Part shown: positions 1 to 64,000 of the stretch, one piece after another | Position numbering within the stretch: position 1 is the first letter of the stretch | Layout: the number at the start of each line of letters is the position of its first letter | NCBI GenBank assembly: GCA_038314665.1 | Contig: GCA_038314665.1_3677.1 | Reading direction: 5' to 3' (one strand) | From: a phage | DNA length: 64,000 nt | The notes under the pieces: generated by a model | The model's input: the letters and a program-made list of their open reading frames with translations, nothing else | The model's database searches: none | Told to the model about the DNA's origin: nothing | Position numbers and translations under genes: made by a program

Positions 1-1
1 G

Positions 2-628
2 TTCATCTTTGGGGATGGCACTGAGAACATCATTAAGTGCCAAAGCACAAGATCGTATCAGAAAGGCACACCTCTGAACTCTGTGCTTAATGACCTACTG
101 AAGGATATGAACTTGCCAAAGGGTAGGGTTGTTGGTTTTGGAAACCAGACTTTGCAATACTCTATGGCTTTCTCTGGAAACACTGCAGAGAACCTCCGCA
201 GGTTTGCAAGGCTGACCAACTCAACATTCAGCGTTCAGGATGGGGCTTTGTATTGGACCAAGGTTGGAAAAAGGTTCAAGGACTCTGTGTTTGAAATAAG
301 TGCAGAGTCTGGGATGCACGGATCTCCTACCCCTAAAAACCCAGAACCTGCTAAAAAACGAAAAGCTAAAGCTGCTGCCAAAGGTGGTTCGACATCTAAA
401 AAGAAAAAGAAAAACCCGAGAGAGGATGTTGGCCTTACTGTAACCACATGCCTTAACGGGGCCATTCTTCCAGAATCCACCATTTACCTTAAAAGCAGGC
501 AATACACAGGTTTCTATAAGGTGATCACGGTGCATCATAAAGGTACCATAGAAGGTGGTGATTACACTACAGAGCTTGGCCTTGGGGAAACAGTGGGTGG
601 AGTTGTTGACAAAACTGAGGAGGTATAA
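2..628 (+). CDS. virion tail/baseplate protein, C-terminal fragment (5' end outside window)
   Basis: Frame of ORF 83..628 stays open back to nt 2 with no stop, so the gene starts upstream of the window; Lys-rich linker KKRKAKAAAKGGSTSKKKKK; directly precedes baseplate genes. Confidence 0.5.
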   Translation, partial: FIFGDGTENIIKCQSTRSYQKGTPLNSVLNDLLKDMNLPKGRVVGFGNQTLQYSMAFSGNTAENLRRFARLTNSTFSVQDGALYWTKVGKRFKDSVFEISAESGMHGSPTPKNPEPAKKRKAKAAAKGGSTSKKKKKNPREDVGLTVTTCLNGAILPESTIYLKSRQYTGFYKVITVHHKGTIEGGDYTTELGLGETVGGVVDKTEEV

Positions 629-1305
629 TGGCAATAAACAGGAAAGATGCTGCTGTAAGATCCTTTATAGAAAAAATAATGAGGGACTACCACACCAGCA
701 TCAGGGCCAGAGTTGTCAGCGTAGATTACAGTATCCCCTCTGCAGCCGTGCAGCCAATAGCTGAAACCACGTTTGATGACGGAGATGTGGAGAGATACCC
801 GCTTATCTATGACGTTCCAATTCAGGTGATGTCTGCAAACAGTGGGAAGGCAAGGTTAACACTTCCTATTAAGGCTGGAGATGTTGTAGGGCTGCAGTTT
901 TCAGAGAGAAATGAAAACAATAACGATGATCAACAAACTCACGGCCTGTTTCCTGGGTGGGCAATCACCTCTGTTCATTCAGACTCAAACGCTTTACAGA
1001 TCGATCCTGATAACGTAGAGTTATGGAATGATAGGGTTTATTTTAAACTGACACCTTCTGGCGATTTTGAGCTTCAAACCCCGGGTGGGACATTACGGTG
1101 CGACAGCAGCGGGGAGTTTTCTTTCACTAACGGTGCTGCCAATTTGCGAGCCGCTGTGGATGGAAATATCAGAATGAATGGTGCCACAATAGACCCATCT
1201 GGTAGAATTATAACTGCTGCTGGTGTGGATTTGGATTCATTCTATGCAGAATATAAAGGTCATACCCACTCTTGCCCTGATGGCGAGACAAGTGGACCGC
1301 ACTAA
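628..1305 (+). CDS. baseplate spike/hub-associated protein (gpV/gp5-like), tentative
   Basis: 225-aa ORF, ATG overlaps upstream stop (coupled); sits before wedge-like genes; no enzymatic motif seen. Confidence 0.35.
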   Translation: MAINRKDAAVRSFIEKIMRDYHTSIRARVVSVDYSIPSAAVQPIAETTFDDGDVERYPLIYDVPIQVMSANSGKARLTLPIKAGDVVGLQFSERNENNNDDQQTHGLFPGWAITSVHSDSNALQIDPDNVELWNDRVYFKLTPSGDFELQTPGGTLRCDSSGEFSFTNGAANLRAAVDGNIRMNGATIDPSGRIITAAGVDLDSFYAEYKGHTHSCPDGETSGPH

Positions 1306-1317
1306 TAGAGGGCTTTC

Positions 1318-2034
1318 ATGGCTACGCTTTATAGTGATATATTAATGGACCCACAGACAGGCGATTTGGCGATAGACAAAGGTCTTGAGTTGATAGATTC
1401 AAACCAGGTAAGTCTGCGCCAGCGCTTGTGGATGAGGTTTAATACGTGGAAGGGGAGCTGGTACTTTGACGAGTTGTTTGGCTTCCCTTATATGGACTTT
1501 CTCAGTAAGAAGGTCATGAAGACTGTTCTTGATAACAAGATTATGGAAGTGGCAAGACAAGAGCCGGATGTGCTAAACATCATAAACTTCCAGTCTACCA
1601 TGGATCGAAGATCGAGAACATACCAAGCGTTCTTTGAAGTTGTTACCAAAGAGAACGAGATTGTAAGGCTGGCTTTCGTAGGTCTTGATCAGTTTACCTA
1701 CCCACAGCCTGATTCTGGGACAACCTCTCTCTGTGATGATGAAGGTTGGATTAAGTGGGCTAATAAACTGTACTATCTGATCAACTTCAGATTGCCTAGA
1801 ACCGGAGATGCCACATGGTGGAACCAGTATGCTGGTCCTGAGATGGAAAACCCGATCCCTGTAGGCTCTCTGTTGACTCAGGATAAAGATCTGCTGATGA
1901 CTGAGGCAGAACAAACCATTAACCGCAATACCTGGACGCTTGCTCCAGATGAGCGCGAATACTCTGGTGTTATTGCTACCTCCAATGATGAGGCTATTGC
2001 CAACCAGTCTGGTCGTGCTATTGATGTTAACTAA
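1318..2034 (+). CDS. baseplate wedge protein, gp25/W-like (tentative)
   Basis: N-terminal GDLAIDKGLELIDSNQVSLRQRLWMRFNTWKGSWYFDELFGFPY resembles gp25/GPW-type signature; 238 aa. Confidence 0.4.
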   Translation: MATLYSDILMDPQTGDLAIDKGLELIDSNQVSLRQRLWMRFNTWKGSWYFDELFGFPYMDFLSKKVMKTVLDNKIMEVARQEPDVLNIINFQSTMDRRSRTYQAFFEVVTKENEIVRLAFVGLDQFTYPQPDSGTTSLCDDEGWIKWANKLYYLINFRLPRTGDATWWNQYAGPEMENPIPVGSLLTQDKDLLMTEAEQTINRNTWTLAPDEREYSGVIATSNDEAIANQSGRAIDVN

Positions 2035-2043
2035 GGAGAAATC

Positions 2044-2712
2044 ATGGCTGTAGCTTATCCTACAATACCAATTCCAGATCTTGAAGATGCAGAAACAGTC
2101 CTGAGTGATGACTTCTTGGTTGTCAACCAGACTGATGGGACAAGAAAGGCGAAGATTGATGATGTTGTCAACGATCTCAGTATTACTAAAATAATCTATT
2201 TCACAGAGGGTGGTTATCTTAAGAGCAAGAAGGACTTTGCTTATGATCCAGAGACCAAGCGCTACTACACGTGGAACGGGGATTATCCTAAAATAATCCT
2301 CCCAGACTCCACTGTAGAGGGTGCTGGGGGTGTGTCTGCAAAAGCATGGTCTGTTTTTGGTGAGCTTGCTGCAACTTCTTCTGGCAGGATAGTTGATTAC
2401 GGATCTATCGGTGGTCAGCTTGATATGGATCTTGAAGTTGCAGACACCTTTAAAGTTCGACTAACTTCAAATACCACAATCTCTTTTGAAAATCAAACAG
2501 AAGGTCTTGAAGGGGTGGCGAGAACTATAACCGTATGCATTACTCAGACCGCTGGCGGCAACAAAGTCTATTGGCCTGATAATGTTAAATGGGCCTACGG
2601 AAGAGATCCTATCCTAACATTTACAGCTGGTGCAACAGACATTTTCAAGTTGGAAACCTACGACAACGGGTTAACTTGGTACGGAGCACTGATTATCGCA
2701 GGAGCTATCTAA
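2044..2712 (+). CDS. tail fibre/adhesin-like protein with shared N-terminal anchor module
   Basis: N-terminal ~100 aa (DDFLVVNQTDGTRKAKIDDVV..FTEGGYL..FAY) paralogous to N-terminus of fibre 5347..9153. Confidence 0.45.
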   Translation: MAVAYPTIPIPDLEDAETVLSDDFLVVNQTDGTRKAKIDDVVNDLSITKIIYFTEGGYLKSKKDFAYDPETKRYYTWNGDYPKIILPDSTVEGAGGVSAKAWSVFGELAATSSGRIVDYGSIGGQLDMDLEVADTFKVRLTSNTTISFENQTEGLEGVARTITVCITQTAGGNKVYWPDNVKWAYGRDPILTFTAGATDIFKLETYDNGLTWYGALIIAGAI

Positions 2713-2713
2713 G

Positions 2714-5311
2714 ATGCGTATTCAACACAACATTGATAACGTATTTCAGATGATTGAGGGGCACAGGAAGTGCCTCGATAACAACACAGGTATTACCAAC
2801 ACCCCTACACAAAATAAGTTAGTGAACCCTGATGGTCTTATAGCTGCAGGGTGGGCAGGTAATAAGATAAATAATGATTGGGCAATGCATGAGGCCCAAG
2901 CTGTGTTGATTCTGGGGTACATTGAAGCATACAGGGCATCGAAAAGCGATTTCTACCTGGATAGGGCAAAAGATGCTTGGGAAGCTTACAATAGTCATCT
3001 TCTGGGTGCATATGCAGTAGAAAGTAAAATGCAAAGATTGTCCCACTACCCTCTATCCACAGACGGGGTTCCATCGCATGGTGGGTTTAAAGATGTAGTG
3101 GTGTCTTTTACCAATGGTAGAGGAAAAATCCCAGCTGGATCTCCGACATGGGGGGAATATCTGGACAAGGCATTCCAAGCGTATAACGGCGTGTTAGGAA
3201 GAAACACTGTAGACTCTGATGTTTACGGTGGCACAGATGATAACCCAGATTGGACAACATCCGGATTAAGTTGGTGGGTTGAGTGGTATATAGCATGGGA
3301 TGGTAATCGCTATTGGGCTAACGGTAGCATAGCTGATAGTGGTCATACGTCTGTAGAGTTTGGCACAATCCAATTACAAGACAAGGGTGTTACAGGCAAC
3401 CACAAAGTGACCTATTGTGTAAGATTACCTCAAGAGCAGGGTGGATCGGTGATCCCTGCTGGATCCCCTGTAATTGTGAATCCTATAAACGTGGTTGCAG
3501 ACAATCAAGCCCCAGAGTTGGATGGGGAAGAAATGTGGTGTGACGCTTGTTATCAACTCTACACCTTGACAGGTGAGGAAAAGTATTACACCGCGTTTAA
3601 ACAGTCTTACAACAAGTTGCTTAATTTCAGTGATATAAACGCTTACGACAAACTGTTTAGAAAGACCACGTTGATTAAGGCACCATTTACAGATGGTACT
3701 TGTCTTGTTGCAGGAACAGTTCCTGTCACGAGCAGAGACAGTGACGGGTATATCAATTTTAGAATGAACGCACGCCAGCCTTGCGAAATAATTCAAAAAG
3801 GTACCACCTACAAAATAGGCAGAGATGCTGAAATTGTCATGAATTTCGGAGGAGAGGGGGTTCTGTTCCAGCCACATTTCATCCTTAATGATGGCAACAA
3901 TAACAAAAAACAGTACAGGATAGGTGTCCCTTTTGGAGGTGCAGAGGTAACAGAAATAGTTGCCAAGGTTACCGATTTCGTAGAGGTAGTTGGTAAAGAC
4001 GGTAATCCGTACCTCTTACCTAAAGAGGAAAACATTGCCGTGAGCGGTGGTGCCAGTGTTAGTATGCAGTACGATACTGACATTTACAACCACTCTGACA
4101 ACTTCACCCGTTGTAATATAGCAAGAGGCAAAGTAACTTTCAATTTTGGAAGAGAGATTTCTTTAAACTCAGTAACTTATCGATCAGATGATGAGATGGT
4201 AAGGGTCAAATTTCTTGACAAAGATAGGTGGTTATGGTATGCTGATCTATATGCCACTAATGGACAATGGATAACAGAAACTCTTACTCTAGGAGATTTC
4301 AAACTAGATCCGACACAACCTCATCACACTGAAGAAGAGATTAAACCTTTCTTTGCTAATCCTAAGGGACTCACCTCTGTAGATTTCAGCCTAAGCGACA
4401 GACAGATAGGTAATGGCTTGTTTGATCTATATTGCGTCAACACACTGCCGCAATTCTATATTGCAGATAGGGATGCTTATCTAATCTGGTTTAGCGTATG
4501 GATGGCAAGCAAGACAGAATCAACCGCTAAGGTTGGTGATTGCTATGTCAGAAACTACAAGCAAGGTGCATACAGGCACACTCCTGGTGTGTTCCCTGCC
4601 GGAAAGGTGATAGATAAGGAAAATTACCTCTTGGAGGAAAAGCCAAATTGGCCATATCCAGGTATGCAATACCCAGCAGTCTACTGTATGGGTGCAGAAA
4701 ACATAGATCGCTATAGGTTGTCAAATACAATAGGCTTTCTGTATGACGCTCAAGTCTGGTATAATAACACATTTAAGACAGAGGGTCCAGTCGCCTCACG
4801 TTATGTATGGCAGAGAGGTAATGAAGGATTAACTGGTTGGTGGGAGATGGTAGATAACTCTAAGCTCCAGTCAAGATCTTTTGTTGCTGCGTGCCGCACA
4901 ATCTATGAGCTCAAGAAACATAAAGAACCTGTTGATGAAAGATTATTCCTGTTCTGCCAGAAATGGGCATGGTTCCTCAACAGATTCCAGTCATCTCATT
5001 CAGGAAATCTACCTACAGACTTTAACACCTCTGGGGGATATTCTTATCAAGACAGAGGAGACAGGATGTGGGTGGTAGGTGAATGGCTTGCAGGCTGCTG
5101 CTGGCTAGGTCTGTGCGGGTATTCAGAGACAATACCACAAATAGATATTGTTGTAGAAGCCTGTGTGAAGCTACTGCAAAAGCACCACTTCATTAATGGT
5201 GATAATGTTTTAAACGGCTGCTGGGCAGTTTCTGATCCGGTGGGCTATCACTCTGGCGAAATCCTTCGCGGTCTGGGACTTTATGCTCAATACCGTGGAT
5301 TGTACCTTTAA
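2714..5311 (+). CDS. large virion protein, possible tail-associated enzyme/tailspike
   Basis: 865-aa ORF inside fibre cluster, start overlaps upstream stop; Trp/Tyr-rich, no clear catalytic motif identified. Confidence 0.35.
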   Translation: MRIQHNIDNVFQMIEGHRKCLDNNTGITNTPTQNKLVNPDGLIAAGWAGNKINNDWAMHEAQAVLILGYIEAYRASKSDFYLDRAKDAWEAYNSHLLGAYAVESKMQRLSHYPLSTDGVPSHGGFKDVVVSFTNGRGKIPAGSPTWGEYLDKAFQAYNGVLGRNTVDSDVYGGTDDNPDWTTSGLSWWVEWYIAWDGNRYWANGSIADSGHTSVEFGTIQLQDKGVTGNHKVTYCVRLPQEQGGSVIPAGSPVIVNPINVVADNQAPELDGEEMWCDACYQLYTLTGEEKYYTAFKQSYNKLLNFSDINAYDKLFRKTTLIKAPFTDGTCLVAGTVPVTSRDSDGYINFRMNARQPCEIIQKGTTYKIGRDAEIVMNFGGEGVLFQPHFILNDGNNNKKQYRIGVPFGGAEVTEIVAKVTDFVEVVGKDGNPYLLPKEENIAVSGGASVSMQYDTDIYNHSDNFTRCNIARGKVTFNFGREISLNSVTYRSDDEMVRVKFLDKDRWLWYADLYATNGQWITETLTLGDFKLDPTQPHHTEEEIKPFFANPKGLTSVDFSLSDRQIGNGLFDLYCVNTLPQFYIADRDAYLIWFSVWMASKTESTAKVGDCYVRNYKQGAYRHTPGVFPAGKVIDKENYLLEEKPNWPYPGMQYPAVYCMGAENIDRYRLSNTIGFLYDAQVWYNNTFKTEGPVASRYVWQRGNEGLTGWWEMVDNSKLQSRSFVAACRTIYELKKHKEPVDERLFLFCQKWAWFLNRFQSSHSGNLPTDFNTSGGYSYQDRGDRMWVVGEWLAGCCWLGLCGYSETIPQIDIVVEACVKLLQKHHFINGDNVLNGCWAVSDPVGYHSGEILRGLGLYAQYRGLYL

Positions 5312-5315
5312 CATA

Positions 5316-5335
5316 GGGGGCTGTTTGCCCCCTTT
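5316..5335 (+). terminator. weak hairpin terminator-like element
   Basis: gggggc-tgttt-gccccc stem-loop then short T run, between stop 5311 and RBS of 5347. Confidence 0.3.
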
Positions 5336-5346
5336 CAGGAGAAAGA

Positions 5347-8300
5347 ATGGCTGATATTAAAGTTGTCAGAATTGAATCTCTTCCTGCCACTACCGCAGTG
5401 ACAGAGGATGATTACCTGGTTGTTCAACAACCAGACCTGACCCGTCGTGTAAAAATTGGCGATGTTGTCCATGTGGATGGGACTGTTTCTCATGTAATCT
5501 CCTTTAAGGAAGGTGGTAAGTTAAACGGCCCAATGGATTTTGCCTACTTCGAAGAGGAAGACCTCTACCTGCGTTGGAAAGGCGAATTTCCACACACTGT
5601 TCCTGCACTGTCTTCACCGTACTCCGATGGTGGGATTACTGACGCTGCATGGATGGTATATACTGATCCGTCCTTAAGGGAGGAGCTGGAATCTACCATT
5701 GGCGCATCCATGATTATGACAGCTGAAGGTCAGTCTGTCCAGGATGTAATGGATGTTACAGTTAAGACCGCCAACGATGCTAAAGCACTTGCACAGCGGG
5801 TAGATTTTGGTACCGTGCACACTGTAGGCGATGTTATTCACCTTGTCAATTTTGTTGGCCCTGCAGTTATTGAAGAGGGAAGAACTACTAACTACCCTTC
5901 TGTAGCAGCTGGTGAAAAATTCCTGAACGGTGTGGTATCTCGTCGTGATACTACAACTGTTGATGGTATTTTCCGTGGCGCTACCTCCGGAGCTATGTAC
6001 ACCATTGCAGTAACCAACGGTGTAGCAACAACAAAAAGAATAGCACTTCGTGATGAATTTAAACGCCTAGAGGCAAACAACCCAACAAGAACCATTATTC
6101 GTGCTGGTGATGATGTAAACACAGCCGGGTACTTGCAGCTTGATGCAACAGGTCGTTGGGGCATGTGGAACCAACAGACATCTTCATGGCAACCTCTTGC
6201 TGTAGAGCAAGGTGGTACAGGTGCCAGAGATGCCGCAGGTGCACGTATTAATTTAGGAACTTTTTATAAACAACGTGCAGCCCTTGAGGCAAATTTCAAT
6301 ATCAATAATTTGACGGGTAATCAGGATGGTGTATACTACCAGCCGATGACTGCTAATGCAACTGAGGAAAATGGCTACCCTGCAGGTTCTGGTGCTGGTC
6401 ACTTAATTGTTTGGCAGAACAATGCTAACGGCGGTGCAGGTTGTCGTCAGGAATACTATCCATTCTCTAACGTAGATGTTTGGTATTTGAGAACCTATCA
6501 GGCCAACACAAATCAGTGGACTGCATGGCAGCCTATGGTCAGACCTCGTAACGATGACACCTTCAGATCTCATATCGGCCTTGGTAAAAACAACTCACCA
6601 GCATTCGGGCACCTTTACTTAGCTCAATACTCTGGAGATGTTAAATCGGCCTCAGGTATTGTACACGGTGACAAGTATAATCGAGAAGGTACTCTTGAGC
6701 ATGGATATCGTATCTACTCTGAAGTAAGAAACGATAATAAAGCTTGGTTAACAATACACCTCCATAAGGGAGCTACTGGTGCAGAAACACATAGATACCT
6801 CGGATTCAGAGAGGATGGTGTTTTAGATTGTCCTAAATATATGCAGGTTGGCGATCTAAATGGTCAGCTGGCAAACTGGGGACTGGCAGAGTGGATCCGT
6901 AGTTCAGGCGCTGAAAGAGGTTTCTGGGGTTCCAAGAAAGCAGCCAAAATGGTTATCTGGGACGGAGGCATGGATGAGTCTGGTAACGGCACTCTGGAAT
7001 GGGGTGTTTATAACAACCGGAAGGCCAAGTGGGAACCTTTACCTCAAGCCGCAGGTGGTACTGGAGCTACAACTCTGGCAGAAGCTCAAAACCTGTTTAG
7101 AATACCTATGGCAGCAGGTGTAAAAGATTTCTTAACACTGCCAAGAACAGCAGCCATGGTGGATGGTAAATATTACCCTGTTATTGTAAGAACAGATCCG
7201 TACTATGCACCAGCTGTTGGGACAGATATTACAATAGTTACAAGATCCTCTTCTGGCAACGATCCTATGAACTGCGCAACACTCCAGTGTCATTACAGAA
7301 CTGGTGGTTGGACAGACCGTGGAGACTCTTTTACTGGTGTTATAAACTTCTACCAGAACGAAAGAGCAATACTTGGTTGTGTTGCTCCTACTCGCGGAAA
7401 ACAAGAGTATGTTGCTTTTTATGTAGAGGCCAGAGCTTTCCCAGTAAGCGTATATACAAGCCGAAACGTGCTTGAGGTATTTACCAGGGAAAATGACTGG
7501 CAGGTAGGGAATGTAACTGACAATCAGGACGGTGTTAAGTTTTGTGCTCCGTTAGAGTCAGCAGACTTAAATCTTGCGATAAAGGGTGATAATGTAACTA
7601 ACACCAGATCTCTTGCGGAGTTTAAAGGAACATCAGGTTTTTACACAGGCGGTGGTACTCAGTGGCACTACATCGGCACACCTGAACGCTATGCGGTCAT
7701 GAGTAAAATGACCATGCCTAAAGTTGAGCTGTGGGCAGATGGTATCGACTACCTATGCCCTGGTAGCCAGACCACAAGGAAAGCACTGTTCTCTAATGCT
7801 GGATTCCAGGCAGCATCTGAAGGTACAGAGGACTTAATTAACAACACATTTACTTCCAAATGCGGCAAGGGTGCAGGTCTGAAAGGCCAGTCAGAGTTCA
7901 GGTCTACCCCAGAGGCTGGACAGGTAATTGTCAGAGATGTTGTTGGTTCTGCACATAAATTCTTTAACTTCAACAAAGACGGCACATTCTACCCTCCTGG
8001 AGGTTATGTTTGCCAGACAGGTGCGGATTGGAACAATCAGTTTGGTAACACGAACCCGTCAAAAATAATGGCTGGTAATGTTAACGGACCTGAAGGTTCC
8101 ATGGTTGTAGCAGGGTTGTCGGTCGGTTTTTCTGGAAATTATGCATTCCAGATGGCTGGTCGTCTTGATCAGTTATACACTAGGTCTATTGAGGGTGGCA
8201 ATCACAGAGCGTGGAACAAGGTAATCCAACACCGTGGTCAGGGCCTAGGGACAAACGATCTTAATGACTACAAGGGCGATAGAGAGGGTTTTTATCATCA

Positions 8301-9153
8301 AGAGGCCAACTCTCAAGCCACACCTGAGAGAAACTACCCATGCGGACAGGCAGGTACTCTCCTTGTCTATAGAAACTATGCTAACGTTCCAGAGAGTTGC
8401 GTACAGGAATATACAACATATCTTGGAGAAAAATTCCTGCGTTATGGAACAACGATAGGTGGTGTTTTCACATGGGGCCATTGGCAGCAGCTTGGTGGTA
8501 AGGGTATCACTTTAAAAACTCAAGGGTCCAATCTTGAACCTGAGTTCACAATACACACAGGTGGCGGTACTGATGTTACCAACACTTCAAACATGCCTTC
8601 TAATACAGGCAGGTTGTACTATTGGGGTAATGGCGCGGATAGGAAGAATGTGCTGGAGTTCCAGATAAGTGATGACTCAACAGCCGCCAGCTGGGTATTC
8701 CACTGTGGAGCTAAGACAGATGAGGCTAAATCAAGATATTTTGCTGTCAACGGCACGGTAGAATGTACCACTGTTAGCCAAAGTTCCGATAGAGACCTGA
8801 AGGATAATATAGAGGTCATACCTAACGCTCTGGAAGCAATTAGAAAGATGAAAGGCTATACCTACACCTTGAAAGAGAATGGTATGCCTTATGCAGGCGT
8901 GATTGCTCAAGAGGTTATGGAAGCATTGCCAGAGGCAGTAGGATCTTTCGTGAAAAGGAAGGAAATAGAAGGTCCTACTCAAGACGGTACTCCTCTGATG
9001 ACCGAGGAAAGGTTCTATAACGTTGACTACGCAGCCGTAACAGGCTTGCTTGTCCAGGTTTGCAGGGAGCAGGATGATAAAATAACTGCCCTTGAGGAGC
9101 AGGTTAAAAAATTAACGGAGGTTGTTACTGGGTTGCAAGAGAAACTGAAGTAA
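5347..9153 (+). CDS. long tail fibre protein with C-terminal intramolecular chaperone (peptidase S74-like)
   Basis: 1268 aa; N-terminal anchor module shared with 2044..2712; Gly-rich central region; C-terminus SSDRDLKDNIEVIPNALEAIRKMKGYTYTLKENG..VDYAAVTGLLVQ..coiled coil matches autoproteolytic chaperone signature; RBS AGGAGAAAG. Confidence 0.75.
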   Translation: MADIKVVRIESLPATTAVTEDDYLVVQQPDLTRRVKIGDVVHVDGTVSHVISFKEGGKLNGPMDFAYFEEEDLYLRWKGEFPHTVPALSSPYSDGGITDAAWMVYTDPSLREELESTIGASMIMTAEGQSVQDVMDVTVKTANDAKALAQRVDFGTVHTVGDVIHLVNFVGPAVIEEGRTTNYPSVAAGEKFLNGVVSRRDTTTVDGIFRGATSGAMYTIAVTNGVATTKRIALRDEFKRLEANNPTRTIIRAGDDVNTAGYLQLDATGRWGMWNQQTSSWQPLAVEQGGTGARDAAGARINLGTFYKQRAALEANFNINNLTGNQDGVYYQPMTANATEENGYPAGSGAGHLIVWQNNANGGAGCRQEYYPFSNVDVWYLRTYQANTNQWTAWQPMVRPRNDDTFRSHIGLGKNNSPAFGHLYLAQYSGDVKSASGIVHGDKYNREGTLEHGYRIYSEVRNDNKAWLTIHLHKGATGAETHRYLGFREDGVLDCPKYMQVGDLNGQLANWGLAEWIRSSGAERGFWGSKKAAKMVIWDGGMDESGNGTLEWGVYNNRKAKWEPLPQAAGGTGATTLAEAQNLFRIPMAAGVKDFLTLPRTAAMVDGKYYPVIVRTDPYYAPAVGTDITIVTRSSSGNDPMNCATLQCHYRTGGWTDRGDSFTGVINFYQNERAILGCVAPTRGKQEYVAFYVEARAFPVSVYTSRNVLEVFTRENDWQVGNVTDNQDGVKFCAPLESADLNLAIKGDNVTNTRSLAEFKGTSGFYTGGGTQWHYIGTPERYAVMSKMTMPKVELWADGIDYLCPGSQTTRKALFSNAGFQAASEGTEDLINNTFTSKCGKGAGLKGQSEFRSTPEAGQVIVRDVVGSAHKFFNFNKDGTFYPPGGYVCQTGADWNNQFGNTNPSKIMAGNVNGPEGSMVVAGLSVGFSGNYAFQMAGRLDQLYTRSIEGGNHRAWNKVIQHRGQGLGTNDLNDYKGDREGFYHQEANSQATPERNYPCGQAGTLLVYRNYANVPESCVQEYTTYLGEKFLRYGTTIGGVFTWGHWQQLGGKGITLKTQGSNLEPEFTIHTGGGTDVTNTSNMPSNTGRLYYWGNGADRKNVLEFQISDDSTAASWVFHCGAKTDEAKSRYFAVNGTVECTTVSQSSDRDLKDNIEVIPNALEAIRKMKGYTYTLKENGMPYAGVIAQEVMEALPEAVGSFVKRKEIEGPTQDGTPLMTEERFYNVDYAAVTGLLVQVCREQDDKITALEEQVKKLTEVVTGLQEKLK
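8782..9153 (+). other. intramolecular chaperone / autoproteolysis domain of fibre 5347..9153
   Basis: S-S-D-R-D-L-K-D-N motif begins at codon 1146 (nt 8782), followed by conserved GYTY and C-terminal coiled coil. Confidence 0.55.
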
Positions 9154-9160
9154 CTGTTTT

Positions 9161-9188
9161 GCCCTCGCTTCGGCGGGGGCTTTTTGTT
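9161..9188 (+). terminator. rho-independent terminator
   Basis: 8-bp GC stem gccctcgc / gcgggggc with TTCG tetraloop followed by tttttgtttg, 8 nt after stop of fibre gene. Confidence 0.6.
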
Positions 9189-9252
9189 TGTATTGCGTAT
9201 TAACTCAAAATCTGGTAAAATAACTATCATGATTGTTTAACCTGGAGGCACA

Positions 9253-9843
9253 ATGTTTTTATGGGAAAGGCCTAGATACCTTCCAGATATTAGATTGGAG
9301 CTGCTGGCAGATATTGTTACGTTTAAAAGTCCGTTTACAGGTAAAACGCAAAAAGTAACCTATGCCACACCTAACTGGAAAGGCACTTTGACGGTTTCCA
9401 ATATCAGCGAGTCACAGTTGCTAGAGCTTAAGAGCTTTGTTGATCAGGTGTATAAAGATGGGAACATATTTCTCATTAAAACTTACGGTCACTCAGTAAC
9501 AGCTAATGAGCCAATCGCCCTTGGGCCTACTGGTAACGACGATTTTTTGAAGACGGTTGGGTGGGAGCCAAACAGAGACATAGCTAGAGCTGGGGATAAA
9601 ATATCTGTCAATGATGAATTGAAAGTGGTAACAGCTCCAGTACGCAGCGATGGTGTTGGGTCTGCTGTTATAAGCATATCTCCAAGACTTAGAAAACCTA
9701 TTGCCGCAGGGGATACTATGAAGATAATAACTCAATCCCCAAAGGGTAGGTTTCATATCAGAGATATTTATAAAATTAAGCAAAAAGTCGATGCTATGCA
9801 AAAAGGTGATAATATAGTTATCAACTTCTTTGAGGATTTCTAA
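9253..9843 (+). CDS. tail/baseplate assembly protein (minor tail protein), tentative
   Basis: 196-aa ORF with RBS GGAGG, first gene after terminator, heads operon ending in the 1199-aa fibre. Confidence 0.35.
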   Translation: MFLWERPRYLPDIRLELLADIVTFKSPFTGKTQKVTYATPNWKGTLTVSNISESQLLELKSFVDQVYKDGNIFLIKTYGHSVTANEPIALGPTGNDDFLKTVGWEPNRDIARAGDKISVNDELKVVTAPVRSDGVGSAVISISPRLRKPIAAGDTMKIITQSPKGRFHIRDIYKIKQKVDAMQKGDNIVINFFEDF

Positions 9844-10396
9844 GATGATTAGAGCGCCATTAGATAATTTATTTCTTGAGAAGCTGGAGCTTGATGGTGT
9901 TGAGATCTTAATTGCTGCAAAGCTAGAGCTACCGACAGGGACTGTCAGGGTGTGCTCAGGCACTGGTGTTGTAGTAATTGAGGGTCAACATTTTATAGGG
10001 ATAGGTGGATCAGCAACATTAACTGCTGTGTCTGAGAAAGATGCCACCAACTTCGGATCTGTGGTAGCAACATTGAACGGGTTTGATCCTAAGTATGTTG
10101 GTGATCTACTGAAGACGGAGTATTCTGGTTGTCGTGCCACGTTGTACATTACCGCTATGGAGAATGGTCTGCCTGTTACAACTAATGGTTTGTTTGACGG
10201 CCTTATAACAGATATGGCTATTCAGACAGGTGAGAACAGTGCTTTGTCCATATCCATCTCTTCCATCTTCAACAGTTGGTTAAGAGGTTTTCCTTATCGG
10301 TACACGGAGGAAAGCCACAGCTCAAGAAACGATAATGACAGATTTTTTAAATATGTGGATCAGGTGGCGAGCCGCCCGATCATTTGGGAGGTTTAA
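9830..10396 (+). CDS. tail/baseplate assembly protein, tentative
   Basis: 188-aa ORF overlapping neighbours by a few nt (coupled). Confidence 0.35.
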   Translation: MRISKMIRAPLDNLFLEKLELDGVEILIAAKLELPTGTVRVCSGTGVVVIEGQHFIGIGGSATLTAVSEKDATNFGSVVATLNGFDPKYVGDLLKTEYSGCRATLYITAMENGLPVTTNGLFDGLITDMAIQTGENSALSISISSIFNSWLRGFPYRYTEESHSSRNDNDRFFKYVDQVASRPIIWEV

Positions 10397-10821
10397 TGAG
10401 CACACATCCTCGTTTAGTAGATTGGCAAGAAAGATTGTGGAAAGTGTTTGACGAAGAGGCCACCATACCTTTTGAATGGGGATTCCACGATTGTTGCACC
10501 TTTGCAGCCAAGTGCGTTGATGCCCAGTACGGAACAGATTTTCTTTCTAACTTCGAAGGAACGTATAAAACAGAGTTGGAAAGCAAAAGATGGTGCATGC
10601 TCCGTTTCAAAACCACACACCTGCCTACTATTTTTGATCTCTTTATGACTCGGCTGGATACTCATAAACAGGTTCAGCGTGGAGATATTGTCATTTTCGA
10701 AGGTCTGAACGGGCTCACCGCTGGTGTGTTCTGGAACAACCAGATTTGGGCGAAAGGTGATAAAGGGGTCTTTATGTTCGACATGAAAGATTCTATCGTT
10801 GTTGATGTCTGGAGGTATTAA
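10384..10821 (+). CDS. tail-associated protein with Cys-His motif (possible NlpC/P60-like), tentative
   Basis: 145 aa; FHDCCTFAAKC motif; start overlaps upstream gene, stop overlaps next ATG. Confidence 0.3.
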   Translation: MGGLMSTHPRLVDWQERLWKVFDEEATIPFEWGFHDCCTFAAKCVDAQYGTDFLSNFEGTYKTELESKRWCMLRFKTTHLPTIFDLFMTRLDTHKQVQRGDIVIFEGLNGLTAGVFWNNQIWAKGDKGVFMFDMKDSIVVDVWRY

Positions 10822-13800
10822 TGCCAATTGCAATGATTGATAACATCGTTGCTTCTGCAAGATCTTCAAGTTATGACTGGAACGCATCCAAGGCAGCTCT
10901 GGCTGACAGCCTGAACACTGTTACCACCAGAACTCTGGATAAGATTTTTGAGGGCAACAAATCTTACAGAAGTCAGCAAGATAGACAAAAGCTTCTCAGA
11001 TCTTCTGCTGCACCCTGCTCTGTAGTGTATGGGAAGACACGCACGTCTGGGCTGCTTGCGTTTTTGGAGCAGGACAGAGACAGAACCCTCCATTGTGCCA
11101 TTGTTCTTGCTAATCATCCTCTGGAAGGTATAGAAGACATACTCATCGACGGTAATCCTATTTCCTCGTATGGAGATCTGGTATCGTGGGAGCTACATAA
11201 CGACAGAAAAACATCTGATCCTTTCATGGGTACACACTGCCCATCGTGGTCACCAGATATGATAGGCAGAGGTATCAGTTGGCTGCGTGCCAGCTTCAAG
11301 TTTGACCCCAGTAAGTTTCCTTTTGGGTTGCCAAACGTTACACTGGTCAAGGTTGGTAAAAAATGCTATGACCCCCGCATCAGTAAAGAGGTGTATACCA
11401 ATAACGCGGCCTTGGTGATCCTGGACTATTTAAGAACGTACCTTAAATGTCCTGACGAAACCATCAACTGGGAGTCCTTTAGGGAGGCTGCCAATATATG
11501 CGACGAGGCGGTAAAAAACGCTGACGGAACCAGTGAGCGACGTTACACCATTAACGGTGAGTTTGACATGGATGAGGCCCCAGCAAGTATTATGGCAGAA
11601 ATGCTGAAAGCTTGCGGTGCAGACCTTAGTTATGTTGCTGGTAAGTATGGTTTGCTGGTTGGTGCATACTATGGCCCAGCAACAATGACACTGAGTGAGG
11701 ATTGTGTCTGTGGTGAGGTCAAGATCTATCCGGAAGCCTCCTTTGACAAGAGATCCAACACAATAACTGGCAGATTCACTAGTCCGACCAAAGGGTATTC
11801 TGAAACAGATTTTCCATCAGTGTTTGTCCCAGAGTGGATAGAGAAGGATGGAGAAAGAAAGATAATTGATATAGACTATCGCTTTGTTACCAGTCCTTAT
11901 CAAGCTCAGCGTGTTTCTGCAATCTTCTTAAGACGTGCTAGAGCTGGCAGGATTATTGAAGTCACCTGCAATATGCGAGGTTTTAAATTTAAACCTGGCC
12001 GTTACGTTACAATGGACCTTCCAAGTATTGGTATAGTAGGCCAAGAAATGAGGGTTCTTGAATGGGAGTTCACCAAAAAGGGCGGTGTCAAGGTAAAACT
12101 TCGTCAAGATGCTAAAGAGTGGAATGATGCCACAGGGCAACTTCCGGATTCTGGTGATGTAGATATTCCGATATCTCCATCTGGTGTAGCTCAACCGCAA
12201 AACTTCAGATATTCCGTTCTCCAAGCCGGGGAAGTAACTCACGGTGTTTTGGCTTGGGACAACGTTGGAACTTACGCTCAAAATATTGTGCAGGTAAGAA
12301 AGAACGGAGAGATTGTTTGGACAGCACAGACAGTTGAGCAGTTTGTCCGAGTAGAAGGCTTGACCAAAGGATCATACACAGCAACCGTGGTTGCAACATC
12401 TTATAAAGGTGGTGTATCTCCAGAAGCGTACTGCGAGTTCAACATTCAGGCACCTGAAGCTCCTGTTTCTGTGGAAGTTAAGCAGGGATACTTTGCTATT
12501 ACCCTGATCCCGCACAGCAGAGACTTGGCTAGTGTAAGCACCCAGTACGACTTTTGGACATCTGGGATGACAAGATTGCCAGATACCAGTGATGTAACAG
12601 TTACTTCAAAAGCCACTCGTATGGGTGTTGGTTCAACTTGGACATCTGAAGGTCTGCAGAACGATAAGATTTATTACTGGTATATCAGGACAACAAATGC
12701 TTTTGGTTCATCTGCTTTTGTGGAGTGTGCAGCCCACTGTTACACATCCATAGAAGATCTTATGCCACAGATTGATGCTGAGTTCAAAAAGACAGAGACT
12801 TATAAAGAGCTTACCGCCAATCTTGATAATGCAGTCAAGGAAATGGATAAAAATGTTGGTGCAGTCAATGACCGTGTTACTAGCATTTTTGAAGAGCTTG
12901 GGGATACAATAGAGGGTGTTGTCAGAGAGACGACAGAAAAATTTACAGGGGTTAATGGAGAAATTTCTGCCCTTAACAGTAAGCTGGTAGCAGCTCAGCA
13001 ATCCTTTGACGATAAACTTGCAGCAGAGTCTGGTAGGCTTGGGTCACTAATCGAGACAACAAATAGATCAACCGTTGATCTTGTTAATCGTAAAACTCAA
13101 GCATTGAGTGAGCAAATAACTGCAACTCAAGGTACTCTGCGGGAAGAGTTGAAGAACACTGAGAGCAAACTTAACTCCTCTATTCAAGAAACCAACAAGG
13201 CAACAACCGATCTGCTAAGTAAGACAACGGAAGCTATTAAGCAGGATCTGGTGGCAGCTACAGGGAAGATCACCAAGCTGGAAGATGATGTGCAGAAAGA
13301 GGTTGCCAATCTGCAAGCATCTATTCAAGAAACTAATAGTACAACAGTTGATCTTGTTAATAATACAGCCACAGCGATCCGTCAAGAACTTACCTCTGCA
13401 AAACAAGAAATTGTTGACGAAATGGGTAATATTGATGAGCTCAGGGCTACAGTATCTAATACCTCTAAAGCTGTAACAACACTTGAGGGTAAAATAGATG
13501 CTCAGTGGGGAGCTAAGATTCAGGTTGACAGCCATGGTAATAAATATGTGGCAGGTATCCAGCTGGGCATGGAGGGGTCTGGAGGACAAGTTCAATCATA
13601 CTTCATGGTTAGTGCAAACAACTTTGCGGTATATAACCCCGGAAATGGAACAGCAACCCTTGCTTTCGCAATCAAGAACAACCAAGCGTTCTTGAAAGAC
13701 GCTTTTATAGAGAATGGCACGATCTCCTCTGCCAAGATCGCACAAGAAATTTCGTCAAACAACTACGATGGCAACGGGTACCATAAATACGGTTGGTATA

Positions 13801-14420
13801 TTAACAAGAACGGGCATGCCCAATTTATGGATGTGTGGGTGAAAGGCAACATCAACGCCAGTTCTGGTAACTTCACAGGGGCAGTTAATGCCACTAGTGG
13901 TACCTTCCGTGGAGATGTTTATGCCAATAATGGTAGCTTTAGAGGCACCATAGATGCAACCGGAGGTACATTCCGTGGTCGTGTAGAAGCTTCTGTTATC
14001 CGTGCTAACCAGTTCGAAGGTGCAATTGTTGCACACAGGACTTACGGAGATTGTGCTCCAGTGCATAACTCCCAGCAGAGGGTTTGCCGTTGGAGGTGGA
14101 GATACGTAGATAACGTTTCAGGTCAAGGTAAGAACGTAACATTCTTCTTTAAACTGAACGGTACTCGTGCCAACTCCCAACTAAATGCGTGGATAGCTGG
14201 TCATCAACTCCTTGCTGGCAAGAAGTACGGGAACGACAACGATGGCATGTGTGCAATTGGGATAACAGGTCTAGGTGAACAAACTATAGACATTATTATT
14301 GAAATCTACACCCCGTGGTCAACGTCAAACGTGACAGGTGTCACAATCTCCTGTCCCACTGTGATCGTTAGTCGTTCTAACTCAAGCTTCCAGGGACCTT
14401 GGAACGAGTCTCACGACTAA
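10821..14420 (+). CDS. large tail fibre / host-specificity protein with internal coiled-coil repeats
   Basis: 1199 aa; central repeated units (IQETNKATTDLLSKTTEAIKQDL / IQETNSTTVDLVNNTATAIRQEL); Gly/Asn-rich C-terminal repeats GNFTGAVNATSGTFRGDVYANNGSFRGTIDATGGTFRG. Confidence 0.5.
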   Translation: MPIAMIDNIVASARSSSYDWNASKAALADSLNTVTTRTLDKIFEGNKSYRSQQDRQKLLRSSAAPCSVVYGKTRTSGLLAFLEQDRDRTLHCAIVLANHPLEGIEDILIDGNPISSYGDLVSWELHNDRKTSDPFMGTHCPSWSPDMIGRGISWLRASFKFDPSKFPFGLPNVTLVKVGKKCYDPRISKEVYTNNAALVILDYLRTYLKCPDETINWESFREAANICDEAVKNADGTSERRYTINGEFDMDEAPASIMAEMLKACGADLSYVAGKYGLLVGAYYGPATMTLSEDCVCGEVKIYPEASFDKRSNTITGRFTSPTKGYSETDFPSVFVPEWIEKDGERKIIDIDYRFVTSPYQAQRVSAIFLRRARAGRIIEVTCNMRGFKFKPGRYVTMDLPSIGIVGQEMRVLEWEFTKKGGVKVKLRQDAKEWNDATGQLPDSGDVDIPISPSGVAQPQNFRYSVLQAGEVTHGVLAWDNVGTYAQNIVQVRKNGEIVWTAQTVEQFVRVEGLTKGSYTATVVATSYKGGVSPEAYCEFNIQAPEAPVSVEVKQGYFAITLIPHSRDLASVSTQYDFWTSGMTRLPDTSDVTVTSKATRMGVGSTWTSEGLQNDKIYYWYIRTTNAFGSSAFVECAAHCYTSIEDLMPQIDAEFKKTETYKELTANLDNAVKEMDKNVGAVNDRVTSIFEELGDTIEGVVRETTEKFTGVNGEISALNSKLVAAQQSFDDKLAAESGRLGSLIETTNRSTVDLVNRKTQALSEQITATQGTLREELKNTESKLNSSIQETNKATTDLLSKTTEAIKQDLVAATGKITKLEDDVQKEVANLQASIQETNSTTVDLVNNTATAIRQELTSAKQEIVDEMGNIDELRATVSNTSKAVTTLEGKIDAQWGAKIQVDSHGNKYVAGIQLGMEGSGGQVQSYFMVSANNFAVYNPGNGTATLAFAIKNNQAFLKDAFIENGTISSAKIAQEISSNNYDGNGYHKYGWYINKNGHAQFMDVWVKGNINASSGNFTGAVNATSGTFRGDVYANNGSFRGTIDATGGTFRGRVEASVIRANQFEGAIVAHRTYGDCAPVHNSQQRVCRWRWRYVDNVSGQGKNVTFFFKLNGTRANSQLNAWIAGHQLLAGKKYGNDNDGMCAIGITGLGEQTIDIIIEIYTPWSTSNVTGVTISCPTVIVSRSNSSFQGPWNESHD

Positions 14421-14428
14421 CCTTTAAA

Positions 14429-14455
14429 GCCCCGCTTCGGCGGGGTTTATTTTTA
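14429..14455 (+). terminator. rho-independent terminator
   Basis: gccccgc-TTCG-gcgggg(t) hairpin followed by ttatttttat, 8 nt after stop at 14420. Confidence 0.6.
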
Positions 14456-14525
14456 TGCTCAGATTGACTATTGTTACAAAATTTGGTAAAATACCTTGTA
14501 GAGATTTTCATACCGGAGGAGTGAC

Positions 14526-16016
14526 GTGGCTAAGTATGGATTGACAGAGGCTGGTTTCGTTATACCAACCCTAAATGACCTAATCGTTGAAACTAAGCAA
14601 AGCCTGATCCGTGCTTTTGGCGAAAACTTCAACGTACAGAGTAACTCCGTTGCAGATAAGCTGACCACTATCTTCAACGAGCGAGAGTATCAACTTATTC
14701 TTATGGCAGCATCTGTATACGCATCACAGACGCTGTATGGGGCAGAAGGTATTTACCTAGACGAACTTCTTGGAAGACGGGGTATTTACCGAAGAGGCCG
14801 TTCTAAATCATCAGGTACCTGCCAGTTGACGATCAACACAACTGTTCCGTACAATATGATTTACGATTCCAAAACTTATACGTTGGATAGTGGCAACTTT
14901 GTTCTTAGCAATGATGTGCAAGTAGCAGGGAATCTTATTGCTCACAGAATAAATGCTCCAGACCTAAGGATTGGTAAATACAACTTTCAAATTACCAACC
15001 AGACAGATGGAAGTATCAAAACAAAAAGTCTGGTTTTAACAGATAAGGCTCTGGACTCTTCTGATCTGCCAAGCTTTTACGGAGAGATTAAGCAATTCAT
15101 TGTCGATAATACAACTCTGTTGAACGACGATTTGATTCAGATCGATATGTTGACAGGAACGTTGTGGATAGGGTACAATTCGAATCTTGACCAAGTTGGA
15201 CTTAATAGTAGGGTAGATTTCAGAGTATCCCCGATTGTAGGGGAAAGAACTATCACCCTAGATGTTATCGCTAACGAGGCTGGTGAGCTGTCAAGAGAGG
15301 CAGAAACCGTGACAACAATGTCACCTACTCCCAGTGGATTTATCAAGCTTACCAACCGAGAAAGATTCAATGAGGGAAGGGATGTTGAGAAAGACTCAGA
15401 GTACCGCTTAAGAGCTTCCAGCACAAAACAGTTAACATCTAAGGCTACCCGTCCTGCAATCCTTAGCGCTGTAAGCGAGGTGAAAGGTGTTGAGAAAGTG
15501 AGAGTGTTCTCTAACAATACCGATAAAACTGATGCTAAAGGTATACCTCCTTACAAGTTCCAAGTGGTTGTGTTTGGTGGTGCAACAGAGGACATTTGCC
15601 AAGCACTTTACCAAACTATAGCCTGTACGAACAGGACTTATGGTAATATTTTCTACGATGTAACTACATCTGACGGTCAAACTGAAAGAATTTATTATTC
15701 CAAGGCAAATACCTACCGCCTGGATGTAAGAATTACCTACTCCGGTGCTGCGCTTTCCACAACCGAAAAAGATGCCATTGTAGAGGCTCTTTTGCAGGTT
15801 GTTAACGGACTGGATGTTGCAGATACGTTGTACAATATCCAATTGGTCGGTGCTGCATCTGCTGCTGTGTCGATAGGCAGATTTAATAGACTGGTAATTC
15901 AAGTTAAACCTGTAGGGGCTTCTGATGAAGCTTACACTGCAAACGATATTGTTGCAAACATGACCGAGGTGTTTGACCTCGATGAAAGTAATATAACTTT
16001 CCAACAAACTATTTAA
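14526..16016 (+). CDS. baseplate J-like protein
   Basis: 496 aa; block pattern (YRLRA..KGVEKVRV..FQVVVFGG..ICQALYQTI..YRLDVRITYSG) resembles gpJ/gp47 family; GTG start after GGAGGAG. Confidence 0.5.
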   Translation: MAKYGLTEAGFVIPTLNDLIVETKQSLIRAFGENFNVQSNSVADKLTTIFNEREYQLILMAASVYASQTLYGAEGIYLDELLGRRGIYRRGRSKSSGTCQLTINTTVPYNMIYDSKTYTLDSGNFVLSNDVQVAGNLIAHRINAPDLRIGKYNFQITNQTDGSIKTKSLVLTDKALDSSDLPSFYGEIKQFIVDNTTLLNDDLIQIDMLTGTLWIGYNSNLDQVGLNSRVDFRVSPIVGERTITLDVIANEAGELSREAETVTTMSPTPSGFIKLTNRERFNEGRDVEKDSEYRLRASSTKQLTSKATRPAILSAVSEVKGVEKVRVFSNNTDKTDAKGIPPYKFQVVVFGGATEDICQALYQTIACTNRTYGNIFYDVTTSDGQTERIYYSKANTYRLDVRITYSGAALSTTEKDAIVEALLQVVNGLDVADTLYNIQLVGAASAAVSIGRFNRLVIQVKPVGASDEAYTANDIVANMTEVFDLDESNITFQQTI

Positions 16017-16027
16017 GGCGGCGAGAT

Positions 16028-16714
16028 ATGGCAGAGATTAAGTCGGATGTTAACCACATCCACACTCTGCCAGATTTTGTTCAGGGGGGTCTTGACTACC
16101 TGCCTGGAGATTTTCTGGCTGAGAAGGTTAATTTAGTCACATTCTTAACCGTGTACCTTAAAAGGTTGGAGGATGTTGATAAGATGCTGGTAGGTTTGGC
16201 TGAAGGAAGATTGCTTAACAATGCCAGCGGAAGATACCTTGACGAAGTTGGTAATCAACTCGGTATTCTTAGGAATGGACTTTCAGATGCTGATTTTCGT
16301 GCCACACTAATTATTCAGCAGGCCGCAGCATCAAGGGGCGGGACTCGCGAAGATGTCATCTCCACCTTGCGACAATTGTTCGGAAGAGACAATTTCGATA
16401 CGTGGAAAGGAGACAACTTCAGGTTTGACATAAATATTAGAAAAACTTGCTTTGACATATTGCAGTCTATTGATCAGATCTTAGACATGCTACCACTGCC
16501 TTGTCATTTGCGTCTTACAGAATCGCAAGGGCAAGCTTTTGGTTTTGAAGGTGACTCTACAGCTCTTGGCTTCGGATCAGTGTGGGAAGAAAGCCAATTC
16601 GGAGTTGGTGGGCTGGCTACTTTGCTGTATGTTCCTGACGTAAGACCTGATTGGGACACCACAACCATTTATTGTGAAAGTATTACAGTAAACGCAACTA
16701 GACAGGAGGGTTAA
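16028..16714 (+). CDS. baseplate wedge protein (gpI/gp48-like), tentative
   Basis: 228 aa directly after J-like gene; RGGTREDVISTLRQLFG resembles tail-protein-I C-terminal signature. Confidence 0.4.
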   Translation: MAEIKSDVNHIHTLPDFVQGGLDYLPGDFLAEKVNLVTFLTVYLKRLEDVDKMLVGLAEGRLLNNASGRYLDEVGNQLGILRNGLSDADFRATLIIQQAAASRGGTREDVISTLRQLFGRDNFDTWKGDNFRFDINIRKTCFDILQSIDQILDMLPLPCHLRLTESQGQAFGFEGDSTALGFGSVWEESQFGVGGLATLLYVPDVRPDWDTTTIYCESITVNATRQEG

Positions 16715-18786
16715 TGGCAACAGCTGTTTTTAAACCTTACCGTGATTACTCTACAATGGCTGCACGGTTTCATTACCGCACAGTTCAGGATACTGCCGTT
16801 CCTGGTAGGGATTATGATCATGTTGAGGGCGATATAACTATCCCAGTTGGGGCAACCAGTATTGAGATCCCAGTGGAAATTGTTGACAAATTACCCAACA
16901 GGTTACCAAGAAGCTTCTTTATGGAGTTTTCATCAAAATCCCAAGGGGTGATGATTGGGACACAAAGGGCGAAATGTACAATAGTTTCAGATGAGAATCT
17001 TGACAGGATATCTTGGGATACTGTCGAGGAGAGAATGTTTCACCCAAGATACTGGGTTACAACCACCCAGCAGACTGAAAGTACCTGTATTGTTGCAGAT
17101 GACAACTGTTGTATTAACCGTTTAGTGTCAAGAACATATGGAGGTATGGCTGGGTGCATTTGGGAAACAGTTGACAAGTATGACCATTTCGGTATTGGGT
17201 TTGATGATCACTATGAGATGAGAAACACCAAGCTTTGGTTCAGAATGTCAATAACCAATGCCAGCAACTTCTCCACTCCTGAAAAGATGATTATGACTGT
17301 AGACCTTGTTGATGGTACAATCATCTATGTTCCTTTAGCTCAATATGCTGTCAGCATCTCAGAGGATAAGAATGTTGCAGAGATTCATATTGATTTCGAG
17401 GACTGCGTCGGGATGGATCAGAACAACAACATGATGGGTGTTGATCCTCGACAGGTGAGAAGAATTTTAATACCGCTCATGCCTAAAGACTGGGTAAGTA
17501 ATAGCACAGACCCGAGAACGGAAAATGTAGAGTGTGAGTTGCGCCTAGATCTGCTTCAGCCAGACACGGGCTGGAAAATGATGCAACTTAACAATATTCA
17601 GGTTAAAGAGCACGACGTTGGGATCTGCACCGCATATGACGATATGTGGAACGTATCTCCTTTAAGGGTGTTGAACAATATCAAGCGTCTGGGCTATACC
17701 GGAACCATAAACCATTATGTTGGTATGAGTCATTATTATGACTACACATGGTCAGGAACCCAATGGTCTATAAACAGAACAGGAGCGCTAAACGCTGCAG
17801 CTTATAAATGGCATGATGATTTTATGTACAATGCCAAACGACATAACTTCGACGTTATGCAGTCTGTAAGTTTTGAGCTTTACAGCGATGCCTGCCCGTT
17901 GGAATGGACCCAAAGAGACTGGAATGATAACTACGCTAAAACAGGATATACACCTTGTAGCTACCTCCTGTCTCCAACCATTGAAGAGGGTATGAATTTC
18001 CTTACTGCAGTATTTAAGAATTTTGCATCAGCCGCTATGAGAAACAACCTGCCAGTGATTATGCAGGTTGGTGAACCGTGGTGGTGGTACAATACCGATA
18101 CTCGCAGACCTTGCATTTATGATTACCCTACAAAACAGGCGTTTTATGATGAGACAGGCGAGTATGCCTTAGATATTGGGACTATTGACGATCCTAAAAC
18201 TGGCGGTGTTTACGACAAGTATGTAGCATTTTGTCGTGGTAAGCTTGGCGCTCGTATTGCGGCTATTTCAAAGGCAATAAAGGCACACGCTGCATCAGCT
18301 CAGATGACAGCTCTGCTGTTTTTCCCAACCATTATGGAAACCGAGCTTACGCAAAAGCTGAACCTTGCTGACCAATATAAAAAAGAAGCAGGTACTCTTG
18401 ATTTCTTCTGCACTGAGTGCTACGATTGGGTGATGCAGGGAGGTATTGAAAAGGCAAAAGAGTCTGTAAACATACCTATCGTTAAGTTAGGTTGGCAACC
18501 GTCTGAAATACAATACCTTGCAGGGTTCGTTCCTAGTAAAGAGCTTGCTCCGGTATATGGATACGACCCAACTAGGAATTACCAAGAATTTTTATGGAGA
18601 TGTATTTGCGGAAACATGGCAACTATAGAGTATAGATACCCTGAGGTAAAACAGTATGTGTGGGCATACCCGCAAGTAATGTCTGACAGCATCACTGTTA
18701 CCGCTAGAGATTCTACCGTGCTTCATATGGGGCAGGTTGCTCTGAAAGGGTATGTAGAAGATGTTGTCCCGCCAGACTTCTCATAA
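16714..18786 (+). CDS. virion structural protein (tail-associated), unknown function
   Basis: 690 aa, ATGA overlap with upstream gene, upstream of fibre cassette. Confidence 0.35.
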   Translation: MATAVFKPYRDYSTMAARFHYRTVQDTAVPGRDYDHVEGDITIPVGATSIEIPVEIVDKLPNRLPRSFFMEFSSKSQGVMIGTQRAKCTIVSDENLDRISWDTVEERMFHPRYWVTTTQQTESTCIVADDNCCINRLVSRTYGGMAGCIWETVDKYDHFGIGFDDHYEMRNTKLWFRMSITNASNFSTPEKMIMTVDLVDGTIIYVPLAQYAVSISEDKNVAEIHIDFEDCVGMDQNNNMMGVDPRQVRRILIPLMPKDWVSNSTDPRTENVECELRLDLLQPDTGWKMMQLNNIQVKEHDVGICTAYDDMWNVSPLRVLNNIKRLGYTGTINHYVGMSHYYDYTWSGTQWSINRTGALNAAAYKWHDDFMYNAKRHNFDVMQSVSFELYSDACPLEWTQRDWNDNYAKTGYTPCSYLLSPTIEEGMNFLTAVFKNFASAAMRNNLPVIMQVGEPWWWYNTDTRRPCIYDYPTKQAFYDETGEYALDIGTIDDPKTGGVYDKYVAFCRGKLGARIAAISKAIKAHAASAQMTALLFFPTIMETELTQKLNLADQYKKEAGTLDFFCTECYDWVMQGGIEKAKESVNIPIVKLGWQPSEIQYLAGFVPSKELAPVYGYDPTRNYQEFLWRCICGNMATIEYRYPEVKQYVWAYPQVMSDSITVTARDSTVLHMGQVALKGYVEDVVPPDFS

Positions 18787-18798
18787 TCAGGAGATAAA

Positions 18799-19839
18799 AT
18801 GTCAAAACCTAGTTTTCCATTAGAGATTTGGGCAGAGGAGGATCAGGTTCTGCCTAACACCCACAGACAGAACAGGCTACGCCCGATTGATGATTTGTGG
18901 AGAAAAGGTTGGGATCTTGGTCAAAAGCCCTCATGTGAAGAACTTAACTATATTTTCAATATGCTCGGAACTTGGGCAAAATACATTGCTGACGAGCAGA
19001 TCCCCGCTCAAGAAGGTCGTTATCTGGTACGTGATAATAACTTGAGTGATCTTTTGAACATCCCTGTTGCCCGTAGAAACCTTGGGATTATTACTAAGGA
19101 AGAGGCAGACGCCAGGTATGTAAAAGTTACAGGTGATACAATGACAGGCCCCTTGGGTTTGCAACGTATCAACTTTAAAGCTGCCGAGACAGATAAGGCT
19201 TGGATAGAGACAACTATTGGCCCAGATAAGACAACTCTCGACTTTGGGTTAAGTGATAATACCGGGTCGTTTGATGATGGTGGTACATCTACAGTAGATG
19301 CGTTCCGTTGGAGATTCCAGCCAACTCAGCCGGATATTAATCCAGAGTTCACTTTGATGTACCTTAACGCGATCACGGCTAACCGTGCGATGTTGAAAGT
19401 GGTAGGCAATGTTGAAGTTGTCGATAACATGAGGTGCAATAACCTTACTATCAGCAATACAGCAACATTCACCAACTGTAATGTGGCCAGTCAGTTGACG
19501 GCTGGGTCAGTATATGTTAATGGTGGTGCAAGTTGTGACAGTATGGTTGTAAGAAGCCAGCACTGTGTTGTCGGTAACAGAAATGTGGTGCGCTCTGTGA
19601 ATGGGGTGACGGCTAACGGTAACGGTGATGTAACAATCACTATCCCGCAGACAGGTGTGCAAGACATCAGAATCGGTGCAAGACTTGTTGACGGCGTTTC
19701 TGAATCTCCAATTCGCAACGGCTACGTTGTCACAGGTTGGCATTTCGGTGACAAAAAAGAGATGCGTGGTTCAACCTACTGGGCAGGACCTTTACAAAAA
19801 CTTGTAAATGGTCAATGGATCACTGTTAATTATGCATAG
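18799..19839 (+). CDS. tail fibre protein, paralog 1
   Basis: 346 aa; N-terminus and C-terminus (..KLVNGQWITVNYA) paralogous to 20851..21897; followed by Tfa-like chaperone. Confidence 0.55.
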   Translation: MSKPSFPLEIWAEEDQVLPNTHRQNRLRPIDDLWRKGWDLGQKPSCEELNYIFNMLGTWAKYIADEQIPAQEGRYLVRDNNLSDLLNIPVARRNLGIITKEEADARYVKVTGDTMTGPLGLQRINFKAAETDKAWIETTIGPDKTTLDFGLSDNTGSFDDGGTSTVDAFRWRFQPTQPDINPEFTLMYLNAITANRAMLKVVGNVEVVDNMRCNNLTISNTATFTNCNVASQLTAGSVYVNGGASCDSMVVRSQHCVVGNRNVVRSVNGVTANGNGDVTITIPQTGVQDIRIGARLVDGVSESPIRNGYVVTGWHFGDKKEMRGSTYWAGPLQKLVNGQWITVNYA

Positions 19840-19853
19840 ATCGGAGGACTAGC

Positions 19854-20438
19854 ATGAAAATACTTCAAGAGTTTAAACTTTACCAACCGGGATCTGGCGA
19901 ATACCTCCCCAACAAGGGAACCAAGGAGCTGACCCCTCAAGAGGTTGAGGATTACACTGCATACACTGGGTATTTTTTACGTAATGATGATGGCGATTGG
20001 TATGTGCAGTCACGAACATTACGACAAGAAAATCCTGGTTGTATCTTCCTACTTGTTGACGAGAAGGGAATTCTTAAGACATCTACAGAAGAACCTGATG
20101 CCCTATGGCCTGCTCCAGGTCTTCGTGTGGTTATCGCCAAAAAAGAAGAGGTACCAGAAAACATTATGCTTCACCACGACGCTTTGCGTTTAGTTGGTGA
20201 TGAATTTGTCACAGACAATGAATTCTTTGTTCAACAGGCAGAGGGTGTCATAGAGACAGAACTTGCTTGGGCTACTGCTAGAATTGGTGCCTATCAAGAC
20301 ATGATTGACCTTGAATATGATCTTACTGATGACCAGAAACGTAACATCAGAGATTTGAAAATGTACAGGGTAAAACTTCTTGAAATAGATACATCTAAAG
20401 CCCCTGACATTTTCTTCCCGGAGCGACCTACCCTCTAA
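19854..20438 (+). CDS. tail fibre assembly chaperone (Tfa-like)
   Basis: 194 aa; C-terminus KMYRVKLLEIDTSKAPDIFFPERP matches Tfa signature (W/YR..L..D.S.APDI.WP..P). Confidence 0.5.
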   Translation: MKILQEFKLYQPGSGEYLPNKGTKELTPQEVEDYTAYTGYFLRNDDGDWYVQSRTLRQENPGCIFLLVDEKGILKTSTEEPDALWPAPGLRVVIAKKEEVPENIMLHHDALRLVGDEFVTDNEFFVQQAEGVIETELAWATARIGAYQDMIDLEYDLTDDQKRNIRDLKMYRVKLLEIDTSKAPDIFFPERPTL

Positions 20439-20449
20439 GAGGAGGTGTT

Positions 20450-20764
20450 GTGGAGTTGGATTTGGCGGCATTGTACGGTATCTGCATGGGTACCGTTGTC
20501 CCGATCTGTGTATGGGCTTTCAACCAGTGGCACACCAAATGGAAAGGCATTTCCAAGAGGTTGGATGAACTGGAGAAAGACCTCATCTTAGTGAAAAACA
20601 GTATGGTTACAAAAGATAAACTTGATTCTATTATCGAGACCCGGTTAAGCAAGCTAGAGGCCGATATTAACGACCTTAAGCAGGATGTTAGGACAGATGT
20701 CTCCGGCATCAGAGCTGATGTACAAAAGATTTTGCACATGCTTGTAGAGCATAGTAAAAGGTAA
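20450..20764 (+). CDS. membrane-anchored coiled-coil protein, unknown function
   Basis: GTG start after GAGGAGG; hydrophobic segment LAALYGICMGTVVPICVWAF then heptad-like region. Confidence 0.3.
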   Translation: MELDLAALYGICMGTVVPICVWAFNQWHTKWKGISKRLDELEKDLILVKNSMVTKDKLDSIIETRLSKLEADINDLKQDVRTDVSGIRADVQKILHMLVEHSKR

Positions 20765-20850
20765 ACAAAGGTCAGGACGGAAAGGACTCCGTTCTTGCAT
20801 TTTGTTCACTAAAGTGTTAAAATAGTCCTAAGGAATTTTCTCAGGAGAAC

Positions 20851-21897
20851 GTGATGACTAAACCAGTTATCTCTCTTGATATTTGGGCCAATCAGGATGT
20901 TGTGCTTGAAAATACGGGAGAATTGAATAAGTCCCAACCAAAAAAAGAAGAGAGACTGAAAGGTTGGGATATGACACAAAGAGTGGCATGTGAAGTTGTT
21001 AACTTTGAACTTCACATGCTTTCTGCGTGGTTAAAGCATTTAACAGAAGATGTTGTCCCAGGATGGGATAATAGATTCTTAAGGGTCACTAATAATCTGG
21101 CAGACGTTCCAGACAAAGCTGCTGCACGTCAAGTTCTCAATGTATACTCGCCTGAAGAAATGGATGACCTTTATGTTGACAAGGCTGGAGACACAATGAT
21201 CCAGACTCAAACTTTAGGTCTTCAAAGAATCGAGTTTGCATCCGCGTCAACAGACAATGCGGCGATATACACCACCATAACTTCAGACAAGACGATGATG
21301 GATTTCTGGATTATGGACAACATCGGTGGTGCTGACGGCACAGACCTTGATGATCCCTCTCACCAAATAGACGGTTTCCGTTGGAGATTTCAACCTTCTG
21401 GTGGGCAGCCTGTGTTTTCAGCTATGAAGCTCAATGCTATAACTGCCAACCGTGCAAGACTGGCTATCCAAGGAAATCTTGAATGCAACGACGCAAAAAG
21501 TTCCTCTACAAATGCCAATGCAGCTACTATACCAAGAGCCACTGTTAATGGACAACAATCCTGTGGAAGCGCTCAAATAGGTGGAAGAGTTGATTGTAAC
21601 GATGAAACCGTCAGGGGCCAATATGCAACAGTTGGTGGAAGAAACGTGGTCCGCAGGGTAAATGGTAACAGCGCAGACGGTATTGGTAACCTTACTATCC
21701 CTATGCCCAGCAGAGGGGTTGATGATGTGAGGATAGCAAACCGTTTCAAAACCACCTACAGAGAGTCAAGAGTCTACCCTGGACATGTGATGTGCTCGGG
21801 TAACTACGCTTATAAACACCCTTATCAAGGTGATTACTGGACAGGTGCTATCCAAAAACTTGTAAATGGTCAATGGATCACTATATCTTATGCTTAA
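20851..21897 (+). CDS. tail fibre protein, paralog 2
   Basis: 348 aa; shares N-terminal (P..S/PL.IWA..D.VL.NT..KGWD..Q) and C-terminal (KLVNGQWITISYA) blocks with 18799..19839. Confidence 0.55.
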   Translation: MMTKPVISLDIWANQDVVLENTGELNKSQPKKEERLKGWDMTQRVACEVVNFELHMLSAWLKHLTEDVVPGWDNRFLRVTNNLADVPDKAAARQVLNVYSPEEMDDLYVDKAGDTMIQTQTLGLQRIEFASASTDNAAIYTTITSDKTMMDFWIMDNIGGADGTDLDDPSHQIDGFRWRFQPSGGQPVFSAMKLNAITANRARLAIQGNLECNDAKSSSTNANAATIPRATVNGQQSCGSAQIGGRVDCNDETVRGQYATVGGRNVVRRVNGNSADGIGNLTIPMPSRGVDDVRIANRFKTTYRESRVYPGHVMCSGNYAYKHPYQGDYWTGAIQKLVNGQWITISYA

Positions 21898-21908
21898 AAA
21901 GAGGGTAA

Positions 21909-22175
21909 ATGAAACTAACTCAGTTTTTATGGGGACTGGTTGCGGCATCTGATGACCCTACGAAAGTGTCCCAATCTAAGCTATGGTCAAACATAGGTAT
22001 GGCGGTGATGACTGGGGTGTTTATTCATATGGGGTATAATGATACGCTTCCTGAATGGTATGCGTGGATATATGCGCCTTCGGTAGCTTGCCCCCAGCTT
22101 ATTAGCAAATTCATCTCGCTCCGGTGGGGTTGCCAGCACCCTGACCACGTTAAAAACGAAGAGCAAAAAGCTTAA
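21909..22175 (+). CDS. small hydrophobic protein, unknown function
   Basis: 88-aa ORF with hydrophobic stretches directly after fibre paralog 2. Confidence 0.3.
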   Translation: MKLTQFLWGLVAASDDPTKVSQSKLWSNIGMAVMTGVFIHMGYNDTLPEWYAWIYAPSVACPQLISKFISLRWGCQHPDHVKNEEQKA

Positions 22176-22184
22176 GGAGAAATC

Positions 22185-23930
22185 ATGGCGCAAGACATGA
22201 CAAGCTTTGAGCAGGCGGTAGATCAAGTAATTGTTGATTCTGAACGTTTGCACTTGATTGTCAACGGTAACGCTGTGGATGAAGTTGTCGTAGAGGATGG
22301 GACCACCATCCCTACGGTACGAAAAGCCATGCTTGACACCCTTTATTTTAAAACGCCACCAATCCCTTGGGCGTATGGTGCATCCACAACAGTTTTTAAC
22401 CAGTTGTATGAGTTTAAAGGGGATACAGGCACTCAGTGGTGGTACGCTCCAGCAGCATCAAAATCTAACCCGGTTAGGATGCCAGCAGATCCTTCACAAT
22501 CTCCGAACTGGAGATTATATACCGATTCTGCAGTAATGGCAAAATACTACGCAAAACTTAACAGTCCAAGGTTCGAAGGTGACCCGAGAGCACCTACACC
22601 TCCAATGGACGATAAGTCTGAGTCTATAGCAAACACAGAGTTTGTTGTTGACTATGTTGATAGTATATTTAAAGCCATGGAGGGGATGAAAGTTACTGTA
22701 GGATCTTTGGTGGTAAAAGGTCTTACAGAACTCGCTAACACCATAGTTGGTGGTACCCTTACCTTACATGGACCTGTTAATGGGGCAGATTCTACTGCAC
22801 GCTTTAGGAATCTAATCCTTACGGCAAATACTTCTACACTTACTTTTGCGTGGAGCGATCCTAAGCATGCAGACTGGAGGAGTACAGAGCTGCAACCTCA
22901 TGAAGTGTCCACCCACAGGGTTATAGCCGACACTATAACTTCTGGGAAACCAGTGGCTAATAACAACGATGTACATTTTGATGGTCTTGGTAATAACTTT
23001 TTTGACTACGTGTACATTCGTGGTAATGCCATGAAGGCAGCAACCGAACCGACATTGCAGGTCGATGGGACCACCAGGGTTAAGAACCTTGAGGTGACAG
23101 GTACCGTTACAGGGATAACCTACTCTGTCGATGGCACCATGATCTACCCTAGCTATATCGAAAGCACGGGTGATGCATTGATAAATGGCGATTTGGAGGT
23201 TGGCGGGTCTGTAGTTATTCGAGGAACAGCCTCTATCCAAAATATAGCTCTGAATACTCTAAGAGTCAATGAGCGTGCAACTTTTGAAGGGGAAGGGCTT
23301 ACAGCTAATAAAGGTACAATTACCGAGCTGACAACCACCACTTTAACTGCAACAACTGCAAACTCTGAAAACTGCAACGTTACCAGAAACTTGCAGGTAA
23401 ATGGAGATGTTAGTTTAAACGCAGCAGGGACGGGCACCACCTACCTTCACAATCTTGAAATATCCGGCACAGTGACCGGATGGCTGCCAGACTTCTCTAA
23501 TGTCAATTTTGTCTGTAATGGCATTAACTCCAGTGGTAAGATAACCACCTCTCAAGAAATTGAGGCTGGTAAAACCATCACTGCACCTACTTTCCACGCA
23601 GGGAAGGTAGATTTCGATTTAGAGGAGGTTGACGCGTCCAGTGGGACATGGACACCTAACGGGCAGGCCAGTATGTATGTTGTCCACGCGAAAGGGGATT
23701 TTACAATAGGGCAGTGGCCTGGGACATCAGCGGAAGATAAACCTTATCCATTCACTGCGGTTATCTATGTAATTCAGGATGCTGTAGGTCACAACGTGAC
23801 TTTGCACGATAAGTATGCTATCCTGTCGGCAACACCTGTTATTAACAACAAGGCTAACAGTGTTACCTTGCTGCAATTAACGTATTGTGGTGTTGGTGAT
23901 ATCGTAGATGTAGTAATTGCACAACGTTAA
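22185..23930 (+). CDS. tail fibre/tailspike protein
   Basis: 581 aa; RBS AAGGAGA; Thr/Gly/Asn-rich repetitive beta-rich composition typical of fibres. Confidence 0.5.
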   Translation: MAQDMTSFEQAVDQVIVDSERLHLIVNGNAVDEVVVEDGTTIPTVRKAMLDTLYFKTPPIPWAYGASTTVFNQLYEFKGDTGTQWWYAPAASKSNPVRMPADPSQSPNWRLYTDSAVMAKYYAKLNSPRFEGDPRAPTPPMDDKSESIANTEFVVDYVDSIFKAMEGMKVTVGSLVVKGLTELANTIVGGTLTLHGPVNGADSTARFRNLILTANTSTLTFAWSDPKHADWRSTELQPHEVSTHRVIADTITSGKPVANNNDVHFDGLGNNFFDYVYIRGNAMKAATEPTLQVDGTTRVKNLEVTGTVTGITYSVDGTMIYPSYIESTGDALINGDLEVGGSVVIRGTASIQNIALNTLRVNERATFEGEGLTANKGTITELTTTTLTATTANSENCNVTRNLQVNGDVSLNAAGTGTTYLHNLEISGTVTGWLPDFSNVNFVCNGINSSGKITTSQEIEAGKTITAPTFHAGKVDFDLEEVDASSGTWTPNGQASMYVVHAKGDFTIGQWPGTSAEDKPYPFTAVIYVIQDAVGHNVTLHDKYAILSATPVINNKANSVTLLQLTYCGVGDIVDVVIAQR

Positions 23931-23937
23931 TATATCT

Positions 23938-23965
23938 AACCGCTCCTGACGGGGCGGTTTTCTTA
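23938..23965 (+). terminator. rho-independent terminator
   Basis: ccgctcc-tgac-ggggcgg hairpin followed by ttttcttatc, 8 nt after stop. Confidence 0.55.
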
Positions 23966-23978
23966 TCTGGAGAACACA

Positions 23979-26900
23979 ATGCTTCCAATCCCTTTGCTAA
24001 AACTTGGTCGTCATTTCCTCGATAAGAGGGGTGGAATTAAGGAACTTGCTGTTCTGTCATACCCAATAGACAACAGTGATGGTACAAGCAATACAGTATC
24101 CTATGTAAATAGCTTAGCTATACTTTTTGATGATGGTCAGCTTAATATTACTGGCTATAATAGGTTCGGAGAGTGTCGGACTGGAGATCTTGATACAATA
24201 AACTATCCTAATGAGGCAGCTTGGAACGTAGACCATGTTTGGAGAGCTGACCGTGCATTTGTAATCCGCACATTCGATAATAAATTTTTCTATATTGGTT
24301 GCACAGCTGGTCTTATCGGATCTGAGGCAGCAGGTGGAAACGATGTTTGTGTCAGGGAGTGGACACCTTTGCCGGAACAGATCGTAACAGGGTTGCATTT
24401 GGACACCCATCCTGAGAGACTTGTTGAAGTAATGGGTGGCGTAAACAATACAGTGTGGGTAATTGCCGCACCGGAGGCTGATGGTATGCTTCACCTGTAC
24501 GGCTCTGGCAATAATACTTACGGCTCTCTTCATGTTGACAAAAATCAACACGCTACTCCAGTTAAGATTGGTGAAACATCTGAAAGTCCAGAGACAGGTC
24601 CTTGGAAAAATCCAAGAATTAATTGTGAAGTTCATGACAACTCGGTTATTTTTGGTGGTCCTAACGGATTCTGGATTGCAGGTTACGATTTCTTAAGAAA
24701 TAACAGCAAAAACGCACTAGTTTATCCAGCCGAGCATGTGACTCTTGACCAGTTTAAAGGCATCCCGGTAGGCGAGACATGGAAAGGGTTCATGTGTGGA
24801 CCTAATGGTGCAATTATAGCCACAGAAAGGATGCACAAACCTGATGACCAACAGCTTGTTAATGTGTTTTATGGTCAGGATGTTTGGGGTGACGACACGT
24901 GGAGAAGCCTTAACATCACCTATACCCATGAAGTAATTATGTCTCGCGGGTACGGGACTAGTGGAATTTTCTTCAATAATGGTACAAAACAGTACCGTGG
25001 TTTCTCCAGAAACCTGTGTAACGATATTGGTGCTCAATCTGCTAATAATAATCCTAGGGCCAATTTTATTCATTACAGAGCGCTGGCAACAGCTAAGTTT
25101 GTTGAACAGACAGAGCCAGTAAGCTGGACAGAAAGCGTTTATTTTCAAGGGATCCACAGGGAAGGTTTCTTAGGCACATTTTGTGTGGTAAATGGAAAGC
25201 TTTGGTGGTCAGGAATACCACGTGGTAGTTTTTCAGGATCTAATAACCTCTTTGGCGGCAGACTTAACAGCCAAGGGTTCACAGAGATTCCGGAGAATTG
25301 GTATAAAAATGTCCCGGTAGATAGCTGGGGTATCGAAGACATCTTTGATGTCAATGGTGTAAGCAATGCTAGCAACATTTACATTGGAGATACTGTCAAG
25401 ATGAAATTGAAACCTCAGCCGGAGGGTGCTACGTTCATTATTGACAAGATTGAGTTGGTAAATGCTGCAGGCACTGTTGTTACAGATGCAAACTATCAGT
25501 TTTCCACTAACTGGAACCATGGTGGTGCTAACGAAGTTGTGGTTACCCAGTATAACCGTAACATCAACAGACGTGGTTTGTATTCTATCAAGATCACCTA
25601 CCATGACAAGCATGGCACTGGAAGAACCTATACGACAAGGACTTTGAACTGGAACACTATAGTTCCTGCGTATCCGTCCGACGGCAAGTGGCATACCGTT
25701 GGTAGAAACAAGCAGTTCCATATTAACGATACTGTATACTTTGGGCTGAATGGGACCCAGCCTGCAGTAGAAGGGGATACATCGTATATGGTCAGACTCC
25801 ACAGAATGGATGCTGGATCGGTCACTTATGATGTGACCCAAGAGATCTACGATCAAAGACGCGCCACGTATGACAATATTGTGAAAACACAAGCCTTGTG
25901 GGAGTTCAATCCTAATGGCAAGGGTGGTAAAATGTTGCAGGTTAATGAGCAGAACGGAACGTCGTTGACTGTTCACGAACACCCAGATCCTTGGCCTGAC
26001 CCTGGAAAACCTCACCCTGGAGCTCGTACGCTGAAAGTTGTCAGCCATGATGCAGGATATTTCGGAATACGCTGGGAAGCCACAGTAAGATATGCCGACG
26101 GGACAACAAACAACATAGGGATCACCCTTGGTGGCACTAGTGAAGATAACTCACTGAAAATTGCCTATACCCCTAGAGGCATCTCTATTGATAATATGGA
26201 TGTTGTTCGCAACGGTTACGGCGATGTAAATGTCAAAGTTACTCTTGGTGAACATCTCGGTGGGGAAAGGATCATCATGTATGCCTTTGATCATGATCCT
26301 CGCACCAACGGAACCTATGCAAATCAGGCGTGGAGTTACCTGATAAATGCACCTGAGCCGAATACTAAAGAGTTTTATTACGGTATGAAGCGGGATGTGT
26401 GCAAGAAAACAGGGACACATGATTGGATTGCTATCTGCGTTAAAGATGAACGAACCGCTTGGGACGAGCCTGTTAACCGATGGTTCATAGGGATTCCCAC
26501 CAGAAGTGATAAGTATGTCGCAGAATATATTGTGTGCATGGGCGGCACCAACCTGAACTTGTGTTGGAACGAGGATGCAAATAAATACTCTGATTATGAC
26601 TATATGAGGGATATCTCTTGCAATCAGTGGTTTAGCCAATCAACAGGTTACCCTCCAAGACAGGCGAGAGTAAACCCTGCAATCTTCACAGACACGCAGG
26701 TTTTCTTGACAAAACAGGCCAACGAGGTTCAGACCTTCAAGAATAAATACGATCCTAACAAGTGGTTCTACAACTGTTACGGCGCATTTTTCTGGGGACC
26801 TGGTGAGTTACCTGGTGGAGGATCTTGCTTGAATGAGGCAACTTACGCCAGTGACTACATCATGGGGCAGGTCAAGAAGTATAAGATAATCCCCGGTCCT

Positions 26901-29606
26901 GAGACTTTGGGCAATGCCGTTGACCCTTATATCATCATGACTGCACTGAGATCAAACATGGATGGGACATCCATGTCCATGCAAATTCCGGTAACAAACG
27001 GATACAAACGTGTTGTGATGATCATTAAGTGCGACCTGATAGGTAAACAAGTTCTTGCAGAAAACGGGACATCCACACATCCTTTTGAGATCGCTCTACA
27101 CTATCAGTTTGCTGACTCACCTTTTGCAGGGGATAAGAGAATATCTGATACAGACGCACAGCGTTGTAAGAAAGTATTGTTGGGTGCAGGTTGGTGGTGG
27201 TATGAGTTTGATTTAACAGATAAATTCACCGACACGTCTAAAGTTGTAACAGGACTTCGTCTAGACCTTGGCGAGAACATGCACAAAGCTGTTTGTGATG
27301 GCACCTATGGTGACCCTACAATATACCTAAAATATGTTTCTTTTGAGCATCCGGAAGATGTTGTCTACGGTCCAAAACTGAGATTGTTTGGCAGCTGGAT
27401 TGCAAAAGATAGGGTAGGTATGGGTAAGAAGGTAAGAGGGTTCTTGGTTGATGCAGGAACAGAAGACATGCTGGTTAATGCAGTATGGCCTGAATTACCT
27501 GGGACTCAGTGGGACAACTCAGCCAAATCTGTAAACTGGTTTAACATTCATAGGGCCATGTGGACCACTAACTGCTACTTGTGGAGAGAGCTTAACGATC
27601 AGGCCTTTGGCTTCAGCGATGGTAGAAGGATGGCGATCATTTGCTGGACAACACTGCAAAGATGTTATGACCATAACTATGAGATTGGAGGCAGGGAATG
27701 GAAAAATATCAGGGACAGAATCATAACCAATTTTGCAGACGACAACGGTGGCGGAGCACATAACTTTGGCACAAGCCGACTCATCCATTTGAACGGATCC
27801 TCAGCCTACAAGAAAGAAGGATACTCTGGGTCCATGATTGAGTGGGGTCTGGTAAAAGATGCTCGTGTGTTGATGGGTCAGCAACTTGCTGCTGCAATAG
27901 GGCCGAACGCAGTACAATCTGTTAAACCAGCGTGGTTCGATATCCCATTATGGTCATCTGGAACACCAGGAACTGCTGCAATCAACCCTACCACTGGGGA
28001 TTTGGAAATCTCCTGGGAAGACTTGAAGCAGGTCGGTGGTTGGGACAAAACAGGGTATCAGGTTCAGTGGTGGAGAGCTGACGGATCTTTAGCCGCTGAT
28101 GAGTTTGTTAAGGACAATTTCTACACCATGTCCTCTGCAAAAGCACAGGAATTGTTCGGTCAGGCAACTCCGTCAACGATCACCATGTCTATGTGCTGTA
28201 AAGACAACAGGACTGGAGCTTTGGGGCCAAGGGTTGCTAAGGTTTTCTCAGGTATTAAATGGAATCCCTCTGTTCAAAGTGTTTCATGGAAGCAAATAGG
28301 TGATAACAAGCTGCTAGTTACCCCCGCCTGTCAGTTCAACGCAACTCTTAACGTTGATCCTGCTGCTGCGGCAAACTCAGCTAAAGCTTCTGACTTCTCT
28401 GTGTCTAACACTGCTATGGCAGATGTGAGGAAGATTGACACGCTGAACGCCAGAATTACCTGTAAAAACACTTATGGCACATTCCAGATCATCAACAACT
28501 TCACAGATGCTGATTCTAAGGTAGTGAGGACAGCAAGCCAGACTCTGAGTTTAGGAACTCTGGCCTATGCAGCCCTGATCACTGAACAGTCGGCAACACT
28601 CCAAGGAGGTGGTGTAGGCAAGTCTATTACAACACCTGTGTGGAAGCCAAATGAGTGGGTTGTGTTTGATTTGACTGTGGACTTCTCTAGTGATAATAAC
28701 TGGACATGGGTAAGGGATTGCTTGTCACAACTGATGGGTGGTCCAAGCTCCGTTAGTGATAGCCACGACTCCACTGACCCGAGTGTGTTTCAGGTGGGTA
28801 AAACTCACCCGGAGACTGGAGCAACTTTGCCTGACAGGAAGTATGCTTTGGTTTGCATCTCTAACGGCAAGGCAGATGTCACATTCTCAGGAACACACAC
28901 TTATAACGGTACATATAACTTCTCAAGGAAGTATAGTCTTAAGGCAGGGAACATTATAGATGAGGTTGGTCCGTTATATAACCCTGGTAACGGTATAGGT
29001 ATTGTTGGCGGTTGGTTGCAAATGCAAGAGCCATCCATAACACCTTCTAATGTTCCTGGCATTATCAAAAAGTGGAAGAGTAATAACGAAACTGTTGCAA
29101 CAGTCGATCCTAAGACTGGCAAGGTGACTTTTAAAGCACCCGGTAACGTAGAGATTACCTTCATGGTTATTGACGATGCAGGAACAAAAAGGTCAACAAC
29201 GTCATTTACTGTTAAACAGATGACCCCTCAGTGGTTTATTTGGGAAGGAAATCCTCTTGACGGGGCCTACCCTAGACCTTCAGGAACGTCTAATATGAGG
29301 GTATTTACTGGTCCGGTCATGGACAATCCGACCACAACCACCAACCCTGCATTTTTTGGTGCTTACATACCTGAAATTATTGGCCTACCAAGGAACCAGA
29401 TACAACTGCTTTTAGGAACAGGTGTTGATGGTCTGGCTACTTTTGGGTACAGTGACAACATTGATGCAGCCAGAAGCTCTGGTTGGATTGGATTTAAGTT
29501 CCAGTGGAACCCTGGTGGTAGAACATTAGGCCTCGCAAGTATAGGTGTTATGCTGCCTGGCAACCAGCAATACCATCTCGAAGCTTATACAAACTTCCCT
29601 AGTTAA
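23979..29606 (+). CDS. giant virion-associated protein with Ig-like (Big_2-type) domain
   Basis: 1875 aa; C-terminal segment GIIKKWKSNNETVATVDPKTGKVTFKAPGNVEITFMVIDDAGTKRSTTSFTVKQ resembles bacterial Ig-like group 2 fold; N-terminal repeat-like LFDDGQL..TGYNRFGECRTGD. Confidence 0.5.
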   Translation: MLPIPLLKLGRHFLDKRGGIKELAVLSYPIDNSDGTSNTVSYVNSLAILFDDGQLNITGYNRFGECRTGDLDTINYPNEAAWNVDHVWRADRAFVIRTFDNKFFYIGCTAGLIGSEAAGGNDVCVREWTPLPEQIVTGLHLDTHPERLVEVMGGVNNTVWVIAAPEADGMLHLYGSGNNTYGSLHVDKNQHATPVKIGETSESPETGPWKNPRINCEVHDNSVIFGGPNGFWIAGYDFLRNNSKNALVYPAEHVTLDQFKGIPVGETWKGFMCGPNGAIIATERMHKPDDQQLVNVFYGQDVWGDDTWRSLNITYTHEVIMSRGYGTSGIFFNNGTKQYRGFSRNLCNDIGAQSANNNPRANFIHYRALATAKFVEQTEPVSWTESVYFQGIHREGFLGTFCVVNGKLWWSGIPRGSFSGSNNLFGGRLNSQGFTEIPENWYKNVPVDSWGIEDIFDVNGVSNASNIYIGDTVKMKLKPQPEGATFIIDKIELVNAAGTVVTDANYQFSTNWNHGGANEVVVTQYNRNINRRGLYSIKITYHDKHGTGRTYTTRTLNWNTIVPAYPSDGKWHTVGRNKQFHINDTVYFGLNGTQPAVEGDTSYMVRLHRMDAGSVTYDVTQEIYDQRRATYDNIVKTQALWEFNPNGKGGKMLQVNEQNGTSLTVHEHPDPWPDPGKPHPGARTLKVVSHDAGYFGIRWEATVRYADGTTNNIGITLGGTSEDNSLKIAYTPRGISIDNMDVVRNGYGDVNVKVTLGEHLGGERIIMYAFDHDPRTNGTYANQAWSYLINAPEPNTKEFYYGMKRDVCKKTGTHDWIAICVKDERTAWDEPVNRWFIGIPTRSDKYVAEYIVCMGGTNLNLCWNEDANKYSDYDYMRDISCNQWFSQSTGYPPRQARVNPAIFTDTQVFLTKQANEVQTFKNKYDPNKWFYNCYGAFFWGPGELPGGGSCLNEATYASDYIMGQVKKYKIIPGPETLGNAVDPYIIMTALRSNMDGTSMSMQIPVTNGYKRVVMIIKCDLIGKQVLAENGTSTHPFEIALHYQFADSPFAGDKRISDTDAQRCKKVLLGAGWWWYEFDLTDKFTDTSKVVTGLRLDLGENMHKAVCDGTYGDPTIYLKYVSFEHPEDVVYGPKLRLFGSWIAKDRVGMGKKVRGFLVDAGTEDMLVNAVWPELPGTQWDNSAKSVNWFNIHRAMWTTNCYLWRELNDQAFGFSDGRRMAIICWTTLQRCYDHNYEIGGREWKNIRDRIITNFADDNGGGAHNFGTSRLIHLNGSSAYKKEGYSGSMIEWGLVKDARVLMGQQLAAAIGPNAVQSVKPAWFDIPLWSSGTPGTAAINPTTGDLEISWEDLKQVGGWDKTGYQVQWWRADGSLAADEFVKDNFYTMSSAKAQELFGQATPSTITMSMCCKDNRTGALGPRVAKVFSGIKWNPSVQSVSWKQIGDNKLLVTPACQFNATLNVDPAAAANSAKASDFSVSNTAMADVRKIDTLNARITCKNTYGTFQIINNFTDADSKVVRTASQTLSLGTLAYAALITEQSATLQGGGVGKSITTPVWKPNEWVVFDLTVDFSSDNNWTWVRDCLSQLMGGPSSVSDSHDSTDPSVFQVGKTHPETGATLPDRKYALVCISNGKADVTFSGTHTYNGTYNFSRKYSLKAGNIIDEVGPLYNPGNGIGIVGGWLQMQEPSITPSNVPGIIKKWKSNNETVATVDPKTGKVTFKAPGNVEITFMVIDDAGTKRSTTSFTVKQMTPQWFIWEGNPLDGAYPRPSGTSNMRVFTGPVMDNPTTTTNPAFFGAYIPEIIGLPRNQIQLLLGTGVDGLATFGYSDNIDAARSSGWIGFKFQWNPGGRTLGLASIGVMLPGNQQYHLEAYTNFPS

Positions 29607-29619
29607 CAGGAGGCAAATA

Positions 29620-29649
29620 AAAAAGGGGCCGTTTGGCCCCTTTCTTTTT
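29620..29649. terminator. bidirectional rho-independent terminator between convergent genes
   Basis: aaaaa-ggggcc-gttt-ggcccc-tttcttttt between + stop 29606 and - stop 29654; A-tract upstream and T-tract downstream. Confidence 0.6.
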
Positions 29650-29653
29650 ATAA

Positions 29654-29854
29654 TTAGTAATATTCCCAACACGACCCATCTTCAGACGGCTGGACACGCC
29701 TACCTTCATGATCGACATAGGTGTAACCACAGCCTTCACAGATAACAGGTGCCGCGTAACCTTCCTTCCACTGGTCTTCTGTGATCAGTCCTTTCAGATC
29801 TCCGCAGTCACGACCAAACAACTCTTCAGAACAATCTTTGCAAAAATCAGCCAT
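29654..29854 (-). CDS. small zinc-ribbon protein, unknown function
   Basis: 66 aa with CxxC..C..CxxC cysteine pairs. Confidence 0.4.
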   Translation of the reverse strand: MADFCKDCSEELFGRDCGDLKGLITEDQWKEGYAAPVICEGCGYTYVDHEGRRVQPSEDGSCWEYY

Positions 29855-29857
29855 TTC

Positions 29858-30304
29858 TCAGTCCTCGCATTTAACAAATTTTTCTACAGATCCACCAAGC
29901 ACAGCTTGCTGTTTTATGGCACTTTCTTCATCATAGTGGATAGACTTATGTTCCGTACCTCCAAACTTACCTGTGTGGAAGGTGTGCACCCAAATCTCTT
30001 TAGGAAGGGATTTATTCTCTTCCTCCACCAACTCCCACATACCCCACAAGTGATCTGTGATATCTTTGATGAAATATCCCTCTCCTAGGTTTGTATTCAC
30101 ACTATAGGCCGATTCGTGATTTCCGCAAATATAACGGAAGGCAGTGTACTCTTTTCCTGGTGTGAAGTGGGTATCCATTAGTATAGCTGTTAAAGAATAA
30201 GGGTCTCGAAAGCCCAAGAACTTTAGTTTAACAATTTCGACATTTACATCTGCAAGATTGTCCATGACGATCTCCTCTGTTTGGTTGGTGAGATAATCAT
30301 ACAT
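29858..30304 (-). CDS. hypothetical protein with phosphoesterase-like His motifs
   Basis: 148 aa; H46-F-T, isolated GNHE and VHTFHTG motifs; family not assignable by eye. Confidence 0.35.
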   Translation of the reverse strand: MYDYLTNQTEEIVMDNLADVNVEIVKLKFLGFRDPYSLTAILMDTHFTPGKEYTAFRYICGNHESAYSVNTNLGEGYFIKDITDHLWGMWELVEEENKSLPKEIWVHTFHTGKFGGTEHKSIHYDEESAIKQQAVLGGSVEKFVKCED

Positions 30305-30429
30305 AGATCTGATGTTAGGGTCAAGCTTAATTTTAAACTATTTTGGAGAGGTATTTTGTTCAGGAGGGTAATCACATAGGATAGGGCAATTTATGAAGGC
30401 ACAGGCCTCTTTTGAGGCCTTAAAATCGA

Positions 30430-30813
30430 TTATGACACTTTGACGTAGCGCTCCGACAGAGCTGGAAAGCCAAAAGCAGTACCTATACTACCGTATGCTA
30501 CCCACCATTGAAGTTCATCGTGACACCATTTTCCGATCAGGAAGGTGCTGGGGTAGCGGGTCAGTATTTTGGCATAAGCTTTAGGGTCTGCATCCTCTGG
30601 GATAATGATGCTTGGAACATCTTTGTTATGACCGCAGCAGCAGTTTAGAGTTTTCAGTCCTGCCGCCCATAGACTTATGATAGGCTTAGCCATGCACTTA
30701 TCAAGGCACACACGTTTTTTGCCGTCTCGAAGTTTTTTAGGCACATCAACGATAACATTTGGATGCTTGGCACCTTTCACTTTCCAATTATAGGATTTAC
30801 ACTTGCACATCAT
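30430..30813 (-). CDS. Cys-rich hypothetical protein
   Basis: 127 aa starting MMCKCK, contains CCCGHN cluster. Confidence 0.4.
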   Translation of the reverse strand: MMCKCKSYNWKVKGAKHPNVIVDVPKKLRDGKKRVCLDKCMAKPIISLWAAGLKTLNCCCGHNKDVPSIIIPEDADPKAYAKILTRYPSTFLIGKWCHDELQWWVAYGSIGTAFGFPALSERYVKVS

Positions 30814-31019
30814 TTAATCAGTCTCCATCTAGAAAGCAATACTTTACTTAAAATCTTTGTCACCTATTACGATTGCACGAATCCACTCATTGTGATGTTT
30901 AATGGCGGTAAGGTGCAACATAATGCAGCGATTGTCATTACTAAACACGGTACGGTAAGCTTTAGCAGCACCATGATATAACTTCCACATCAGGTAATGA
31001 TATCTTCGCCTCATAGCTC

Positions 31020-31490
31020 TTACTCCGGTTCAGGATCTGGGTAATCTTCAATAATAAAGGGCCATCCGTTCCGCTTAGCCTCCGACTTATACTCAATCTC
31101 CTTCATTGCAAACTCTAACTGATTCTTAGCCGGAATACATGCCGGAGAATCATCAATCCAGATATCTGGGTAGATATCAAACTGCGCCAGATAGGCTGCC
31201 TTCTGAATACCCCCAGTATAAAACACTCCAACATCAAGCTCCTTGCGCCAATATTCAATGTCCACGTTGTCTTGAGTGATGAACCGAGAAGTCACAAGAT
31301 AGACTGTCCACCCTTCCTTCTTCAGGTCCTTAATCAGACGGGAGAAGATGAAAGGGCTCGCATTAAACGTTCCATCAAAGTCAATGGCAATGATATGTGT
31401 GCCGTGGCGAGTCTCATATGGATTGCTCGTGGTAAGATTGCTATAGTTAAAAGGTACTTCTTCCCCGCAGTAGCTATAGTCCATATTCAC
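31020..31490 (-). CDS. HAD-superfamily phosphatase (possible nucleotidase)
   Basis: 156 aa; motif I IAIDFDGT, motif II LVTSR, downstream IWIDDSP acidic motif. Confidence 0.5.
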   Translation of the reverse strand: MNMDYSYCGEEVPFNYSNLTTSNPYETRHGTHIIAIDFDGTFNASPFIFSRLIKDLKKEGWTVYLVTSRFITQDNVDIEYWRKELDVGVFYTGGIQKAAYLAQFDIYPDIWIDDSPACIPAKNQLEFAMKEIEYKSEAKRNGWPFIIEDYPDPEPE

Positions 31491-31762
31491 ACCTTCTCGT
31501 TGATAAATTTACGGGCGGTTTGGTGAGTTGTTTCTGCTGTCTTCAGAATGATATTGATTTTGTTGTCAAGATCATTCATCTCAGCAGTTAATTCAGGAAT
31601 CTCTCCAGCATGCATGGTGAAATCATACATGGACATGCCTAGAATCTCATTGATGCGGCGGTTGCATTCTGCAGCACGCTGGTTCATTTTCCAAGCTAAC
31701 ACCAAAGCCTCCTGCGTAGCCTCTAGTGCAAAATCTAATACGTCGGCTTCTTCTTTCGTCAT
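31487..31762 (-). CDS. hypothetical protein
   Basis: 91-aa ORF, overlaps neighbour by 4 nt. Confidence 0.35.
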   Translation of the reverse strand: MTKEEADVLDFALEATQEALVLAWKMNQRAAECNRRINEILGMSMYDFTMHAGEIPELTAEMNDLDNKINIILKTAETTHQTARKFINEKV

Positions 31763-31820
31763 CTCAGTCTCTCCTGTTGTATTGTTGGTAGGTGTATGAA
31801 TACCTTATAACTAACCTTTT

Positions 31821-32387
31821 TTATTCAAACTGCAATAGTAAGTCCACTACCGCGCTAGGTCTGTCGACAAATTCCCCAGGTCCACATGCCCACAGAGGGT
31901 ATCCGTCCACATACCGCCAAATCCAACCTGCAGTGTGTAGCTCAAGCAGGGCAGTACCGTCCTTACTGTCAACCACCCTTTCCCACAGTGTTGGGCAGCG
32001 AAGCTTGAGAATCGGATCACCCCCCTTATACCCATCCATGTAGATACCCATTGCAAAATTCAGCATCATCTTTTTGTGCACTGATCTCTTATTGAGAGTG
32101 CTCATCACTTCCTCTTTGTGAATATTTGTAAGCTTCTCCCTGGCTACCCGCAGATCGTTGCAACCATTGTTCAGCAGATCTTCCAGACACTTGATCCGGA
32201 GGTCGTGAATGTCTTTGTCGTGTACCGTTGGCACAGGGTCGTAGCGGTATAGCACTGTTGATACAAGGTTGCTCGGGTGTGGGTCTGACAGCAACCCATA
32301 ACCCCAATACTCTTCTGTATCTGAAAGGACAAGACATCCAATGTCTCTGTCAAGCTTTCCTGTGTTGTAAGCCACATTGACCGCCAT
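31821..32387 (-). CDS. hypothetical protein
   Basis: 188-aa ORF in co-oriented array. Confidence 0.4.
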   Translation of the reverse strand: MAVNVAYNTGKLDRDIGCLVLSDTEEYWGYGLLSDPHPSNLVSTVLYRYDPVPTVHDKDIHDLRIKCLEDLLNNGCNDLRVAREKLTNIHKEEVMSTLNKRSVHKKMMLNFAMGIYMDGYKGGDPILKLRCPTLWERVVDSKDGTALLELHTAGWIWRYVDGYPLWACGPGEFVDRPSAVVDLLLQFE

Positions 32388-32389
32388 GA

Positions 32390-32635
32390 CTATAGTTCCA
32401 CTAGCAAAGTGCTTTCAAAGTGCCGTTCATGCAGACCGCTGTAAGGGACCACTTCCACAACACCATCACGGACATACGGGGCCATCATAGTGGTATACTC
32501 TCCAAACGGGTTGGTATTGTCACTAACCACAACCACCTTCTGCCCTTCCTTGGCAGAGTGCCAAATAGATCTACACTTCATCAGGTGTTCGAGAGCTCCA
32601 GGTAAAATTTTGTTACGTTCTTTACGGGTCTTCAT
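32390..32635 (-). CDS. hypothetical protein
   Basis: 81-aa ORF, tight spacing to neighbours. Confidence 0.35.
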   Translation of the reverse strand: MKTRKERNKILPGALEHLMKCRSIWHSAKEGQKVVVVSDNTNPFGEYTTMMAPYVRDGVVEVVPYSGLHERHFESTLLVEL

Positions 32636-33081
32636 AACAGATATAGCTCCTTATGAAAGTGGTCTTTTAATTTCTCACTGAGAAACTTCTTGATACCTTC
32701 CTCTAAAGTGTTTTCGATGTAGTCCAGCTTAACTGCTTCGATGGACATATCATAGATTGCCAGCTCTAAGCTGTCAAGTCCCATCATAGCATGAACCATA
32801 AGATTTTCATCTTCAGATACATTCAGGGGACTTCCTATAACATCTGGAGGCAGAATAGTTTCCCAATTATTCTGGGTGGTAGTTCTCCCGCCATCTACTT
32901 TACGGCGCAGTTCGAATGTGTTCTTAGTGTAGAACACTTCATAAGAAACGATACGACTGTCACTCTCATAATAAACGAAGTTCAGGTAGGAGCCTAGCCG
33001 CAGTCGGCAAACTTCCACCCCAAACCATTGTTTCTTATAAGAATTCAGGCTAATGCTGTCGCATTCACGTTTGCTCAACAC
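32632..33081 (-). CDS. hypothetical protein
   Basis: 149-aa ORF overlapping downstream gene by 4 nt. Confidence 0.4.
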   Translation of the reverse strand: MLSKRECDSISLNSYKKQWFGVEVCRLRLGSYLNFVYYESDSRIVSYEVFYTKNTFELRRKVDGGRTTTQNNWETILPPDVIGSPLNVSEDENLMVHAMMGLDSLELAIYDMSIEAVKLDYIENTLEEGIKKFLSEKLKDHFHKELYLL

Positions 33082-33097
33082 GGCTATCTCCTTTTTG

Positions 33098-33331
33098 TTA
33101 ATCTTCGTAAATCAGGATTTCTGCTTTAGGTTTTCGTGCTTTCAGGTCCAGCTCTATCCAGTGCACCATAGCTGTTTCAAGAAAAACAGCTTGGATGCAT
33201 CCGTCCTCAGCGTGCCCCACCAACATAACAAGATCTTCACATTCGTCATCTGCATCACGAACATACAGAATCTCTCCAGATTCAAAGTCTTTCACAACCT
33301 GATTGCTGGATAATTTACGAATTTTTGCCAT
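33098..33331 (-). CDS. small protein, member 4 of tandem paralog array
   Basis: 77 aa; shares G-x-hydrophobic-V core and acidic pattern with the three upstream paralogs. Confidence 0.4.
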   Translation of the reverse strand: MAKIRKLSSNQVVKDFESGEILYVRDADDECEDLVMLVGHAEDGCIQAVFLETAMVHWIELDLKARKPKAEILIYED

Positions 33332-33332
33332 A

Positions 33333-33596
33333 TCAGAAACCCTCTAAAAAGCTCTTGTAGAAAACAATCTCAGTATCCACACCAGTCACGATCTTGTCGT
33401 TCCTGATTTCGTCGGTAAGATAGGTGTCAAAACGCAGAACCTGTGTGGTGTTGTCACACATCCACTCAGCTGTGACCATTGCGAAAATCTTAGCATCTTC
33501 ATTGTCTGGTGTGAATGTTACCACCTCACCGCACTTAAACTTTTCGATAGGTTGAGTGTTGGCTTTCGGTTCTGCGATAGTGATTTTTGTGGTCAT
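33333..33596 (-). CDS. small protein, member 3 of tandem paralog array
   Basis: 87 aa (MTTKITIAEPKANTQPIEKFKCGEVVTF..); start codon overlaps stop of upstream paralog. Confidence 0.45.
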   Translation of the reverse strand: MTTKITIAEPKANTQPIEKFKCGEVVTFTPDNEDAKIFAMVTAEWMCDNTTQVLRFDTYLTDEIRNDKIVTGVDTEIVFYKSFLEGF

Positions 33597-33859
33597 TATT
33601 CTCCTCCTTCTTTTGAATAGCTTGTCTCTCCAAGGATGGTAATTTTGGTGTCAAGCTCTGTAACTTTCATGTTTGGCGGCAGATCGTACAACTCATTATT
33701 TTCTAAATCGAAACCCCACACACAATGTTCTCCTGTTTTGACAATCATAACTATGTTTTGAATGCCGTCTCCGTCGCAACTTACCACGGTCCCACACGGA
33801 AAACTGTCTGCACGCTTTTTGTTCTTCACCTTAGAATTGAATACAATGCTAGTAGCCAT
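33596..33859 (-). CDS. small protein, member 2 of tandem paralog array
   Basis: 87 aa (MATSIVFNSKVKNKKRADSFPCGTVVSC..); ATGA overlap with neighbours. Confidence 0.45.
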   Translation of the reverse strand: MATSIVFNSKVKNKKRADSFPCGTVVSCDGDGIQNIVMIVKTGEHCVWGFDLENNELYDLPPNMKVTELDTKITILGETSYSKEGGE

Positions 33860-34122
33860 TATTGTTCCTCCACCATAACTTCGCCAAGAATTTCTATGCA
33901 GGCATCCATTTCTGTAACAACCGAACTGTGAGGTAGTTCTACAAACACCTTTCTGAACAGGTCAAATACCCCAACATATATGTTTGCAGGATGTGATTTT
34001 ACAACAAGTGCTGTATTCACATCCCCAAGTTCATCAACAAACATCACCACAGTGCCTGGAGCTACTGAGGACAGATACTTCTTAGTTTTACGGTTTGATG
34101 CAAATTTTAACTCTGTTGCCAT
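33859..34122 (-). CDS. small protein, member 1 of tandem paralog array
   Basis: 87 aa (MATELKFASNRKTKKYLSSVAPGTVVMF..); same length as members 2 and 3. Confidence 0.45.
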   Translation of the reverse strand: MATELKFASNRKTKKYLSSVAPGTVVMFVDELGDVNTALVVKSHPANIYVGVFDLFRKVFVELPHSSVVTEMDACIEILGEVMVEEQ

Positions 34123-34137
34123 AAATAACCTCCTCTC

Positions 34138-35619
34138 TTACTTAGCGTACTCGATTAATTCCACAGTTTTCCCAAAGCTCGGGATATAATTTTTATTATA
34201 CCCATCAGTGAGGACCCATAGAGTATCGTACTTTTTCCACTTGTTGTCAATAGCCTTTTGTTCAAAGTTATGCTCAAAGTATAGGTCGGTCAGGACGATG
34301 ACATCTTTTGCATTCGGTATGTTGGCATCCAGATACTCGAACACGCAAGCAGCTGTTGTTCCCCATGTTGAGTGGACCTCATAGTTGATTATCTCGTCTA
34401 TGTTGCCACGAGTGTATACTTTAACCTCTCCAACCTCAGTTGACCAACAGAACATTGTAACCTTAAACTCTTTATACAGATTGCACAATCCGGTGATTTC
34501 ATTGAACATTTTCTTTAAAGTTCTTTGAGAGATCGAGCCAGAAACGTCTAAAGCCACCACAATATCTATAGTGTTTTCCGGATTACGACCAGGAACAATA
34601 ACGTGCTGGTTCTTGTTTATAGCCCCAACTTTTCGCATTGTGCTGGTCAAAGACCCAGATCGGCGACCAGGTTTTCTGTAGGTCAGTTCGGCCTTTCTTT
34701 TAGACAACATGCGTTGCTTAATGATGTCTATATAATTGATTACGGGCTTACCTCTGTTCTTGACAAACTCGCGCACCGCCTCAGGGCAACGACCTCCGGA
34801 AGCTTGCATTGCTGCCTCCAGCATGTCACCAGAGTCCTGCATGGCCTGATCTTTATCAGATTGGCTGATTACAGGTTGTGGCTGATCATACCCCATAGCC
34901 TTTCCAAGATTATCACTGGTGCCACCATTCCCACTCATGTGATCATCGGTTTGTCGCTTATCGCCTTGAGAGTTCTCACCTTTACCGCTCTTACTTTTAC
35001 CGTTATTCTGATCTCTTTGCTTATCAAGAACTGCATAGACGTTCTCAGCAATCCATCCATGAAACTTCATGTCGCAGTAGCAGCTGGCTAAGAAGCCAAA
35101 AGGCTTACCTTTCACGAACGTAGTGCTTTTCCCCTTCGGGAAGAAAACACAAGGAGGTTTGCTAAAGTCAACCACAAGGCCTGTGTTGATAACGTGATCA
35201 CAAGCAATATTGAACAGTTCCGGCTCAAAGCTTTTACCACGGACCAGGTGATCACAGATAATATGCCCCACCTCATGTGACAAAAGAAAGGCCACCTCTT
35301 TCACAGATTTGGGGGAATAGAAAACCTCAGCCATCTCAAACTGCTCGTCAGTTAGAGAAGCCTTAAGAATAGCCCTGCGTTCGTCAGCCAACCCCACAAT
35401 GAACTCAGGACTGTAATAGATGCGTTTATGGTCGGTTGCCATGGTGGAGCACCATGTGTGGTTTTCTACGAACTGCAACCCTGACAGTAGTGTGCCATAA
35501 AAAGGCAGCTTTTCAAGAAGATACATACGTGCAGCTTGCAACATTCTCAGGGCATCATCTTTCTGTGAGGTAATGATTTCTGAACTTCTGCTATCCATTA
35601 AAACTCCAGAAGGGGCCAT
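34138..35619 (-). CDS. vWA-domain protein with N-terminal HExxH metallopeptidase-like domain
   Basis: 493 aa; HExxH in LLSHEVGHIICDH; C-terminal MIDAS-like DxSxS in VVALDVSGSIS; architecture of the kind that pairs with MoxR-type AAA+ ATPases. Confidence 0.6.
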   Translation of the reverse strand: MAPSGVLMDSRSSEIITSQKDDALRMLQAARMYLLEKLPFYGTLLSGLQFVENHTWCSTMATDHKRIYYSPEFIVGLADERRAILKASLTDEQFEMAEVFYSPKSVKEVAFLLSHEVGHIICDHLVRGKSFEPELFNIACDHVINTGLVVDFSKPPCVFFPKGKSTTFVKGKPFGFLASCYCDMKFHGWIAENVYAVLDKQRDQNNGKSKSGKGENSQGDKRQTDDHMSGNGGTSDNLGKAMGYDQPQPVISQSDKDQAMQDSGDMLEAAMQASGGRCPEAVREFVKNRGKPVINYIDIIKQRMLSKRKAELTYRKPGRRSGSLTSTMRKVGAINKNQHVIVPGRNPENTIDIVVALDVSGSISQRTLKKMFNEITGLCNLYKEFKVTMFCWSTEVGEVKVYTRGNIDEIINYEVHSTWGTTAACVFEYLDANIPNAKDVIVLTDLYFEHNFEQKAIDNKWKKYDTLWVLTDGYNKNYIPSFGKTVELIEYAK

Positions 35620-35631
35620 TGGCCCCTGTCA

Positions 35632-36675
35632 TTATTTAACGTGTTTGAAAATACCTGCCAACTCGGTCATTGTCATGCGAGTGGTCTTCATAAGGTCTGT
35701 CATAGCTTTCTCCATAATTGGAGATACTACCATAAAGTTTCCTTTAGTGAAACCTTTATTCCAGTCGGTCACCAACAGGGGTTTAAGTCCAGCTCCAAGA
35801 CGTTCACCAGTTAAAGCACAGCATTTGCGAATATACGAACTCTTAAATTGGCTGAACGACAGATCAACTTTCATACCTGCATCGTAGAACGTTTGACAAT
35901 AGAAAGTGTAAGCCTTAGCAATCTCAACATCATCAGGCAGTGCAGGAACCTCTTCTGCAATCCCCTCTTCGACCTCCTGAGGCTCTTTTTCCTCTTCAGA
36001 GTTCTGTTCTTCAACTTCTTCTGTCACAGTCTCGTTTACGATGTCTGAAATGTGTTTGTTGGCTGCACGATCAGCCATGAAATTTTTAAAGTCCTGCATT
36101 GGTGACATATCTTCTTCCTCTTCGTCAAAGAGTGCCAGTTTATCCTCTTCCGTTCCATATTGCAAGATGAAATCTTCAAAAGTATAATCACCTTTCAATT
36201 TCTCCATACGCTCTTCGCTCAGGTGGAGCATCATCTGCTGGACAATTTTTCGATCAGTTTCGTCTTTAATCAAGACTGCAGTCTTTTTATCTACCAGACA
36301 GTCCTTTAGAGAGTTGCATCTCAATCCCACCACACAACAGTTATCAACCGCATAAGGACCTTCATCATCTATCCGCTCCAGAGATGGGTAGAAAGGATTT
36401 CCCAGCCCGTTTTCATCTGTGTGCATGTCAAAAGGTATAAGGGTATAGTCGCATACTCCATCTCCTAAAAGTTTTTTACCAAATAGGAGGTATTCTTCCC
36501 ATGACAGGTCGAACTCTATATCTCGTTTCCGTGCATTATTCTGTTTGCGTCTATATTTTTTGAGCAGGCGCTCTAACTCTTCTGGTGTATAATATTTTTC
36601 AAGATTCATGAGTTGTCTCTCGTGCTCTGTAAGTGAAGAAATCGTATCAATTGTCTCAACAGATGTCAACATCAA
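35632..36675 (-). CDS. acidic hypothetical protein
   Basis: 347 aa with Glu/Asp-rich central region; first gene of the minus-strand array (TTG then ATG at 36670-36672). Confidence 0.45.
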   Translation of the reverse strand: MMLTSVETIDTISSLTEHERQLMNLEKYYTPEELERLLKKYRRKQNNARKRDIEFDLSWEEYLLFGKKLLGDGVCDYTLIPFDMHTDENGLGNPFYPSLERIDDEGPYAVDNCCVVGLRCNSLKDCLVDKKTAVLIKDETDRKIVQQMMLHLSEERMEKLKGDYTFEDFILQYGTEEDKLALFDEEEEDMSPMQDFKNFMADRAANKHISDIVNETVTEEVEEQNSEEEKEPQEVEEGIAEEVPALPDDVEIAKAYTFYCQTFYDAGMKVDLSFSQFKSSYIRKCCALTGERLGAGLKPLLVTDWNKGFTKGNFMVVSPIMEKAMTDLMKTTRMTMTELAGIFKHVK

Positions 36676-36682
36676 AAATGTG

Positions 36683-36711
36683 TTGACTTTACTCTAACTC
36701 CATAATATAGT
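36683..36711 (+). promoter_or_regulatory. sigma70-like promoter for the replication-module operon
   Basis: TTGACT - 17 nt - TATAGT, 41 nt upstream of ATG 36752; lies in the divergent intergenic region. Confidence 0.45.
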
Positions 36712-36751
36712 GCACCCATTCGAAAGAAAACTAACATAGGAGCACTTACTT

Positions 36752-37651
36752 ATGGCAAATCTTAACAGTTTTAGTACGCGGTGGAAACAGGACATAACAA
36801 CCAATCTTTCAGCTGGGGACATCCTTTCTGCAATTTACGAGGCTTTAGATGATAAAGCTACTTCAAAAGCGGTTTGTACCAACCCACTAATTCCTGTAGT
36901 GATGAAGGTTATTGAGCGTAGATTGGTATCTGGGTCTGATAAGTGGACATATTTAGATAATGAAGGACACACCTATTCCAATGGGTATGTCGATATAAAA
37001 GTAGAATACGCGGTATCATACCGCCGAAGCGGTTCTGTGACTTTCAACTTTTCTGGAGGTTTCAGATCTCTGGCAACTTCACCTTTTGTTTCCTCAGAAG
37101 AGAAGTATGAGCTGCCATTTCTTTGGATGATGGCTAACGCGACAGGAAAAACCCCCGTTAGCATCCGAGTAAAATACAATTACAACGGATCTAGTAAGAT
37201 CTATGCCGAAAGTGTCTCAGCAAGTTTTTATTTTGTGATGGGGGATGGAATCCTCAAACATATAAAGATGTGCGATATGCATGATGTTATAAATGAAGTG
37301 ACTGATAAGAATGTTCTAGTGAAAGACCTCAACAATTTTTATACACCCGGAGACTATTACGTCAACCGTCCACTGTGCATCTTTAATGCCGCACACCCTC
37401 TAGGTGAGTATTTGATCGCCAATAGCGATATTGCCAATAACCGCTTCGAGGTAGCAAGAGTTCAGAATGAGGTATTGACATCTTGCAAGAGCGGTGATAA
37501 GTTTACCGAAGAAGAGATGGGTGTTTTAGAAATGATGGGATATAAGTGTAGCCTTTGGGTAGATGAGGTGTTTAATGATTGCATCTATGGACAGGATATT
37601 CACCCACTAAAGAAGTATACTGATTCCAGTTTAATTTACGCGGAGATTTGA
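36752..37651 (+). CDS. hypothetical protein
   Basis: 299-aa ORF with RBS TAGGAG, first gene of + strand module. Confidence 0.5.
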   Translation: MANLNSFSTRWKQDITTNLSAGDILSAIYEALDDKATSKAVCTNPLIPVVMKVIERRLVSGSDKWTYLDNEGHTYSNGYVDIKVEYAVSYRRSGSVTFNFSGGFRSLATSPFVSSEEKYELPFLWMMANATGKTPVSIRVKYNYNGSSKIYAESVSASFYFVMGDGILKHIKMCDMHDVINEVTDKNVLVKDLNNFYTPGDYYVNRPLCIFNAAHPLGEYLIANSDIANNRFEVARVQNEVLTSCKSGDKFTEEEMGVLEMMGYKCSLWVDEVFNDCIYGQDIHPLKKYTDSSLIYAEI

Positions 37652-37926
37652 CTATGATGAAGTCATGTGGTAGTGTATATTATGTTGGTGAGAATGTTCA
37701 GGCAGATAGTGTGTGGAAATCCATTAAGTCCACCACCGATGATGCCTTTCTGAGCGGGTTATGTTTTCCCAATCCGGGAGACATCCTCCCTCATCCTGGA
37801 GATTTTGTTGTCAACAAGATGGACGGTTATACCGTGTGCCTGATGGTTGAAAAAATCTTTTTAGACACTAGACACAATCACCGTCTTGTGTTAAAATTTC
37901 AAGAATGTAAAATGACAATTTCCTAA
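37648..37926 (+). CDS. hypothetical protein
   Basis: 92-aa ORF, 4-nt overlap with upstream gene. Confidence 0.4.
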   Translation: MTMMKSCGSVYYVGENVQADSVWKSIKSTTDDAFLSGLCFPNPGDILPHPGDFVVNKMDGYTVCLMVEKIFLDTRHNHRLVLKFQECKMTIS

Positions 37927-37939
37927 GGAGACCTTACCG

Positions 37940-38296
37940 ATGTCTAAAGTTACTTATCGTGCAGCTATTTACTGCAATGAACACCCAATCAATAATGATG
38001 GTCACTGCCTTTTCAAAGAAAATCAGTTGGGATGTATTGTCCTCCCTGATGAAGGGGAAGGTTATCTGATTGCATTAACAGGGTTTGAGCCTGAAGCTTT
38101 GGAAGCCAATCTGGACTACCTGGTAGAAGAGGGTGCTGCAGACCTGGTTGCCAATGGCTTCCCCGTAAGCCTTGACGAAGTGGAGCGCTTCATGGGCAAT
38201 TACCGTGTAGTGCGTGAGTTTACTATCGAGGTGGAAACTCCAGAGTGGGGCAGCCATGAAACTAATGCCGAAGAAAAAGAAGAGGGGGTAGAATAA
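37940..38296 (+). CDS. hypothetical protein
   Basis: 118-aa ORF, RBS AAGGAGA. Confidence 0.45.
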   Translation: MSKVTYRAAIYCNEHPINNDGHCLFKENQLGCIVLPDEGEGYLIALTGFEPEALEANLDYLVEEGAADLVANGFPVSLDEVERFMGNYRVVREFTIEVETPEWGSHETNAEEKEEGVE

Positions 38297-38553
38297 TGAA
38301 AGTGCAGATCTTGACTAATGCCGAGAAGATGTTTATCGAAGATACACCTTTTGAAGCTGGTGAGCTACAGTTCGTTTATTTTGTTGACTTAGATAAGGTG
38401 TTCCCTGCACTGAATCTGGGTCTGGATGAAGTTCCTCATAAGGTTTTGTGCCAAGTTGTTCGTGCATTAGCGGCAGATGGAGAGTTCCACACCCTTCAAG
38501 ATGTCCAGACCTACGGGTACCTTGAACTACAACGAGAAGAAGAGGTGGACTGA
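38296..38553 (+). CDS. hypothetical protein
   Basis: 85-aa ORF, ATGA overlap. Confidence 0.4.
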   Translation: MKVQILTNAEKMFIEDTPFEAGELQFVYFVDLDKVFPALNLGLDEVPHKVLCQVVRALAADGEFHTLQDVQTYGYLELQREEEVD

Positions 38554-38555
38554 TA

Positions 38556-38936
38556 ATGGCTCAGTGGAAGACAACAGTTGACCTTCATGATCAGTGGTTA
38601 GGACGCATCACTGAAGACGGGAAGCTAGTGGAGTGGGACAATAAGCATGTTAGCGAGTTGGCAAGTATTGTGGCTGGTAAGCTACGCTCCAAGTTCCCTG
38701 AACAACTGGATCCTGATAGTTCAAAGTTCGATCCTGAGTTGGAGGATGTTGTATACTACTTCGACACCGTTGATGACTACGATGCGTGGTTTGCAGCACG
38801 GGAGCTTTACCCACAAGGCTCTGCTATGCGCCAGATGGAAGAAGATTATCCTCCGTGCGAGCAATTTAATAGCGCAATGACTTGCCTCTACGATTGGGCA
38901 GATAAGAACCTTGTCTGGATTCGGACTGCATTTTAG
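38556..38936 (+). CDS. hypothetical protein
   Basis: 126-aa ORF. Confidence 0.45.
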   Translation: MAQWKTTVDLHDQWLGRITEDGKLVEWDNKHVSELASIVAGKLRSKFPEQLDPDSSKFDPELEDVVYYFDTVDDYDAWFAARELYPQGSAMRQMEEDYPPCEQFNSAMTCLYDWADKNLVWIRTAF

Positions 38937-38980
38937 TGGGCAGGAATGGCGGCAAGGATGCTGCTTAAGGAGTAGTAGAG

Positions 38981-39250
38981 ATGTTATACCAGCAATATGA
39001 ACTTCGTGCAGAAAAAGAGTTAAATTTTGACAAAGATATTCACAGATATTATTATGGGAAAGTTAGAGGGCAAGCAAGAAAGTGTACTCCAACACTCTTT
39101 TATGCCAGCAGACGACTAGCGCCAGAAGAGGCAACAGCAGAAAGGGTTGCGTACAACTGGAGAGTCACGTATGATATTGACAGATCCGATGTGATATCTG
39201 TTTTGGAAAACTTTGAAAACACTTACACACAAGTAGAGGACTTTTACTAA
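38981..39250 (+). CDS. hypothetical protein
   Basis: 89-aa ORF, RBS AGGAG, stop overlaps next ATG. Confidence 0.4.
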   Translation: MLYQQYELRAEKELNFDKDIHRYYYGKVRGQARKCTPTLFYASRRLAPEEATAERVAYNWRVTYDIDRSDVISVLENFENTYTQVEDFY

Positions 39251-40434
39251 TGTCAAGAAACGTATTTGAAAGTGGTCAAATCACTGTCCGTGAGTTGCCA
39301 GCTATCATTCAGTTTGCCCAGCGTCATAACCGATCTGTCCTGATTTTAGGACCAATGGGCGTGGGAAAGAGCCAAGTGATGAAGCAGATCGCCGATAATA
39401 TGTTCGGTGAGCGAGATGATAACTTGGTTGACGTGCGACTGTCAGATAAAGATCCTGCCGACTTATCTGGGCTACCTATCCCTGTAGAAGCGGATGGAAC
39501 TACACGTACAGTATTTGCAATTCCAGAATTTTGGCCTGCGGATCCTGACTGGAGCGGAATTATCTTTCTGGATGAGCTCACTCATGCAGATAACTACCTG
39601 CAAAAGGTTGCAATGCAAATTATGCTCGACCACAAGTGCGGTACCTATGCATTCCCTAAGGGTTCTGTTTTTGTGGCTGCTGGTAACCGTTCTACAGATG
39701 GTGCGGTTCTTTCGGCGCTCGAAGCCCCTCTGGCTAACCGTTTTATCATTGTAGAAGTTACAAGCAATGCAGAGGTGTTTATTGAGGACTACGCATTCCT
39801 TAATGGGGTGCACTCCTCTGTAATTGGATATCTGAAAAGAGTTCCATCAGCTATCGATAATTATGAGGCCATGGCTGAGATTAATTGTCCATCTTTTGCC
39901 ACACCACGATCTTGGGTTGCTGCATCTGATATCTTGCACGATTTTGACAGCGGTATTATTTCTGACGCTATGGCCCGTGTTCTTCTGCAAGGTGCTATCG
40001 GTCACACTGCAGCGGTAGAGATCTGGACTTACCACACCAAGAAACGCAACTTACCGGAAATCGGTCGGATTATGGCAGGAGGTTGCAAAGAATACGTAGG
40101 TCCTAAACAGCCGGACATCTTGTGGATTCTTGGATCTGAAGGTTGTATCGCTATTCGTAATATGATGGAAAATGCAAGTATCTCCGACGAAGATCTTGTT
40201 AGCTGTGTGGCAAACTTCCTCGATTTCCTTTGGGAAAACTTCAAGGACGAGAACCGAGATTTTGTATTCTCAGTCTTTATGGCGATGATGAAACCTAATG
40301 CCTTAGGAAATGCCTTGCTTATCGGTAAAGGTCGTGACAAGATCGTTGCTCAGCTGATCAAAGCATACCCAAACCTGATGAAGATTGTAAAGGAGTTTGG
40401 TGAAGAGTTTAGCGCCATTTTGGCTAAAGCTTAA
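39250..40434 (+). CDS. AAA+ ATPase, MoxR-like
   Basis: 394 aa; Walker A ILGPMGVGKSQ, Walker B IIFLDELTHA, AAA_5-like spacing. Confidence 0.65.
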   Translation: MSRNVFESGQITVRELPAIIQFAQRHNRSVLILGPMGVGKSQVMKQIADNMFGERDDNLVDVRLSDKDPADLSGLPIPVEADGTTRTVFAIPEFWPADPDWSGIIFLDELTHADNYLQKVAMQIMLDHKCGTYAFPKGSVFVAAGNRSTDGAVLSALEAPLANRFIIVEVTSNAEVFIEDYAFLNGVHSSVIGYLKRVPSAIDNYEAMAEINCPSFATPRSWVAASDILHDFDSGIISDAMARVLLQGAIGHTAAVEIWTYHTKKRNLPEIGRIMAGGCKEYVGPKQPDILWILGSEGCIAIRNMMENASISDEDLVSCVANFLDFLWENFKDENRDFVFSVFMAMMKPNALGNALLIGKGRDKIVAQLIKAYPNLMKIVKEFGEEFSAILAKA

Positions 40435-40443
40435 GGAGGTTGT

Positions 40444-40824
40444 ATGGCTAAAGTAGGTAAGCGGGGAAACTACCTGGTGGTATTAACTGAGGAGCCGGAG
40501 AAGGAGTACGAATGCAGCTCCACTTGCGTGATCGATATCCGAGAAAAAGATGTAGATGAAATCTGGTTTAAAATATTGGACGCTTGCGATAGCAGTGATT
40601 ATTTCTTCATCTATGTCAACGATAAGGCTGGGTTCTTCCATGACGACGGAGAGTTACCGTATGAAATTTATGAACTTGTAGAGGCTTGCCATCGTGGAGA
40701 TGCGGAGTTATTTGGCTTACGGCTGAAAAGCGGTAAATTCTTCTATCAAGATGAGTGCATGAATCTTCATAACTTTGTAGAGGGAACTTGCAACGATGGA
40801 GAAATTTTGGCACACTACGATTAA
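40444..40824 (+). CDS. hypothetical protein
   Basis: 126-aa ORF with RBS AAGGAGG. Confidence 0.4.
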   Translation: MAKVGKRGNYLVVLTEEPEKEYECSSTCVIDIREKDVDEIWFKILDACDSSDYFFIYVNDKAGFFHDDGELPYEIYELVEACHRGDAELFGLRLKSGKFFYQDECMNLHNFVEGTCNDGEILAHYD

Positions 40825-40836
40825 TTTCTAAGACCA

Positions 40837-40860
40837 CCCCGCTTCGGCGGGGATTTTCTA
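40837..40860 (+). terminator. rho-independent terminator
   Basis: ccccgc-TTCG-gcgggg hairpin followed by attttctattt, 12 nt after stop 40824. Confidence 0.55.
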
Positions 40861-40872
40861 TTTGGAGTTATT

Positions 40873-41373
40873 GTGAAAATTAAGATCTTTGCTATTATTT
40901 TGAGCGCATTTTTATCGCTGCCTGTTGTTGCAGCACCAAAACAAAAAGTATACCATACTTGCAAGCCATCAGATACTAAGGAAAACATTCTAGCATGCAA
41001 TATCTACAGGGAAGCTAGAGGTGATGGCACGATGGGTATGCTGGCATCTGGGTTTGCCACCCTAAACAGGAAATCTCACCCCAAATACCCAGACACTATA
41101 AGAAAGATTGTCTACCAACCTAACCAGTTTTCGTGGACAAACCACGGCAAAACTTTTAAGGTGACAGAAAAAGATTCATGGGATCACGCTAAAAGTCTTG
41201 CAAAGATGCTTCTAAAGGTCTATAATAACAACCATGTTGCATACATGGCTATGGATATAACAGGTGGAGCAACACACTACCATACAACCAAAGTACGACC
41301 GAAATGGGCAAAAAAGATGCAGAGGACAGCTCAATTCGGGAGCCATATCTACTACAAGGAGTGCAATAAATGA
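40873..41373 (+). CDS. secreted cell-wall hydrolase, SleB-like
   Basis: GTG start; N-terminal signal peptide MKIKIFAIILSAFLSLPVVAAP; CNIYREARGDG..IVYQPNQFSW resembles SleB/hydrolase_2 signature. Confidence 0.5.
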   Translation: MKIKIFAIILSAFLSLPVVAAPKQKVYHTCKPSDTKENILACNIYREARGDGTMGMLASGFATLNRKSHPKYPDTIRKIVYQPNQFSWTNHGKTFKVTEKDSWDHAKSLAKMLLKVYNNNHVAYMAMDITGGATHYHTTKVRPKWAKKMQRTAQFGSHIYYKECNK

Positions 41374-43352
41374 TCGTAAACAGTAATGAAACTAAAGCGG
41401 TACTAACCGGGAATATGGAGGTCACCAGGGGCTCAATTTCTCTGAACAAAGAGACTTTTGGGCTAATTATTAAAGGGATTTACGAAGATAAGGTGCTGGC
41501 AAGCTGCCGTGAACCAATCTTCAATGCCGTGGACTCCCATGTTGAGTCTGGACGGGGGGATGTACCGATCATTATTCACTCTCCTACAGACCTTGAACCA
41601 TACTTCTTTGTACAGGACGTTGGATTGGGTATGTCAGAAGAGATGGTCCGCAACACTTTTATGAACCTCGGGGAGTCAACCAAGCGCAACAGCAACGCTC
41701 TGGTAGGTAATAAAGGTGTTGGTTCAAAGGCTCCGTTCAGCATGGTGGACACTTTCGATGTGATCAGTGTGCATAATGGTGTTGAAAGCACATATCTATT
41801 GTTCTTGGATCAGGGTATCCCAAACGTTACCAAGATCCGCGAGCGGAAGACTGAAGAGCACAACGGGGTAAAAGTTCAGTTCCATGTTAAGAAAGAGCAT
41901 GTACTGAAATATCGCACTGCTATTGCATCGTGCTTACGCTATGCGAAGTTTCCGTTCACCGTCACCGATCCCATGACCAGTAAGATGTTAGAAGGTGACA
42001 AGGTTGAGGCACAGTATCATTACGAGAAGGATGGTTGGAAGATGACCATTCTGAAGGGCTATACCAGCTCAGACGAGAGCCGTGTTGTGATGGGTCACCA
42101 ACCTTACCGCTCTAAGTTCCTGGAGACATTGACCGATTACCCTGCAATCTGCGTGGAAATTCCTATCGGAGATTGCAATATTAACCCAGGACGTGAATGG
42201 ACTATAGAGGGCCATGACGACGGTGGATTCCAGGATCGCCTGGAGGCCTTTGTCAAAGAAGGTATACGTCTTCGTGGGGCAGAAGTTGTTGCAGAACTGG
42301 AGACGGCAAAAACCTCCGCAGAAGCACGTGAAATGATGAAGAATAGTGGAGTGTTCGGACACATCTTCGGCAAAAACTTTATGTGGAACCGTTGGGAAGA
42401 AACAGGGCTTGGCGACTTAGGCGATTGTGAAATTTTCGCTGGCGGCTTAAATAAAGGCCGCATAGGTTATGCTCGTTACGGAAAGTCGGAGTTCTTACGA
42501 GGTGTATACCTTGTATTTAACGACGGAGACGGCAAATATAACCGAAATAAGTGTAACTACTTAAGCGAGATCACCGGACGCAACGTTTTCTATTGCCGGG
42601 ACACGGATCTGGTGAAAGAGTTTAAAGAGGTGGCACACCATCCGTTCTTTGCAGATACGGTCAAATTGTTATCTGAGCTTCCACGCCGACCTGCGAAGAA
42701 AGGTGAAACCAAAACTCATTATGAGCCAGGTTATTGGGTTAAAAAACTTGAGAAGGATGGTTACTTCCGTCGTGAACGTATTACTAAGGCAGAGTTCAAG
42801 AAGATTAAGCACTGCATTCCTTATGAGGGTGATATCCAACGTGGAAGTTGTTGGCTGGGGCAGCTGAGTAACATCTACCAGCAAGATTATGACCGCGTGC
42901 GTGCGGCACTCCAGATTCCTGAAGGGGAAGATCTGTACCTGGTATCGGAATCCCGTCTGCTTTGGACTGATCCTGATTGCCAGTATGTTACAGAGAAGAA
43001 TGTGGAACATTTGTTGAAAGAGGACGCTTGGAAATTCTTACTGACTCGCGCAGCAAATGAAACTTCATATGACAGCCTGTATAAACAATTAGGGAAAATT
43101 ATCCCCATGCAAGATTTTGGAAATTATCGGCCACATTTCCACAAGTGGGAAGGCAACACCGCGTGGAAGCACAGTGAGCTAAATCATCGTGCCAAAATCT
43201 TAATCGCCAACCGAGTCAAGTGCGGGAAGGCCTATATTGCAAGATTGGAAAAGAAATATCCACTTTTGGAGCATGTAGGCTTGAAATATTGGGACACTCC
43301 TGCTATGATTGAATACCGTGAGCTGATTGATACAAAGAATAACACCAAATAA
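41370..43352 (+). CDS. GHKL-superfamily ATPase (Bergerat fold) protein
   Basis: 660 aa; N-box EPIFNAVD, G1 box DVGLGM, G2 box GNKGVGSKA in canonical order. Confidence 0.5.
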   Translation: MIVNSNETKAVLTGNMEVTRGSISLNKETFGLIIKGIYEDKVLASCREPIFNAVDSHVESGRGDVPIIIHSPTDLEPYFFVQDVGLGMSEEMVRNTFMNLGESTKRNSNALVGNKGVGSKAPFSMVDTFDVISVHNGVESTYLLFLDQGIPNVTKIRERKTEEHNGVKVQFHVKKEHVLKYRTAIASCLRYAKFPFTVTDPMTSKMLEGDKVEAQYHYEKDGWKMTILKGYTSSDESRVVMGHQPYRSKFLETLTDYPAICVEIPIGDCNINPGREWTIEGHDDGGFQDRLEAFVKEGIRLRGAEVVAELETAKTSAEAREMMKNSGVFGHIFGKNFMWNRWEETGLGDLGDCEIFAGGLNKGRIGYARYGKSEFLRGVYLVFNDGDGKYNRNKCNYLSEITGRNVFYCRDTDLVKEFKEVAHHPFFADTVKLLSELPRRPAKKGETKTHYEPGYWVKKLEKDGYFRRERITKAEFKKIKHCIPYEGDIQRGSCWLGQLSNIYQQDYDRVRAALQIPEGEDLYLVSESRLLWTDPDCQYVTEKNVEHLLKEDAWKFLLTRAANETSYDSLYKQLGKIIPMQDFGNYRPHFHKWEGNTAWKHSELNHRAKILIANRVKCGKAYIARLEKKYPLLEHVGLKYWDTPAMIEYRELIDTKNNTK

Positions 43353-44568
43353 GGAGACAGTTATGATTTTCATCTACGAACACTTCAAAACTCGTAAAGA
43401 AGCACGCGACCGCCGTGCAGAGCTTGAGAAGAAGGGTTTCACATGTGCCATTGAGAAAGGCGACACAACCTGGACACTGGCAGTTGGTGCCCCAGAGTTG
43501 TTCGATCCTGACCGTGACAGCGTCTGCTACACCCGTGAGGATTTTGAAACCCGCGAAGAGGCCCGTTTATTTCGATACGGTCTGGAAGATAACGGTAAGT
43601 ACGCCATGATCTTAGATTTAGGCGAAGGTTCCGTTAAACGTTGGGGCGTGGTATACCCACTGTGTGTTGTTCACGGTGTAGGGTTCACTGGGGTAGCAAT
43701 CAAGTCAGAAGAACCTTTAGTAGAAGTAAAAGATCCGGTGTTGGAGGTGGTGAGCAGTGTGTCTCAGCAACAGACTCGAAGCATCGAGCCTTTGGTAGTT
43801 ATTTGCGGAGAACTCCTCCAGATCACCTGCAACGAAGGTATTTTTGAAATTCGCCGCAGTGAAAGTGAGGAAGTTTACCAGAAAGTCTTCGACCATATCT
43901 CTGTTCAGGAATATGATGAGGCAATTGGTGAAATCCTTGTCTGGCTGGAACGCAAGAACGAGTTCACTACACTTGCAGACAACCTGATCATGAAAGATGG
44001 TAAGCTCTACTACTACGGCGTAGAGATGCGATCCACCATTGCAAAGAAAATTGAGAAAGACTACGCAGACGGAACATTGGATGACCGCTATGTGAAATTC
44101 CTCGTTCGCCTGCTACGCAATCCATCTGCAAAATCTGTAAACATGCTTTACGATTTTATGCAGGCCAACGATATCCAGATTGCAGAAGATGGTCGAATCA
44201 TTTGCTATAAGGGGGTTCAGTTTAACGGAAGCAAGTGGGTGGATTGGCACAGCGGTAAAGTTCCACAATACCAGGGTGCTTTTGTATCCATGCCTCGTAA
44301 CTTTGTAGAAGATGATCCGGAAGCTGCGTGTTCTTATGGCCTGCACTGCGCCAGCAAAGAGTATGCAAAGAGCTACGGCACTGTAATGACTGTTATGGTT
44401 GACCCTGCAGATGTGGTTAGTGTGCCATACCAACACAATAGCGCTAAGTGCCGTGCATGCCGCTATGAGATTGTGGTAGCTCCGGAAGCACGCAAAGATG
44501 GAGACCCTATCGAATACGTAGTTGACCGCGACGGTAACACTATCGACATTCTTTACGAGGAGGCGTAA
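43327..44568 (+). CDS. hypothetical protein
   Basis: 413-aa ORF, start region overlaps end of GHKL gene, stop overlaps helicase ATG. Confidence 0.45.
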   Translation: MIQRITPNKETVMIFIYEHFKTRKEARDRRAELEKKGFTCAIEKGDTTWTLAVGAPELFDPDRDSVCYTREDFETREEARLFRYGLEDNGKYAMILDLGEGSVKRWGVVYPLCVVHGVGFTGVAIKSEEPLVEVKDPVLEVVSSVSQQQTRSIEPLVVICGELLQITCNEGIFEIRRSESEEVYQKVFDHISVQEYDEAIGEILVWLERKNEFTTLADNLIMKDGKLYYYGVEMRSTIAKKIEKDYADGTLDDRYVKFLVRLLRNPSAKSVNMLYDFMQANDIQIAEDGRIICYKGVQFNGSKWVDWHSGKVPQYQGAFVSMPRNFVEDDPEAACSYGLHCASKEYAKSYGTVMTVMVDPADVVSVPYQHNSAKCRACRYEIVVAPEARKDGDPIEYVVDRDGNTIDILYEEA

Positions 44569-45938
44569 TGGAAAAAGGGCAGTATGATGTAGGCACAGAT
44601 GCTGCCCTCGTTGCAATCATGAGCGGTGAGAATGTCTTCGTCTCAGGACCTGCAGGTTGTGGGAAGACGTACCTCATCAACATGATCCAGTCAATGTATG
44701 GAGACTCTTGCATAACGGTTGCCCCGACAGGGGTAGCCGCTTTAAACGTTAATGGAGCAACAGCACACCGAACCTTCGATCTTGCAGCAGGTGTGAGCAT
44801 GGAGTCAGACTGGACCGCAATAAGGGCAAAAACAGCAAAGCCTTTGAAAAGCAAGGCATTTACCATCCTAATTATCGATGAAATCTCTATGATCCGTGCT
44901 GATAAGTTTATAGAGATGGATAGGAAACTCCGCTTCCTTCGAAAAAATGACAAACCTTTCGGAGGCATACAGGTCATATTGTTTGGCGATTTTTACCAGG
45001 CACCTCCTGTTGTCTCTTCTATGGAGAAGGAAGCCTACTTCAACTTCTACCATACGGACCTGTGTTGCTATACCGAATCTTGGAAAGAGCTTGACCTCCA
45101 CAACATAGCCCTAGTAGATCAGTTCCGACAGGAGTCTATTCGATTTGCCACAATGCTCAACTGTGTTCGTGAGGGTCGTCGCATAAAAGAAGTTGTAGCA
45201 GAACTTAATGCTCGCTGTTACAAAGGAGGTGTACCAACAGACGCTCTCACAATTTGCGCCACCAACAAACAAGCGGAGGAAGTGAACAGAAGGTTCTATG
45301 ATGCCATCAACGCCCCAGAGAAGGTATACACTGGTGAAATGAAAGGTAAGTTTCCCTCCACCCTGCCAGTTGAGCAGGAGATGAAGTTGAAAATTGGCAT
45401 GAAGGTTATGATAACCGCCAACGATGTTGACCCGACGCACAAAGTACCTTATTATGTTAACGGAACACGTGCCACGATTGTTAAATTTAAGAACAAGGCG
45501 GTGGTGGTGGAGCTTGAAGATGGAACACAGGTTGACATAGAGCAAAGGTTGTGGGAGAATAACGAGTATAAGCCATCTCAAAGATACAACATTGCAGAAA
45601 GGAAGATGGAGAAGTTTATAGAGAGGGTAGTGATTGGATCATACAGGCAACTTCCTCTGAAATCTGGATACGCCGTAACATCTCATAAAAGTCAAGGACT
45701 TACGCTAGATTGTTACAACCTGGACCTTGGAAAGAACGGAGCTTTCTCTCCTGGGATGACGTATGTTGCTTTGAGTCGAGTTAAGACAATACAAGGAATA
45801 AACTTGTTGCGTCCACTAAGAGAAGTTGACATTATTGTTGACCCGCGAGTCGTAGAGTTTTACAATACAACATTCCCTGACTTAGACAAAATTGTCAGGA
45901 AAGATTTTGAAACCAGAGCAGAAGAGGGGGACGTATGA
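44568..45938 (+). CDS. PIF1/Dda-like superfamily 1 DNA helicase
   Basis: Walker A GPAGCGKT, Walker B LIIDEISM, GDFYQAPPV motif typical of PIF1/RecD-like helicases. Confidence 0.65.
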   Translation: MEKGQYDVGTDAALVAIMSGENVFVSGPAGCGKTYLINMIQSMYGDSCITVAPTGVAALNVNGATAHRTFDLAAGVSMESDWTAIRAKTAKPLKSKAFTILIIDEISMIRADKFIEMDRKLRFLRKNDKPFGGIQVILFGDFYQAPPVVSSMEKEAYFNFYHTDLCCYTESWKELDLHNIALVDQFRQESIRFATMLNCVREGRRIKEVVAELNARCYKGGVPTDALTICATNKQAEEVNRRFYDAINAPEKVYTGEMKGKFPSTLPVEQEMKLKIGMKVMITANDVDPTHKVPYYVNGTRATIVKFKNKAVVVELEDGTQVDIEQRLWENNEYKPSQRYNIAERKMEKFIERVVIGSYRQLPLKSGYAVTSHKSQGLTLDCYNLDLGKNGAFSPGMTYVALSRVKTIQGINLLRPLREVDIIVDPRVVEFYNTTFPDLDKIVRKDFETRAEEGDV

Positions 45939-46276
45939 GTTTGTGGAGAAATATAGTTAACTACGTGTGTGGCAATCCAACTCCTGAAGAGAAGGATGTT
46001 GTGATTCACGATTTTACTAAAAGATCTCGTGAAAAAGACCTGCTGCTAACAAAGGTGGTTGATAAAGATCCTGCAGTCGGGGACTGGGCAGGTTTTGCGT
46101 TTACATCGGACAAATACACCTTTAACAAAGGTGACTATCTTGTTGTAGATTTTAACGAAGACATTGAGGGTGCTGAACCTTACTATCAGACCCTTATTAT
46201 TGCAGGGTGCGTTGATCTCTCTGCAGGAATGCACAGTTTGATTCTTTTTGAGCTTGACTCTGAAGACCTTCAGTAG
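45935..46276 (+). CDS. hypothetical protein
   Basis: 113-aa ORF, 4-nt overlap with helicase. Confidence 0.4.
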   Translation: MSLWRNIVNYVCGNPTPEEKDVVIHDFTKRSREKDLLLTKVVDKDPAVGDWAGFAFTSDKYTFNKGDYLVVDFNEDIEGAEPYYQTLIIAGCVDLSAGMHSLILFELDSEDLQ

Positions 46277-46335
46277 TAAGATGTTAGTCTAAAGGGGAGG
46301 CACTCCTCCCCACAAAACTAAGGAAGCACTAAACG

Positions 46336-46638
46336 ATGAAACGTTATAAACCATACACTTTTGAAATCGATTTCGAACTTGACGATATGTTTACTGTGGA
46401 AGCTCAAGCAGTTGTCCAGTTGCCAGACTCGGCGTGCCGTGACTCTGATGTTGACTATTACGGATTTAGACAAATTACCGATGTGCGTGTTTACCACAAC
46501 GGTAAAGAGGTGGACTTCCACCAACTACCAAACGATATGCGCCACTCAATTTACAAACGTGCAGCCCGTGAACTAGAGTCCTATCTGGATGCAGCGACGA
46601 CAGCAGCTGCATTTGCTGAAGAAGTTGGAGGTTTCTGA
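46336..46638 (+). CDS. hypothetical protein
   Basis: 100-aa ORF, RBS AAGGAAG. Confidence 0.4.
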   Translation: MKRYKPYTFEIDFELDDMFTVEAQAVVQLPDSACRDSDVDYYGFRQITDVRVYHNGKEVDFHQLPNDMRHSIYKRAARELESYLDAATTAAAFAEEVGGF

Positions 46639-47033
46639 TGATTACAAGTGTGAAGATTATCCAATACCACTTAACCAAATTGGGAGATGCTGAAAAAGAG
46701 CTTGCAGAAGTTCTGAATAGTGGATATACTTTGCTATCATGCGCCTGCTCAGATACCTACGCTGTGTGGACACTTACCCGGAAGGAAGAGCCTGCATGGG
46801 TCTTGGTGCCAAACCCTAAGATTATTAGTGAGGTGGATGACTACCCTCAGGACGGCGTGCCGGAAGACTGGGTAGTATGGGAAGGTGGTGAAAACCCTGC
46901 ACCAGGTAAGTGGGTAAAATATAAACTACGTAGTGGTGCACAGTACGCTGACTACTCTGATAACCTAGACTGGAGTCATTCTTCACTAGGATCGTCTGCA
47001 AGTTCATATGATATCGTTGCTTTTCAGGAATAA
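46638..47033 (+). CDS. hypothetical protein
   Basis: 131-aa ORF, ATGA overlap. Confidence 0.4.
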   Translation: MITSVKIIQYHLTKLGDAEKELAEVLNSGYTLLSCACSDTYAVWTLTRKEEPAWVLVPNPKIISEVDDYPQDGVPEDWVVWEGGENPAPGKWVKYKLRSGAQYADYSDNLDWSHSSLGSSASSYDIVAFQE

Positions 47034-47044
47034 GGAGAAGGTGG

Positions 47045-47527
47045 ATGTCAGATTTTATGTGGAAAGTTGGTTATTCCTCCCCTGAAATGTGTAAGGCCTG
47101 TTTTGTGAAAATAGGTCGCGAAGATATCGACAAAGTGATCCTTAAGTTTCGTGATGTGGCTGTGATCGGCAACCGAGTGCTTAAGCACTTAAAGAATCTG
47201 AAGCTCACCAAAAAGAAATTCTTCGGACTTTTCGAAGAGAAAGTTGATGCTTGGACCCATTGCATTCAGGAAGCTAAATCTCACTACAGTGCTATCGTTA
47301 CCCCAGAACGGGTAGCCAAGATGGAAGGACTCATCAACAGCACAGAGTTTGAGTGTCTGAAAGCTGCACTCGATAGTTATCCGAAATGCCTCAAGCACTT
47401 GGACAAGTATGTAGAAAAGGATGGGGAAATGTATCTCACCCTGGACGCATACTATGAGATGCAAGAAATTTTAAATTTAGATTTGACATTGGTATCCACC
47501 GAGTATACAATAGGTATCCGGGTTTAA
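47045..47527 (+). CDS. hypothetical protein
   Basis: 160-aa ORF, RBS AGGAGAAGG. Confidence 0.45.
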   Translation: MSDFMWKVGYSSPEMCKACFVKIGREDIDKVILKFRDVAVIGNRVLKHLKNLKLTKKKFFGLFEEKVDAWTHCIQEAKSHYSAIVTPERVAKMEGLINSTEFECLKAALDSYPKCLKHLDKYVEKDGEMYLTLDAYYEMQEILNLDLTLVSTEYTIGIRV

Positions 47528-47533
47528 CACTAG

Positions 47534-47562
47534 GCCCTGCCCGAAAGGGTGGGGCTTTTTGC
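47534..47562 (+). terminator. rho-independent terminator (copy 1 of duplicated hairpin)
   Basis: gccctgccc-GAAA-gggtggggc followed by ttttt; same 22-nt hairpin recurs at 58543. Confidence 0.55.
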
Positions 47563-47578
47563 ATTAGGAGACAGCAAA

Positions 47579-48343
47579 TTGAAATTTATCTACAAAGAAC
47601 ACTACCACAAAGGTGTTGTGTGGAGTCTATTTGACGGGTCTGGTGGTGCAGTCATTGACTGGGCAAAAGCTGGGTACCTGTGCCTGTGCTTTAATGCAGA
47701 AGGTGCTGATCACGGCAGTTATGCAGAGGTGATAACCGATCATCCCAACATTCACTATGTGGATTATTGGATTGACCCATGGTTCCCTCAGGAAACTTTT
47801 TGCATGTACCCAGCTCCAGACTTTATTCTTGCATTTCCTCCGTGCACGCATTTAGCGGTATCAGGTGCTGCACATTTTAAGAAAAAGCTGGCTAAGGACC
47901 CTATGATCCAAATTAATGCTGTAAAGGATGCTCGGGTTGCGGAAGAGCTGGGAGAGATTTACGATTGCCCGTGGCATGTAGAGAATCCTGTAGGTGTTAT
48001 GTCCACACTGTGGCGCAAACCTGATTACCGTTTTCATCCTTCTGACTATGGCGGGTATTTACCGGAGGATGATGTAAACCCTTGGTTTCCTGAATTTATA
48101 GCTCCACGCGATGCCTATCCAAAAATAACTTGCGGCTGGATAGGTAATGGATTTATAATCCCGGTCACAAAACCTGTCCCGCAAATAGTTGACGCGGTTA
48201 GCGGGTATTCCATGCAACACGCTAAGCTAGGTGGAAAAAGTGCAAGGACGAAGATGATTCGAAGCCTCACGCCCCGTGGCTGGGCAAAAGCCGTATTCTT
48301 AGCAAACGAGCCTGTGGTAAGGAGCAGAATTAATGGGAAGTAA
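47579..48343 (+). CDS. DNA (cytosine-5)-methyltransferase-like protein, tentative
   Basis: TTG start 8 nt after AGGAG; motif I-like SLFDGSGG, motif IV-like FPPCTHLAVSG, ENP resembling ENV motif. Confidence 0.4.
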   Translation: MKFIYKEHYHKGVVWSLFDGSGGAVIDWAKAGYLCLCFNAEGADHGSYAEVITDHPNIHYVDYWIDPWFPQETFCMYPAPDFILAFPPCTHLAVSGAAHFKKKLAKDPMIQINAVKDARVAEELGEIYDCPWHVENPVGVMSTLWRKPDYRFHPSDYGGYLPEDDVNPWFPEFIAPRDAYPKITCGWIGNGFIIPVTKPVPQIVDAVSGYSMQHAKLGGKSARTKMIRSLTPRGWAKAVFLANEPVVRSRINGK

Positions 48344-50411
48344 ATTTATGGCATCTGCATATAACCGTTTCGGTGAGCCAAACCCGAAAGCAACTAAGTA
48401 TAAAAGTGGGGGAAGTGTGAAACGAGACTATCGTGATGAAAAAGAGGTTGAAACTGTAGAGACTGTTTTAGAAAATACTAAAATCGTCCCTGTCCCACAA
48501 CAAAATATCGGTCTGATGGCTGCACAATATTTTGGTGTGCGATCAGCATTGTCCCAAGAAGACGGTGTGACAGTTACTGCAACATATTTCCCATATTACG
48601 ACCGCTACGGGAATCTGTCCGGTTTCAAAAAGCGTGACTGGACGATCCCCAAAGAGCAACGTGGGCACTTTACGACGGTTGGGATCGTAAAGGCTAACTC
48701 CCAAATGTTTGGGCAAAAGCTGTGTGCATCTTCTAACAACCGTAAGCAGATTAACGTTTGTGAGGGGGAAGGCGATGTTATTGCAGCATGGCAGGCTGCA
48801 TATCAGATACAAGTAAAAGGGATTCTCACCAACGCTAAAGCCCCGGCAAAGGTGAAACAGTGGGCTAAAGAGGTCCAGGACGGGATCGATGCAGTTATCA
48901 ACGGGGGTGATCTGGCAGGAAAACCCTGCCTGCCTTTTGTTGGAATTAACTGTGGATGTGCAAACGCAGTAGATACTTTTGCAAACAATGAGAAATTTAT
49001 CCGTAGCTACGGAACAGTGGTCCTTGCAATGGACAACGATGCAGCTAACGAGGTAGAGAAGCAAAAACACGTTATCAAAGGTGTTGAAGCCACACATAAT
49101 ATCGCGGCATTTTTGATGGCTGATAACGTTTACCACGTGGAATACCCAAGTGAGGTAAACGACCCTGACGGTGTAAAAGATATCCGTGACATGCTGAAGG
49201 CTAAAAAGCTGGAAGATATTGTCAACATGTTCCGTCACCCAGTCAAATATGTGCCTGATGCTGTATCTGATTTAGAAGACTTCTCCATTGAATCTCTTCG
49301 TAAGAAGACTTCTAATGGCGTAGATATCAGCGCGGAGTTCCCTAAATTGCAGAAGATGCTGAAAGGACTTCACAAAGGCACCTTGATGATGCTGACAGGC
49401 CCATCTGGTGGTGGTAAAACAACTGTAGCCAAGAAACTAGAGCACTGTATTGCAAAATACTTGATGGATCCGACATGCCCTAAAGCCGATGATTATGAAG
49501 AGGATGATCGCCTGTGTCTGATTCACCTTGAAGAGGACCCTGAGGAAGCAATTAACTCTCTATACGCCAACCAGTTGGGGTTTGATGTTAAAGAGTTTGT
49601 TGAAGACCCTAGTCAGTTCCTGACTGATCAGGAGCATGCTGAGATTCACCAATCTTGGGCCAAGGCGGGAAAAATCAAAGTGTTCAAGCATTTTGGGTCT
49701 ATTCCTGTAGATGAGTTGATCACTAAGCTTAAACAAATGGTGTGTCTGTATCACTGCCGTTATATTGTGCTGGATCACCTGTCCATGGTAATTTCAGGGC
49801 TTAATGTTAAGGATGAGCGAAAAGAGCTGGACATGGCTATGACCCAACTAGCCGCGTTCTGTAAGCAGTTTAATGTGTTTATCTTGGTGATCGCTCACCT
49901 GAAACGCACAGAGATTGTGCCTCCAAAGGACAAGGATGGGAATCCGTTACCTTTCTGGTATCCTGTACGAAAAGAGAACCTTCGGGGTAGTGCCGGATTG
50001 GAGCAACTTAGCTGGGTAGTTGTTGGGGTGGAGGCAGAAGAGATGGTGGATCGTTCCCGTGGACGTGTCCGACTGGTAGGTCTTAAAAACCGCCCAGCAA
50101 AAACGTTAGGCATTGCGGATACCTTAGTTATGGATCCTCACACAGGTAAGTTCCATGATGCCAGCAACTGGTACTGGGACAAAGAAATGCAGATGTTCAC
50201 AGACGGAGAAGGTGGGGAGGTTGTTTGGAGACCTCAAGCTATGTTTGAGGATCAAGAGCACGCAGTTGTAGAAACACCTGTAGGTAGGGTTGTGGCTGAT
50301 AAGGTTGTAACTCCTACTGTTAACCATGTTGACACACAAGAAGACCTTCCGTATGATGATCCGTCCTCTGACCCTGTTCCCGGTTTTGAAGACGATGAAA
50401 CACCTTTTTAA
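48333..50411 (+). CDS. bifunctional primase-helicase (T7 gp4-like)
   Basis: 692 aa; Toprim-like CEGEGD and MDNDAANE; DnaB-type Walker A GPSGGGKTT; Walker B-like hydrophobic stretch. Confidence 0.7.
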   Translation: MGSKFMASAYNRFGEPNPKATKYKSGGSVKRDYRDEKEVETVETVLENTKIVPVPQQNIGLMAAQYFGVRSALSQEDGVTVTATYFPYYDRYGNLSGFKKRDWTIPKEQRGHFTTVGIVKANSQMFGQKLCASSNNRKQINVCEGEGDVIAAWQAAYQIQVKGILTNAKAPAKVKQWAKEVQDGIDAVINGGDLAGKPCLPFVGINCGCANAVDTFANNEKFIRSYGTVVLAMDNDAANEVEKQKHVIKGVEATHNIAAFLMADNVYHVEYPSEVNDPDGVKDIRDMLKAKKLEDIVNMFRHPVKYVPDAVSDLEDFSIESLRKKTSNGVDISAEFPKLQKMLKGLHKGTLMMLTGPSGGGKTTVAKKLEHCIAKYLMDPTCPKADDYEEDDRLCLIHLEEDPEEAINSLYANQLGFDVKEFVEDPSQFLTDQEHAEIHQSWAKAGKIKVFKHFGSIPVDELITKLKQMVCLYHCRYIVLDHLSMVISGLNVKDERKELDMAMTQLAAFCKQFNVFILVIAHLKRTEIVPPKDKDGNPLPFWYPVRKENLRGSAGLEQLSWVVVGVEAEEMVDRSRGRVRLVGLKNRPAKTLGIADTLVMDPHTGKFHDASNWYWDKEMQMFTDGEGGEVVWRPQAMFEDQEHAVVETPVGRVVADKVVTPTVNHVDTQEDLPYDDPSSDPVPGFEDDETPF

Positions 50412-50469
50412 TGTTTAACCAAGAGTGGGAGGGGTAGTACAACCGCCTCCCCTTTAAGGAGAACTGTAT

Positions 50470-52893
50470 ATGAGTATGTGGTCTTTCGACCTGGAGGCCT
50501 CTGGTTTACTAGAAGACCTAGATCTTTATTATCACTGCGGCTTGTTTAAAGAGCTGAATAAGAACCGTTTTATGCTGTTCCTTCCTCTAAATGACCGCAC
50601 ACACTACTCTGAAGAGGATATAGAGAAGGCTAAGAACTTTATTCTGGCAAAGAAAACTCTTTATAAAGATTTTGAAGTTCGCATAGCAGATTTTTCAGAG
50701 TTGGAAGGTTGGCTTACAGGCAATTCTGACTGGTCACCCACAGCTTTGAACTGCCACAACTGCTACAGCTACGACTTTATGCTGATGGAGAGATTGTCCG
50801 GTATTCATTTTGATATGTTCCGTGATCCTAAGTGTATGGGGACTATCAACGACCACCAGGTTAATCTGTTTGATACATTGGCTATGAGCCGAATTTTGTG
50901 GCCTGACCGACCTTTGCCAAAAGGTTGTCCAGACTCAGTATTTAACCCGGTTACTAAGAAAATGCAGCCTGTTGGACCTCACGGTCTTATGGCATGGGGC
51001 TACGCCCTTGGTAACCAGAAAGTTCAAATTGATGACTGGCGCGATCTCCCGTTGTGGAAGTATGTGGATCGTGTATTCGAGGACGTTATCATCCAGGAGC
51101 TACTCTGGAAAGAGCTGGTAGCGGAATCAAAAGGTGTATTCTACGGCAAATCTGACATGCAGAACTTTATGTACGATCCAGCCAAAGAGAAGCCGAAAGG
51201 GTTCAAGAAGATCACCTGGAAGAACGCATTACGTCGAGGCATGCTGCAGCACTTCCTGATGGAGCTGCAGGCCCGTCAGGGTGTATACTTCGACATAGAT
51301 GGAGCTATTGCTTTACGTGACCGTTGCGATGCGTGGATGAAAGAAATAGCTGATCGTGTTGAACCACAACTGCCTTTAAAAGAGCTGTCAATGTCTCAGC
51401 GGCCCAAATTCCCTGAAAAGCCGTTTAACCAAGACGGGACAATCTCTAATAATGGTTGGAAATGGTTAAAAGATAAGCTTGGCTATCCTGTAGACATGAG
51501 CGCTTTAGAGTTCAAAGCCCCGCCTAAGAGAGCATTTACCTCTACAGGGGATGTCAGCAAGATGGGGATAAAATGGTGTGAAGAGATGGGCTGCAAAGAC
51601 CCCGATAAGATGGCTGATTTCTTGAGAGGCTATATTAAGGGCACTTCCACACCACACCCTTTGCCTAAAGAGCTGATGGATCAGGCAATAAGTGATCTAC
51701 AGCAGAAGCGAATGCCGGACTGCAAGATACCTATGAAAATCAGCAATCAGGACGACATTAAGCGGTATCTGATCAGCGCTGGCTGGCTCCCGACAATGTG
51801 GAGAACTAAGGATGTAACTAAAGACAGCAAGAAGAAAGCTCTACCTGATGCAGATGTTGATGCACGAGTATATGCTTATATGGACGAGCTTTTAGAGTCA
51901 GAGTATTGTGACCTAATTATCAACTTCTGGAACAAAACTGATGCTAAGTTCCAGACAACCGTGCACAAGTTCCGAAGCTTTCCTAACTCCGAAAGGATTA
52001 AAAAGGAAGTGTTCGGGAAAATACGTAGAAAAGCCAGGGCACTTATTACTTCTCCGCAACTGAAAGATACGTTTGGACACCTGTGCCCGAATCTTGAAAA
52101 ATTGAACGGAGAGATGGCTAAAGATATCGTCTTGTGGTTATCATTGCGAAACCGCAGATCGGTCCTTGACCCAATCAAGGAGGATAAGGTTGATACTGGT
52201 CTTCTTAATCACCCACGTTTGAAGATTGACCATAAGCTTCCTGCTAAAAGTTCTGGGCTAACAAACACTTCCAGACAGAAACACAGTATTTGTGCAAACA
52301 TGCCTAAACCATCTCCTAAAGTGGTTATGGGTAAAGAGATGCGTAGTCTATGGGGTGTTCCTCCTGGATACTTTCAGATCGGTATTGACGGGTCCAACTT
52401 AGAGCAGCTTATCGGGGCTTGGGGTGCCTTTGAGTTCGACAACGGCCTGTATTATGATGTTGTAAGTAACGGAGACGCACACCAAAACAATGCTGAGGCA
52501 TATACAAAAGTAGCAGGCAGAGAGGTGTCCCGTAACGACGGTAAACCTATCACGTATGGTGTTATGTACGGGGCACAAAAAGATAAAGTTGCAGATATGC
52601 TGGACATCTCTCCAGAGTTGGGGCAAAGGGTAATAGATGCACTTTGGGATGCCAACCCCGGTCTTAAGGGGCGCAAAGAGGATCTGGAGAAATTCTGGGA
52701 AGCAACAGGTAAGAAGTTTATCTACTCTTTTGATGGTCATGCTATCTGGACCCGATCTAAACACTCTTTACTTAATGCATACCAACAAAATGGTGGTGCA
52801 TCGCTGTGTGACTTAGTCGGGATACTCATGCACCACCAAATGGTGAAGCGTGGGTGGTACGATGAAGGTGTCCGTCGTATTATTTATTACCAT
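50470..52893 (+). CDS. family A (T7-type) DNA polymerase, exon 1
   Basis: Exo I FDLEASG; motif A IDGSNLEQL; motif B RNDGKPITYGVMYGAQ; ORF ends ..IIYYH then K-stop where motif C HDE is expected. Confidence 0.7.
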
Positions 52894-53169
52894 AAATAAC
52901 ATTGTGGCTTCATAGAGTAATCTATGTCGAATAACCTCTTTAACTGCGGGAAGCCTAAACCTTATGGCAAGGTAATCCGCAACGAAGCGCTCAAAAGAGC
53001 GAACGCTCAGAGGCCATTCCGAAAGGAAGTAGACCAGCAAGTGCGGTCGAAATGGGAGGATTCCTGTGGTTGCTTATCATAGGAATATGAGATGGTCCGA
53101 TCCTACGTGAAAACGTATGGCTATGCACGTAATGGTGCGGGGTAGCTTAACGACCTACCTGAACTATTG
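52894..53169 (+). ncRNA. putative self-splicing group I intron in DNA polymerase gene
   Basis: 276 nt separating YYH from DEY; preceded by U (52893), ends in G (53169); P-like TGCGGGAA (52944-52951), Q-like AATCCGCA (52974-52981), R-like CTCAGAGGCCA and S-like AAGTAGACC elements; GTGG at 52904 can pair with exon CCAT. Confidence 0.5.
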
Positions 53170-53523
53170 GATGAGTACCAACTTCAAGTGCCTGACACAC
53201 CGAAGTATAAGACTGTGTACACCTTCGACACAATTGAAGAACTGGAAGCATTTAAGGCAGAGCAGGAGGCCAAACTTCATGTGTTCGACGGTCATAAGTA
53301 CAAAAAGGCACGCAAGGATGAGGACGGAAACGAAGTGGTTGACAGAGACGGAAACACGGTGTACGATCCTATTCTGAACGATGACGGAAAGCTTGAACTT
53401 ATCTGGAGCCCTGTGGGTGAAATGGTGGTGCATTGCTTCTGGCAAGCTTCTAAAATGATGGGAGTCCCGTTCCAGATCACAGGTGAATACTTGTGTGGTC
53501 GTAACTGGGGTGATTGTCACTAA
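53170..53523 (+). CDS. family A DNA polymerase, exon 2 (motif C to C-terminus)
   Basis: Begins DEYQLQV, completing H-D-E motif C when joined to exon 1; C-terminus ..GRNWGDCH resembles the T7 polymerase end as recalled from memory. Confidence 0.6.
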   Translation, partial: DEYQLQVPDTPKYKTVYTFDTIEELEAFKAEQEAKLHVFDGHKYKKARKDEDGNEVVDRDGNTVYDPILNDDGKLELIWSPVGEMVVHCFWQASKMMGVPFQITGEYLCGRNWGDCH

Positions 53524-53572
53524 TGTAAACCATCAGCACAGGGAGGTGCTGTTGAGCAAAGAGGAGACTTTT

Positions 53573-53857
53573 ATGGTAGTAGAGCCAACAAAAACATTTA
53601 CATCCATGACCATTCCTGTTATTATGCAGGTGGAGTGTGTTCAGGTATCTCAAGTGTGGCCCGGCACCAAAATCCCAACAGGGCCTGATTTCTTTCAGGT
53701 TGGGAAAGTGTACAATGTCTGGAAGGCACCAGATTGTTACCCTTTCATTAAAGATGACCGTGGGATGCTGTGGTACCTTGGAAATGACTTGACACTGCAC
53801 CTTGGGAATACTATTATTGCAGTATTCAGACTTAACAAGAAGGAGACCGATCAATGA
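53573..53857 (+). CDS. small early protein, paralog family member
   Basis: ATG after GAGGAGAC; FFQVGKVYNV..IKDDRGMLWY pattern shared with 53854, 54078. Confidence 0.4.
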   Translation: MVVEPTKTFTSMTIPVIMQVECVQVSQVWPGTKIPTGPDFFQVGKVYNVWKAPDCYPFIKDDRGMLWYLGNDLTLHLGNTIIAVFRLNKKETDQ

Positions 53858-54081
53858 CGACTTTGGTTAAAGCTACCTTTGTAGAAGAAAAGATGACAGA
53901 CCTGTCATTCTTTAAAGAAGGAAAGACCTACGAGGTTTATTACGATAAAGCTCGTGCAAACAAAATGATTAAAGACGAGGAAGGGGTTGCCTGGTATATC
54001 TCTCACCTGGCAAACGGTGAGTATCATATCTACGGAACCACTTTGCTTGCCAAGTTTGTAGTTGTTGAAGAGGACCTATGA
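53854..54081 (+). CDS. small early protein, paralog family member
   Basis: 75 aa; FFKEGKTYEVYY..IKDEEGVAWY. Confidence 0.4.
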   Translation: MTTLVKATFVEEKMTDLSFFKEGKTYEVYYDKARANKMIKDEEGVAWYISHLANGEYHIYGTTLLAKFVVVEEDL

Positions 54082-54272
54082 AAGTAAAGTATCTTGCTGA
54101 AGGTATGAATAGGTATTTTACCCTTGGTGAAGAATATTGGCCCTTTACAAACAACGGCGATGTCTACGTGAAAGATAATTTCGGCACGCCGTGGTTTCTG
54201 CACTCTAATGGGCTGGGATACTCCATTTACTGCGGTGCAGTGAACAACACAACTCTTGCAGAGTTCGTTTAG
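54078..54272 (+). CDS. small early protein, paralog family member
   Basis: 64 aa; YFTLGEEYWPF..VKDNFGTPWF; RBS GAAGAGGA. Confidence 0.4.
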   Translation: MKVKYLAEGMNRYFTLGEEYWPFTNNGDVYVKDNFGTPWFLHSNGLGYSIYCGAVNNTTLAEFV

Positions 54273-54282
54273 AGGAGGTAGG

Positions 54283-54654
54283 ATGTTAGTAAAAGGTACC
54301 CACACAGTTAAACAACGTATTGAAGTTGAGATTGATGATTGTGAGCTGAAGCATATTTTACGGTCATGCTCCAACGTTTTGCTCCTTAGTATTCTTCAGG
54401 AGCGAGCGGAGAACGAGTTCTTAAATGCATTGGCAGGCCGTCCCGGTGACTTCTGTGTGCGTAAGCGTGGTGACAACAAGTCGTGGTTGTGGGAGATCGA
54501 TGCCGACTGGGATTACCACAAAAATGAGGGTATAGATGAGCCTATTCGTGAACTGACTGAAAACGAAGTTCAGATGTACGAAGATGTTTGCCAGTGGGCA
54601 AAAAGTCAACAAACCTACCTTGATCCTTGGTGGATGATTGAAAATAGTCGTTGA
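54283..54654 (+). CDS. hypothetical early protein
   Basis: ATG 54283 preceded by GAGGAGG; track ORF start 54256 lacks RBS. Confidence 0.4.
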   Translation: MLVKGTHTVKQRIEVEIDDCELKHILRSCSNVLLLSILQERAENEFLNALAGRPGDFCVRKRGDNKSWLWEIDADWDYHKNEGIDEPIRELTENEVQMYEDVCQWAKSQQTYLDPWWMIENSR

Positions 54655-54679
54655 CAAGAAGTAAAGTTAGATGTAAGAT
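54651..54679 (+). promoter_or_regulatory. sigma70-like promoter
   Basis: TTGACA - 17 nt - TAAGAT upstream of gene 54731. Confidence 0.45.
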
Positions 54680-54730
54680 ACTCCCCACAAACAGAGTATT
54701 GATTGTTAAATAATTAAGGAGACCTCCAAG

Positions 54731-54985
54731 ATGAAAATCATGTTGAAACCAGAATGCGTTGCAAACGACCGAGCTTTTAAAGATTGCACACTTGGCACTA
54801 TTTATGAAGCAGAGTTTTGTGAGAACCCTTTGGTAAAAGCCCTTTTGGAAGAAGGGGCCCCTTTATCACAAGAAGAGATTGATGAGCTGGAAAACTCAGT
54901 ACAGTGCCTTACCTTTAAAGATGATGAAGGAGACTCTGTCTGGTGCACTGTTAATGAAGTAGTTTTTGTAAAACCTGAACATTAA
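54731..54985 (+). CDS. small early protein, paralog of 55049..55321
   Basis: 84 aa; KPE..DRAFKDCTLG..FKDDEGDSVWCT. Confidence 0.45.
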   Translation: MKIMLKPECVANDRAFKDCTLGTIYEAEFCENPLVKALLEEGAPLSQEEIDELENSVQCLTFKDDEGDSVWCTVNEVVFVKPEH

Positions 54986-54988
54986 TAC

Positions 54989-55017
54989 TTGACAACAGTG
55001 ATGGGGCCTAATATAAT
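54989..55017 (+). promoter_or_regulatory. sigma70-like promoter
   Basis: TTGACA - 17 nt - TATAAT consensus hexamers. Confidence 0.55.
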
Positions 55018-55048
55018 GGCCCTATCAAAACGAAAGGGGACCACAGCA

Positions 55049-55321
55049 ATGACCAAACAATATCAACGAATTAAAGCCAAGGTTAAGCCAGACTATCTGG
55101 AGAAAGACTCTGCTTTTCGGGACTGCACAGCTGACAAAGTTTACACAGGGGCCGTCCTGTTGAACGATGAACTTGAAGTAGATATTCTGGGTAAAGAGGC
55201 AACTATTAAGGACGACCAAGGCGATTATGTTTGCTGCACCACACGTGAGCTAGAAATCTTAGAATACTTCGGTGAAATCTTCACCTCTCTTGATGATTAC
55301 TTAGATGATGAGGAAGCGTGA
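55049..55321 (+). CDS. small early protein, paralog of 54731..54985
   Basis: ATG 55049 after AAGGGGA and downstream of promoter 54989; KPD..DSAFRDCTAD..IKDDQGDYVCCT. Confidence 0.45.
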   Translation: MTKQYQRIKAKVKPDYLEKDSAFRDCTADKVYTGAVLLNDELEVDILGKEATIKDDQGDYVCCTTRELEILEYFGEIFTSLDDYLDDEEA

Positions 55322-55710
55322 TGAAAAATATTTGGGATATTGATATCTTTAAAGCCTCTAAGCTTGATGGTGCTGATGGAGTGATTATGGTGTCTGATGG
55401 CAAGGCAACACTAACTTCCGGAGATATCATCTATGCATTGGACGAGCTGGCACTTCTGAAATCTACTGGTAACACTTTGGAGGAGCGTCTTCAAGGATTC
55501 GCTTTCAAAGAAGGTACAAATACAGCCATGATGTGCACCACACGGACAGTTCAGGTGGGTAACGGTGTCTATATGATTATTGCTGTGTGTCCTAAATTCA
55601 GCAACGTCAACAAAGATGATGCTGACGCGGTCAACGATGTGGTTGTTCTCTTCGTGGGCGACGCTATGGCAGATCTGATGAATGCAGGAGAAGCAGCAAA
55701 TGAAGACTGA
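55318..55710 (+). CDS. hypothetical early protein
   Basis: 130-aa ORF, ATGA overlap. Confidence 0.4.
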   Translation: MMKNIWDIDIFKASKLDGADGVIMVSDGKATLTSGDIIYALDELALLKSTGNTLEERLQGFAFKEGTNTAMMCTTRTVQVGNGVYMIIAVCPKFSNVNKDDADAVNDVVVLFVGDAMADLMNAGEAANED

Positions 55711-56002
55711 AAACATCACCCCAGCAGGGTTCTTAAAAGTATACCGTGAACTGCTATATACTACAGAGGACAGTGTTCTAGAGTATCCAGAATATCTTTT
55801 GCTGTATAAGTATCTACAAGAAGCTGGTGAAAATCTGCCAGTTAGTGCAGAAGGCGGTCCGAACTGGGTATACAGCGCATGGAGAAAGGTTGACATTCTC
55901 CCAGACCCAGGTAAAGATATGGTAGTTTGGCAGCTTATCAACAACATCGGGATTCCAATCTTTGATGAAGCTGTTAAAATCTATTTTGAACTTGACGATT
56001 AA
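55700..56002 (+). CDS. hypothetical early protein
   Basis: ATG 55700 with AGGAGAAG RBS; overlaps upstream stop. Confidence 0.35.
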   Translation: MKTENITPAGFLKVYRELLYTTEDSVLEYPEYLLLYKYLQEAGENLPVSAEGGPNWVYSAWRKVDILPDPGKDMVVWQLINNIGIPIFDEAVKIYFELDD

Positions 56003-56019
56003 TATCAGGAGACCTTAAG

Positions 56020-56265
56020 ATGACTGAAGCAGTTGCTCGCGCAGGACAGAAAGTACGTTGTGTTGAAGTAGGTTTTGGTGGCAAAGGATGTCAAAACTTG
56101 ACTCAAGGTAAGGAATACGCTGTTATTTCTGGTGGTGGCGACGAAAGTATTGTGTTCGAGGGCCACATCCTGGATGCTGAGAACTTTGAAATCTTTGACG
56201 ACGATGGGGATCCGATCACCTGCCTGCTGGACGGGAATTGGGGAACTTTTGAAGTGATTGGCTAA
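56020..56265 (+). CDS. small early protein, paralog family member
   Basis: 81 aa; LTQGKEYAV..FDDDGDPITC; RBS AGGAGAC. Confidence 0.4.
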   Translation: MTEAVARAGQKVRCVEVGFGGKGCQNLTQGKEYAVISGGGDESIVFEGHILDAENFEIFDDDGDPITCLLDGNWGTFEVIG

Positions 56266-56275
56266 CAAATACATA

Positions 56276-56304
56276 TTGTAATTTACAGAAGGGGATGCTA
56301 AAAT
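56276..56304 (+). promoter_or_regulatory. sigma70-like promoter (weaker)
   Basis: TTGTAA - 17 nt - TAAAAT upstream of 56349. Confidence 0.35.
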
Positions 56305-56348
56305 AGTGTCTCCTTCTATGTTGTTCAAATAAAATCGGAGATTCCATA

Positions 56349-56714
56349 ATGGAACAAATGAACGATCAAGAGTCGGTTGCGATGAACGAGCAAGAACAAC
56401 CTCAAGAATTTTTCTTAGGGTTAAGTAAAGATCAAGTGTCTCTTTTGCTAGTGCTTTCTTCTTTCATGGGAAGACTTCAGGAGCTCACACAACAACCGGA
56501 GGCTGAACAATTATTTCAGGCTCTGCGTGAAGAAGAAAAATATCGTCGTTTGGACTATGCCTTAGGTTGGGTAGCTCAACAACGAGATATGTTGATGGCC
56601 CTCTCTGGGACCACAAGTTTTGCAATGGGCCTGTTGGCTCAAGTTCAGGACAAATTAATTCAAGCAGGGTTTGCACACACGGCAAACACTAACGAAGAAC
56701 AAGGAGACAAATAA
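56349..56714 (+). CDS. hypothetical early protein
   Basis: 121-aa acidic ORF. Confidence 0.4.
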   Translation: MEQMNDQESVAMNEQEQPQEFFLGLSKDQVSLLLVLSSFMGRLQELTQQPEAEQLFQALREEEKYRRLDYALGWVAQQRDMLMALSGTTSFAMGLLAQVQDKLIQAGFAHTANTNEEQGDK

Positions 56715-57940
56715 TGAGCGTTATTCAACAATTCGCTAACCCGATGAATCCGCGTGAAACTGTTTTACTGGCTCACGGTATGATCAAGCGTGTCAGCATC
56801 AAGCCTATCAAAGGTGCTGATCCTACAACAGGTATTAAAACCACCGTGTGGCAAGGTAAGAAAATTGAATCCAGCCACACCATCTCTTTACTGATTTCTG
56901 AACTGGATTCCTCTGATAACCTGCTTCAAGGCGGTGAAGAAGTCTGGATCAGCATGGGTGATAAGCTACTTAAACCCGGTCATCAAGACTCTGTCTCTGT
57001 TAAGATTGATGACAAGTGGGAAACCGTAACGCCAGGATGGATCGTAAATATTCCTTTGAAGGCAAACGAGCATAACGGTAAGACCTATTACAAAGGCTCA
57101 CTGGCTAAGATGGTCAAGCTGGGTGCAGGAGAGGCTCCAGCAGCGACTCAGCAGCAAAAACAGCAACAAGGTGCACAATCACAAGGTCAGAAGCAGAAAC
57201 CTCAGCAGAATGCCAATCAGGACGTTTTACGCATCTATGGCGATGTGACTCAGATTGTTGGCAACGTGGTTACTGTTAATGACCACAAGATCGGCGAAGG
57301 TGCTATGGTTGTCACGGATGAGCAGCTTAAAGACCTGGTGGTAGGTGGTCGTGTTGCAGCCATTGTTGACAAAGACACCGGAAACATTATCAGTGGTTTC
57401 AAGGCCTATCCCCCTAAGGCAGAGAACGGCACTCAAGGCTCTGGTGGCAAGCGTAAATCCTCTTACGACCCTATCGGTGTGGAAACGGGGCATAGCATCA
57501 ATGCGTTGCAGATCATCCTGGATCGCGGGTTTAAGGTAGACGACCCACTAGGTGTGGCTAAAGCACTGCACGTAGTCACCATTGAGCTTAAGAAAGAGTA
57601 TGCTCAAGCCACCAACCGAACTGAAGATGAAGTAGGTGCCAGTGTCGGTAATGCGGTGTTGAACGCTTGTCGCCGTATTGACAAGAAAACGAAAGTTGAT
57701 GATTTTGCAGCGGCAATTACTGCAGAAGCAAAAGATGTGTTGACTAATCTGGCTGAGCCGTTGTACGATTGGATCAAGAACGGTGCTGGGTCAACTGACC
57801 ATCAAGAACCTCAGGCTGCCAAACAGGAAGCAGCTCCACAGCAAAACACTGTAGACGCTCCTCCTGTAAATGATGGGGAAGATGACCCGATGGATCAGAA
57901 TCCAGCACAGTACGCCTTTGATGACTCGATCCCTTTCTGA
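56714..57940 (+). CDS. single-stranded DNA-binding protein-like
   Basis: 408 aa; Gln/Gly-rich linker; acidic C-terminal tail ending ..AQYAFDDSIPF, matching the DDDIPF-type tip of bacterial SSB. Confidence 0.5.
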   Translation: MSVIQQFANPMNPRETVLLAHGMIKRVSIKPIKGADPTTGIKTTVWQGKKIESSHTISLLISELDSSDNLLQGGEEVWISMGDKLLKPGHQDSVSVKIDDKWETVTPGWIVNIPLKANEHNGKTYYKGSLAKMVKLGAGEAPAATQQQKQQQGAQSQGQKQKPQQNANQDVLRIYGDVTQIVGNVVTVNDHKIGEGAMVVTDEQLKDLVVGGRVAAIVDKDTGNIISGFKAYPPKAENGTQGSGGKRKSSYDPIGVETGHSINALQIILDRGFKVDDPLGVAKALHVVTIELKKEYAQATNRTEDEVGASVGNAVLNACRRIDKKTKVDDFAAAITAEAKDVLTNLAEPLYDWIKNGAGSTDHQEPQAAKQEAAPQQNTVDAPPVNDGEDDPMDQNPAQYAFDDSIPF

Positions 57941-57948
57941 GGTCAGTT

Positions 57949-58527
57949 ATGAAATGCAAACGTTGTGGGGAGGACAAGGAGGCCTCCGACTTCTACACCA
58001 GCAACAAATCAACGTGCAAAGAGTGCTGTAAGAAGGCCAGCAGGGAGGCTGACCAATTTGCTAAAGACTCTTCAGAAAAAGGTGTAATACGTGTGTTGTA
58101 CAAAACTCAAAAGTGCAACAGCAAGCAAAGAGGTCACCCTCCTCCGACTTACACCAAAAAAGAGTTTAAAGAGTGGCTATACCTAAACGGTTACAAAGAG
58201 TTGTATGACCAATGGGTAGCCAGCGGATACGACAAAAGGAAAAAGCCTTCTTGTGACAGGATAGACGATTTCAAAGGATACTCTTTTGATAATATCCGTT
58301 TAACAACTTGGGGAGAAAATAAAGACAAGCAGACAGAGGATATTCTGTTACATAGAAGCACCAGCGGTAGACGGTGCAAAAATGTAAGGAGATTGGACAT
58401 GAATGGCAACGTTCTTAAAGAATGGGTATCCCACAACTCTTGCAGCAGAGAAACCGGAATATATGTTGGTTACTACATTCATGAAAAAATTCCAGCCCCC
58501 GATGGATACCTCTATGAATACTTTTAG
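57949..58527 (+). CDS. Cys-rich zinc-finger protein, possible nuclease
   Basis: 192 aa; N-terminal CKRC..CKECC zinc-finger-like cysteines; no definitive HNH or GIY-YIG motif seen. Confidence 0.3.
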   Translation: MKCKRCGEDKEASDFYTSNKSTCKECCKKASREADQFAKDSSEKGVIRVLYKTQKCNSKQRGHPPPTYTKKEFKEWLYLNGYKELYDQWVASGYDKRKKPSCDRIDDFKGYSFDNIRLTTWGENKDKQTEDILLHRSTSGRRCKNVRRLDMNGNVLKEWVSHNSCSRETGIYVGYYIHEKIPAPDGYLYEYF

Positions 58528-58542
58528 CACCTAACCAACATA

Positions 58543-58570
58543 GCCCTGCCCGAAAGGGTGGGGCATTTTT
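58543..58570 (+). terminator. rho-independent terminator (copy 2 of duplicated hairpin)
   Basis: gccctgccc-GAAA-gggtggggc followed by attttt; identical hairpin to 47534..47555. Confidence 0.55.
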
Positions 58571-58589
58571 GTATAAGGAGATCTGAAAA

Positions 58590-59006
58590 ATGACATTAGA
58601 AGATATCATTGTTAAACCTGAGAACTATGACCAATACAACCTGTCAACTCAATCTGTAGACCTCGGATGCGCCACAGTCAGTGCATGGCTGGTTAACGGA
58701 AAAGAGCTTGACGAGTGCCTGGAAGCACACATGTCGGTGAATAAATTTCTTGATGAAAATACCCACTGGCTAGAGGGTGCAGGCGTATATGCTTCATGGT
58801 TGGAGAGTATGGGATTCGACTACCAATCTGAAGAAGGGTGGTGGAGCTATTTAGCTATCTGCCCAGAGACGCTGCAATGCTTCATGAAATATTCTGAAGA
58901 TTTGGAGTACCGGGCGGTGGTTGATAGTGCTATTGCCCGTTATAGCCGTAAACCTTTTTCCCACGACATTAAAACTGTGGAAGAATTTGTTGAAGTTTTC
59001 TGTTGA
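58590..59006 (+). CDS. hypothetical early protein
   Basis: 138-aa ORF, RBS AAGGAG. Confidence 0.45.
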   Translation: MTLEDIIVKPENYDQYNLSTQSVDLGCATVSAWLVNGKELDECLEAHMSVNKFLDENTHWLEGAGVYASWLESMGFDYQSEEGWWSYLAICPETLQCFMKYSEDLEYRAVVDSAIARYSRKPFSHDIKTVEEFVEVFC

Positions 59007-59102
59007 CACAGGTTGAAAGGTGTGCAATTATAACTTCATATAACGGGAGGACGCGATGAACGAAGAAAACTGGGATGTATAACTAACAGGAGGCCACTGC
59101 CC

Positions 59103-59300
59103 ATGATTTATCGAATCCGTGTAAGAGAAGATGCACCAGGTTGTTACTTTGACTGGCGTGGGTGGTGGTTTCTCCACCCAATGGATGGACTCACAGATAG
59201 AATGCTGGATGCTGCCCTTTATACAGATACCGATATAGAATATAATCTCTATCTGAAGGACGGTATAGATAACGGCCTGTTTGAAGCAATTCCTGTGTAA
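59103..59300 (+). CDS. hypothetical early protein
   Basis: 65-aa ORF, RBS AGGAGG. Confidence 0.35.
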   Translation: MIYRIRVREDAPGCYFDWRGWWFLHPMDGLTDRMLDAALYTDTDIEYNLYLKDGIDNGLFEAIPV

Positions 59301-59368
59301 GAGACTGTGATAGCTATGTTTTATGATCTTCCTGTAGCACCACCACCTGTTGAACCCGGAGAACTAAG

Positions 59369-59794
59369 ATGATCTATGAAATGCCAAAACTGATTCGCGA
59401 CGATGCCCAAAACGCTCACACCATTATTATGGGCAAACGCATGGATATTATTTGTCATAAAGATTTCTGGGAAGGAAGTTACTTCACAGAGTATTTTGGT
59501 AAACTGGACAATGGTCTGCTGATCCAGTTCTACACCGATGCGGAAAACAACATTCACTGGGAGTTCGAAACTGAAGATATTCATAAACTTTTCACCTTCC
59601 TAGGTATTAAGGTTGAGGCCAAGTTTGAAGAAGGTGAGTGCGACGATTGTGGATTCTACGAGGTAACAGATTTCTACCTCCCGAGTGGTGAGAACCTTTA
59701 CTATGAAAGCCACTTCGGCAACTCAAATATGCCACAAGGTTGGGATGAGTTTTTTGAAATTGCGGAAGAGGAGCTGGCATACCGTGATTATTGA
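59369..59794 (+). CDS. hypothetical early protein
   Basis: 141-aa ORF. Confidence 0.4.
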   Translation: MIYEMPKLIRDDAQNAHTIIMGKRMDIICHKDFWEGSYFTEYFGKLDNGLLIQFYTDAENNIHWEFETEDIHKLFTFLGIKVEAKFEEGECDDCGFYEVTDFYLPSGENLYYESHFGNSNMPQGWDEFFEIAEEELAYRDY

Positions 59795-60242
59795 TACTGT
59801 AGAGGGAGATTTAATCTCCCTTTTTAAGAGCGGTGCTGGTCACCTGATCCACGGTTGTAACTGCTTCCACACAATGGGCAAGGGGATAGCAAAACAGATT
59901 GCCCGTGAGTTCCCTCAAGCATTGGCAGCTGACAAAGAGACCAGACATGGTTGCCTAAGTAAACTGGGTGCGTTCTCCCGATGGGAGCACTTATCTCCGG
60001 TAGGTATTGTCTACGGAATCAATCTATATACTCAGTTCTACCCAGGACCTAATGCTGAGTATTTCTCAATCCTGAAAGGCTTTGAGCTAGTCAATGAAGT
60101 ATTCAGTGGATCTACTTTACCATTCTACATCCCTAAGATCGGGTGCGGCATAGGTGGTTTGAAGTGGGAGCACGTAGAGGACGTTATTAACCTTGCCACT
60201 TTTGATATGGATATTATCGTGGTGGAGTACAAAAAGTGTTGA
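59784..60242 (+). CDS. macro-domain protein (ADP-ribose binding/hydrolase-like)
   Basis: GTG 59784 after GAGGAG, overlapping upstream stop; HGCNCFHTMGKGIAKQIAREFP and IPKIGCGIGGL match macro-domain glycine-rich signatures; the longer track ORF from 59685 is probably not the real start. Confidence 0.55.
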   Translation: MIIDTVEGDLISLFKSGAGHLIHGCNCFHTMGKGIAKQIAREFPQALAADKETRHGCLSKLGAFSRWEHLSPVGIVYGINLYTQFYPGPNAEYFSILKGFELVNEVFSGSTLPFYIPKIGCGIGGLKWEHVEDVINLATFDMDIIVVEYKKC

Positions 60243-60267
60243 CAGCTGGTTTTTGAGATGGTATAGT
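60239..60267 (+). promoter_or_regulatory. sigma70-like promoter
   Basis: TTGACA - 17 nt - TATAGT. Confidence 0.5.
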
Positions 60268-60295
60268 CACTACAACGATTGAGAGAGGGAGCACT

Positions 60296-60466
60296 ATGGA
60301 GACTAAAATCTTAATTCTGGCTGTGATAGATACAACCGAAGGGGCTGTGTTCGAATCTGCAGGAGGGTATTTCTACCTACCCTACGGAAAAAGAACTGCT
60401 GAACCAAGTAAAGATTCAATCATCAAAGTGTTCCCGTGTGCTTTCTGGCTGGAGATTTTGGTATAA
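60296..60466 (+). CDS. small ORF (56 aa), hypothetical
   Basis: ATG after GAGGGAG, downstream of promoter 60239; below ORF-track length cut-off. Confidence 0.3.
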   Translation: METKILILAVIDTTEGAVFESAGGYFYLPYGKRTAEPSKDSIIKVFPCAFWLEILV

Positions 60467-60492
60467 GATTGCAGAGGATTTGGGAGAGAATT

Positions 60493-60687
60493 ATGAGAAA
60501 CAAGAGAGAGCTTTACTCTGGCGAGTGGATAAACGATCAACAGGTTGGAGAGGTAACCTGCTTCCGGTGTTTTACTCGGTACAATCTTAAAACTGCACCA
60601 AAAAGTGTTCCAAAGACTGATGGTTATTACATAAAAGAACCTCATTGCCCAAAATGTAAATGCCGATTGTACTGGAGCAATCTGTAA
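60493..60687 (+). CDS. small zinc-ribbon protein
   Basis: ATG 60493 after GGGAGAG; CFRC..CPKCKC motif. Confidence 0.35.
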   Translation: MRNKRELYSGEWINDQQVGEVTCFRCFTRYNLKTAPKSVPKTDGYYIKEPHCPKCKCRLYWSNL

Positions 60688-60691
60688 GAGG

Positions 60692-60719
60692 TTGACATCT
60701 GAAAACTGTAGTGTATAAT
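60692..60719 (+). promoter_or_regulatory. sigma70-like promoter
   Basis: TTGACA - 16 nt - TATAAT with TG just upstream of the -10. Confidence 0.55.
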
Positions 60720-60750
60720 GTACGCATAAACTAACAGAGAGCGATGTATT

Positions 60751-60942
60751 ATGGTAATTTTTAACCGGGATGGTATCATAGTTAGACAGCACCCGTTCCT
60801 TGAATACTATCAAATTGAGCAATGGTGCTACGGTGATTGCAGTCACTCCTATGGGCAAAGTTGGGGATATCGTACAGTTTTTGAATCAACAGACCTTGAC
60901 AAAGTAAGACAGAAAGTTTTAGAACTTATTAACAACAAGTGA
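60751..60942 (+). CDS. hypothetical early protein
   Basis: 63-aa ORF downstream of promoter 60692. Confidence 0.4.
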   Translation: MVIFNRDGIIVRQHPFLEYYQIEQWCYGDCSHSYGQSWGYRTVFESTDLDKVRQKVLELINNK

Positions 60943-60951
60943 GTATGATAT

Positions 60952-61284
60952 ATGGTAACATTAGAAAGACGTAAAGCTATCGCCGCCACACTGGCAGACA
61001 TCTTTTGGGATTGCAACTTAAAAGATACCCGAAATTGTGGCGCATCTGTAGATGTATTATTCCCACGGCCCACCATTGTTGCAATGGGAAACCTGTTAAA
61101 CGTAGTGTACGGAGCATGGGACAAAGAAGGTGGATTCTATATCTGGCAACCTGACTACGGATCCTGGAAAGAGGTAAGGGGTGCGGATGACTTTGGGCCT
61201 ACAGCTGCTAAGATGGATGGCTGGGAAATTTATGTTGGAAACGACATGAAGCTGAAAGGCGAGATTGTTTACTGGTTACCTTAA
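60952..61284 (+). CDS. hypothetical early protein
   Basis: 110-aa ORF. Confidence 0.4.
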   Translation: MVTLERRKAIAATLADIFWDCNLKDTRNCGASVDVLFPRPTIVAMGNLLNVVYGAWDKEGGFYIWQPDYGSWKEVRGADDFGPTAAKMDGWEIYVGNDMKLKGEIVYWLP

Positions 61285-61305
61285 GAAAGTTCAGGAGATA
61301 AAGTT

Positions 61306-61551
61306 ATGAACAAAGGGTGGACATTTGTAGACGGCGTTAAAAACATGCCTCTAGGAAAGTATATCGTAGCCATGGCTGATGAGGATGGCAATGTAGATTT
61401 CGGAGCTTGCGAGGTTGTTCTTGCAGGATCTGGTAACTATGTGAGTAAAACCGGGATAATTAACGGTCAGTTCTACTTTGATCACAACCCTGTTGTAGCG
61501 TATATGGCTATGCCAGAGTTCAAGTTCCCAAAGGAGGGTGTCGATGTTTAA
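61306..61551 (+). CDS. hypothetical early protein
   Basis: 81-aa ORF, RBS AGGAGA. Confidence 0.4.
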   Translation: MNKGWTFVDGVKNMPLGKYIVAMADEDGNVDFGACEVVLAGSGNYVSKTGIINGQFYFDHNPVVAYMAMPEFKFPKEGVDV

Positions 61552-61738
61552 GCTTAAATCTGCATGGAACATTGCTGTGGGGGATGAGATCCGCATTCCT
61601 GGTGGGAAGACCGTTATGAAGATATCTCGTGTTGAATACGAAGGTGACCGTGTATTCCACATCTTTGCAGAAGATGGTCGAGAAATTTATATACAGGCAG
61701 GCTCACACATCTATATTCGTAAAGGGGATGACAAATGA
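61538..61738 (+). CDS. hypothetical early protein
   Basis: 66-aa ORF overlapping neighbours. Confidence 0.35.
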   Translation: MSMFKLKSAWNIAVGDEIRIPGGKTVMKISRVEYEGDRVFHIFAEDGREIYIQAGSHIYIRKGDDK

Positions 61739-62064
61739 CAGAGATCATCATTTCAACTGCAGGGTATGTATTCCTGACAATCATTGCGCTGATCATCTTG
61801 GTGGTGGTGTATGGATTTGTTATCCTGCCTATTCTTGAGACATTTAGTTTATGTCGGTGTTGGAGAAAGGCTTACGGACCACAGCCGTGGAGAGACTGGC
61901 CCCACCTGTTACGCATAGCGTTCTCTTATGCCTATGATCACGCCAGCAGTGCATGCATAACCGGGTATCACGCCCACAACTGGAGCTGGGAAGGGTTGAG
62001 GAAATGGAATGTTACAAAGACCATACCTCTGCGCATGTACAAACCTAAAAACAAAGACAGCTGA
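61735..62064 (+). CDS. small membrane protein
   Basis: 109 aa; hydrophobic helix AGYVFLTIIALIILVVVYGFVILPIL. Confidence 0.4.
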   Translation: MTEIIISTAGYVFLTIIALIILVVVYGFVILPILETFSLCRCWRKAYGPQPWRDWPHLLRIAFSYAYDHASSACITGYHAHNWSWEGLRKWNVTKTIPLRMYKPKNKDS

Positions 62065-62094
62065 TACTTGAAAATTCCTGGCATATCAAGTGTA

Positions 62095-62123
62095 AGGAGG
62101 ATTTCTAAAATGGATTTCCTCCT
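62095..62123. repeat. perfect inverted repeat / hairpin
   Basis: aggagga - 15 nt - tcctcct. Confidence 0.4.
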
Positions 62124-62377
62124 TTTGATATTTCACCGGGCTGGATATTTTAAAATCCTTAGAAAATCAGAAAATGGATCGAAAACTAAAATGGATTTTT
62201 TCAGAGTGGGCGCGACAAGCTGAATCACCCATCCTATCGTTTGCACCATATTCCAGACCACCATTACAGATTTCCTGCACATACTCACATCCTTCTACTA
62301 TAACTCCCTCCACTTACCCTTGACCTTCTATGGTAACAATCTAACCACTATCTTGAAGTTGCGGTGCAGCTTTCCAG

Positions 62378-62466
62378 GTACTCGATCTGTTTTTCATTTC
62401 AAAGATTGAATTTTCTGAAAATTTTTCTCGATAAATTTCTCAGTACTCGATCTGTTTTTCGTTTTC
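62378..62466. repeat. direct repeats in AT-rich non-coding region
   Basis: gtactcgatctgtttttc at 62378-62395 and 62443-62460, with a second repeated unit (g)attttctg(a/g)aaat between and after them. Confidence 0.5.
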
Positions 62467-62667
62467 TGAATCGGATTTTCTGGAAATCGTTCCGGCTCTC
62501 GACCTGAAATTTTTGGGGACGAAATCGATTTTTCGTTTTCAGAAATGGATTTTTAAAATTTCTATATGGGAATATTTTAGTGGATACTGTTTTATAGGAA
62601 ATTGTTACGGATGGTAATTAGCATGCTAATTAAATTTATTAAATGCGAGGAGTTCTCATTTAGAATT

Positions 62668-62686
62668 TTGAATGATAATCATTCTC
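62668..62686. promoter_or_regulatory. Fur-box-like operator, copy 1
   Basis: TTGAATGATAATCATTCTC matches the 19-bp Fur consensus GATAATGATAATCATTATC at 15 of 19 positions (hand count). Confidence 0.45.
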
Positions 62687-62803
62687 GTTTGCAGAATAAC
62701 GGGCAGGCCCGGTGATTGTCTCCCGGCCCCCACTGCCCCGGCTTGCTATTATAGTAACACACAGGACAAAGAAAGCAAGAAGTTTTTGCATAAATTTTTA
62801 GAC

Positions 62804-62822
62804 GATAATGATAATCGTTCTC
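62804..62822. promoter_or_regulatory. Fur-box-like operator, copy 2
   Basis: GATAATGATAATCGTTCTC matches the Fur consensus at 17 of 19 positions (hand count). Confidence 0.5.
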
Positions 62823-63080
62823 ATTTCATGCAGCGCCCATCCCCGGTGGTTGTCTCCCCCGTCACCGGTGCCTGCCGTCCTTTCGATAGGTATATTGTGC
62901 CACCTGGCGGGGCCGCTGTCAACACTTTTCAAAAAATTTTTCTAACCTGATGCGCTAACCGCTGCAACCTGGCGGGGCCAGCCTGGCAGTACCTAACTGA
63001 CCAGGTAGGAGAGATGAAGGCTTGTAAACCTGGTGGGCCTATGCTATAGGATAGGTAACAATTGAAGAGGAGGTACAAAA

Positions 63081-63257
63081 ATGAAAGGTAATATAATCCC
63101 CCTGGAAAATGTAGCTATTAATGACGCTGAGGCTATCGCCCTGGTTGAAAAGGCTATGGCGGGAGCGTTGGAACATAAAGAAGAGTACGAAAAAATGATG
63201 GTTAACCTGGCAGGGGCGGCGGCTGGAGAATTCTGCCCAAAAAATAATTTTACATAA
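63081..63257 (+). CDS. small ORF (58 aa), hypothetical
   Basis: ATG 9 nt after GAAGAGGAGG; first ORF after the non-coding repeat region. Confidence 0.35.
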   Translation: MKGNIIPLENVAINDAEAIALVEKAMAGALEHKEEYEKMMVNLAGAAAGEFCPKNNFT

Positions 63258-63260
63258 TGG

Positions 63261-63289
63261 TTGACAGCTCGGATAGTTCTTGTTATTCT
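63261..63289 (+). promoter_or_regulatory. weak sigma70-like promoter
   Basis: TTGACA - 17 nt - TATTCT. Confidence 0.3.
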
Positions 63290-63341
63290 TATCCTCGCAA
63301 GGTGAACAACACCACACTAATTAACAAAGAGGATAAAAATT

Positions 63342-63539
63342 ATGAACGCATACGGAATCAAAGTACGTCGCAACACTCGCCAGGTGGTCACCGACCAAGT
63401 GATTTGCCGGGTGGATGTAACCATCAACAACGGGCAAGGCCTTTATAAATTTCGTCGCGGTCATAGCTATACCCTGCAACAGCTTAACCGTTGCGCCCTG
63501 ACAAAAGGTCAGATCAACCACTGGTTTAATAAAAAATAA
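63342..63539 (+). CDS. hypothetical protein
   Basis: 65-aa ORF with RBS AGAGGA. Confidence 0.4.
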   Translation: MNAYGIKVRRNTRQVVTDQVICRVDVTINNGQGLYKFRRGHSYTLQQLNRCALTKGQINHWFNKK

Positions 63540-63542
63540 ATA

Positions 63543-63571
63543 TTGACATATAGTCTGACACAAAATATACT
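63543..63571 (+). promoter_or_regulatory. sigma70-like promoter
   Basis: TTGACA - 17 nt - TATACT right after stop of 63342..63539. Confidence 0.5.
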
Positions 63572-63603
63572 GAAATCACAAAAGACACTAAGAGGATAAA
63601 ATC

Positions 63604-64000
63604 ATGAAAACCACAACCTTTAATTTTGATAATGCCGACTTCTCTTTTTCTGATGTCAAGAACTGCCGCCGTGATCGTGGATTTTACAAGGCTTATAATC
63701 TGGTGGGCCTGGACGATGACAATAATTTGCACGAAGTAGCTGAGATCCGGTATTATGCCGCCTCCAGCGGTAACACTCATTATTGCGTCTTTTGGATGCA
63801 CGACAGCAAGAACAACAAGTACGGTTATACTGGTGGCAAGGCGAGCGGTCACGGTTATGATAAAGCTAACGCAGCACTTGAAAGCGCGTTAAATGCTATG
63901 GGGATCACTGCCAACGGCTGGATCTATGAAGATGAGTTTTTGTCAGCACTTGCTGCCCACCTGGGGTATAAAAAGCACATTGTGACATGCGCCCACGAAT
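63604..64000 (+). CDS. hypothetical protein, N-terminal fragment (3' end outside window)
   Basis: ATG 63604 after AAGAGGA; frame open to window end (about 132 codons, no stop). Confidence 0.45.
   Translation, partial: MKTTTFNFDNADFSFSDVKNCRRDRGFYKAYNLVGLDDDNNLHEVAEIRYYAASSGNTHYCVFWMHDSKNNKYGYTGGKASGHGYDKANAALESALNAMGITANGWIYEDEFLSALAAHLGYKKHIVTCAHE

Follow-up and report, generated by a model that had tools for sequence, protein, structure and literature searches.

A portable two-part N-terminal module shared by a long fibre and a small, probably connecting, protein of an rV5-like phage

We identified a shared N-terminal module of about 105 residues in 2 tail proteins, of 222 and 1268 aa, encoded in the 64,000-nucleotide stretch of phage DNA analysed here (the window), and its distribution supports reading it as a portable, two-part virion-attachment module of rV5/PVP-SE1/phi92 myoviruses. 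Part A would be a lineage-specific plug that fixes the trimer to the periphery of this baseplate type, and Part B an optional, widely shared D2-like tailspike head domain behind it. In the reading that we favour and hold to be probable, 2 different appendages would use the plug. The 1268-aa protein would be a genuine, exchangeable receptor-binding fibre of the gp41 type that folds with a C-terminal S74 chaperone and later sheds it, and the 222-aa protein would be a connector, not itself an adhesin, whose constant beta-sandwich holds a probably glycan-active 865-aa protein. Because both appendages would use the plug, the virion would bear the 2 at once, at separate or branched docking positions and with no competition for one site.

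The window belongs to a Vequintavirus, an rV5-like E. coli phage with 99.5% identity to vB_EcoM-Pr121LW, and its tail region shares about 94% DNA identity with rV5-type genomes. The open reading frames of the 222-aa and 1268-aa proteins were verified at 2044..2712 and 5347..9153, both on the + strand (Table 1). A promoter scan returned background, with 19 found against 18.7 expected.

Table 1. Features of the tail region of the window, with the basis of each assignment where one applies
Feature	Coordinates	Strand	Basis
Sheath initiator, 238 aa, rV5-type, phi92 gp139 homologue	1318..2034	+	phrog_4233 / phrog_120
Sheath initiator C-terminal extension, residues 173-238	1834..2031	+	five-lineage alignment
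222-aa protein, rV5 gp43 orthologue: Part A, Part B, and C-terminal beta-sandwich; proposed adaptor / proximal connector	2044..2712	+	
Part A of 222-aa protein, residues 1-48	2044..2187	+	profile matches, alignment, monomer model
Part B of 222-aa protein, residues 49-108, Tail_spike_N, D2-like head domain	2188..2367	+	
C-terminal beta-sandwich of 222-aa protein, residues 112-222; constant part in all lineages	2377..2709	+	
865-aa virion protein, rV5 gp42, phi92 gp141 homologue; proposed cargo / distal partner of 222-aa protein	2714..5311	+	phrog_2871
Long fibre, 1268 aa, rV5 gp41 orthologue: Part A, Part B, variable shaft, and S74 intramolecular chaperone	5347..9153	+	
Part A of long fibre, residues 1-48	5347..5490	+	
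Part B of long fibre, residues 49-108, Tail_spike_N	5491..5670	+	
Predicted autocleavage motif S1146-S1147-D-R-D-L-K1152, dyad Ser1147/Lys1152	8782..8802	+	comparison with phi92 gp143
S74 intramolecular chaperone domain, about 121 aa, predicted release	8785..9153	+	PF13884
Terminator-like hairpin, end of transcription unit 3' of long fibre gene	9161..9180	+	

The first-pass annotation of this DNA had proposed that the first ~100 residues of the 2 proteins are homologous and their distal parts unrelated, and both points were borne out. In a BLASTP alignment with one gap and E=1e-18, residues 8-105 of the 222-aa protein and residues 7-105 of the 1268-aa protein showed 39% identity with 55% positives; the pair gave no other significant HSP. 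Similarly, phmmer scored the 2 N-termini against each other at 58-62 bits, far above the maximum of 7.3 bits over 2000 shuffles of the partner N-terminus. The module was carried by no other of the 324 six-frame ORFs in the window. Its division into Parts A and B came from an exhaustive profile search; word-indexed homologue searches gave close orthologues only.

Part B was identified as the widespread D2-like tailspike head domain. Both proteins matched Tail_spike_N (PF18668, cut-off 25), with 40.4 bits for residues 51-104 of the 222-aa protein and 40.9 bits for residues 46-103 of the 1268-aa protein, and a fold comparison placed Part B with the CBA120 TSP head domain. It is dispensable, because gp140 and gp143 of phi92 carry Part A without Part B. 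The docking domain of CBA120 is D1 and not the D2-like domain (PMC8825819), and since phi92 also manages without Part B, this Pfam-recognisable half of the module is not likely to be the docking surface.

We infer instead that Part A is the docking element. It has the motif [VI]-x-[IV]-x-[DE]-L-x(8-10)-D-x-L-[VI]-V-x-Q-x-D-x-T-[RK]-[RK] and always lies at the extreme N-terminus, with profile matches beginning at target residue 1-6. It is confined to the rV5/PVP-SE1/phi92 supergroup, which represents one baseplate lineage, at 0, 1, 2, or 3 Part A proteins per genome. The bodies that follow it are unrelated to one another and include the S74 fibre, the Seunavirus colanidase, an endosialidase, and spikes of Klebsiella phages, with fibres ranging from 617 to 1599 aa. 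An identity profile against Bas58 showed the N-terminus to be 100% conserved where the body of the long fibre varies. In the monomer model of the 222-aa protein, Part A had low pLDDT; this model needed an MSA of 17 sequences, the single-sequence AlphaFold model (pLDDT 34) being of no use. A PDB profile search with Part A returned nothing significant (top match crAss001 gp22, E=1.4), and the Mydovirus Part A spike had no PDB relative, so that the Klebsiella baseplate entry 9f4a gave no docked Part A. The shared N-terminus might alternatively serve chiefly as a neck or as a nucleus for trimerisation or folding, with attachment mediated elsewhere, as the occurrence of Part B as a generic head domain in many unrelated tail types and the loss of CBA120 TSP4-N trimerisation upon deletion of N-terminal residues (PMC8825819) could suggest. 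We regard this as very improbable, given that Part A is limited to one baseplate lineage and missing from PhiTE, which shares the core baseplate without such appendages, that the fibre already owns a dedicated C-terminal trimerisation chaperone, and that a strict residue-1 position with full conservation against a variable shaft is typical of attachment ends.

Of the 2 module proteins, the long one alone has the appearance of an adhesin. The S74-type chaperone assigned to it earlier was confirmed by a match to Peptidase_S74 (PF13884) at residues 1147-1198 (55.4 bits, cut-off 22, E=7.6e-15), and the S-S-D-R proposed as its cleavage site lies within an S-D-x-x-L-K motif in which the Ser...Lys(+5) spacing of S1147-D-R-D-L-K1152 equals that of the annotated mat_peptide site of phi92 gp143, T756|S757-D-G-T-L-K762. 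The S74 domain is without density in the Bas54 homologue (PMC12143355), and cryo-EM of Bas49/Bas54, for which the data sets EMD-51868/51869 are available, placed a fibre of RBPseg class TC12 at the wedge of the baseplate. Self-BLAST of the long fibre detected no internal repeats at E<1e-3.

The 222-aa protein had also been taken for a receptor-binding adhesin, a role that its genomic associations argue against. Its C-terminal beta-sandwich (C-domain; 515 phage records) and the family of the 865-aa protein (525 records) co-occur almost one-to-one with the same genus distribution, and their genes are adjacent across very different phage types; here the 865-aa gene starts 1 nt past the 222-aa stop, at the junction TAAGATG. 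The N-terminus of the small protein varies by lineage while the C-domain stays constant. A C-domain tied to the 865-aa family behind a lineage-specific N-terminus is the signature of an adaptor, and the 222-aa protein is thus probably not an independent adhesin but an adaptor or proximal connector, whose C-domain, judging from co-occurrence, adjacency, and coupling, would bind the 865-aa protein. The latter is 35% identical to phi92 gp141 over 927 aa. It had no Pfam match (the family was tried to E<=5) and no PDB match, and a Rosetta-stone test found no 865-aa homologue with a fused anchor. Homologues are annotated elsewhere as glycosidase-domain lateral tail fibre protein; with no Pfam match for the family, the 'glycosidase' label rests on the annotation of others.

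An unlikely alternative is that the 222-aa protein is a miniature RBP, combining the anchor with a lectin-like beta-sandwich for a conserved glycan, while the 865-aa protein attaches elsewhere and the 2 genes travel together as binder and degrader. The C-domain fold ends many small 'tail fiber' proteins and collagen-like fibres in BFVD, the BASEL annotation of the 222-aa orthologue is 'sialidase domain protein', RBPseg describes lectin-like heads on Vequintavirinae fibres, and the domain is always C-terminal, the usual place of receptor-binding tips. However, the pairing with the 865-aa family, almost one-to-one, immediately adjacent, and translationally coupled, extends across unrelated virion types, 222-aa-type and 865-aa-type genes are lost together, the N-terminus of the 865-aa protein resembles neither a fibre nor an anchor, and identity of the C-domain is 97.7% within the genus and about 40% between phages of different hosts.

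The first-pass annotation had further suggested a common docking module by which different adhesins attach to the same baseplate site. The part of this proposal that was supported is a portable module at residue 1, within one baseplate lineage and in front of unrelated bodies; the second adhesin and the single site were not supported. All of gp41, gp42, and gp43 were detected in rV5 virions by mass spectrometry (PMC3606486), genomes encode between 0 and 3 Part A proteins, and cryo-EM of phi92 showed one fibre attached at the base of another (PMC13450770). We consider several sites or a branched arrangement at least as likely as a single shared site. That both proteins are independent adhesins sharing one site, in alternative or mixed occupancy and with more than 1 specificity per virion population, is accordingly improbable to us, even though the module is homologous and portable, the paralogues resemble each other as much as they do their cross-genus counterparts, as expected if one socket has to accept both, and in Mydovirus a full-size Part A spike is encoded where the small protein would otherwise be. 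Besides the detection of both in rV5 virions, a C-domain conserved in E. coli, Salmonella, Vibrio, and Erwinia phages and tied to the 865-aa family is unlike a host-specific adhesin, and 3 Part A proteins in one genome, together with the phi92 fibre on the base of another, point to several positions. The Part A identity matrix showed no clean clustering of 'small-type' against 'fibre-type' sequences and therefore cannot decide between one site and several.

The sheath initiator, 57% identical to that of PhiTE, offers a candidate docking site for Part A in its C-terminal extension. Across the 5 lineages aligned, the extension was present only in those with Part A proteins (lengths of 177 vs 204-238 aa). 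A bolder, joint proposal, which we offer as speculation and think rather unlikely as a whole, is that Part A serves the whole rV5/phi92 supergroup as a universal plug, seated on this extension beside the long-fibre 'rip-cord' helix of PhiTE, and that the small C-domain protein and its ~900-aa partner make up a two-gene appendage cassette that moves horizontally and had gone unrecognised. If the former were true, appendage occupancy or movement would be wired directly to the contraction trigger; if the latter, the cassette would serve myoviruses, jumbo phages, and at least 1 podovirus-type lineage with lineage-specific adaptor N-termini. Since rV5-like and phi92-like phages are common, broad-host-range therapy candidates, the 48-residue plug, the exchangeable gp41/gp143-type slot, and the putative gp43 and gp42 unit provide a parts list for assigning cryo-EM densities and a guide to host-range engineering by body swaps behind a fixed N-terminus.

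The favoured arrangement resembles the branched TSP1-4 complex of CBA120 (Kuttervirus) and gp63.1/gp66 of G7C, in which several RBPs per virion have homologous N-terminal heads, and Part B matches D2 of CBA120 TSP1/3/4 and G7C gp63.1 by sequence and fold. Exchangeable distal bodies are a further point in common. In those systems the docking platforms are T4 gp10-like XD beta-sandwich domains. Here Part A of ~48 residues, not D1, precedes the D2-like domain, the role of platform would fall to a 222-aa protein of its own and not to a segment of a tailspike, the proposed docked partner is large and non-fibrous, and the baseplate has the simple Mu/P2/PhiTE architecture. No XD or gp10-like domain was detectable by sequence in the 222-aa carrier. 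The T4 gp9 and gp10 sockets likewise show no sequence similarity to this protein, which has a single beta-sandwich domain and a proposed partner of ~865-1157 aa that is not a fibre.

Among baseplates of known structure, those of PhiTE (Certrevirus, 9cuy) and phi92 (21vq) have a homologous wedge (51% and 32% identity, respectively) and share the sheath initiator, the short fibre, and the w581-type fibre. PhiTE has neither a Part A protein nor the small/large pair and thus served as a negative control, and fibres I and II, gp140, gp141, and gp143 are not resolved in the phi92 maps, so neither structure displays Part A docking. The S74 fibres K1F endoNF, phi92 gp143, T5 pb1, and S16 gp37 share the C-terminal PF13884 domain with its S-D-x-x-x-K motif; compared with the endosialidase type, the body here is a long multi-domain fibre and cleavage is predicted from the motif. 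In the Klebsiella podophages KP32 and KP34 (Latka et al. 2019, PMC6872550; PMC13352976), a short conserved N-terminal element similarly plugs interchangeable RBPs into a conserved scaffold, and swaps of distal modules give new specificities, as here. These phages differ in having a podovirus tail and other sequences, and their secondary RBP docks on the primary RBP, whereas here 2 to 3 proteins share one plug. The principle of joining a conserved anchor to variable bodies is well established, and the module described here is a new instance of it.

The N-termini of the 222-aa protein and the 1268-aa long fibre are homologous: residues 8–105 of the former align with residues 7–105 of the latter at 39% identity (BLASTP, E=1e-18), with no significant BLASTP match beyond this alignment, and phmmer scored the 2 N-termini at 58–62 bits, whereas 2000 shuffles of the partner N-terminus all scored ≤7.3 bits. 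Both proteins passed the Pfam Tail_spike_N model, and among the six-frame ORFs of the 64-kb window they alone carried the module. The long fibre also passed Peptidase_S74 (residues 1147–1198), and its S-S-D-R site, S1146-S1147-D-R-D-L-K1152, has the Ser/Lys(+5) arrangement of the mapped maturation site of the phi92 endosialidase gp143. In the Bas54 homologue, the peptidase domain lacked density in cryo-EM (PMC12143355). The first-pass annotation, which described a shared N-terminus, unrelated distal parts, and an S74-type chaperone, is thus confirmed in every respect, including the existence of both ORFs at the given coordinates, its N-terminal similarity being well above chance on formal pairwise alignment.

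Over its first 12 kb, the window shared 99.5% identity with Escherichia phage vB_EcoM-Pr121LW and about 94% with rV5 and BASEL Vequintavirus isolates, and the baseplate and tail-fibre cluster is therefore that of an rV5-like myovirus. By length and description, the 222-aa and ~1270-aa proteins correspond to rV5 gp43 and gp41, and the 865-aa protein is gp42 by gene order; all 3 were found in rV5 virions by mass spectrometry (PMC3606486). The BASEL record of Bas58 labels the orthologues "sialidase domain protein" (222 aa), "lateral tail fiber protein with glycosidase domains" (865 aa), and "lateral tail fiber protein" (1268 aa). Approximately 18–23 GenBank "Campylobacter phage" records (host C. 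jejuni) were 94–100% identical to E. coli rV5-like phages, probably reflecting mis-assigned hosts or contamination. Other features of the region are collected in the table; the siphovirus-style tail-tip gene set, found here in a myovirus, was missing at this locus in Seunavirus, phi92, and PhiTE, and phi92 and Seunavirus have 1 short tail fibre versus 2 in the window.

Features of the window, with coordinates in nucleotides
Feature	Coordinates	Residues	Remarks
Sheath-initiator C-terminal extension	1834..2031 (in 1318..2034)	173-238	From length comparison across lineages
222-aa protein	2044..2712 (+)		
865-aa protein	2714..5311 (+)		
GC-rich hairpin GGGGGCTGTTTGCCCCC, then TTT	5316..5335		Between 865-aa and long fibre genes
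Long fibre, 1268 aa	5347..9153 (+)		
Strong terminator-like hairpin	9161..9180		3' of long fibre gene
Tail-tip gene set	9253..14420		Between long fibre and wedge genes; Dit-like (196 aa), tail protein (188 aa), DUF6950 (145 aa), lambda J-like (1199 aa; Phage_Tail_Tip and Ig_J domains)
Paralogous short tail fibres	18799..19839; 20851..21897		43% identity; lambda gpK-type fibre assembly protein between them
581-aa fibre	22185..23930		Chimeric versus phi92: N-terminus like that of gp150 (44%), C-terminus like that of gp151 (48%)
Negative turn of GC skew	30000..36000		Coincides with minus-strand ORF block after 1875-aa fibre gene; end of structural module

A HMMER search of 1.84 billion representative proteins with a profile of the 2 N-termini gave 578 matches in 2 classes. 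Part A (profile positions 1 to ~48) matched targets exclusively at residues 1–6, and among the matches found its proteins were restricted to the rV5, PVP-SE1, Mydovirus, phi92, and phAPEC8-like group. Part B, the Pfam domain (positions ~50–110), matched at target positions 48–430 in hundreds of phage tailspikes, among them those of T7-like, Jersey-like, and Ackermannviridae phages, and corresponds in sequence and fold to the D2-like head domain of CBA120 TSP1/3/4 and G7C gp63.1; CBA120 docking on the XD3 platform occurs via D1, not D2 (PMC8825819). Part A had no significant relative in the PDB, and its low confidence in the monomer AlphaFold model is as expected for a segment that would be ordered solely in the trimer or on a partner. 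In phi92, gp140 (157 aa) joins Part A straight to the C-terminal beta-sandwich (C-domain) of the 222-aa protein, and gp143 also starts with Part A (39% identity to gp140 over 38 aa); Part B is thus dispensable, as gp140 and gp143 go without it.

Behind this end, the bodies vary. The fibre-type N-terminus was found on proteins of 617, 827, 988, 1481, and 1599 aa with distal parts deleted or replaced, and in Seunavirus both parts precede a colanidase body that has a different N-terminus in phi92 (gp150). Part A begins 3 proteins of the Klebsiella Mydovirus VIK251 (591, 889, and 278 aa) and none in PhiTE; phi92-like ESCO32 has nothing in the gp143 slot and retains Part A on its gp140 homologue alone (PMC10269720). 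Identity between the long fibre and its Bas58 counterpart was 100% over residues 1–100, 83–84% over residues 700–900, and 98–99% in the chaperone region; together with the varied bodies, this is the textbook pattern of an attachment end that stays constant while the body behind it can be exchanged. It backs the core of the earlier proposal that a common docking module lets different adhesins use the same baseplate site: the phage has several appendages and a module for attachment that is portable, but the specifics of 2 adhesins and of a same site are incorrect or unproven.

The 222-aa protein is probably an adaptor rather than an adhesin, judging from its gene neighborhood and domain pattern. 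By tblastn, 515 phage records matched its C-domain and 525 its 865-aa neighbor, with near-identical counts per genus (Escherichia 240/243, Salmonella 99/101, Vibrio 58/62, Erwinia 33/33, Campylobacter 23/23, Cronobacter 12/12), and the genes adjoin in records present in both samples. We inspected the pair in a Rosemountvirus, a Grimontviridae 7-11-like phage, and an SPN3US-like jumbo phage, where the small protein keeps its C-domain and the N-terminus differs; the tblastn samples further put each gene, taken separately, in 121Q/PBECO4-type jumbo, Erwinia, and Vibrio phages. A distant metagenomic myophage again has the small gene upstream of the large one, and the N-terminal 150 residues of its small protein are common to the adjoining fibre (32% identity, E=8e-14). 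Both genes are missing jointly from Mydovirus and PhiTE, the 2 proteins diverge in parallel, and in the window their genes are 1 nt apart (TAAGATG). The 865-aa protein showed no recognizable anchor, no N-terminus resembling that of a fibre, and nothing similar in Pfam or the PDB. An N-terminus that is variable and virion-specific, joined to a C-terminus that stays constant and goes with a single partner family, is the pattern expected of an adaptor. A lectin-like receptor-binding head is possible for the C-domain, whose fold also occurs at the ends of many small fibre proteins in BFVD; the co-occurrence, the adjacency, and the constant C-domain behind a changing N-terminus argue for the adaptor. 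In the 7-11-like Salmonella phage SeKF_80, residues 25–63 of the small protein are 46% identical (E=4e-8) to part of a 147-aa ORF that closely follows the gene of the large protein (coordinates 12600..13376 and 16318..16758 of SeKF_80), a further common N-terminal segment around this cassette. Given the 2 hairpins, expression of the 222/865 pair may differ in level from that of the long fibre.

An identity matrix of paralogous Part A segments showed no separation by protein type. Several or branched positions are more likely than competition for one site, because the proteins are present together in virions, Part A copy number ranges from 0 to 3, and one phi92 fibre is seated at another's base; a single baseplate site is unproven. 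Docked Part A is shown in none of the available structures. The PhiTE long fibre, a homologue (31%) of the 581-aa fibre, sits on wedge 2 and on a helix at the C-terminal end of the sheath initiator (PMC11972413), and the PhiTE wedge protein is 51% identical to that of the window (E=7e-159 to 9cuy_T). PhiTE has no gene between sheath initiator and wedge and is therefore a natural control. Wedge proteins are equally long across all lineages compared; the sheath initiator has 177 aa in PhiTE (ending ...TWVNSWK) versus 204–238 aa in every Part A lineage, 27–60 residues past the PhiTE end. This extension is a candidate docking element for Part A, but with few lineages, related to one another, it is a lead and no more. 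Septuagintavirus W70, with Certrevirus-like fibres, has a 20-kDa baseplate protein encoded next to the wedge gene (PMC11370258), which belongs to the same PHROG family as the sheath initiator (phrog_4233).

In literature that did not include the original phi92 paper, we found neither the N-terminal similarity of gp41 to gp43 (or of gp140 to gp143) nor the small/large gene pair described. The attachment-module principle is established; this instance is new and can help to assign fibres that are unresolved in rV5/phi92-type phages. Functionally, the arrangement resembles the T4 gp9/gp10 sockets and the branched multi-RBP systems known from Ackermannviridae, G7C, and Klebsiella podophages, and it has one genuine domain, Part B, in common with the Ackermannviridae systems. 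It differs in its extreme N-terminal plug, Part A, which is unrelated to D1, XD, and T7-type anchors, in its putative platform, a separate small protein, and in its simple Mu/PhiTE-type baseplate.

Follow-up and report, generated by a model that had tools for sequence, protein, structure and literature searches.

A Vequintavirus-specific array of small acidic, predicted beta-barrel proteins with an exchangeable first slot in a putative early operon

Phages of the genus Vequintavirus are widely isolated broad-host-range coliphages that figure in biocontrol and therapy studies, and no function is known for roughly two thirds of their genes. The closest described relatives of the locus analysed here, four consecutive small genes (A, B, C and D) in a window of 64,000 nt of phage DNA (GenBank assembly GCA_038314665.1, contig GCA_038314665.1_3677.1), are found within the genus itself. 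ORFs 14-16 of phage rV5 (gp014, gp015 and gp016) and bas54_0054, bas54_0053 and bas54_0052 of phage Bas54 are orthologous to the array genes, and the products of A-D are annotated as hypothetical proteins in every deposited relative. In the PHROG collection the same proteins are represented by phrog_10698 (A and B), phrog_12861 (C) and phrog_12046 (D), which the window genes match over their full length (E 1e-41 to 1e-62), and these three families are treated as unrelated and of unknown function. In terms of genome organization, the locus resembles the slots for variable accessory genes that large lytic phages have in their early regions, for example in T4-like hyperplastic regions and anti-defence islands. 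In terms of predicted structure, it can be compared with SH3-like barrels, including the Tudor, KOW, uL2 C-terminal, UvrD/PcrA C-terminal and CarD domains, and with phage proteins of 70-90 aa such as gp21 of phage N4. The present analysis joins the three PHROG families in one small-barrel superfamily, firmly for 10698 and 12861 and tentatively for 12046, and shows that the first slot is swapped between near-identical genomes while two laboratory-dispensable genes are the most constrained of the operon.

The window belongs to a Vequintavirus (rV5-like) E. coli myophage, and the 4.4 kb around the array are 97-98% identical to HeinrichReichert, DrSchubert, Murica and more than 100 others. The array is part of a run of minus-strand genes in the order Srd-like, DUF2201/VWA, A, B, C, D, E, F (81 aa) and further small genes (Table 1), and no minus-strand terminator-like site was detected between 30000 and 37500. 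The sigma70-type promoter-like site upstream of the Srd-like gene probably drives the operon that includes the array, and from its consensus together with the rV5 annotation we infer early expression of A-D. For the Srd-like gene, the mechanical ORF reaches a TTG at 36675, and relatives annotate 978 nt; the paper on the rV5 genome and proteome names gp11 as a Srd homolog.

Table 1 Array genes, their ribosome-binding sites and neighbouring operon features (positions in the 64,000-nt window)
Feature	Coordinates	Strand	Description
Sigma70-type promoter-like site	36641..36669	-	TTGACA-17-TACGAT, extended TG; matches P11 annotated in rV5
Srd-like putative anti-sigma factor	35632..36609	-	First operon gene; PHROG matches: Srd, sigma70 decoy family
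DUF2201 metallopeptidase + VWA-like protein	34138..35619	-	Upstream neighbour; Pfam PF13203 1.3e-27, PF09967 5.5e-11
Shine-Dalgarno of A	34129..34135	-	GAGGAGG, read from sequence
Gene A	33859..34122	-	87 aa ORF; acidic small beta-barrel protein (predicted); first half of variable cassette
Variable cassette	33600..34110	-	A after codon 4, plus B; replaced by single 85-aa gene X in 74 genomes
Shine-Dalgarno of B	33867-33871	-	GGAGG, read from sequence
Gene B	33596..33859	-	87 aa ORF; A paralog; second half of variable cassette
Shine-Dalgarno of C	33603-33608	-	AGGAGG, read from sequence
Gene C	33333..33596	-	87 aa ORF; distant paralog, ultra-conserved; phrog_12861
Shine-Dalgarno of D	33340-33344	-	GAGGG, read from sequence
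Gene D	33098..33331	-	77 aa ORF; probable, most diverged paralog; highly conserved; phrog_12046
Neighbour E	32632..33081	-	149 aa, downstream; homolog directly after metallopeptidase in other genera

An earlier sequence-only reading of this DNA had described four consecutive minus-strand ORFs of 77 to 87 aa whose start codons overlap or abut the preceding stops, and both parts of that description proved accurate (87, 87, 87 and 77 aa). Both the A/B and the B/C junction read TAATG, with one base common to stop and start (positions 33859 and 33596), and the C/D junction reads TGAtATG, with a single base between the stop of C and the ATG of D, so that the overlap or abutment typical of coupled operons is present at all three junctions. 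This geometry suggests that A-D are translationally coupled, and the one-base overlaps would allow roughly coordinated translation of the array genes. Independent initiation is also possible, since each cistron has a strong Shine-Dalgarno sequence of its own; ribosome-binding sites are annotated at the equivalent places in the record of phage Murica. The composition noted in the same reading holds as well: A, B and C, three of the four proteins, begin with MAT, MAT and MTT, have a basic N-terminus and carry the core motifs GTVV, GTVV and GEVV ahead of an acidic remainder, and D begins with MAK and carries GEIL. The first 20 residues of each of the four proteins contain 3-5 K/R with a net charge of +1 to +4, the remainder has a net charge of -7 to -9, and the pI of the whole proteins is 4.5-5.0.

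The four proteins had been proposed to result from tandem duplication and divergence, and we examined this by pairwise, profile and profile-profile comparison. Full-length comparison of A with B gave 37-39% identity (E about 1e-11, Smith-Waterman z = 17), and the phrog_10698 profile matched both with positions 1-87 of 87 covered (A 1.3e-41, B 4.8e-41). On this sequence evidence A and B are certainly paralogs. The same profile gave only 0.078 for C and no match for D. When a profile of A, B and the related protein X (see below) was searched against 462 stop-to-stop ORFs of the window, C was the top non-self match (E 1.3e-4, next 0.6), and none of 3000 composition-matched shuffles of C reached its score. 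Further HHalign comparison of C with an alignment of A, B, X and another subtype, Y, returned a probability of 84% and an E of 7.5e-6 over 77 of 87 columns. These data make it very probable that C is truly homologous to A and B, and by profile and profile-profile similarity A, B, X, Y and C form one superfamily. As controls, the neighbouring small genes F and H91 behaved as noise, their scores being reached by 1371/3000 and 111/3000 shuffles. E, F and H91 were considered as further family members and rejected, as similarity tests and profile search placed them outside.

The position of D is less firm. Against the A/B/X profile D was in the noise (E 2.5; 81/3000 shuffles reached its score), HHalign assigned it probabilities of merely 5.7% and 3.1% (P 0.007-0.014), and no pairwise comparison with another member was significant. 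These values would fit the view that only A, B and C are paralogous and D is an unrelated small acidic protein of like composition and length, perhaps sharing a common small-barrel fold. In line with that alternative, the structural model of B retrieved the independently predicted naam orthologue of D only at rank 26, with a TM of about 0.47. However, once C was added to the profile, D became the top non-self match among the 462 ORFs (E 4.9e-4, next 0.48) and none of 3000 shuffles reached its score, which is not how the control genes F and H91 behaved. Moreover, the best non-self match of a D-only profile was C, that of a C+D profile was B, and the weak alignments of D were all in one register. 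A joint alignment keeps A-D colinear between the basic N-terminus and the last strand, with F-x-x-G-(T/E)-(V/I)-(V/L) in between. A model of D (pLDDT 81.8) has the same strand order and structural neighbours as that of B, which indicates compatibility and is no independent proof, since its input alignment included other family members. We therefore regard D as probably the fourth paralog of the array, and its unrelated origin as rather unlikely. With A-B at z = 17 and the profile scores of C and D each beating 3000/3000 shuffles, the similarity within the array exceeds what composition would produce. Duplication and divergence thus stand unambiguously for A and B and extend to C as a distant homolog, whereas D is linked to the others only transitively, through C.

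The first slot of the array is exchangeable. Among 118 Vequintavirus records, 44 carry A+B and 74, including rV5, FV3 and Bas54, carry X, a single gene of 85 aa whose product is 38-41% identical to both A and B; rV5 gp014 therefore represents a third subtype alongside A and B. Alignment of the DNA with rV5 and naam showed that an identity of about 97% is lost after the fourth codon, ATGGCAACAGAG, and regained at the ATG of C. A+B is thus a swappable cassette, sharply delimited on both sides, between genomes that are otherwise about 97% identical. The cassette type is independent of species, as Murica and Gotham have A+B and Pr121LW has X, and all three are assigned to 'Vequintavirus murica'. 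An origin of X as a simple recombinant of A and B was considered and rejected, because its identity to A and to B was similar in every quarter of the alignment. A further subtype, Y, is 61% identical to X and is encoded on a metagenomic contig without an adjacent C, D or metallopeptidase gene.

The genes behind the exchangeable slot show the reverse pattern. C is 93-100% identical across all 118 records. Compared with the divergent lineage L007/L009, C is 97.7% identical with a dN/dS of 0.02 and a dS of 0.66, and D is 93.5% identical with a dN/dS of 0.06, whereas neighbouring genes are 36-81% identical with saturated dS and A (55%) and B (64%) have diverged like these neighbours. Overall, the dN/dS of C and D is 0.01-0.09, with 0.01-0.02 for C at a dS of 0.55-0.66. 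The substantial dS indicates that the constraint acts on the C and D proteins and not on the DNA. No other genes of the operon are as constrained as C and D, which are under very strong purifying selection.

The array and its family have a narrow distribution. When 1.84 billion cluster representatives were searched exhaustively with HMMER, only three real clusters were obtained (A-type, B-type and X/Y-type), so the family is an orphan; a eukaryotic ankyrin-repeat protein among the matches was rejected as a repeat artefact. By tblastn against 50,697 phage records, A, C and X were confined to the same 118 Vequintavirus records. Word-indexed searches with A, D and the A/B/X profile returned near-identical Vequintavirus proteins and a divergent B' variant (P0032) only; the word-indexed search with A missed even B. 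Downstream of the DUF2201 gene in Seunavirus 4MG, Mydovirus BIS47 and Certrevirus PBES 02, the array is absent and no profile match was obtained. In 4MG and BIS47 a homolog of E directly follows the metallopeptidase gene (4MG_239, 30% identity, E 1.4e-8; BIS47_215, E 0.007). Since E adjoins the metallopeptidase in these other genera, A-D as a whole represent a Vequintavirus-specific insertion between those two genes. The cassette exchange, the extreme conservation of C and D and this genus-specific insertion had all been missed by the sequence-only reading.

To obtain a structural view of the family, B was modelled with AlphaFold2 on the A/B/X/Y alignment. The model (pLDDT 80.9, pTM 0.66) is all-beta, an N-terminal hairpin and a short turn leading into a small barrel, and the five-stranded, strongly bent antiparallel barrel of SH3-like/Tudor domains is present in the models. 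The predicted fold is thus an SH3/Tudor-like small beta-barrel after a short basic N-terminal hairpin. Among predicted viral structures, the best matches of the B model were A of nomo (TM 0.92) and then X of Pr121LW, and later matches were many uncharacterised phage proteins of 70-90 aa, including N4 gp21, all of them weak (Foldseek E 1e-3 to 3e-2, TM 0.5-0.7). N4 gp21 is encoded in one operon with the ATPase gp24 and the DUF2201 protein gp25, and the array likewise lies near a DUF2201 gene; however, there is no detectable sequence relationship between gp21 and the array proteins, and the likeness may simply reflect how widespread this fold is. Sequence-profile searches of Pfam, NCBIfam and the PDB with the array proteins gave nothing above noise. 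Specifically, there was no Pfam Tudor match at E up to 1 and no PDB profile match for the Tudor family, no Pfam KOW motif of the KOW or NusG-Spt5 kind, and no Pfam signature of CarD/TRCF or UvrD_C, and the array proteins carry no catalytic signature. The named SH3-like barrels therefore share no sequence similarity with the phage proteins, which moreover differ from them by an additional basic hairpin at the N-terminus and an acidic tail and in being free-standing single-domain proteins. The suggestion of the earlier reading that these are small binding modules fits the predicted fold.

Functional data are available for the orthologues X, C and D, which are covered by transposon insertions mapped in phage Bas54 (MaxBurger, MZ501093) in the HIDEN-SEQ preprint (doi 10.1101/2025.11.20.689424); A and B lie outside that data set. 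By sequence comparison bas54_0054 is X (99% identity to rV5 gp14), and bas54_0053 and bas54_0052 are C and D, each one residue apart from the window protein. On E. coli K-12 all three genes were called non-essential; insertions hit 17/17 TA sites in X, 13/15 in C and 12/12 in D (doi 10.1101/2025.11.20.689424). X, C and D are thus dispensable in laboratory infection. In the contrast between K-12 and one clinical isolate, CFE311, insertions in X (log2FC +0.46, p 0.33) and C (+0.33, p 0.64) were not depleted and the depletion of D was non-significant (-1.32, q 0.68); the values for E were -2.28 and q 0.195, those for the metallopeptidase gene -2.20 and q 0.009, and those for the MoxR ATPase gene -7.23 and q 0 (doi 10.1101/2025.11.20.689424). 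Of the conditional host requirement that would mark an anti-defence gene, X, C and D accordingly gave no significant sign on CFE311 (q 0.68 or higher).

Taken together, we favour, with a probability of roughly 0.6, the reading that the locus comprises four diverged paralogs, specific to the genus, which encode small acidic barrel proteins, are expressed in a sigma70 early operon and provide accessory binders for host interaction. The array would be transcribed from the sigma70-type early promoter in one tight operon behind the Srd-like and DUF2201/VWA genes, and its products would serve host takeover or counter-defence early in infection by binding macromolecules of the host stoichiometrically and without catalysis. 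That the first slot is swapped while C and D stay invariant suggests different kinds of target; the exchangeable slot may follow a host factor that varies, and C and D one that is conserved. Accessory binders that are dispensable in the laboratory yet strongly selected in nature are the best-supported description of the predicted proteins, and the earlier notion of possible inhibitors or decoys with different specificities is a reasonable guess. A more specific version, which by analogy would make the array a modular counter-defence or takeover kit on one barrel scaffold, appears improbable in that form: its exchangeable slot (A+B, X or Y) would be fitted to a host factor that differs between strains, for example a defence system, and C and D would neutralise a host target that does not vary, for example an RNA polymerase surface, as bacterial Tudor-like domains that bind RNA polymerase might do. 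Such a kit would account for the dispensability on K-12 of genes with a dN/dS of about 0.02.

The neighbours of the array suggest other roles. The array directly follows the DUF2201 gene in the same operon, and its products might be adaptors, substrates or regulators of the DUF2201/VWA protein and the MoxR ATPase, which would jointly counter host defence. Indeed, the MoxR gene (bas54_0063) is needed to overcome the DS-28 defence (doi 10.1101/2025.11.20.689424), the metallopeptidase gene is significantly depleted on CFE311 as given above, and the structurally similar N4-like gp21 (74 aa) is encoded in the operon of gp24 and gp25 (DUF2201). However, insertions in X and C were undepleted on CFE311 whereas those in the MoxR and DUF2201 genes were depleted, other genera of Vequintavirinae retain DUF2201 and MoxR without the array, and Y is encoded on a contig where none of DUF2201, C and D adjoins it. 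The HIDEN-SEQ pattern, the array-less genera and the stand-alone Y therefore disfavour a role as partners of DUF2201 and MoxR, which we consider very doubtful. The Srd-like gene, with which the array shares its operon, is the basis of another suggestion, that the proteins modulate transcription by docking on host RNA polymerase through the Tudor-like barrel, as the C-terminal domains of UvrD/PcrA and the CarD/Mfd domains do, and cooperate with the Srd-like factor. A conserved target of this kind would be in keeping with how little C and D vary. The structural matches to these domains are no better than those to dozens of other SH3-like barrels, though, the Pfam signatures of CarD/TRCF, UvrD_C and KOW are lacking, and the genes are dispensable in the laboratory; the proposal is based on a generic similarity of fold and is quite improbable. 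The PHROG label 'tail protein' of neighbour E might point to virion or assembly components. This is highly improbable for proteins whose sigma70 early operon runs divergently from the structural modules; in addition, X, C, D and E all tolerate insertions, and the main text of the paper on the rV5 genome and proteome makes no mention of gp14-16. Accessory host-interaction binders remain our preferred reading of the array.

As a locus of small accessory early genes in a large lytic phage, the array is of an ordinary and familiar kind. It offers a concrete and cheap target for the search for host-interaction or counter-defence functions, and failing such a function it would still exemplify how phage early regions grow by tandem duplication. 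It differs from the variable early slots in that C and D are the reverse of variable and in that an anti-defence activity of the array is putative. In other respects the two are alike: both consist of small, functionally uncharacterised early genes that the phage can do without in the laboratory and that are exchanged as cassettes between near-identical genomes, and both adjoin proven or putative host-takeover and anti-defence genes.

Among the genes close to the array of four small paralogs (A-D), the functionally most interesting are the MoxR-type ATPase and the DUF2201 metallopeptidase, which lie in divergent operons. In the HIDEN-SEQ transposon study of the related phage Bas54, the DS-28 defence was overcome only by phage carrying the ATPase bas54_0063, and insertions in the metallopeptidase were significantly depleted on the clinical isolate CFE311 (doi 10.1101/2025.11.20.689424). 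In Extended Data Table 8 of that study (S6/S7), the sheet headed 'K-12 versus CFE303' repeats the CFE311 values and the command line with the 311 sample. The clinical-host values for Bas54 given here are therefore those for CFE311.

Coordinates of the genes discussed, in the window unless another phage is named
Feature	Coordinates	Strand	Remarks
Gene E	32632-33081	-	early operon; PHROG label 'tail protein'
Gene F	32635-32390		81 aa
DUF2201 metallopeptidase/VWA protein	34138-35619	-	operon divergent from MoxR operon
MoxR-type ATPase	39250-40434	+	operon divergent from DUF2201 operon
gp21 region, N4-like phage Jura	1444-4595 (Jura)		74-aa gp21, gp24 (N4 ATPase) and gp25 (DUF2201)

Gene E, downstream of the array, is conserved in Seunavirus and Mydovirus, where it immediately follows the DUF2201 gene. 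Its disruption is tolerated in Bas54, with insertions in 30 of the 33 TA sites, and on CFE311 it showed a log2 fold change of -2.28 (p 0.028, q 0.195; HIDEN-SEQ, doi 10.1101/2025.11.20.689424), which puts its depletion at about the level seen for the metallopeptidase. The 'tail' label of E appears to be mistaken, and the DUF2201 and MoxR proteins may be its working partners. In the divergent lineage represented by L007 and L009, the position of gene F is occupied by a gap without a called gene (5224-5471), flanked by homologs of E and G188; F may be absent from this lineage or have diverged too far.

In N4-like phages, gp21 is a weak structural match to B, an array member modelled as a small β-barrel, and shares an operon with gp24 and gp25; an rIIA-like gene follows a few genes further on. 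In the window, rIIA/rIIB, MoxR and DUF2201 are likewise near one another. The resemblance between the two may represent a recurring neighbourhood, or it may be coincidence. In a 2731-nt ENA metagenome contig, subtype Y, a relative of A and B, lies between two genes, one of 211 aa that is unrelated and one of 143 aa with 62% identity to the window ORF at 30813-30430, indicating that the early region is rearranged in this more distant relative.

In the rV5 reference (NC_011041, 1257-2718), the DUF2201 gene is represented by two overlapping coding sequences, gp012 (1326 nt) and gp013 (246 nt); in other Vequintaviruses it is a single gene of 1461-1494 nt, so that either a frameshift or an error in sequencing the reference probably accounts for the split. 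In RefSeq, rV5 gp011 and gp012 are also labelled 'HNH endonuclease', for which a Pfam search of the metallopeptidase gave no support. Sixteen 'Campylobacter phage' records (MG0656xx), listed with Campylobacter jejuni as host, share 97-99% identity with E. coli Vequintaviruses across the A-D locus, and this host looks doubtful. Finally, the mechanically called ORF of the Srd-like gene upstream of the array (35632-36675, minus strand) uses a TTG start and encodes 347 aa, whereas relatives are annotated with 978 nt (325 aa), which would place the ATG at 36609; the shorter gene is favoured because a promoter-like site (36669-36641) falls within the longer ORF.

Follow-up and report, generated by a model that had tools for sequence, protein, structure and literature searches.

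A conserved MoxR ATPase and HExxH/vWA protein pair near rIIA/rIIB in a Vequintavirus genome: a probable role in conditional counter-defence

Described MoxR-vWA systems

Known pairs of MoxR ATPases and vWA proteins mature or reactivate specific complexes. In NorQ/NorD and CbbQ/CbbO, which act on nitric oxide reductase and Rubisco, respectively, a MIDAS-bearing adaptor is combined with a hexameric MoxR motor. It has been shown that a finger of the vWA domain of NorD enters the NorQ pore, and that NorQ remodels the NorD linker (PMC13036017). Comparable pairs exist in phages. The gp24 (AAA+ ATPase) and gp25 (vWFA) genes of N4, in the Schitoviridae, belong to the core genes of N4-like phages (PMC4193335). 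In group 2.2 jumbo phages, Iyer et al. 2021 (Viruses 13:63) described a MoxR and metallopeptidase-vWA chaperone/co-chaperone pair, and for that of Atu_ph07 (ASV44729/ASV44728) proposed a role in virion assembly that includes proteolytic processing, modelled on the MoxR-vWA system that the archaeal virus ATV requires to develop its tails (PMC7824862). More recently, the preprint of Humolli et al. 2025 applied HIDEN-SEQ transposon sequencing to phage MaxBurger (Bas54) (bioRxiv 10.1101/2025.11.20.689424), which carries orthologs of the genes considered here in identical order and with the same annotations, with essentially no difference at the sequence level.

Organisation of the locus

The window analysed here comprises 64,000 nt of contig GCA_038314665.1_3677.1 (GenBank assembly GCA_038314665.1). 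It derives from a Vequintavirus, an rV5-like coliphage of E. coli, and shares 97-99% nucleotide identity with more than 100 deposited Vequintavirus genomes, which already annotate 'MoxR ATPase', 'metallopeptidase' and 'rIIA/rIIB' at these genes. A first-pass annotation, made from the letters alone, had grouped a vWA/HExxH protein, a MoxR-like ATPase, a GHKL ATPase and a secreted SleB-like hydrolase (34138-43352) around a divergent promoter region, as a possible remodelling or anti-defence machine matching no described module that it recognised. All the ORFs that it named are present where it placed them. The region is probably the divergent junction of the Vequintavirus early gene region, and its features are the following:

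34138..35619, minus strand: zincin-like metallopeptidase (HExxH) with a C-terminal vWA/MIDAS domain (Pfam, alignment, AlphaFold2 model)
35632..36609, minus strand: Srd-like 'anti-sigma factor' gene (PHROG 3118 at 2.5e-110, also 4592 and 1400; Srd / sigma70 decoy)
36641..36711, both strands: back-to-back sigma70-like promoters (consensus scan, 10/12 matches each)
TTGACA 36669-36664, 17 nt, TACGAT 36646-36641, minus strand: predicted promoter (consensus scan)
TTGACT 36683-36688, 17 nt, TATAGT 36706-36711, plus strand: predicted promoter (consensus scan)
38981..39250, plus strand: 89-aa ORF, overlapping the MoxR start codon at its end (ORF call)
39250..40434, plus strand: MoxR-class AAA+ ATPase, 394 aa (motifs, PHROG, structural matches)
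40444..40824, plus strand: 126-aa protein, encoded at the end of the MoxR transcription unit (PHROG 12370, function unknown)
40837..40852, plus strand: intrinsic-terminator-like hairpin CCCCGC-TTCG-GCGGGG with a T-rich tail (six G-C pairs)
40873..41373, plus strand: SleB-type cell-wall hydrolase (Pfam Hydrolase_2, 2.1e-19)
41370..43352, plus strand: rIIA, with an N-terminal GHKL ATPase domain and a variable C-terminal region (PHROG 612, Pfam, BLASTP)
43363..44568, plus strand: rIIB, directly downstream of rIIA (PHROG 609, 1.4e-61)
44568..45938, plus strand: Dda/PIF1-like SF1 helicase, where the replication genes begin (context; Pfam PIF1 9e-33, PHROG 325 Dda-like)

The divergent junction is real. 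The gap measures 76 bp (36676-36751) with the mechanical ORF calls, of which that of the Srd-like gene reaches a TTG at 36675, and about 140 bp with the ATG used by relatives at 36609. An inverted repeat, GTCAAC-N11-GTTGAC (36665-36687), has the two -35 hexamers as its arms; two more paired bases per arm leave a 7-nt loop. Its GTCAAC...GTTGAC core is conserved among IMG/VR relatives, even at a locus where vWA identity has fallen to 61%. Both sites are predicted to function as promoters; across the whole region, promoter-like sites, counted as consensus matches only, number 30 versus 23.7±4.3 in shuffled sequences. An additional 11/12 sigma70 consensus match lies at 39027-39055, inside the 89-aa ORF. 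The Srd-like gene opens the leftward operon directly upstream of the vWA gene, a position next to vWA that it also has in 21/30 Vequinta/Seuna-type loci, and is given here as context, without implying that it belongs to the pair. Both the 89-aa ORF (3e-46 to 2e-55) and the 126-aa protein (6e-68 to 5e-79) are found in all six scanned loci with rIIB beside MoxR, and in no other scanned locus. The hairpin at 40837-40852, the second-ranked such site in the region, would act as a terminator separating the MoxR unit from SleB-rIIA.

The MoxR ATPase and its HExxH/vWA partner

The proposed MoxR identity of the ATPase is borne out by motifs that are invariant in the alignment, namely Walker A GPMGVGKS, Walker B FLDE, N146, R147, R164 and R220. 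The query itself falls below the gathering score of every Pfam AAA family; homologues with 31-36% identity carry AAA_3/AAA_5, PHROG 1297 is matched at 1.4e-110 and the AAA domains of midasin are retrieved in the profile search at 4.8e-9. The structural model (pLDDT 81.3) has NorQ and CbbQ2, both MoxR ATPases, as its top 14 PDB matches (Foldseek E 5e-8 to 1e-7, TM on target 0.60-0.66). Sequence identity is 16-20% with these proteins, which lack the extra ~130-residue helical region at the C-terminus of the phage ATPase. By sequence it is a homologue of N4 gp24 (profile E 2e-56) and the ortholog of Bas54 bas54_0063, a reported anti-DS-28 factor, with 393/394 residues identical (99.7%).

The minus-strand protein (493 aa) likewise has the architecture first described for it, with Pfam DUF2201_N (1.3e-27) followed by DUF2201 VWA-like (5.5e-11). 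Every sequence of a 30-member alignment reaching down to 21% identity has the metallopeptidase residues H115-E116-x-x-H119, H124 and D141 and the MIDAS residues D358-x-S360-G-S362, T421 and D445. The C-terminal domain of the AlphaFold2 model (pLDDT 81.6) matches vWA domains including those of NorD, BatB and Rea1-MIDAS. A disordered Gly/Ser/Asp-rich linker is predicted at approximately residues 208-250. Deposited relatives start this gene at M8 (35598), giving 486 aa, of which 473/486 are identical in bas54_0055 (97.3%). The protein is a homologue of N4 gp25 and the ortholog of bas54_0055, and its cognate ATPase is MoxR.

The two genes travel together. In tblastn searches, 672 phage records contained the vWA protein and 813 the ATPase, with a matching spread over host genera (vWA versus ATPase: Escherichia 212 versus 214, Pseudomonas 104 versus 108, Pectobacterium 26 versus 26, Cronobacter 17 versus 17). 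Among the loci fetched, 18/18 N4-like and 73/80 bacterial ones have MoxR and the vWA gene side by side and in the same orientation. Close cellular homologues, with more than 498 confirmed matches, occur as plain two-gene cassettes in an ordinary chromosomal context in sulfur-oxidising gammaproteobacteria. In the scan of rV5-type loci, MoxR lies within 10 kb of the vWA gene in 29/30 loci. It is on the same strand and 0-2.3 kb upstream in 11 of these 29 pairs, including those of Certrevirus-type loci (with adjacent genes) as well as others from loci that are more distant; in the other 18 (Vequinta/Seuna-type) it lies on the opposite strand, 3.4-5.1 kb away. The partnership suggested in the first-pass annotation is thus conserved across phage lineages and bacteria, and comparative genomics identifies the MoxR ATPase and the HExxH/vWA protein as a genuine conserved cognate pair. 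Its ancestral arrangement is adjacent and co-directional, as in N4, Atu_ph07 and Pantoea phage F5M2A, and has here been split onto two divergent operons. As both operons start at the back-to-back sigma70-like promoters, co-expression of the two genes has probably been kept.

Compared with N4, the domain content is the same, N4-like 'gp25-like' proteins are matched by tblastn, and in both phages the pair lies upstream of rIIA-rIIB, helicase and DNA polymerase. However, sequence identity is only about 21-27%; in N4 the ATPase gene comes first and its partner follows directly on the same strand, whereas the genes of the window are 3.6 kb apart on opposite strands; and the N4 genes are middle genes under the phage's own RNA polymerase II, whereas the promoters of the window are predicted to be sigma70-like. 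The Atu_ph07 pair (ASV44729.1/ASV44728.2) has this two-protein architecture as well, again with a metallopeptidase at the N-terminus of the vWA protein, but is adjacent rather than split.

The rIIA/rIIB pair and the SleB-like hydrolase

The GHKL ATPase (660 aa) does contain the expected boxes (HATPase_c_3 1.8e-8; N box REPIFNAVD, G1 DVGLGM, G2 GNKGVGSKA), but it is rIIA, an identity that the first-pass annotation missed together with the rIIB gene right after it (43327/43363-44568; the relatives start at ATG 43363, the mechanical ORF call at TTG 43327). It matches PHROG 612 over its full length (3.3e-124), T4 rIIA in the GHKL domain (BLASTP, 28% identity, residues 1-198, E 3e-21) and N4 gp33 (E 4e-20), and shares 647/660 residues with its Bas54 ortholog. 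The C-terminal two-thirds are not alignable with T4 rIIA by BLASTP. The conserved C-terminal part of rIIB matches T4 rIIB (BLASTP, 37% identity over 204 aa, E 5e-39), while its N-terminal region of ~180 residues is unlike T4; all 401/401 residues are identical to bas54_0067. rIIB adjoins rIIA in the T4 order, and the two probably work together as a classical T4-type rII pair, outside the MoxR-vWA function. The T4 rII pair protects against Rex-type abortive infection.

The first-pass reading of the SleB-like protein as a hydrolase with a secretion-type N-terminus agrees with its Pfam match and with a hydrophobic, signal-peptide-like N-terminus. It is a predicted secreted accessory cell-wall hydrolase, separate from both pairs. 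We considered and rejected a role as lysis endolysin: the annotated endolysin of Bas54 is bas54_0202, which is without insertions, whereas the SleB-like ortholog bas54_0065 is non-essential (bioRxiv 10.1101/2025.11.20.689424).

Both gene pairs of the window have already been recognised, the first matching N4 gp24/gp25 (PMC4193335) and the pair of Iyer et al. 2021 (PMC7824862), and the claim of a novel module is unsupported.

Host-dependent requirement for the MoxR-vWA pair

In Bas54, all genes from bas54_0055 to bas54_0068 are non-essential on K-12, and both genes of the MoxR-vWA pair carry insertions at ~94% of TA sites (81/86 and 60/64) (bioRxiv 10.1101/2025.11.20.689424). Conditional fitness was obtained by comparing K-12 with CFE311, a clinical isolate carrying the predicted two-gene defence system DS-28. 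In CFE311, the MoxR gene (bas54_0063) shows a log2FC of -7.23 (q=0) and the vWA-protease gene (bas54_0055) one of -2.20 (q=0.009), while rIIA (-0.01), rIIB (-0.34), SleB (-0.88), the Srd-like gene (-0.08), the 126-aa gene (+0.38) and the 89-aa ORF are without effect; the helicase ortholog bas54_0068 reaches -6.32 (bioRxiv 10.1101/2025.11.20.689424). Knockouts of bas54_0063 and bas54_0140 were also reported to be sensitive to cloned DS-28 in a K-12 background (bioRxiv 10.1101/2025.11.20.689424). The counterpart of bas54_0140 lies outside the window. The preprint names only MoxR and bas54_0140 as anti-DS-28 factors and draws no link between MoxR and the vWA-protease, although its table shows the significant vWA depletion in CFE311, which is not discussed there.

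According to these reported data, MoxR is needed to escape DS-28 and the vWA-protease contributes in the DS-28-carrying strain, the pair being dispensable on K-12. The vWA depletion is ~4.6-fold, versus a complete loss for MoxR, and was measured in the clinical isolate CFE311 and not with cloned DS-28; MoxR may work partly or wholly without its vWA partner in CFE311, or different host factors may underlie the two effects. Since rIIA, rIIB and SleB are unaffected where MoxR is needed and vWA is depleted, the suggestion of an anti-defence machine was partly right, for MoxR-vWA only. We consider it probable that the region holds two independent two-gene systems, MoxR-vWA and rIIA/rIIB, plus an unrelated accessory hydrolase, and that the output of MoxR-vWA is conditional counter-defence.

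Alternative roles

That the pair acts as a virion-assembly chaperone, with the peptidase domain trimming structural proteins, is improbable. The proposal of Iyer et al. 2021 concerns genes that the window proteins match (tblastn 5e-26 and 1e-27), and core status in N4-like phages suits a basic role in the life cycle better than a host-specific one. Nevertheless, it fits poorly with the Bas54 data: insertions in both genes are tolerated on K-12, so that infectious virions form without either, and the need for MoxR varies with the host strain. Moreover, in rV5, N4 and Atu_ph07 the genes sit among replication, nucleotide-metabolism and rII genes and not in structural modules, N4 gp24/gp25 are middle transcripts, and those of the window lie behind predicted sigma70-like promoters. 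We give somewhat more weight, while still regarding it as unlikely, to a general host-takeover or maturation remodeller that activates or dismantles some conserved complex of the cell or the phage, be it by metal insertion (like NorQD), by enzyme reactivation (like CbbQO) or by removing a host protein. Sensitivity to DS-28 would then be an indirect outcome, for instance if the unprocessed complex is what DS-28 senses. The activities of known MoxR-vWA pairs, the cellular cassettes, the core status in N4-like phages and the weaker vWA phenotype are all in keeping with such a role. It is opposed by the invariant HExxH peptidase domain, which has no counterpart in NorD or CbbO, by the dispensability of both genes on K-12 in laboratory conditions, and by the reported specific sensitivity of the MoxR knockout to cloned DS-28 in K-12, the expected signature of counter-defence.

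A single novel machine formed by MoxR, the vWA-protease, the GHKL ATPase and the SleB-like hydrolase around the divergent promoter is very hard to credit. All these genes do lie within 9 kb. Vequintavirus preserves the order MoxR ... SleB-rIIA, as does Seunavirus GAP31 despite ~6 kb of additional genes in between, and in N4 and some N4-like contigs rIIA-rIIB follows gp24/gp25 at a distance of 3-10 kb downstream. However, a conserved non-structural layout (MoxR-vWA ... rIIA-rIIB ... helicase ... DNA polymerase) accounts for the order common to N4 and rV5. The GHKL protein has its own partner in rIIB, its lack of fitness effect in CFE311 is shared by rIIB and SleB, and the terminator-like hairpin splits the transcription units. 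In addition, MoxR-vWA is kept without a nearby rIIA elsewhere: rIIA is absent within 10-15 kb of the pair in Certrevirus-type loci and Atu_ph07, and in F5M2A, where SleB and helicase stand together on the opposite strand, it was not detected across a 29.5-kb stretch including the short SleB-helicase gap.

Proposed mode of action

By analogy with NorQ/NorD and CbbQ/CbbO, a conditional counter-defence role would most likely work as follows. The phage ATPase would form a hexamer that docks the vWA domain in a physical complex, and a specific target protein would be captured at the MIDAS site through one of its acidic residues. The energy of ATP hydrolysis, passed through the vWA partner and possibly via its Gly/Ser/Asp-rich linker, would remodel this target, which the HExxH domain may then cleave. 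The result would be a function dispensable on K-12 that permits escape from DS-28. Against this reading, the pair belongs to the core genes of N4-like phages and recurs widely in unrelated lineages and bacterial chromosomes, which is unusual for an inhibitor dedicated to a single defence system and points to a broader target.

Genomic setting and prior annotation

The genes considered here lie in an 11.8 kb region that shares 97-99% nucleotide identity with more than 100 deposited genomes of Vequintavirus (rV5-like) coliphages, among them phiWec193, RudolfGeigy/Bas52, MaxBurger/Bas54 and isim. In these relatives the genes already carry the names 'putative metallopeptidase', 'anti-sigma factor', 'MoxR ATPase', 'cell wall hydrolase', 'rIIA', 'rIIB' and 'DNA helicase'. 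ORF calls on the window recovered every reading frame listed in the first-pass annotation, which had proposed that a MoxR-like ATPase, a vWA/HExxH protein, a GHKL ATPase and a SleB-like hydrolase form one remodelling or anti-defence machine. The relevant features are:

33098-34122, minus strand: four small genes in tandem (77, 87, 87 and 87 aa), directly downstream of the vWA-protease gene
34138-35619, minus strand: vWA-metallopeptidase protein (vWA-protease, 493 aa)
35632-36609, minus strand: Srd-like 'anti-sigma factor' (PHROG 3118, 4592 and 1400), directly upstream of the vWA-protease gene
36752-37651, plus strand: 299-aa protein, labelled 'putative alpha 1-3 fucosyltransferase' in relatives
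39250-40434, plus strand: MoxR ATPase (394 aa)
40873-41373, plus strand: SleB-like hydrolase
41370-43352, plus strand: GHKL ATPase, rIIA (660 aa)
43327/43363-44568, directly 3' of rIIA: rIIB
44568-45938, plus strand: Dda/PIF1-like helicase (ortholog bas54_0068), next to rIIB

The locus is an ordinary one, from a well-sampled genus and with genes that had been named before; indeed, its genes, their annotations and, for MoxR, a phenotype are already known. The initial statement that the arrangement matches no described module has to be withdrawn, as both the N4 gp24/gp25 genes (PMC4193335) and the pair noted by Iyer et al. (PMC7824862) are prior descriptions. Literature on DUF2201 and on Vequintavirus MoxR, the CRISPRi-ART essentiality paper and a transposon-mutagenesis preprint yielded nothing on these genes. 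The sign of the GC skew switches at ~30 kb and again at ~36.7 kb, matching the minus-strand gene block at 29.7-36.7 kb and its junction with the plus-strand genes. The window contains no tRNA genes.

The MoxR ATPase and its vWA-metallopeptidase partner

The 394-aa ATPase contains the core motifs of AAA+ proteins, with a Walker A motif (G34-P-M-G37-V-G39-K40-S41), a Walker B motif (F106-L-D108-E109), a sensor 1 residue (N146) and the arginines R147, R164 and R220, and these core motifs show little or no variation across 21 sequences with identities down to 30%. Its assignment to the MoxR family is weak from sequence alone. The protein scores 16.7 bits on AAA_5 (PF07728), below the cut-off of 22, AAA_3 (PF07726) is not listed for it, and it stays under all Pfam AAA cut-offs; single-sequence searches of PDB and Pfam return nothing beyond P-loop-level matches to Clp/p97. 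Eight of the 21 aligned homologues (31-36% identity, E ~1e-44 to the query) carry both AAA_3, the MoxR model, and AAA_5, so that by sequence the membership is transitive only. The question is settled by these homologue domains taken together with two further lines of evidence. A profile built from the 21 sequences has midasin as its best PDB sequence match, and the 14 top-ranked Foldseek matches in PDB for an AlphaFold2 model (pLDDT 81.3) are all NorQ or CbbQ2 (E between 5e-8 and 6e-7), with RFC (clamp loader), RuvBL and ClpC ranking lower. The model also displays beta-hairpins at residues 76-89 and 129-135, on either side of the Walker B strand, which are typical of the helix-2-insert clade. 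The original identification of a MoxR-like AAA+ ATPase is thus borne out, and the gene is, as expected of this family, genomically coupled to a vWA partner.

That partner, the 493-aa protein, matches the Pfam families DUF2201_N ('putative metallopeptidase', 1.3e-27) and DUF2201 ('VWA-like', 5.5e-11). Across an alignment of 30 homologues, with identities down to 21%, the N-terminal half has the invariant residues H115, E116, H119, H124 and D141, and the C-terminal half has D358, S360, G361, S362, G420, T421, T444 and D445; both the HExxH and the MIDAS motifs are therefore complete, as first read. The former (H115-E116-V-G-H119) is that of the putative zincin metallopeptidases of DUF2201_N, with H124 and D141 as candidate third ligands, while the latter follows the DxSxS ... 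T ... D pattern on a Rossmann-like vWA fold.

Between the Srd-like gene and the plus-strand genes, the divergent junction (36641-36711) has a sigma70-like promoter match (10/12) on either strand, by which the MoxR and vWA genes are plausibly co-expressed. The -35 hexamers of these promoters form an inverted repeat, GTCAAC-N11-GTTGAC (36665-36687), whose core is kept in relatives down to 61% vWA identity. Since the minus-strand match falls between the two possible start codons of the Srd-like gene, ATG 36609 is the likely start rather than TTG 36675. Of the sigma70 consensus matches in the region, the best (TTGACA-17-TATTAT, 11/12; 39027-39055, plus strand) lies within an 89-aa ORF directly 5' of MoxR, and a strong, GC-rich terminator-like hairpin (40837-40852, plus strand) follows the 126-aa ORF and lies between the MoxR unit and the SleB-like and rIIA genes. 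With these two elements, MoxR and the 126-aa ORF would be transcribed as a short unit of their own.

Conservation of the pair in phages and bacteria

A tblastn search of 50,697 phage records (E ≤ 1e-5) located the vWA protein in at least 672 of them, which is probably an underestimate. It located the ATPase in 813, and the two proteins have almost the same distribution over host genera. Loci around vWA homologues, found with three sub-alignments, were then fetched and their neighbours scored with profiles. The ATPase is the adjoining upstream gene on the same strand in all 18 N4-like viral contigs and in 73 of 80 bacterial loci, the seven exceptions including short contigs that start at the vWA gene. 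Among rV5-type contigs it lies within 10 kb of the vWA gene in 29 of 30. Eleven of these 29 loci, which include the Certrevirus-type loci (with adjoining genes) and more distant relatives, have the ATPase on the same strand, 0-2.3 kb upstream; the other 18, of the Vequinta-/Seunavirus type, have it on the opposite strand, 3.4-5.1 kb away. Adjoining pairs in annotated genomes include N4 gp24/gp25, Atu_ph07 ASV44729/ASV44728 and that of Pantoea phage F5M2A, and the GAP31 pair is split as it is in the window, where the two genes lie 3.6 kb apart on opposite strands. The window ATPase gene is thus neither directly upstream of nor co-directional with the vWA gene, unlike that of the gp24/gp25 type, and both proteins are homologous to that type. 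Given the adjacency in N4-like, bacterial and Certrevirus-type loci, the divergent layout represents a lineage-specific rearrangement of an old adjoining pair, and the window pair is still a member of the gp24/gp25 type. The suggestion that these two proteins are partners has accordingly gained a basis in conserved co-occurrence. The only MoxR-less case in the rV5-type scan, L033 (IMGVR_UViG_3300045988_163358), encodes a vWA-protease (45% identity) and a Srd-like gene, and the 10 kb upstream contain no MoxR gene; the ATPase gene there either lies farther off or is lost.

Close homologues of the pair in cellular genomes occur commonly among sulfur-oxidising gammaproteobacteria (Sedimenticola, Thiohalophilus, Candidatus Thiodiazotropha; more than 498 confirmed matches). 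In the bacterial loci L055-L134 the homologues (an AAA_5 MoxR and a DUF2201_N/DUF2201 protein) form a two-gene cassette in an ordinary chromosomal context. The neighbours in Sedimenticola (a zinc peptidase, an HDOD protein, a PAS-GGDEF-EAL protein and a sulfur globule protein) give no functional clue. An apparent rIIA beside the bacterial pair in nine of the 80 loci (jackhmmer E 1e-32 to 1e-40) proved on inspection to be HtpG/Hsp90, picked up because of profile drift within the GHKL superfamily. As its distance from the vWA gene varies (2.6-5.5 kb; upstream in seven loci, downstream in two), the association was dropped, and it probably reflects local synteny.

The rII genes and other neighbours

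The N, G1 and G2 boxes of GHKL ATPases can be read in the sequence of the 660-aa protein, in agreement with the first-pass annotation; its place in a four-gene module did not survive. Residues 1-657 match PHROG 612 ('RIIA') at 3.3e-124, and the N-terminal 198 residues align with T4 rIIA (28% identity, E 3e-21) and with N4 gp33 (E 4e-20). The next gene, overlooked initially, matches PHROG 609 (1.4e-61) and T4 rIIB (37% identity over 204 residues, E 5e-39), and by these matches the two are the classical rII pair. That rIIA carries a GHKL domain was reported earlier (PMC7824862). T4 needs its rII pair to grow where the host has abortive infection of the RexAB type; we found no data on RexAB dependence in rV5-like phages. 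N4 and rV5 have a similar order, MoxR-vWA ... rIIA-rIIB ... helicase ... DNA polymerase, which most plausibly reflects a conserved arrangement of non-structural genes. Certrevirus-type loci and Atu_ph07 keep MoxR-vWA with no rIIA nearby.

The SleB-like protein begins with a hydrophobic leader, VKIKIFAIILSAFLSLPVVAAP, judged to be a signal peptide from reading alone, followed by a Hydrolase_2 domain (residues 51-161; 70.4 bits, cut-off 27), as the early description of a SleB-like hydrolase had it. It is not the lysis enzyme; the annotated endolysin of Bas54 is bas54_0202, which tolerates no insertions, and insertions readily disrupt the SleB ortholog. The protein would be a cell-wall hydrolase exported by Sec and encoded apart from the lysis genes. 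SleB-type genes near MoxR also occur in Seunavirus, Certrevirus and one N4-like contig.

Turning to the minus strand, the Srd-like gene is directly upstream of the vWA-protease gene in 21 of the 30 rV5-type loci, including all those with the split arrangement. The four tandem small genes are divergent paralogues, with 18-22% identity to the first aligned copy, a common 'MAT..F.S' N-terminus and GxVV; Bas54 has orthologues (bas54_0052 to 0054), which are non-essential (10.1101/2025.11.20.689424). Two labels in circulation deserve comment. The PHROG label 'HNH endonuclease' on phrog_1314 (zincin-vWA) and phrog_3118 (Srd-like) is wrong, domain content giving it no support, and it has spread to RefSeq, e.g., to N4 gp25 (6165-7307 of the N4 locus, L005) and GAP31_031/033. 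The 'fucosyltransferase' name of the 299-aa protein looks inherited and unsupported, as that protein has no Pfam match at E<0.01 and falls in PHROG 12338, which is without function.

Fitness effects of the pair in a clinical host

Humolli et al. have recently described HIDEN-SEQ, the sequencing of transposon insertions applied to Bas54 (MaxBurger), in a November 2025 preprint (10.1101/2025.11.20.689424). The window proteins are nearly identical to those of this phage (MoxR 99.7%, vWA-protease 97.3%, rIIA 98.0%, rIIB 100%). All genes from bas54_0055 to bas54_0068 are non-essential on E. coli K-12, where insertions were recovered at 81 of 86 TA sites in the vWA-protease gene and 60 of 64 in MoxR (10.1101/2025.11.20.689424). 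The preprint also compares fitness between K-12 and the uropathogenic isolate CFE311 (10.1101/2025.11.20.689424).

Fitness of Bas54 insertions, K-12 vs CFE311 (log2 fold change; significance)
MoxR: -7.23; q 0
Helicase bas54_0068: -6.32; q 0 (almost wholly depleted)
vWA-protease: -2.20; q 0.009
SleB-like: -0.88; not significant
rIIB: -0.34; not significant
Srd-like: -0.08; not significant
rIIA: -0.01; not significant
126-aa ORF: +0.38; not significant

According to the preprint (10.1101/2025.11.20.689424), DS-28 is a predicted two-gene defence system of CFE311 that was cloned into K-12, and knockouts of bas54_0063 (MoxR) and bas54_0140 are reported to be DS-28-sensitive; the authors report no such knockout for the vWA-protease gene, which they do not mention, and make no comment on the depletion of the helicase. 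We looked for the composition and origin of DS-28 and found neither. The helicase may represent a second conditional or counter-defence function beside rIIB. Within Extended Data Table 8 (10.1101/2025.11.20.689424), the sheet 'Data S6 resampling_K-12_vs_CFE303' is the CFE311 run: its values are identical to those of Data S7 and the wig file given in its console line is that of 311, a CFE303 comparison for Bas54 being absent from the stored supplement.

The proposed anti-defence role is consequently supported for MoxR, by its depletion and the reported DS-28 sensitivity of its knockout, and less strongly for the vWA-protease; it is not for rIIA, rIIB or the SleB-like gene. A machine of four genes is contradicted on several counts, as rIIA is paired with rIIB and lacks a phenotype in the host that makes MoxR necessary, the hairpin separates the units, and the MoxR-vWA pair persists without rIIA. 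Overall, the observation behind the initial interpretation is confirmed and the interpretation itself is partly supported.

Possible mode of action

The nearest structural analogue of the phage pair is NorQ/NorD, in which a finger of the vWA domain goes into the NorQ pore and ATP hydrolysis remodels the NorD linker, acting on the target (PMC13036017). Unlike NorD and CbbO, the phage protein carries a fused HExxH domain. By analogy, a hexamer of the phage MoxR would dock the vWA domain, whose MIDAS site would engage an acidic residue of the target protein, and the HExxH domain could then cleave the remodelled target, which might be either a component of DS-28 or something that DS-28 senses. A broader version of this scheme, which we put forward tentatively and consider rather doubtful, is that MoxR and the zincin-vWA protein constitute a general ATP-driven counter-defence protease machine, in which the vWA/MIDAS domain captures an immune protein of the host (DS-28A/B in E. 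coli, others elsewhere), MoxR unfolds it or pries it apart and the HExxH domain destroys it.

Other roles have to be weighed against such a machine. Iyer et al., citing the very Atu_ph07 proteins that the window proteins match, have suggested a role in virion assembly (PMC7824862). An assembly chaperone fits poorly with a pair that is non-essential in Bas54 on K-12, that sits among non-structural genes in three lineages and whose requirement varies with the host. Appreciable weight remains with a remodeller whose effect on DS-28 is indirect, as opposed to a narrowly dedicated inhibitor, because the 14 N4-like core genes include gp24 (function not assigned) and gp25 (vWFA domain), both of them middle transcripts (PMC4193335), and because the close cellular homologues are plain two-gene cassettes.

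Were the counter-defence protease machine real, it would account for the retention of the pair as a core module by N4-like phages, Vequintavirinae and many jumbo phages, and an AAA+-coupled protease would for the first time be known as a phage weapon against bacterial immunity. The pair merits attention as a very widespread MoxR-protease-vWA couple of N4-like core status, for which the Bas54 transposon data provide the first selectable phenotype of the ATPase. To this we add that the ATPase has a conserved vWA-protease partner, with catalytic residues predicted to be intact, across a divergent promoter, and that the partner gene is also significantly depleted in CFE311, where rIIA, rIIB and SleB are not involved. 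Partner and phenotype together turn a vague 'chaperone' label into a concrete question of MoxR-vWA versus DS-28.

Follow-up and report, generated by a model that had tools for sequence, protein, structure and literature searches.

Splicing of a group I intron at the motif C site studied here was demonstrated by RT-PCR and Sanger sequencing for Pectobacterium phage vB_PatM_CB7, whose intron carries the HNH gene CB7_50 (PMC7344957). The polymerase introns of phages PhiI and W31 were placed in subgroup IA2 and at Pol I 'site 881' (Bonocora and Shub, 2004, as cited in PMC3428280), and the title of reference 7 in PMC3428280 terms them self-splicing. Group I introns at other sites of family A polymerase genes were described from SPO1, SP82, Bastille, and Pf-WMP3 (site 674) and from phiL7 (site 676) (PMC3428280).

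The window, i.e., the whole stretch of phage DNA analyzed here, comprises 64,000 nucleotides, and all coordinates refer to its plus strand. Its sequence identifies the genome as that of a Vequintavirus, an rV5-like coliphage, with 99.3% identity to phage LL12 over the polymerase region. The intron in its polymerase gene, an unexceptional representative of an established family, is already known: in the 99.3%-identical LL12 genome (MH491969) the locus is annotated as an 'intron-interrupted gene' (CDS CPT_LL12_212), and splicing that record at the junction proposed here yields the deposited protein AXC42883.1 exactly. The LL12 intron (276 nt) is 100% identical to the window intron and has the identical junction, so that there is no difference of substance, and the BASEL Vequintaviruses (e.g., RudolfGeigy, MZ501102) likewise have joined polymerase CDSs with the same junction.

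The intron of CB7 (Certrevirus, Vequintavirinae) occupies the identical site (...RRIIYYH|DEYQ) and has the same guide sequence (AAGTAACATTGTGGCTT). Stretches that could be matched, most of them around P1-P2 and P7.2-P9.2, are about 75% identical. At 687 nt the CB7 intron is longer and contains a 127-aa HNH ORF, whereas the window intron has 276 nt and a short P6a hairpin in place of the ORF of its relatives. The PhiI and W31 introns resemble the window intron in interrupting a family A polymerase gene and in being IA2 introns with P7.1 and P7.2, but their hosts are T7-like podoviruses, whereas the host of the window intron is a 136-kb myovirus. In Pol I, residue 881 is the histidine of VHDE in motif C, the homologous H|D position to the window insertion. 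Judged from the reported site number and the Pol I numbering, the PhiI/W31 and window introns would lie at the same site. The HNH ORF of PhiI/W31 is reported to be located in the P6 loop (PMC3428280), as it is in the same-site introns of FFH2 and SSE121; the window copy has no such ORF. The site 674 and 676 introns share with it the group I type, often subgroup IA2 together with HNH genes, and the location in conserved regions of family A polymerases; they lie in the fingers subdomain, however, and the window intron in motif C, positions which indicate a different lineage.

The interrupted polymerase gene

A first-pass annotation of the window had described a polymerase ORF that breaks off inside motif C and continues in a second ORF further downstream, and both are present in the sequence and ORF list as described: the upstream ORF (50470..52899) has the C-terminus ...GVRRIIYYHK* and the downstream ORF (53167..53523) reads (TTG)DEYQLQV...GRNWGDCH. 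Joining T52893 to G53170 produces an in-frame 925-aa protein (...IIYYH|DEYQ) in which motif C is restored as had been proposed, the HDE at the junction aligning with H653|D654-E655 of T7 DNA polymerase (gp5), i.e., Pol A motif C. According to the ORF list exon 1 extends over 50470..52893 (808 codons, ending ...RRIIYYH); it is preceded by an AGGAG Shine-Dalgarno sequence 8 nt upstream of the ATG and is colinear with the intron-less genes of JeffSchatz and Murica. In the alignment to T7 gp5 it contains the exonuclease, thumb/fingers, and motifs A and B, with motif A (GIDGSNLE) matching GIDASGLE and motif B (RNDGKPITYGVMYGA) matching RDNAKTFIYGFLYGA, so the earlier identification of these two motifs held. 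Exon 2 (53170..53523, 117 codons plus stop) opens with GAUGAG, the codons for the motif C D-E. The spliced protein differs from the LL12 protein by one residue (E832Q) and had no exact counterpart in the protein collection. Its Pfam DNA_pol_A score of 32.6 bits is slightly below the cut-off of 34.3 because the polymerase is divergent, which has no bearing on the intron. A probable intein is located elsewhere in the same polymerase gene in YP-6 and JEP1 and is absent from the window.

The intron-less polymerase genes of JeffSchatz and Murica (2778 nt, 925 aa) read uninterrupted through TATTACCAT|GATGAGTACC and at the junction equal the conceptually spliced window gene. Relative to these alleles the 276-nt gap is fixed to the nucleotide and cannot slide by even one base, and a tblastn search across the junction gave a contiguous 214-aa match to intron-less relatives with 99.5-100% identity. 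The intervening sequence (52894..53169, 276 nt) begins AAAUAA and ends ...CUAUUG; its exact length, the preceding U, and the terminal G are all as the first-pass annotation had given them. After splicing, the predicted junction would be TATTACCAT|GATGAGTAC, with the predicted junction-spanning peptide ...IIYYHDEYQLQVPDTPK. The suggested comparison with the Rfam group I model (RF00028) returned 64.7 bits, above the gathering score of 50 (E 4e-14, 52884..53119, model positions 1-253 of 253). Together with the exact boundaries given by the intron-less alleles, this places the element well outside chance expectation.

An intein at this position was rejected, as it would have to be inserted in-frame without stops, and a UAA (52897-99) is found one codon into the insert. 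The same stop, which follows the end of exon 1 by one codon if the RNA is unspliced, together with the TTG-start ORF spanning exon 2, would also suit a polymerase of two subunits, in which the insert is retained in the RNA and the enzyme is assembled from two separately translated products, an 809-aa protein with the C-terminus ...YYHK and a 118-aa fragment whose start is TTG 53167; such a case is reported for NrdA of Aeromonas phage Aeh1, split by mobE. Consistent with such an arrangement, the records of rV5, FFH2, and JLBYU08 carry two separate 'DNA polymerase' CDSs, and one intron-like insertion of CB7 in a different gene failed to splice (PMC7344957). The start of the putative second subunit, however, has no ATG and no SD-like sequence within 22 nt of TTG 53167, where the neighboring genes have AGGAG at 7-9 nt, and this lack of a ribosome-binding site and ATG argues against a two-subunit enzyme. 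The TTG moreover falls inside the 3' tail of the intron adjoining P9.2, the motif C Asp/Glu would be parted from the remaining active site, and the CB7 intron at the same site does splice. A complete group I ribozyme with helices preserved by compensatory changes would also be unexpected if the RNA never folded for splicing. Two separately translated subunits are thus very improbable, and the polymerase is almost certainly encoded by a single gene (50470..53523) in which an ORF-less 276-nt group I intron of subgroup IA2 separates the His codon of Pol A motif C from the Asp codon (YH|DE). The preference expressed earlier for a group I intron over a two-subunit enzyme is supported by the Rfam score, the covariation, the intron-less alleles, and the absence of start signals at exon 2, and the element shows all the hallmarks of a group I intron that can be read from a sequence.

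Architecture of the intron RNA

Covariation was assessed in hand-delimited alignments of eight same-site introns, comprising 65 pairs in 13 helices (505 cells). In these eight sequences 98.2% of the 505 cells were paired, compared to 35-40% with the partners slid, and double-sided changes occurred in 27 of the 65 pairs as opposed to 0-7 in the slid controls; none of 500 shuffles matched the observed value. The eight same-site introns thereby back the structure from P1 through P9.2, with P3 and P7 forming a pseudoknot. The minimum free energy (MFE) fold independently yielded P1, P2, P3, P4, P5, P6a, P7.1, P7.2, P8, P9, P9.1, and P9.2 (z = -2.7).

P1 (52890..52907, from the cmscan alignment) pairs exon CCAU plus intron AA (52890..52895) with the guide UUGUGG (52902..52907), within which lies the internal guide GTGG that had been pointed out correctly. 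All six pairs are invariant with zero pair-breaking sequences among the eight homologs, and the splice-site wobble U52893.G52904 is kept as U.G in 8/8. A P10 candidate was read from the sequence, in which exon 2 GAUG (53170..53173) would pair with CAUU (52900..52903) over 4 bp (G.U, A-U, U-A, G-C); the Vibrio copies have 3 bp only. The omega-G (G53169) directly precedes exon 2 and is a G in 8/8 aligned introns. The P2 hairpin (52911..52926, CAUAG/CUAUG) has double changes in four of five pairs with 100% of cells paired.

The catalytic core P3-P8 (52935..53098), supported by covariation in the eight homologs, consists of P3 (52935-40/53054-59), which forms the pseudoknot with P7, P4 (52945-50/52976-81), P5 (52953-55/52971-73), P6 (52983-84/53004-05), P6a (52988-92/52997-53001), P7 (53010 and 53012-16/53093-98, with A53011 bulged), and P8 (53062-66/53080-84). 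Compensatory changes were found at two to three pairs in each of P3, P4, P7, and P8, with 96-100% of cells paired. Among the P/Q/R/S-like elements that had been proposed, the first three were placed correctly, TGCGGG being the 5' strand of P4, AATCCGCA the 3' strand of P4, and CTCAGAGGCCA J6/7 plus the 5' strand of P7. The fourth was misassigned, since the S-like AAGTAGACC (53026..53034) runs from the end of P7.1 through the GUA linker into the first bases of P7.2, and the true 3' strand of P7 is TGGTCC (53093..53098).

P7.1 (53017..53028, UUCC-GAAA-GGAA, from the MFE fold) and P7.2 (53032..53048, GACC...GGUC, from the MFE fold and covariation) are separated by a GUA linker (53029..53031). The joining of P7.1 and P7.2 by G-U-A is the criterion for IA2 introns (quoted in PMC3428280), and by this signature the predicted structure assigns the window intron to subgroup IA2. 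Downstream of the core follow P9 (53102-08/53113-20, GAAA loop; double changes in 5/7 pairs), P9.1 (53124-28/53135-39; 1/5 pairs), and P9.2 (53141-45/53155-59; 3/5 pairs), each with 100% of cells paired.

Compared to its relatives the window copy has an A.C mismatch at the base of P6, which the others lengthen there by a G.U pair, and has lost one base in P9, where a bulge results; both changes are outside the conserved core. These two defects, the loss of the ORF, and P5 and P6 that are shorter than in the FFH2-type and SSE121-type introns might be read as signs of a decayed remnant unable to splice, which would make the polymerase a pseudogene or helper-dependent for its expression. Against such decay, the window copy retains every core helix, about 20 viable lytic phages of independent isolation (among them rV5, PDX, LL12, and BASEL isolates) carry the identical 276-nt sequence, and Vibrio phages and IMG/VR contigs repeatedly contain ORF-less copies of similar size (252-337 nt). 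The exon substitutions point the same way: nearly all differences are synonymous or at third codon positions, with first and second positions diverging by about 0.5-1.6%, a pattern indicating that both exons are under strong purifying selection. We consider a splicing-dead remnant extremely improbable.

For the functional intron the following course of splicing is predicted. The guide UUGUGG would pair with the exon 1 end CCAU in the pre-mRNA to form P1 with the U.G wobble at U52893, and the folded P3-P8 core would bind an external guanosine that attacks after U52893. Exon 2 would then be held by the guide through P10 (GAUG with CAUU), and once omega-G 53169 occupies the G-binding site, exon 1 would attack after G53169 with its free 3'-OH. 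The ligated exons (...UAUUACCAU|GAUGAGUAC...) would encode a 925-aa polymerase in which the HDE motif is complete. We infer this chemistry and splicing in vivo in this phage from the family membership of the intron and the published RT-PCR on the same-site CB7 intron; in the sources searched, neither transcript nor protein data were found for this phage or for any other coliphage among the Vequintaviruses.

Distribution and mobility

Introns at the same site are also present in FFH2, JLBYU08, JEP1, TH18, SSE121, CB7, and two Vibrio phages. Among IMG/VR loci with the P1-P2 pattern, exon 1 ends in ...YH right before the intron in 27/27, and exon 2 resumes with DE... in all 16 of the 27 that could be delimited. 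Intron-plus phages include the window phage, LL12, rV5, PDX, and others, and intron-minus phages are Murica, JeffSchatz, nomo, CarlMeissner, and ECP2303, the exons of the two groups being about 96% identical; a presence/absence polymorphism as expected of mobile introns is hereby found at one site among close relatives. In the Vequintavirus population as a whole, intron-minus alleles coexist with ORF-less and ORF-bearing ones.

HNH-type ORFs are present in same-site relatives, and in FFH2 free-standing HNH genes adjoin the polymerase gene. The window intron was confirmed to lack a homing-endonuclease ORF: the two small ORFs that touch it (52924..53082, 52 aa, and 53117..53377, 86 aa), which the rV5 record lists as hypothetical proteins, matched nothing in Pfam and lack an SD-like sequence, and were for these reasons treated as spurious. 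A tblastn search of the 64-kb window with seven HNH proteins from FFH2, SSE121, and CB7 gave no match with E < 0.5. No promoters or terminators above shuffle expectation were found within the intron, and ARAGORN found no tRNAs over the whole window. A permissive whole-window Rfam scan (E <= 0.1) matched no family besides the RF00028 intron in the polymerase gene, so that the window has no detectable copy of the TerL introns that have been described from rV5.

Phages with 3-7% difference between their polymerase exons share a 100% identical intron, and a binomial test of intron identity against the overall exon rate gave values of 2e-5 to 5e-9. As proof of recent transfer this was rejected, because the exons are almost as well conserved at first and second codon positions and the test cannot separate purifying selection from recent homing. 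A clear co-conversion tract was not found, the first exon mismatch being at -22 on one side and at +17 to +98 on the other in every comparison. Set against the FFH2-type intron, the window intron is a mosaic, with ends 90-100% identical and a core of 52-78% identity. For other phage introns, spread by an endonuclease supplied in trans has been put forward under the name 'collaborative homing'. The complete intron identity, the FFH2 mosaicism, and the mixed Vequintavirus alleles hint that the ORF-less 276-nt variant could be more than a decayed copy, namely a streamlined chimeric intron still spreading in Vequintaviruses by HNH enzymes supplied in trans, a reading that we regard as tentative and rather unlikely; the enzymes could come from co-infecting relatives with ORF-bearing introns at the same site or from free-standing HNH genes as in FFH2.

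Consequences for annotation and for phage intron biology

The RefSeq entry of rV5 and other public records list two 'DNA polymerase' CDSs plus hypothetical ORFs inside the ribozyme, and the rV5 paper gives the polymerase as a 775-aa protein. The intron is thus of value for annotation, since at this locus a truncated polymerase and spurious genes would otherwise enter gene calls and comparative studies by mistake. It raises no new question and represents one more case of the known pattern in which the best conserved codons of essential replication genes in phages are the targets of group I introns and their HNH endonucleases. Coliphages that are easily grown (BASEL collection, rV5, FFH2) and in which one and the same site is either empty or occupied by an ORF-less or ORF-bearing intron would be well suited for studying intron gain, loss, and trans-mobilization.

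Interruption of the polymerase gene and its boundaries

The window comes from an rV5-like coliphage (Vequintavirus), and its 3054-nt stretch 50470..53523 (+ strand) matches Escherichia phage LL12 at 99.3% identity; for rV5, PDX and numerous further isolates the figure is 94-97%. Downstream of the primase/helicase gene, and preceded by an AGGAG Shine-Dalgarno sequence, an ORF of 809 aa (50470..52899) ends in ...GVRRIIYYHK before its stop codon, and a further ORF (53167..53523) reads TTG-DEYQLQV...GRNWGDCH. Excision of the 276 nt at 52894..53169, which are preceded by U52893 and have G53169 as their last base, results in an in-frame fusion encoding a 925-aa protein (...IIYYH-DEYQ...), and the two-ORF layout and join described in the first-pass annotation were thus accurate. 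Using phmmer against PDB sequences, the spliced C-terminal region was aligned to T7 DNA polymerase in motif A (window GIDGSNLE, T7 GIDASGLE), in motif B (window RNDGKPITYGVMYGA, T7 RDNAKTFIYGFLYGA) and across the junction (iiyyHDEyql, T7 mawvHDEiqv at residues 653-655), where D654 of T7 is the motif C metal ligand. This alignment bears out the proposed location inside Pol A motif C, with the insertion between the His and Asp codons.

An Rfam scan of the entire window gave one match, as expected under the first-pass annotation: the group I catalytic intron, RF00028, is matched over its full model by 52884..53119 (64.7 bits, E 4e-14; gathering score 50). No other Rfam family was matched anywhere in the window, even at E <= 0.1. 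In P1 of the model, exon CCAU and intron AA are paired with UUGUGG, so that the U.G wobble falls precisely on U52893. The boundaries were also defined by intron-less relatives: in a tblastn search with 214 aa across the junction, JeffSchatz, nomo, Murica and CarlMeissner each gave a single unbroken match of 99.5-100% identity, and ECP2303, likewise intron-less, was 98.1% identical. The polymerase CDSs of JeffSchatz and Murica (~96% DNA identity) are 2778 nt long, the summed length of exon 1 (50470..52893) and exon 2 (53170..53523), and at the site TATTACCAT continues directly into GATGAGTACC. Since the intron begins with A and exon 2 with G, and exon 1 ends in T and the intron in G, the 276-nt indel cannot be shifted and 52894..53169 is therefore uniquely defined. 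The element is genuine: it is a group I intron of subgroup IA2 that lacks an ORF and interrupts Pol A motif C, and the first-pass reading as an ORF-less group I intron was correct.

RNA architecture and covariation

The cmscan alignment, combined with homologs and inspection by hand, gave the following helices: P1 (52890-95/52902-07, containing the U.G wobble), P2 (52911-15/52922-26), P3 (52935-40/53054-59), P4 (52945-50/52976-81), P5 (52953-55/52971-73), P6 (52983-84/53004-05), P6a (52988-92/52997-53001), P7 (53010 and 53012-16/53093-98, with A53011 bulged), P7.1 (53017-20/53025-28, with a GAAA loop), P7.2 (53032-35/53045-48, 3' of the GUA linker 53029-31), P8 (53062-66/53080-84), P9 (53102-08/53113-20), P9.1 (53124-28/53135-39) and P9.2 (53141-45/53155-59), with omega-G at 53169. 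The P, Q and R elements of the first-pass annotation agree with this placement, as does its guide sequence; its "S" element, AAGTAGACC, corresponds instead to P7.1, P7.2 and the GUA linker between them, and the true 3' strand of P7 is TGGTCC at 53093..53098. Subgroup IA2 is recognised, as quoted in PMC3428280, by a G-U-A link between P7.1 and P7.2, and this is the arrangement of the window intron. The unconstrained MFE fold of 52884..53179 (-88.4 kcal/mol, z = -2.7) independently recovered all nested helices except the tiny P6. Exon 2 GAUG (53170-73) could also pair with CAUU (52900-03) directly 5' of the P1 guide, so that the ligated exons CCAU/GAUG would line up on CAUUGUGG in what would be the textbook P1/P10 arrangement.

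The same codon boundary is occupied by introns in eight other phages: FFH2 (843 nt, with a 168-aa HNH ORF in the P6 loop), JLBYU08 (329 nt), JEP1 (328 nt), TH18 (317 nt), Salmonella phage SSE121 (771 nt, with a 163-aa ORF), Pectobacterium phage CB7 (687 nt, with the HNH gene CB7_50), and Vibrio phages K470 (254 nt) and IBT_VpB-34 (252 nt); JLBYU08, JEP1, TH18 and the two Vibrio phage introns contain no ORF. Covariation was calculated from the window intron and seven of these (n=8, CB7 left out) with ORFs excised and the pseudoknot counted. Standard pairs made up 98.2% of 505 cells versus 34.7-40.5% when the 3' partners were slid by 1-3 columns, a percentage that is favoured because the structure was derived partly from the same sequences. 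The double-change counts are stronger evidence: 27 of 65 pairs changed on both sides (0-7 in the slid controls), the covariation score was 0.401 (0.03-0.08 in the slid controls), and none of 500 column shuffles reached the observed values. Compensatory pairs were present in P2, P3, P4, P6a, P7, P7.2, P8, P9, P9.1 and P9.2, and P1 was invariant, as expected where the exon is constrained.

This covariation leaves little room for an unspliced polymerase of two subunits, as do the missing start signals and spurious-looking small ORFs. TTG 53167 lies within the intron's 3' tail, adjoining P9.2, with no SD-like sequence up to 22 nt from it, in contrast to five neighbouring genes that carry AGGAG or GAGG at 4-9 nt; the small ORFs in or over the intron in the rV5 RefSeq record, gp222 and gp221, have neither a Pfam match nor an SD-like sequence.

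Distribution and related introns

Both HNH-containing introns of the CB7 DNA polymerase gene splice, as determined by RT-PCR and Sanger sequencing (PMC7344957). The CB7_50-bearing intron is located at ...RRIIYYH-DEYQLEV and begins AAGTAACATTGTGGCTT, and therefore shares its site and intron family with that of the window, whose predicted splicing this homology supports. Pol I site 881 is the His of VHDE, so that introns there would be at a position homologous to the window's. The introns of PhiI and W31, IA2 like the window's, would share this position, since PMC3428280 gives site 881 for both.

An exact-pattern scan of IMG/VR using the P1-3'/P2/J2-3 signature matched 27 loci. Exon 1 ended in ...YH directly 5' of the intron in all 27, including clearly different polymerases (IIYYH, LVWYH, MMHYH, MIAYH, ILSYH), and exon 2 resumed with DE... 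in 16 of the 16 loci that could be delimited, the majority carrying an ORF of 127-197 aa and four being ORF-less (253-337 nt). By blastn, phages of Klebsiella, Cronobacter, Pseudomonas and Vibrio were found to carry related intron segments in polymerase-gene regions, and such a segment is also present in the TerL gene of the rV5-like phage Av-05. The Av-05 segment (KM190144, 120740..120872, terminase large subunit) is 73% identical to the intron's 5' half (positions 8-148). TerL introns have been reported for rV5, and these may represent a related lineage whose guide and target differ; the window contains no detectable intron of this type.

In TH18 (14..217 of locus L010) and SSE121 (277..499 of L011), the motif C intron is preceded, at a distance of a few hundred nt, by weaker RF00028 matches that fall short of the gathering score (47.5 and 37.5 bits, respectively). 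The polymerase gene of these phages may therefore contain two group I introns, as in CB7; none is present at the upstream position in the window. An in-frame 969-nt (323-aa) insertion was observed in polymerase exon 1 of YP-6 (1..3399 of L043) and JEP1 (L007), and probably in EPFV3 and 241Ecol014PP, between ...SNGDAH and (Q/C)NNA, homologous to a point after 52480 in the window, where it is absent. It starts with CYSGDTQILT, ends in ...VAVCGN followed by C, and resembles an intein that contains a domain of endonuclease size.

Variation, mobility and existing annotation

Compared with the FFH2-type intron, the window intron is a mosaic, with 100% identity in P1-P2, 69% in P3-P6, 78% from P7 through P7.2 to the P3 3' strand, 52% from P8 through the P7 3' strand, and 90% from P9 to the 3' end. 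In rV5, PDX, D1 and YP-6 the intron differs at 0 of 276 positions and the exons at 2.8-6.7%; nearly all exon differences fall in third codon positions, and intron identity by itself is therefore no proof of recent transfer. The sole non-identical close relative, in EcoIv14a_Aya (97.5%), has six of its seven differences within the P8 hairpin (intron positions 167-194, homologous to 53060..53087), a pattern that points to exchange or compensatory remodelling of P8 and not to scattered drift. Homologs of the same-site introns' HNH genes were absent from the 64-kb window; were the intron still mobile, which is speculative, it would have to rely on an enzyme supplied in trans or from a gene located elsewhere. 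FFH2 has a free-standing 244-aa HNH endonuclease gene (770..1504 of L003) between the primase/helicase and polymerase genes, which in the window are separated by no more than a 58-nt spacer (50412..50469); homing endonuclease gene content near the polymerase gene thus varies among otherwise near-identical phages.

About 16 unannotated "Campylobacter phage" records (MG0656xx; host Campylobacter jejuni) carry the identical intron and show 95-97% identity in the polymerase gene to rV5-like phages of E. coli. The one record opened, D1, is flagged UNVERIFIED, and the Campylobacter host assignment looks doubtful.

The feature is already known, since a near-identical public genome carries the same junction annotation: the LL12 CDS in GenBank is a two-piece join whose note reads "intron-interrupted gene", its intron is 100% identical to the window's, and splicing at the junction equivalent to 52893/53170 gives the deposited protein AXC42883.1 exactly. 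The polymerase CDS of the BASEL phage RudolfGeigy is likewise joined, and the BASEL paper identified intron boundaries in the course of annotation. The CDS is still split in the records of rV5, FFH2 and JLBYU08, and the rV5 paper covers only the TerL introns and a 775-aa polymerase. In the rV5 RefSeq record (NC_011041; 1509..4555 of locus L002, homologous to 50470..53523) the polymerase is divided into gp223 and gp220, gp222 and gp221 are listed as hypothetical proteins despite their position inside or across the ribozyme, and a 1-nt difference in length close to the 5' end results in the shortened 775-aa ORF and a 26-aa ORF, gp224; these entries look like annotation or sequencing artefacts that merit correction. 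The intron is a member of a widespread family that is already known and has experimental support, and the main value of the finding is that it flags inconsistent annotation among related records.
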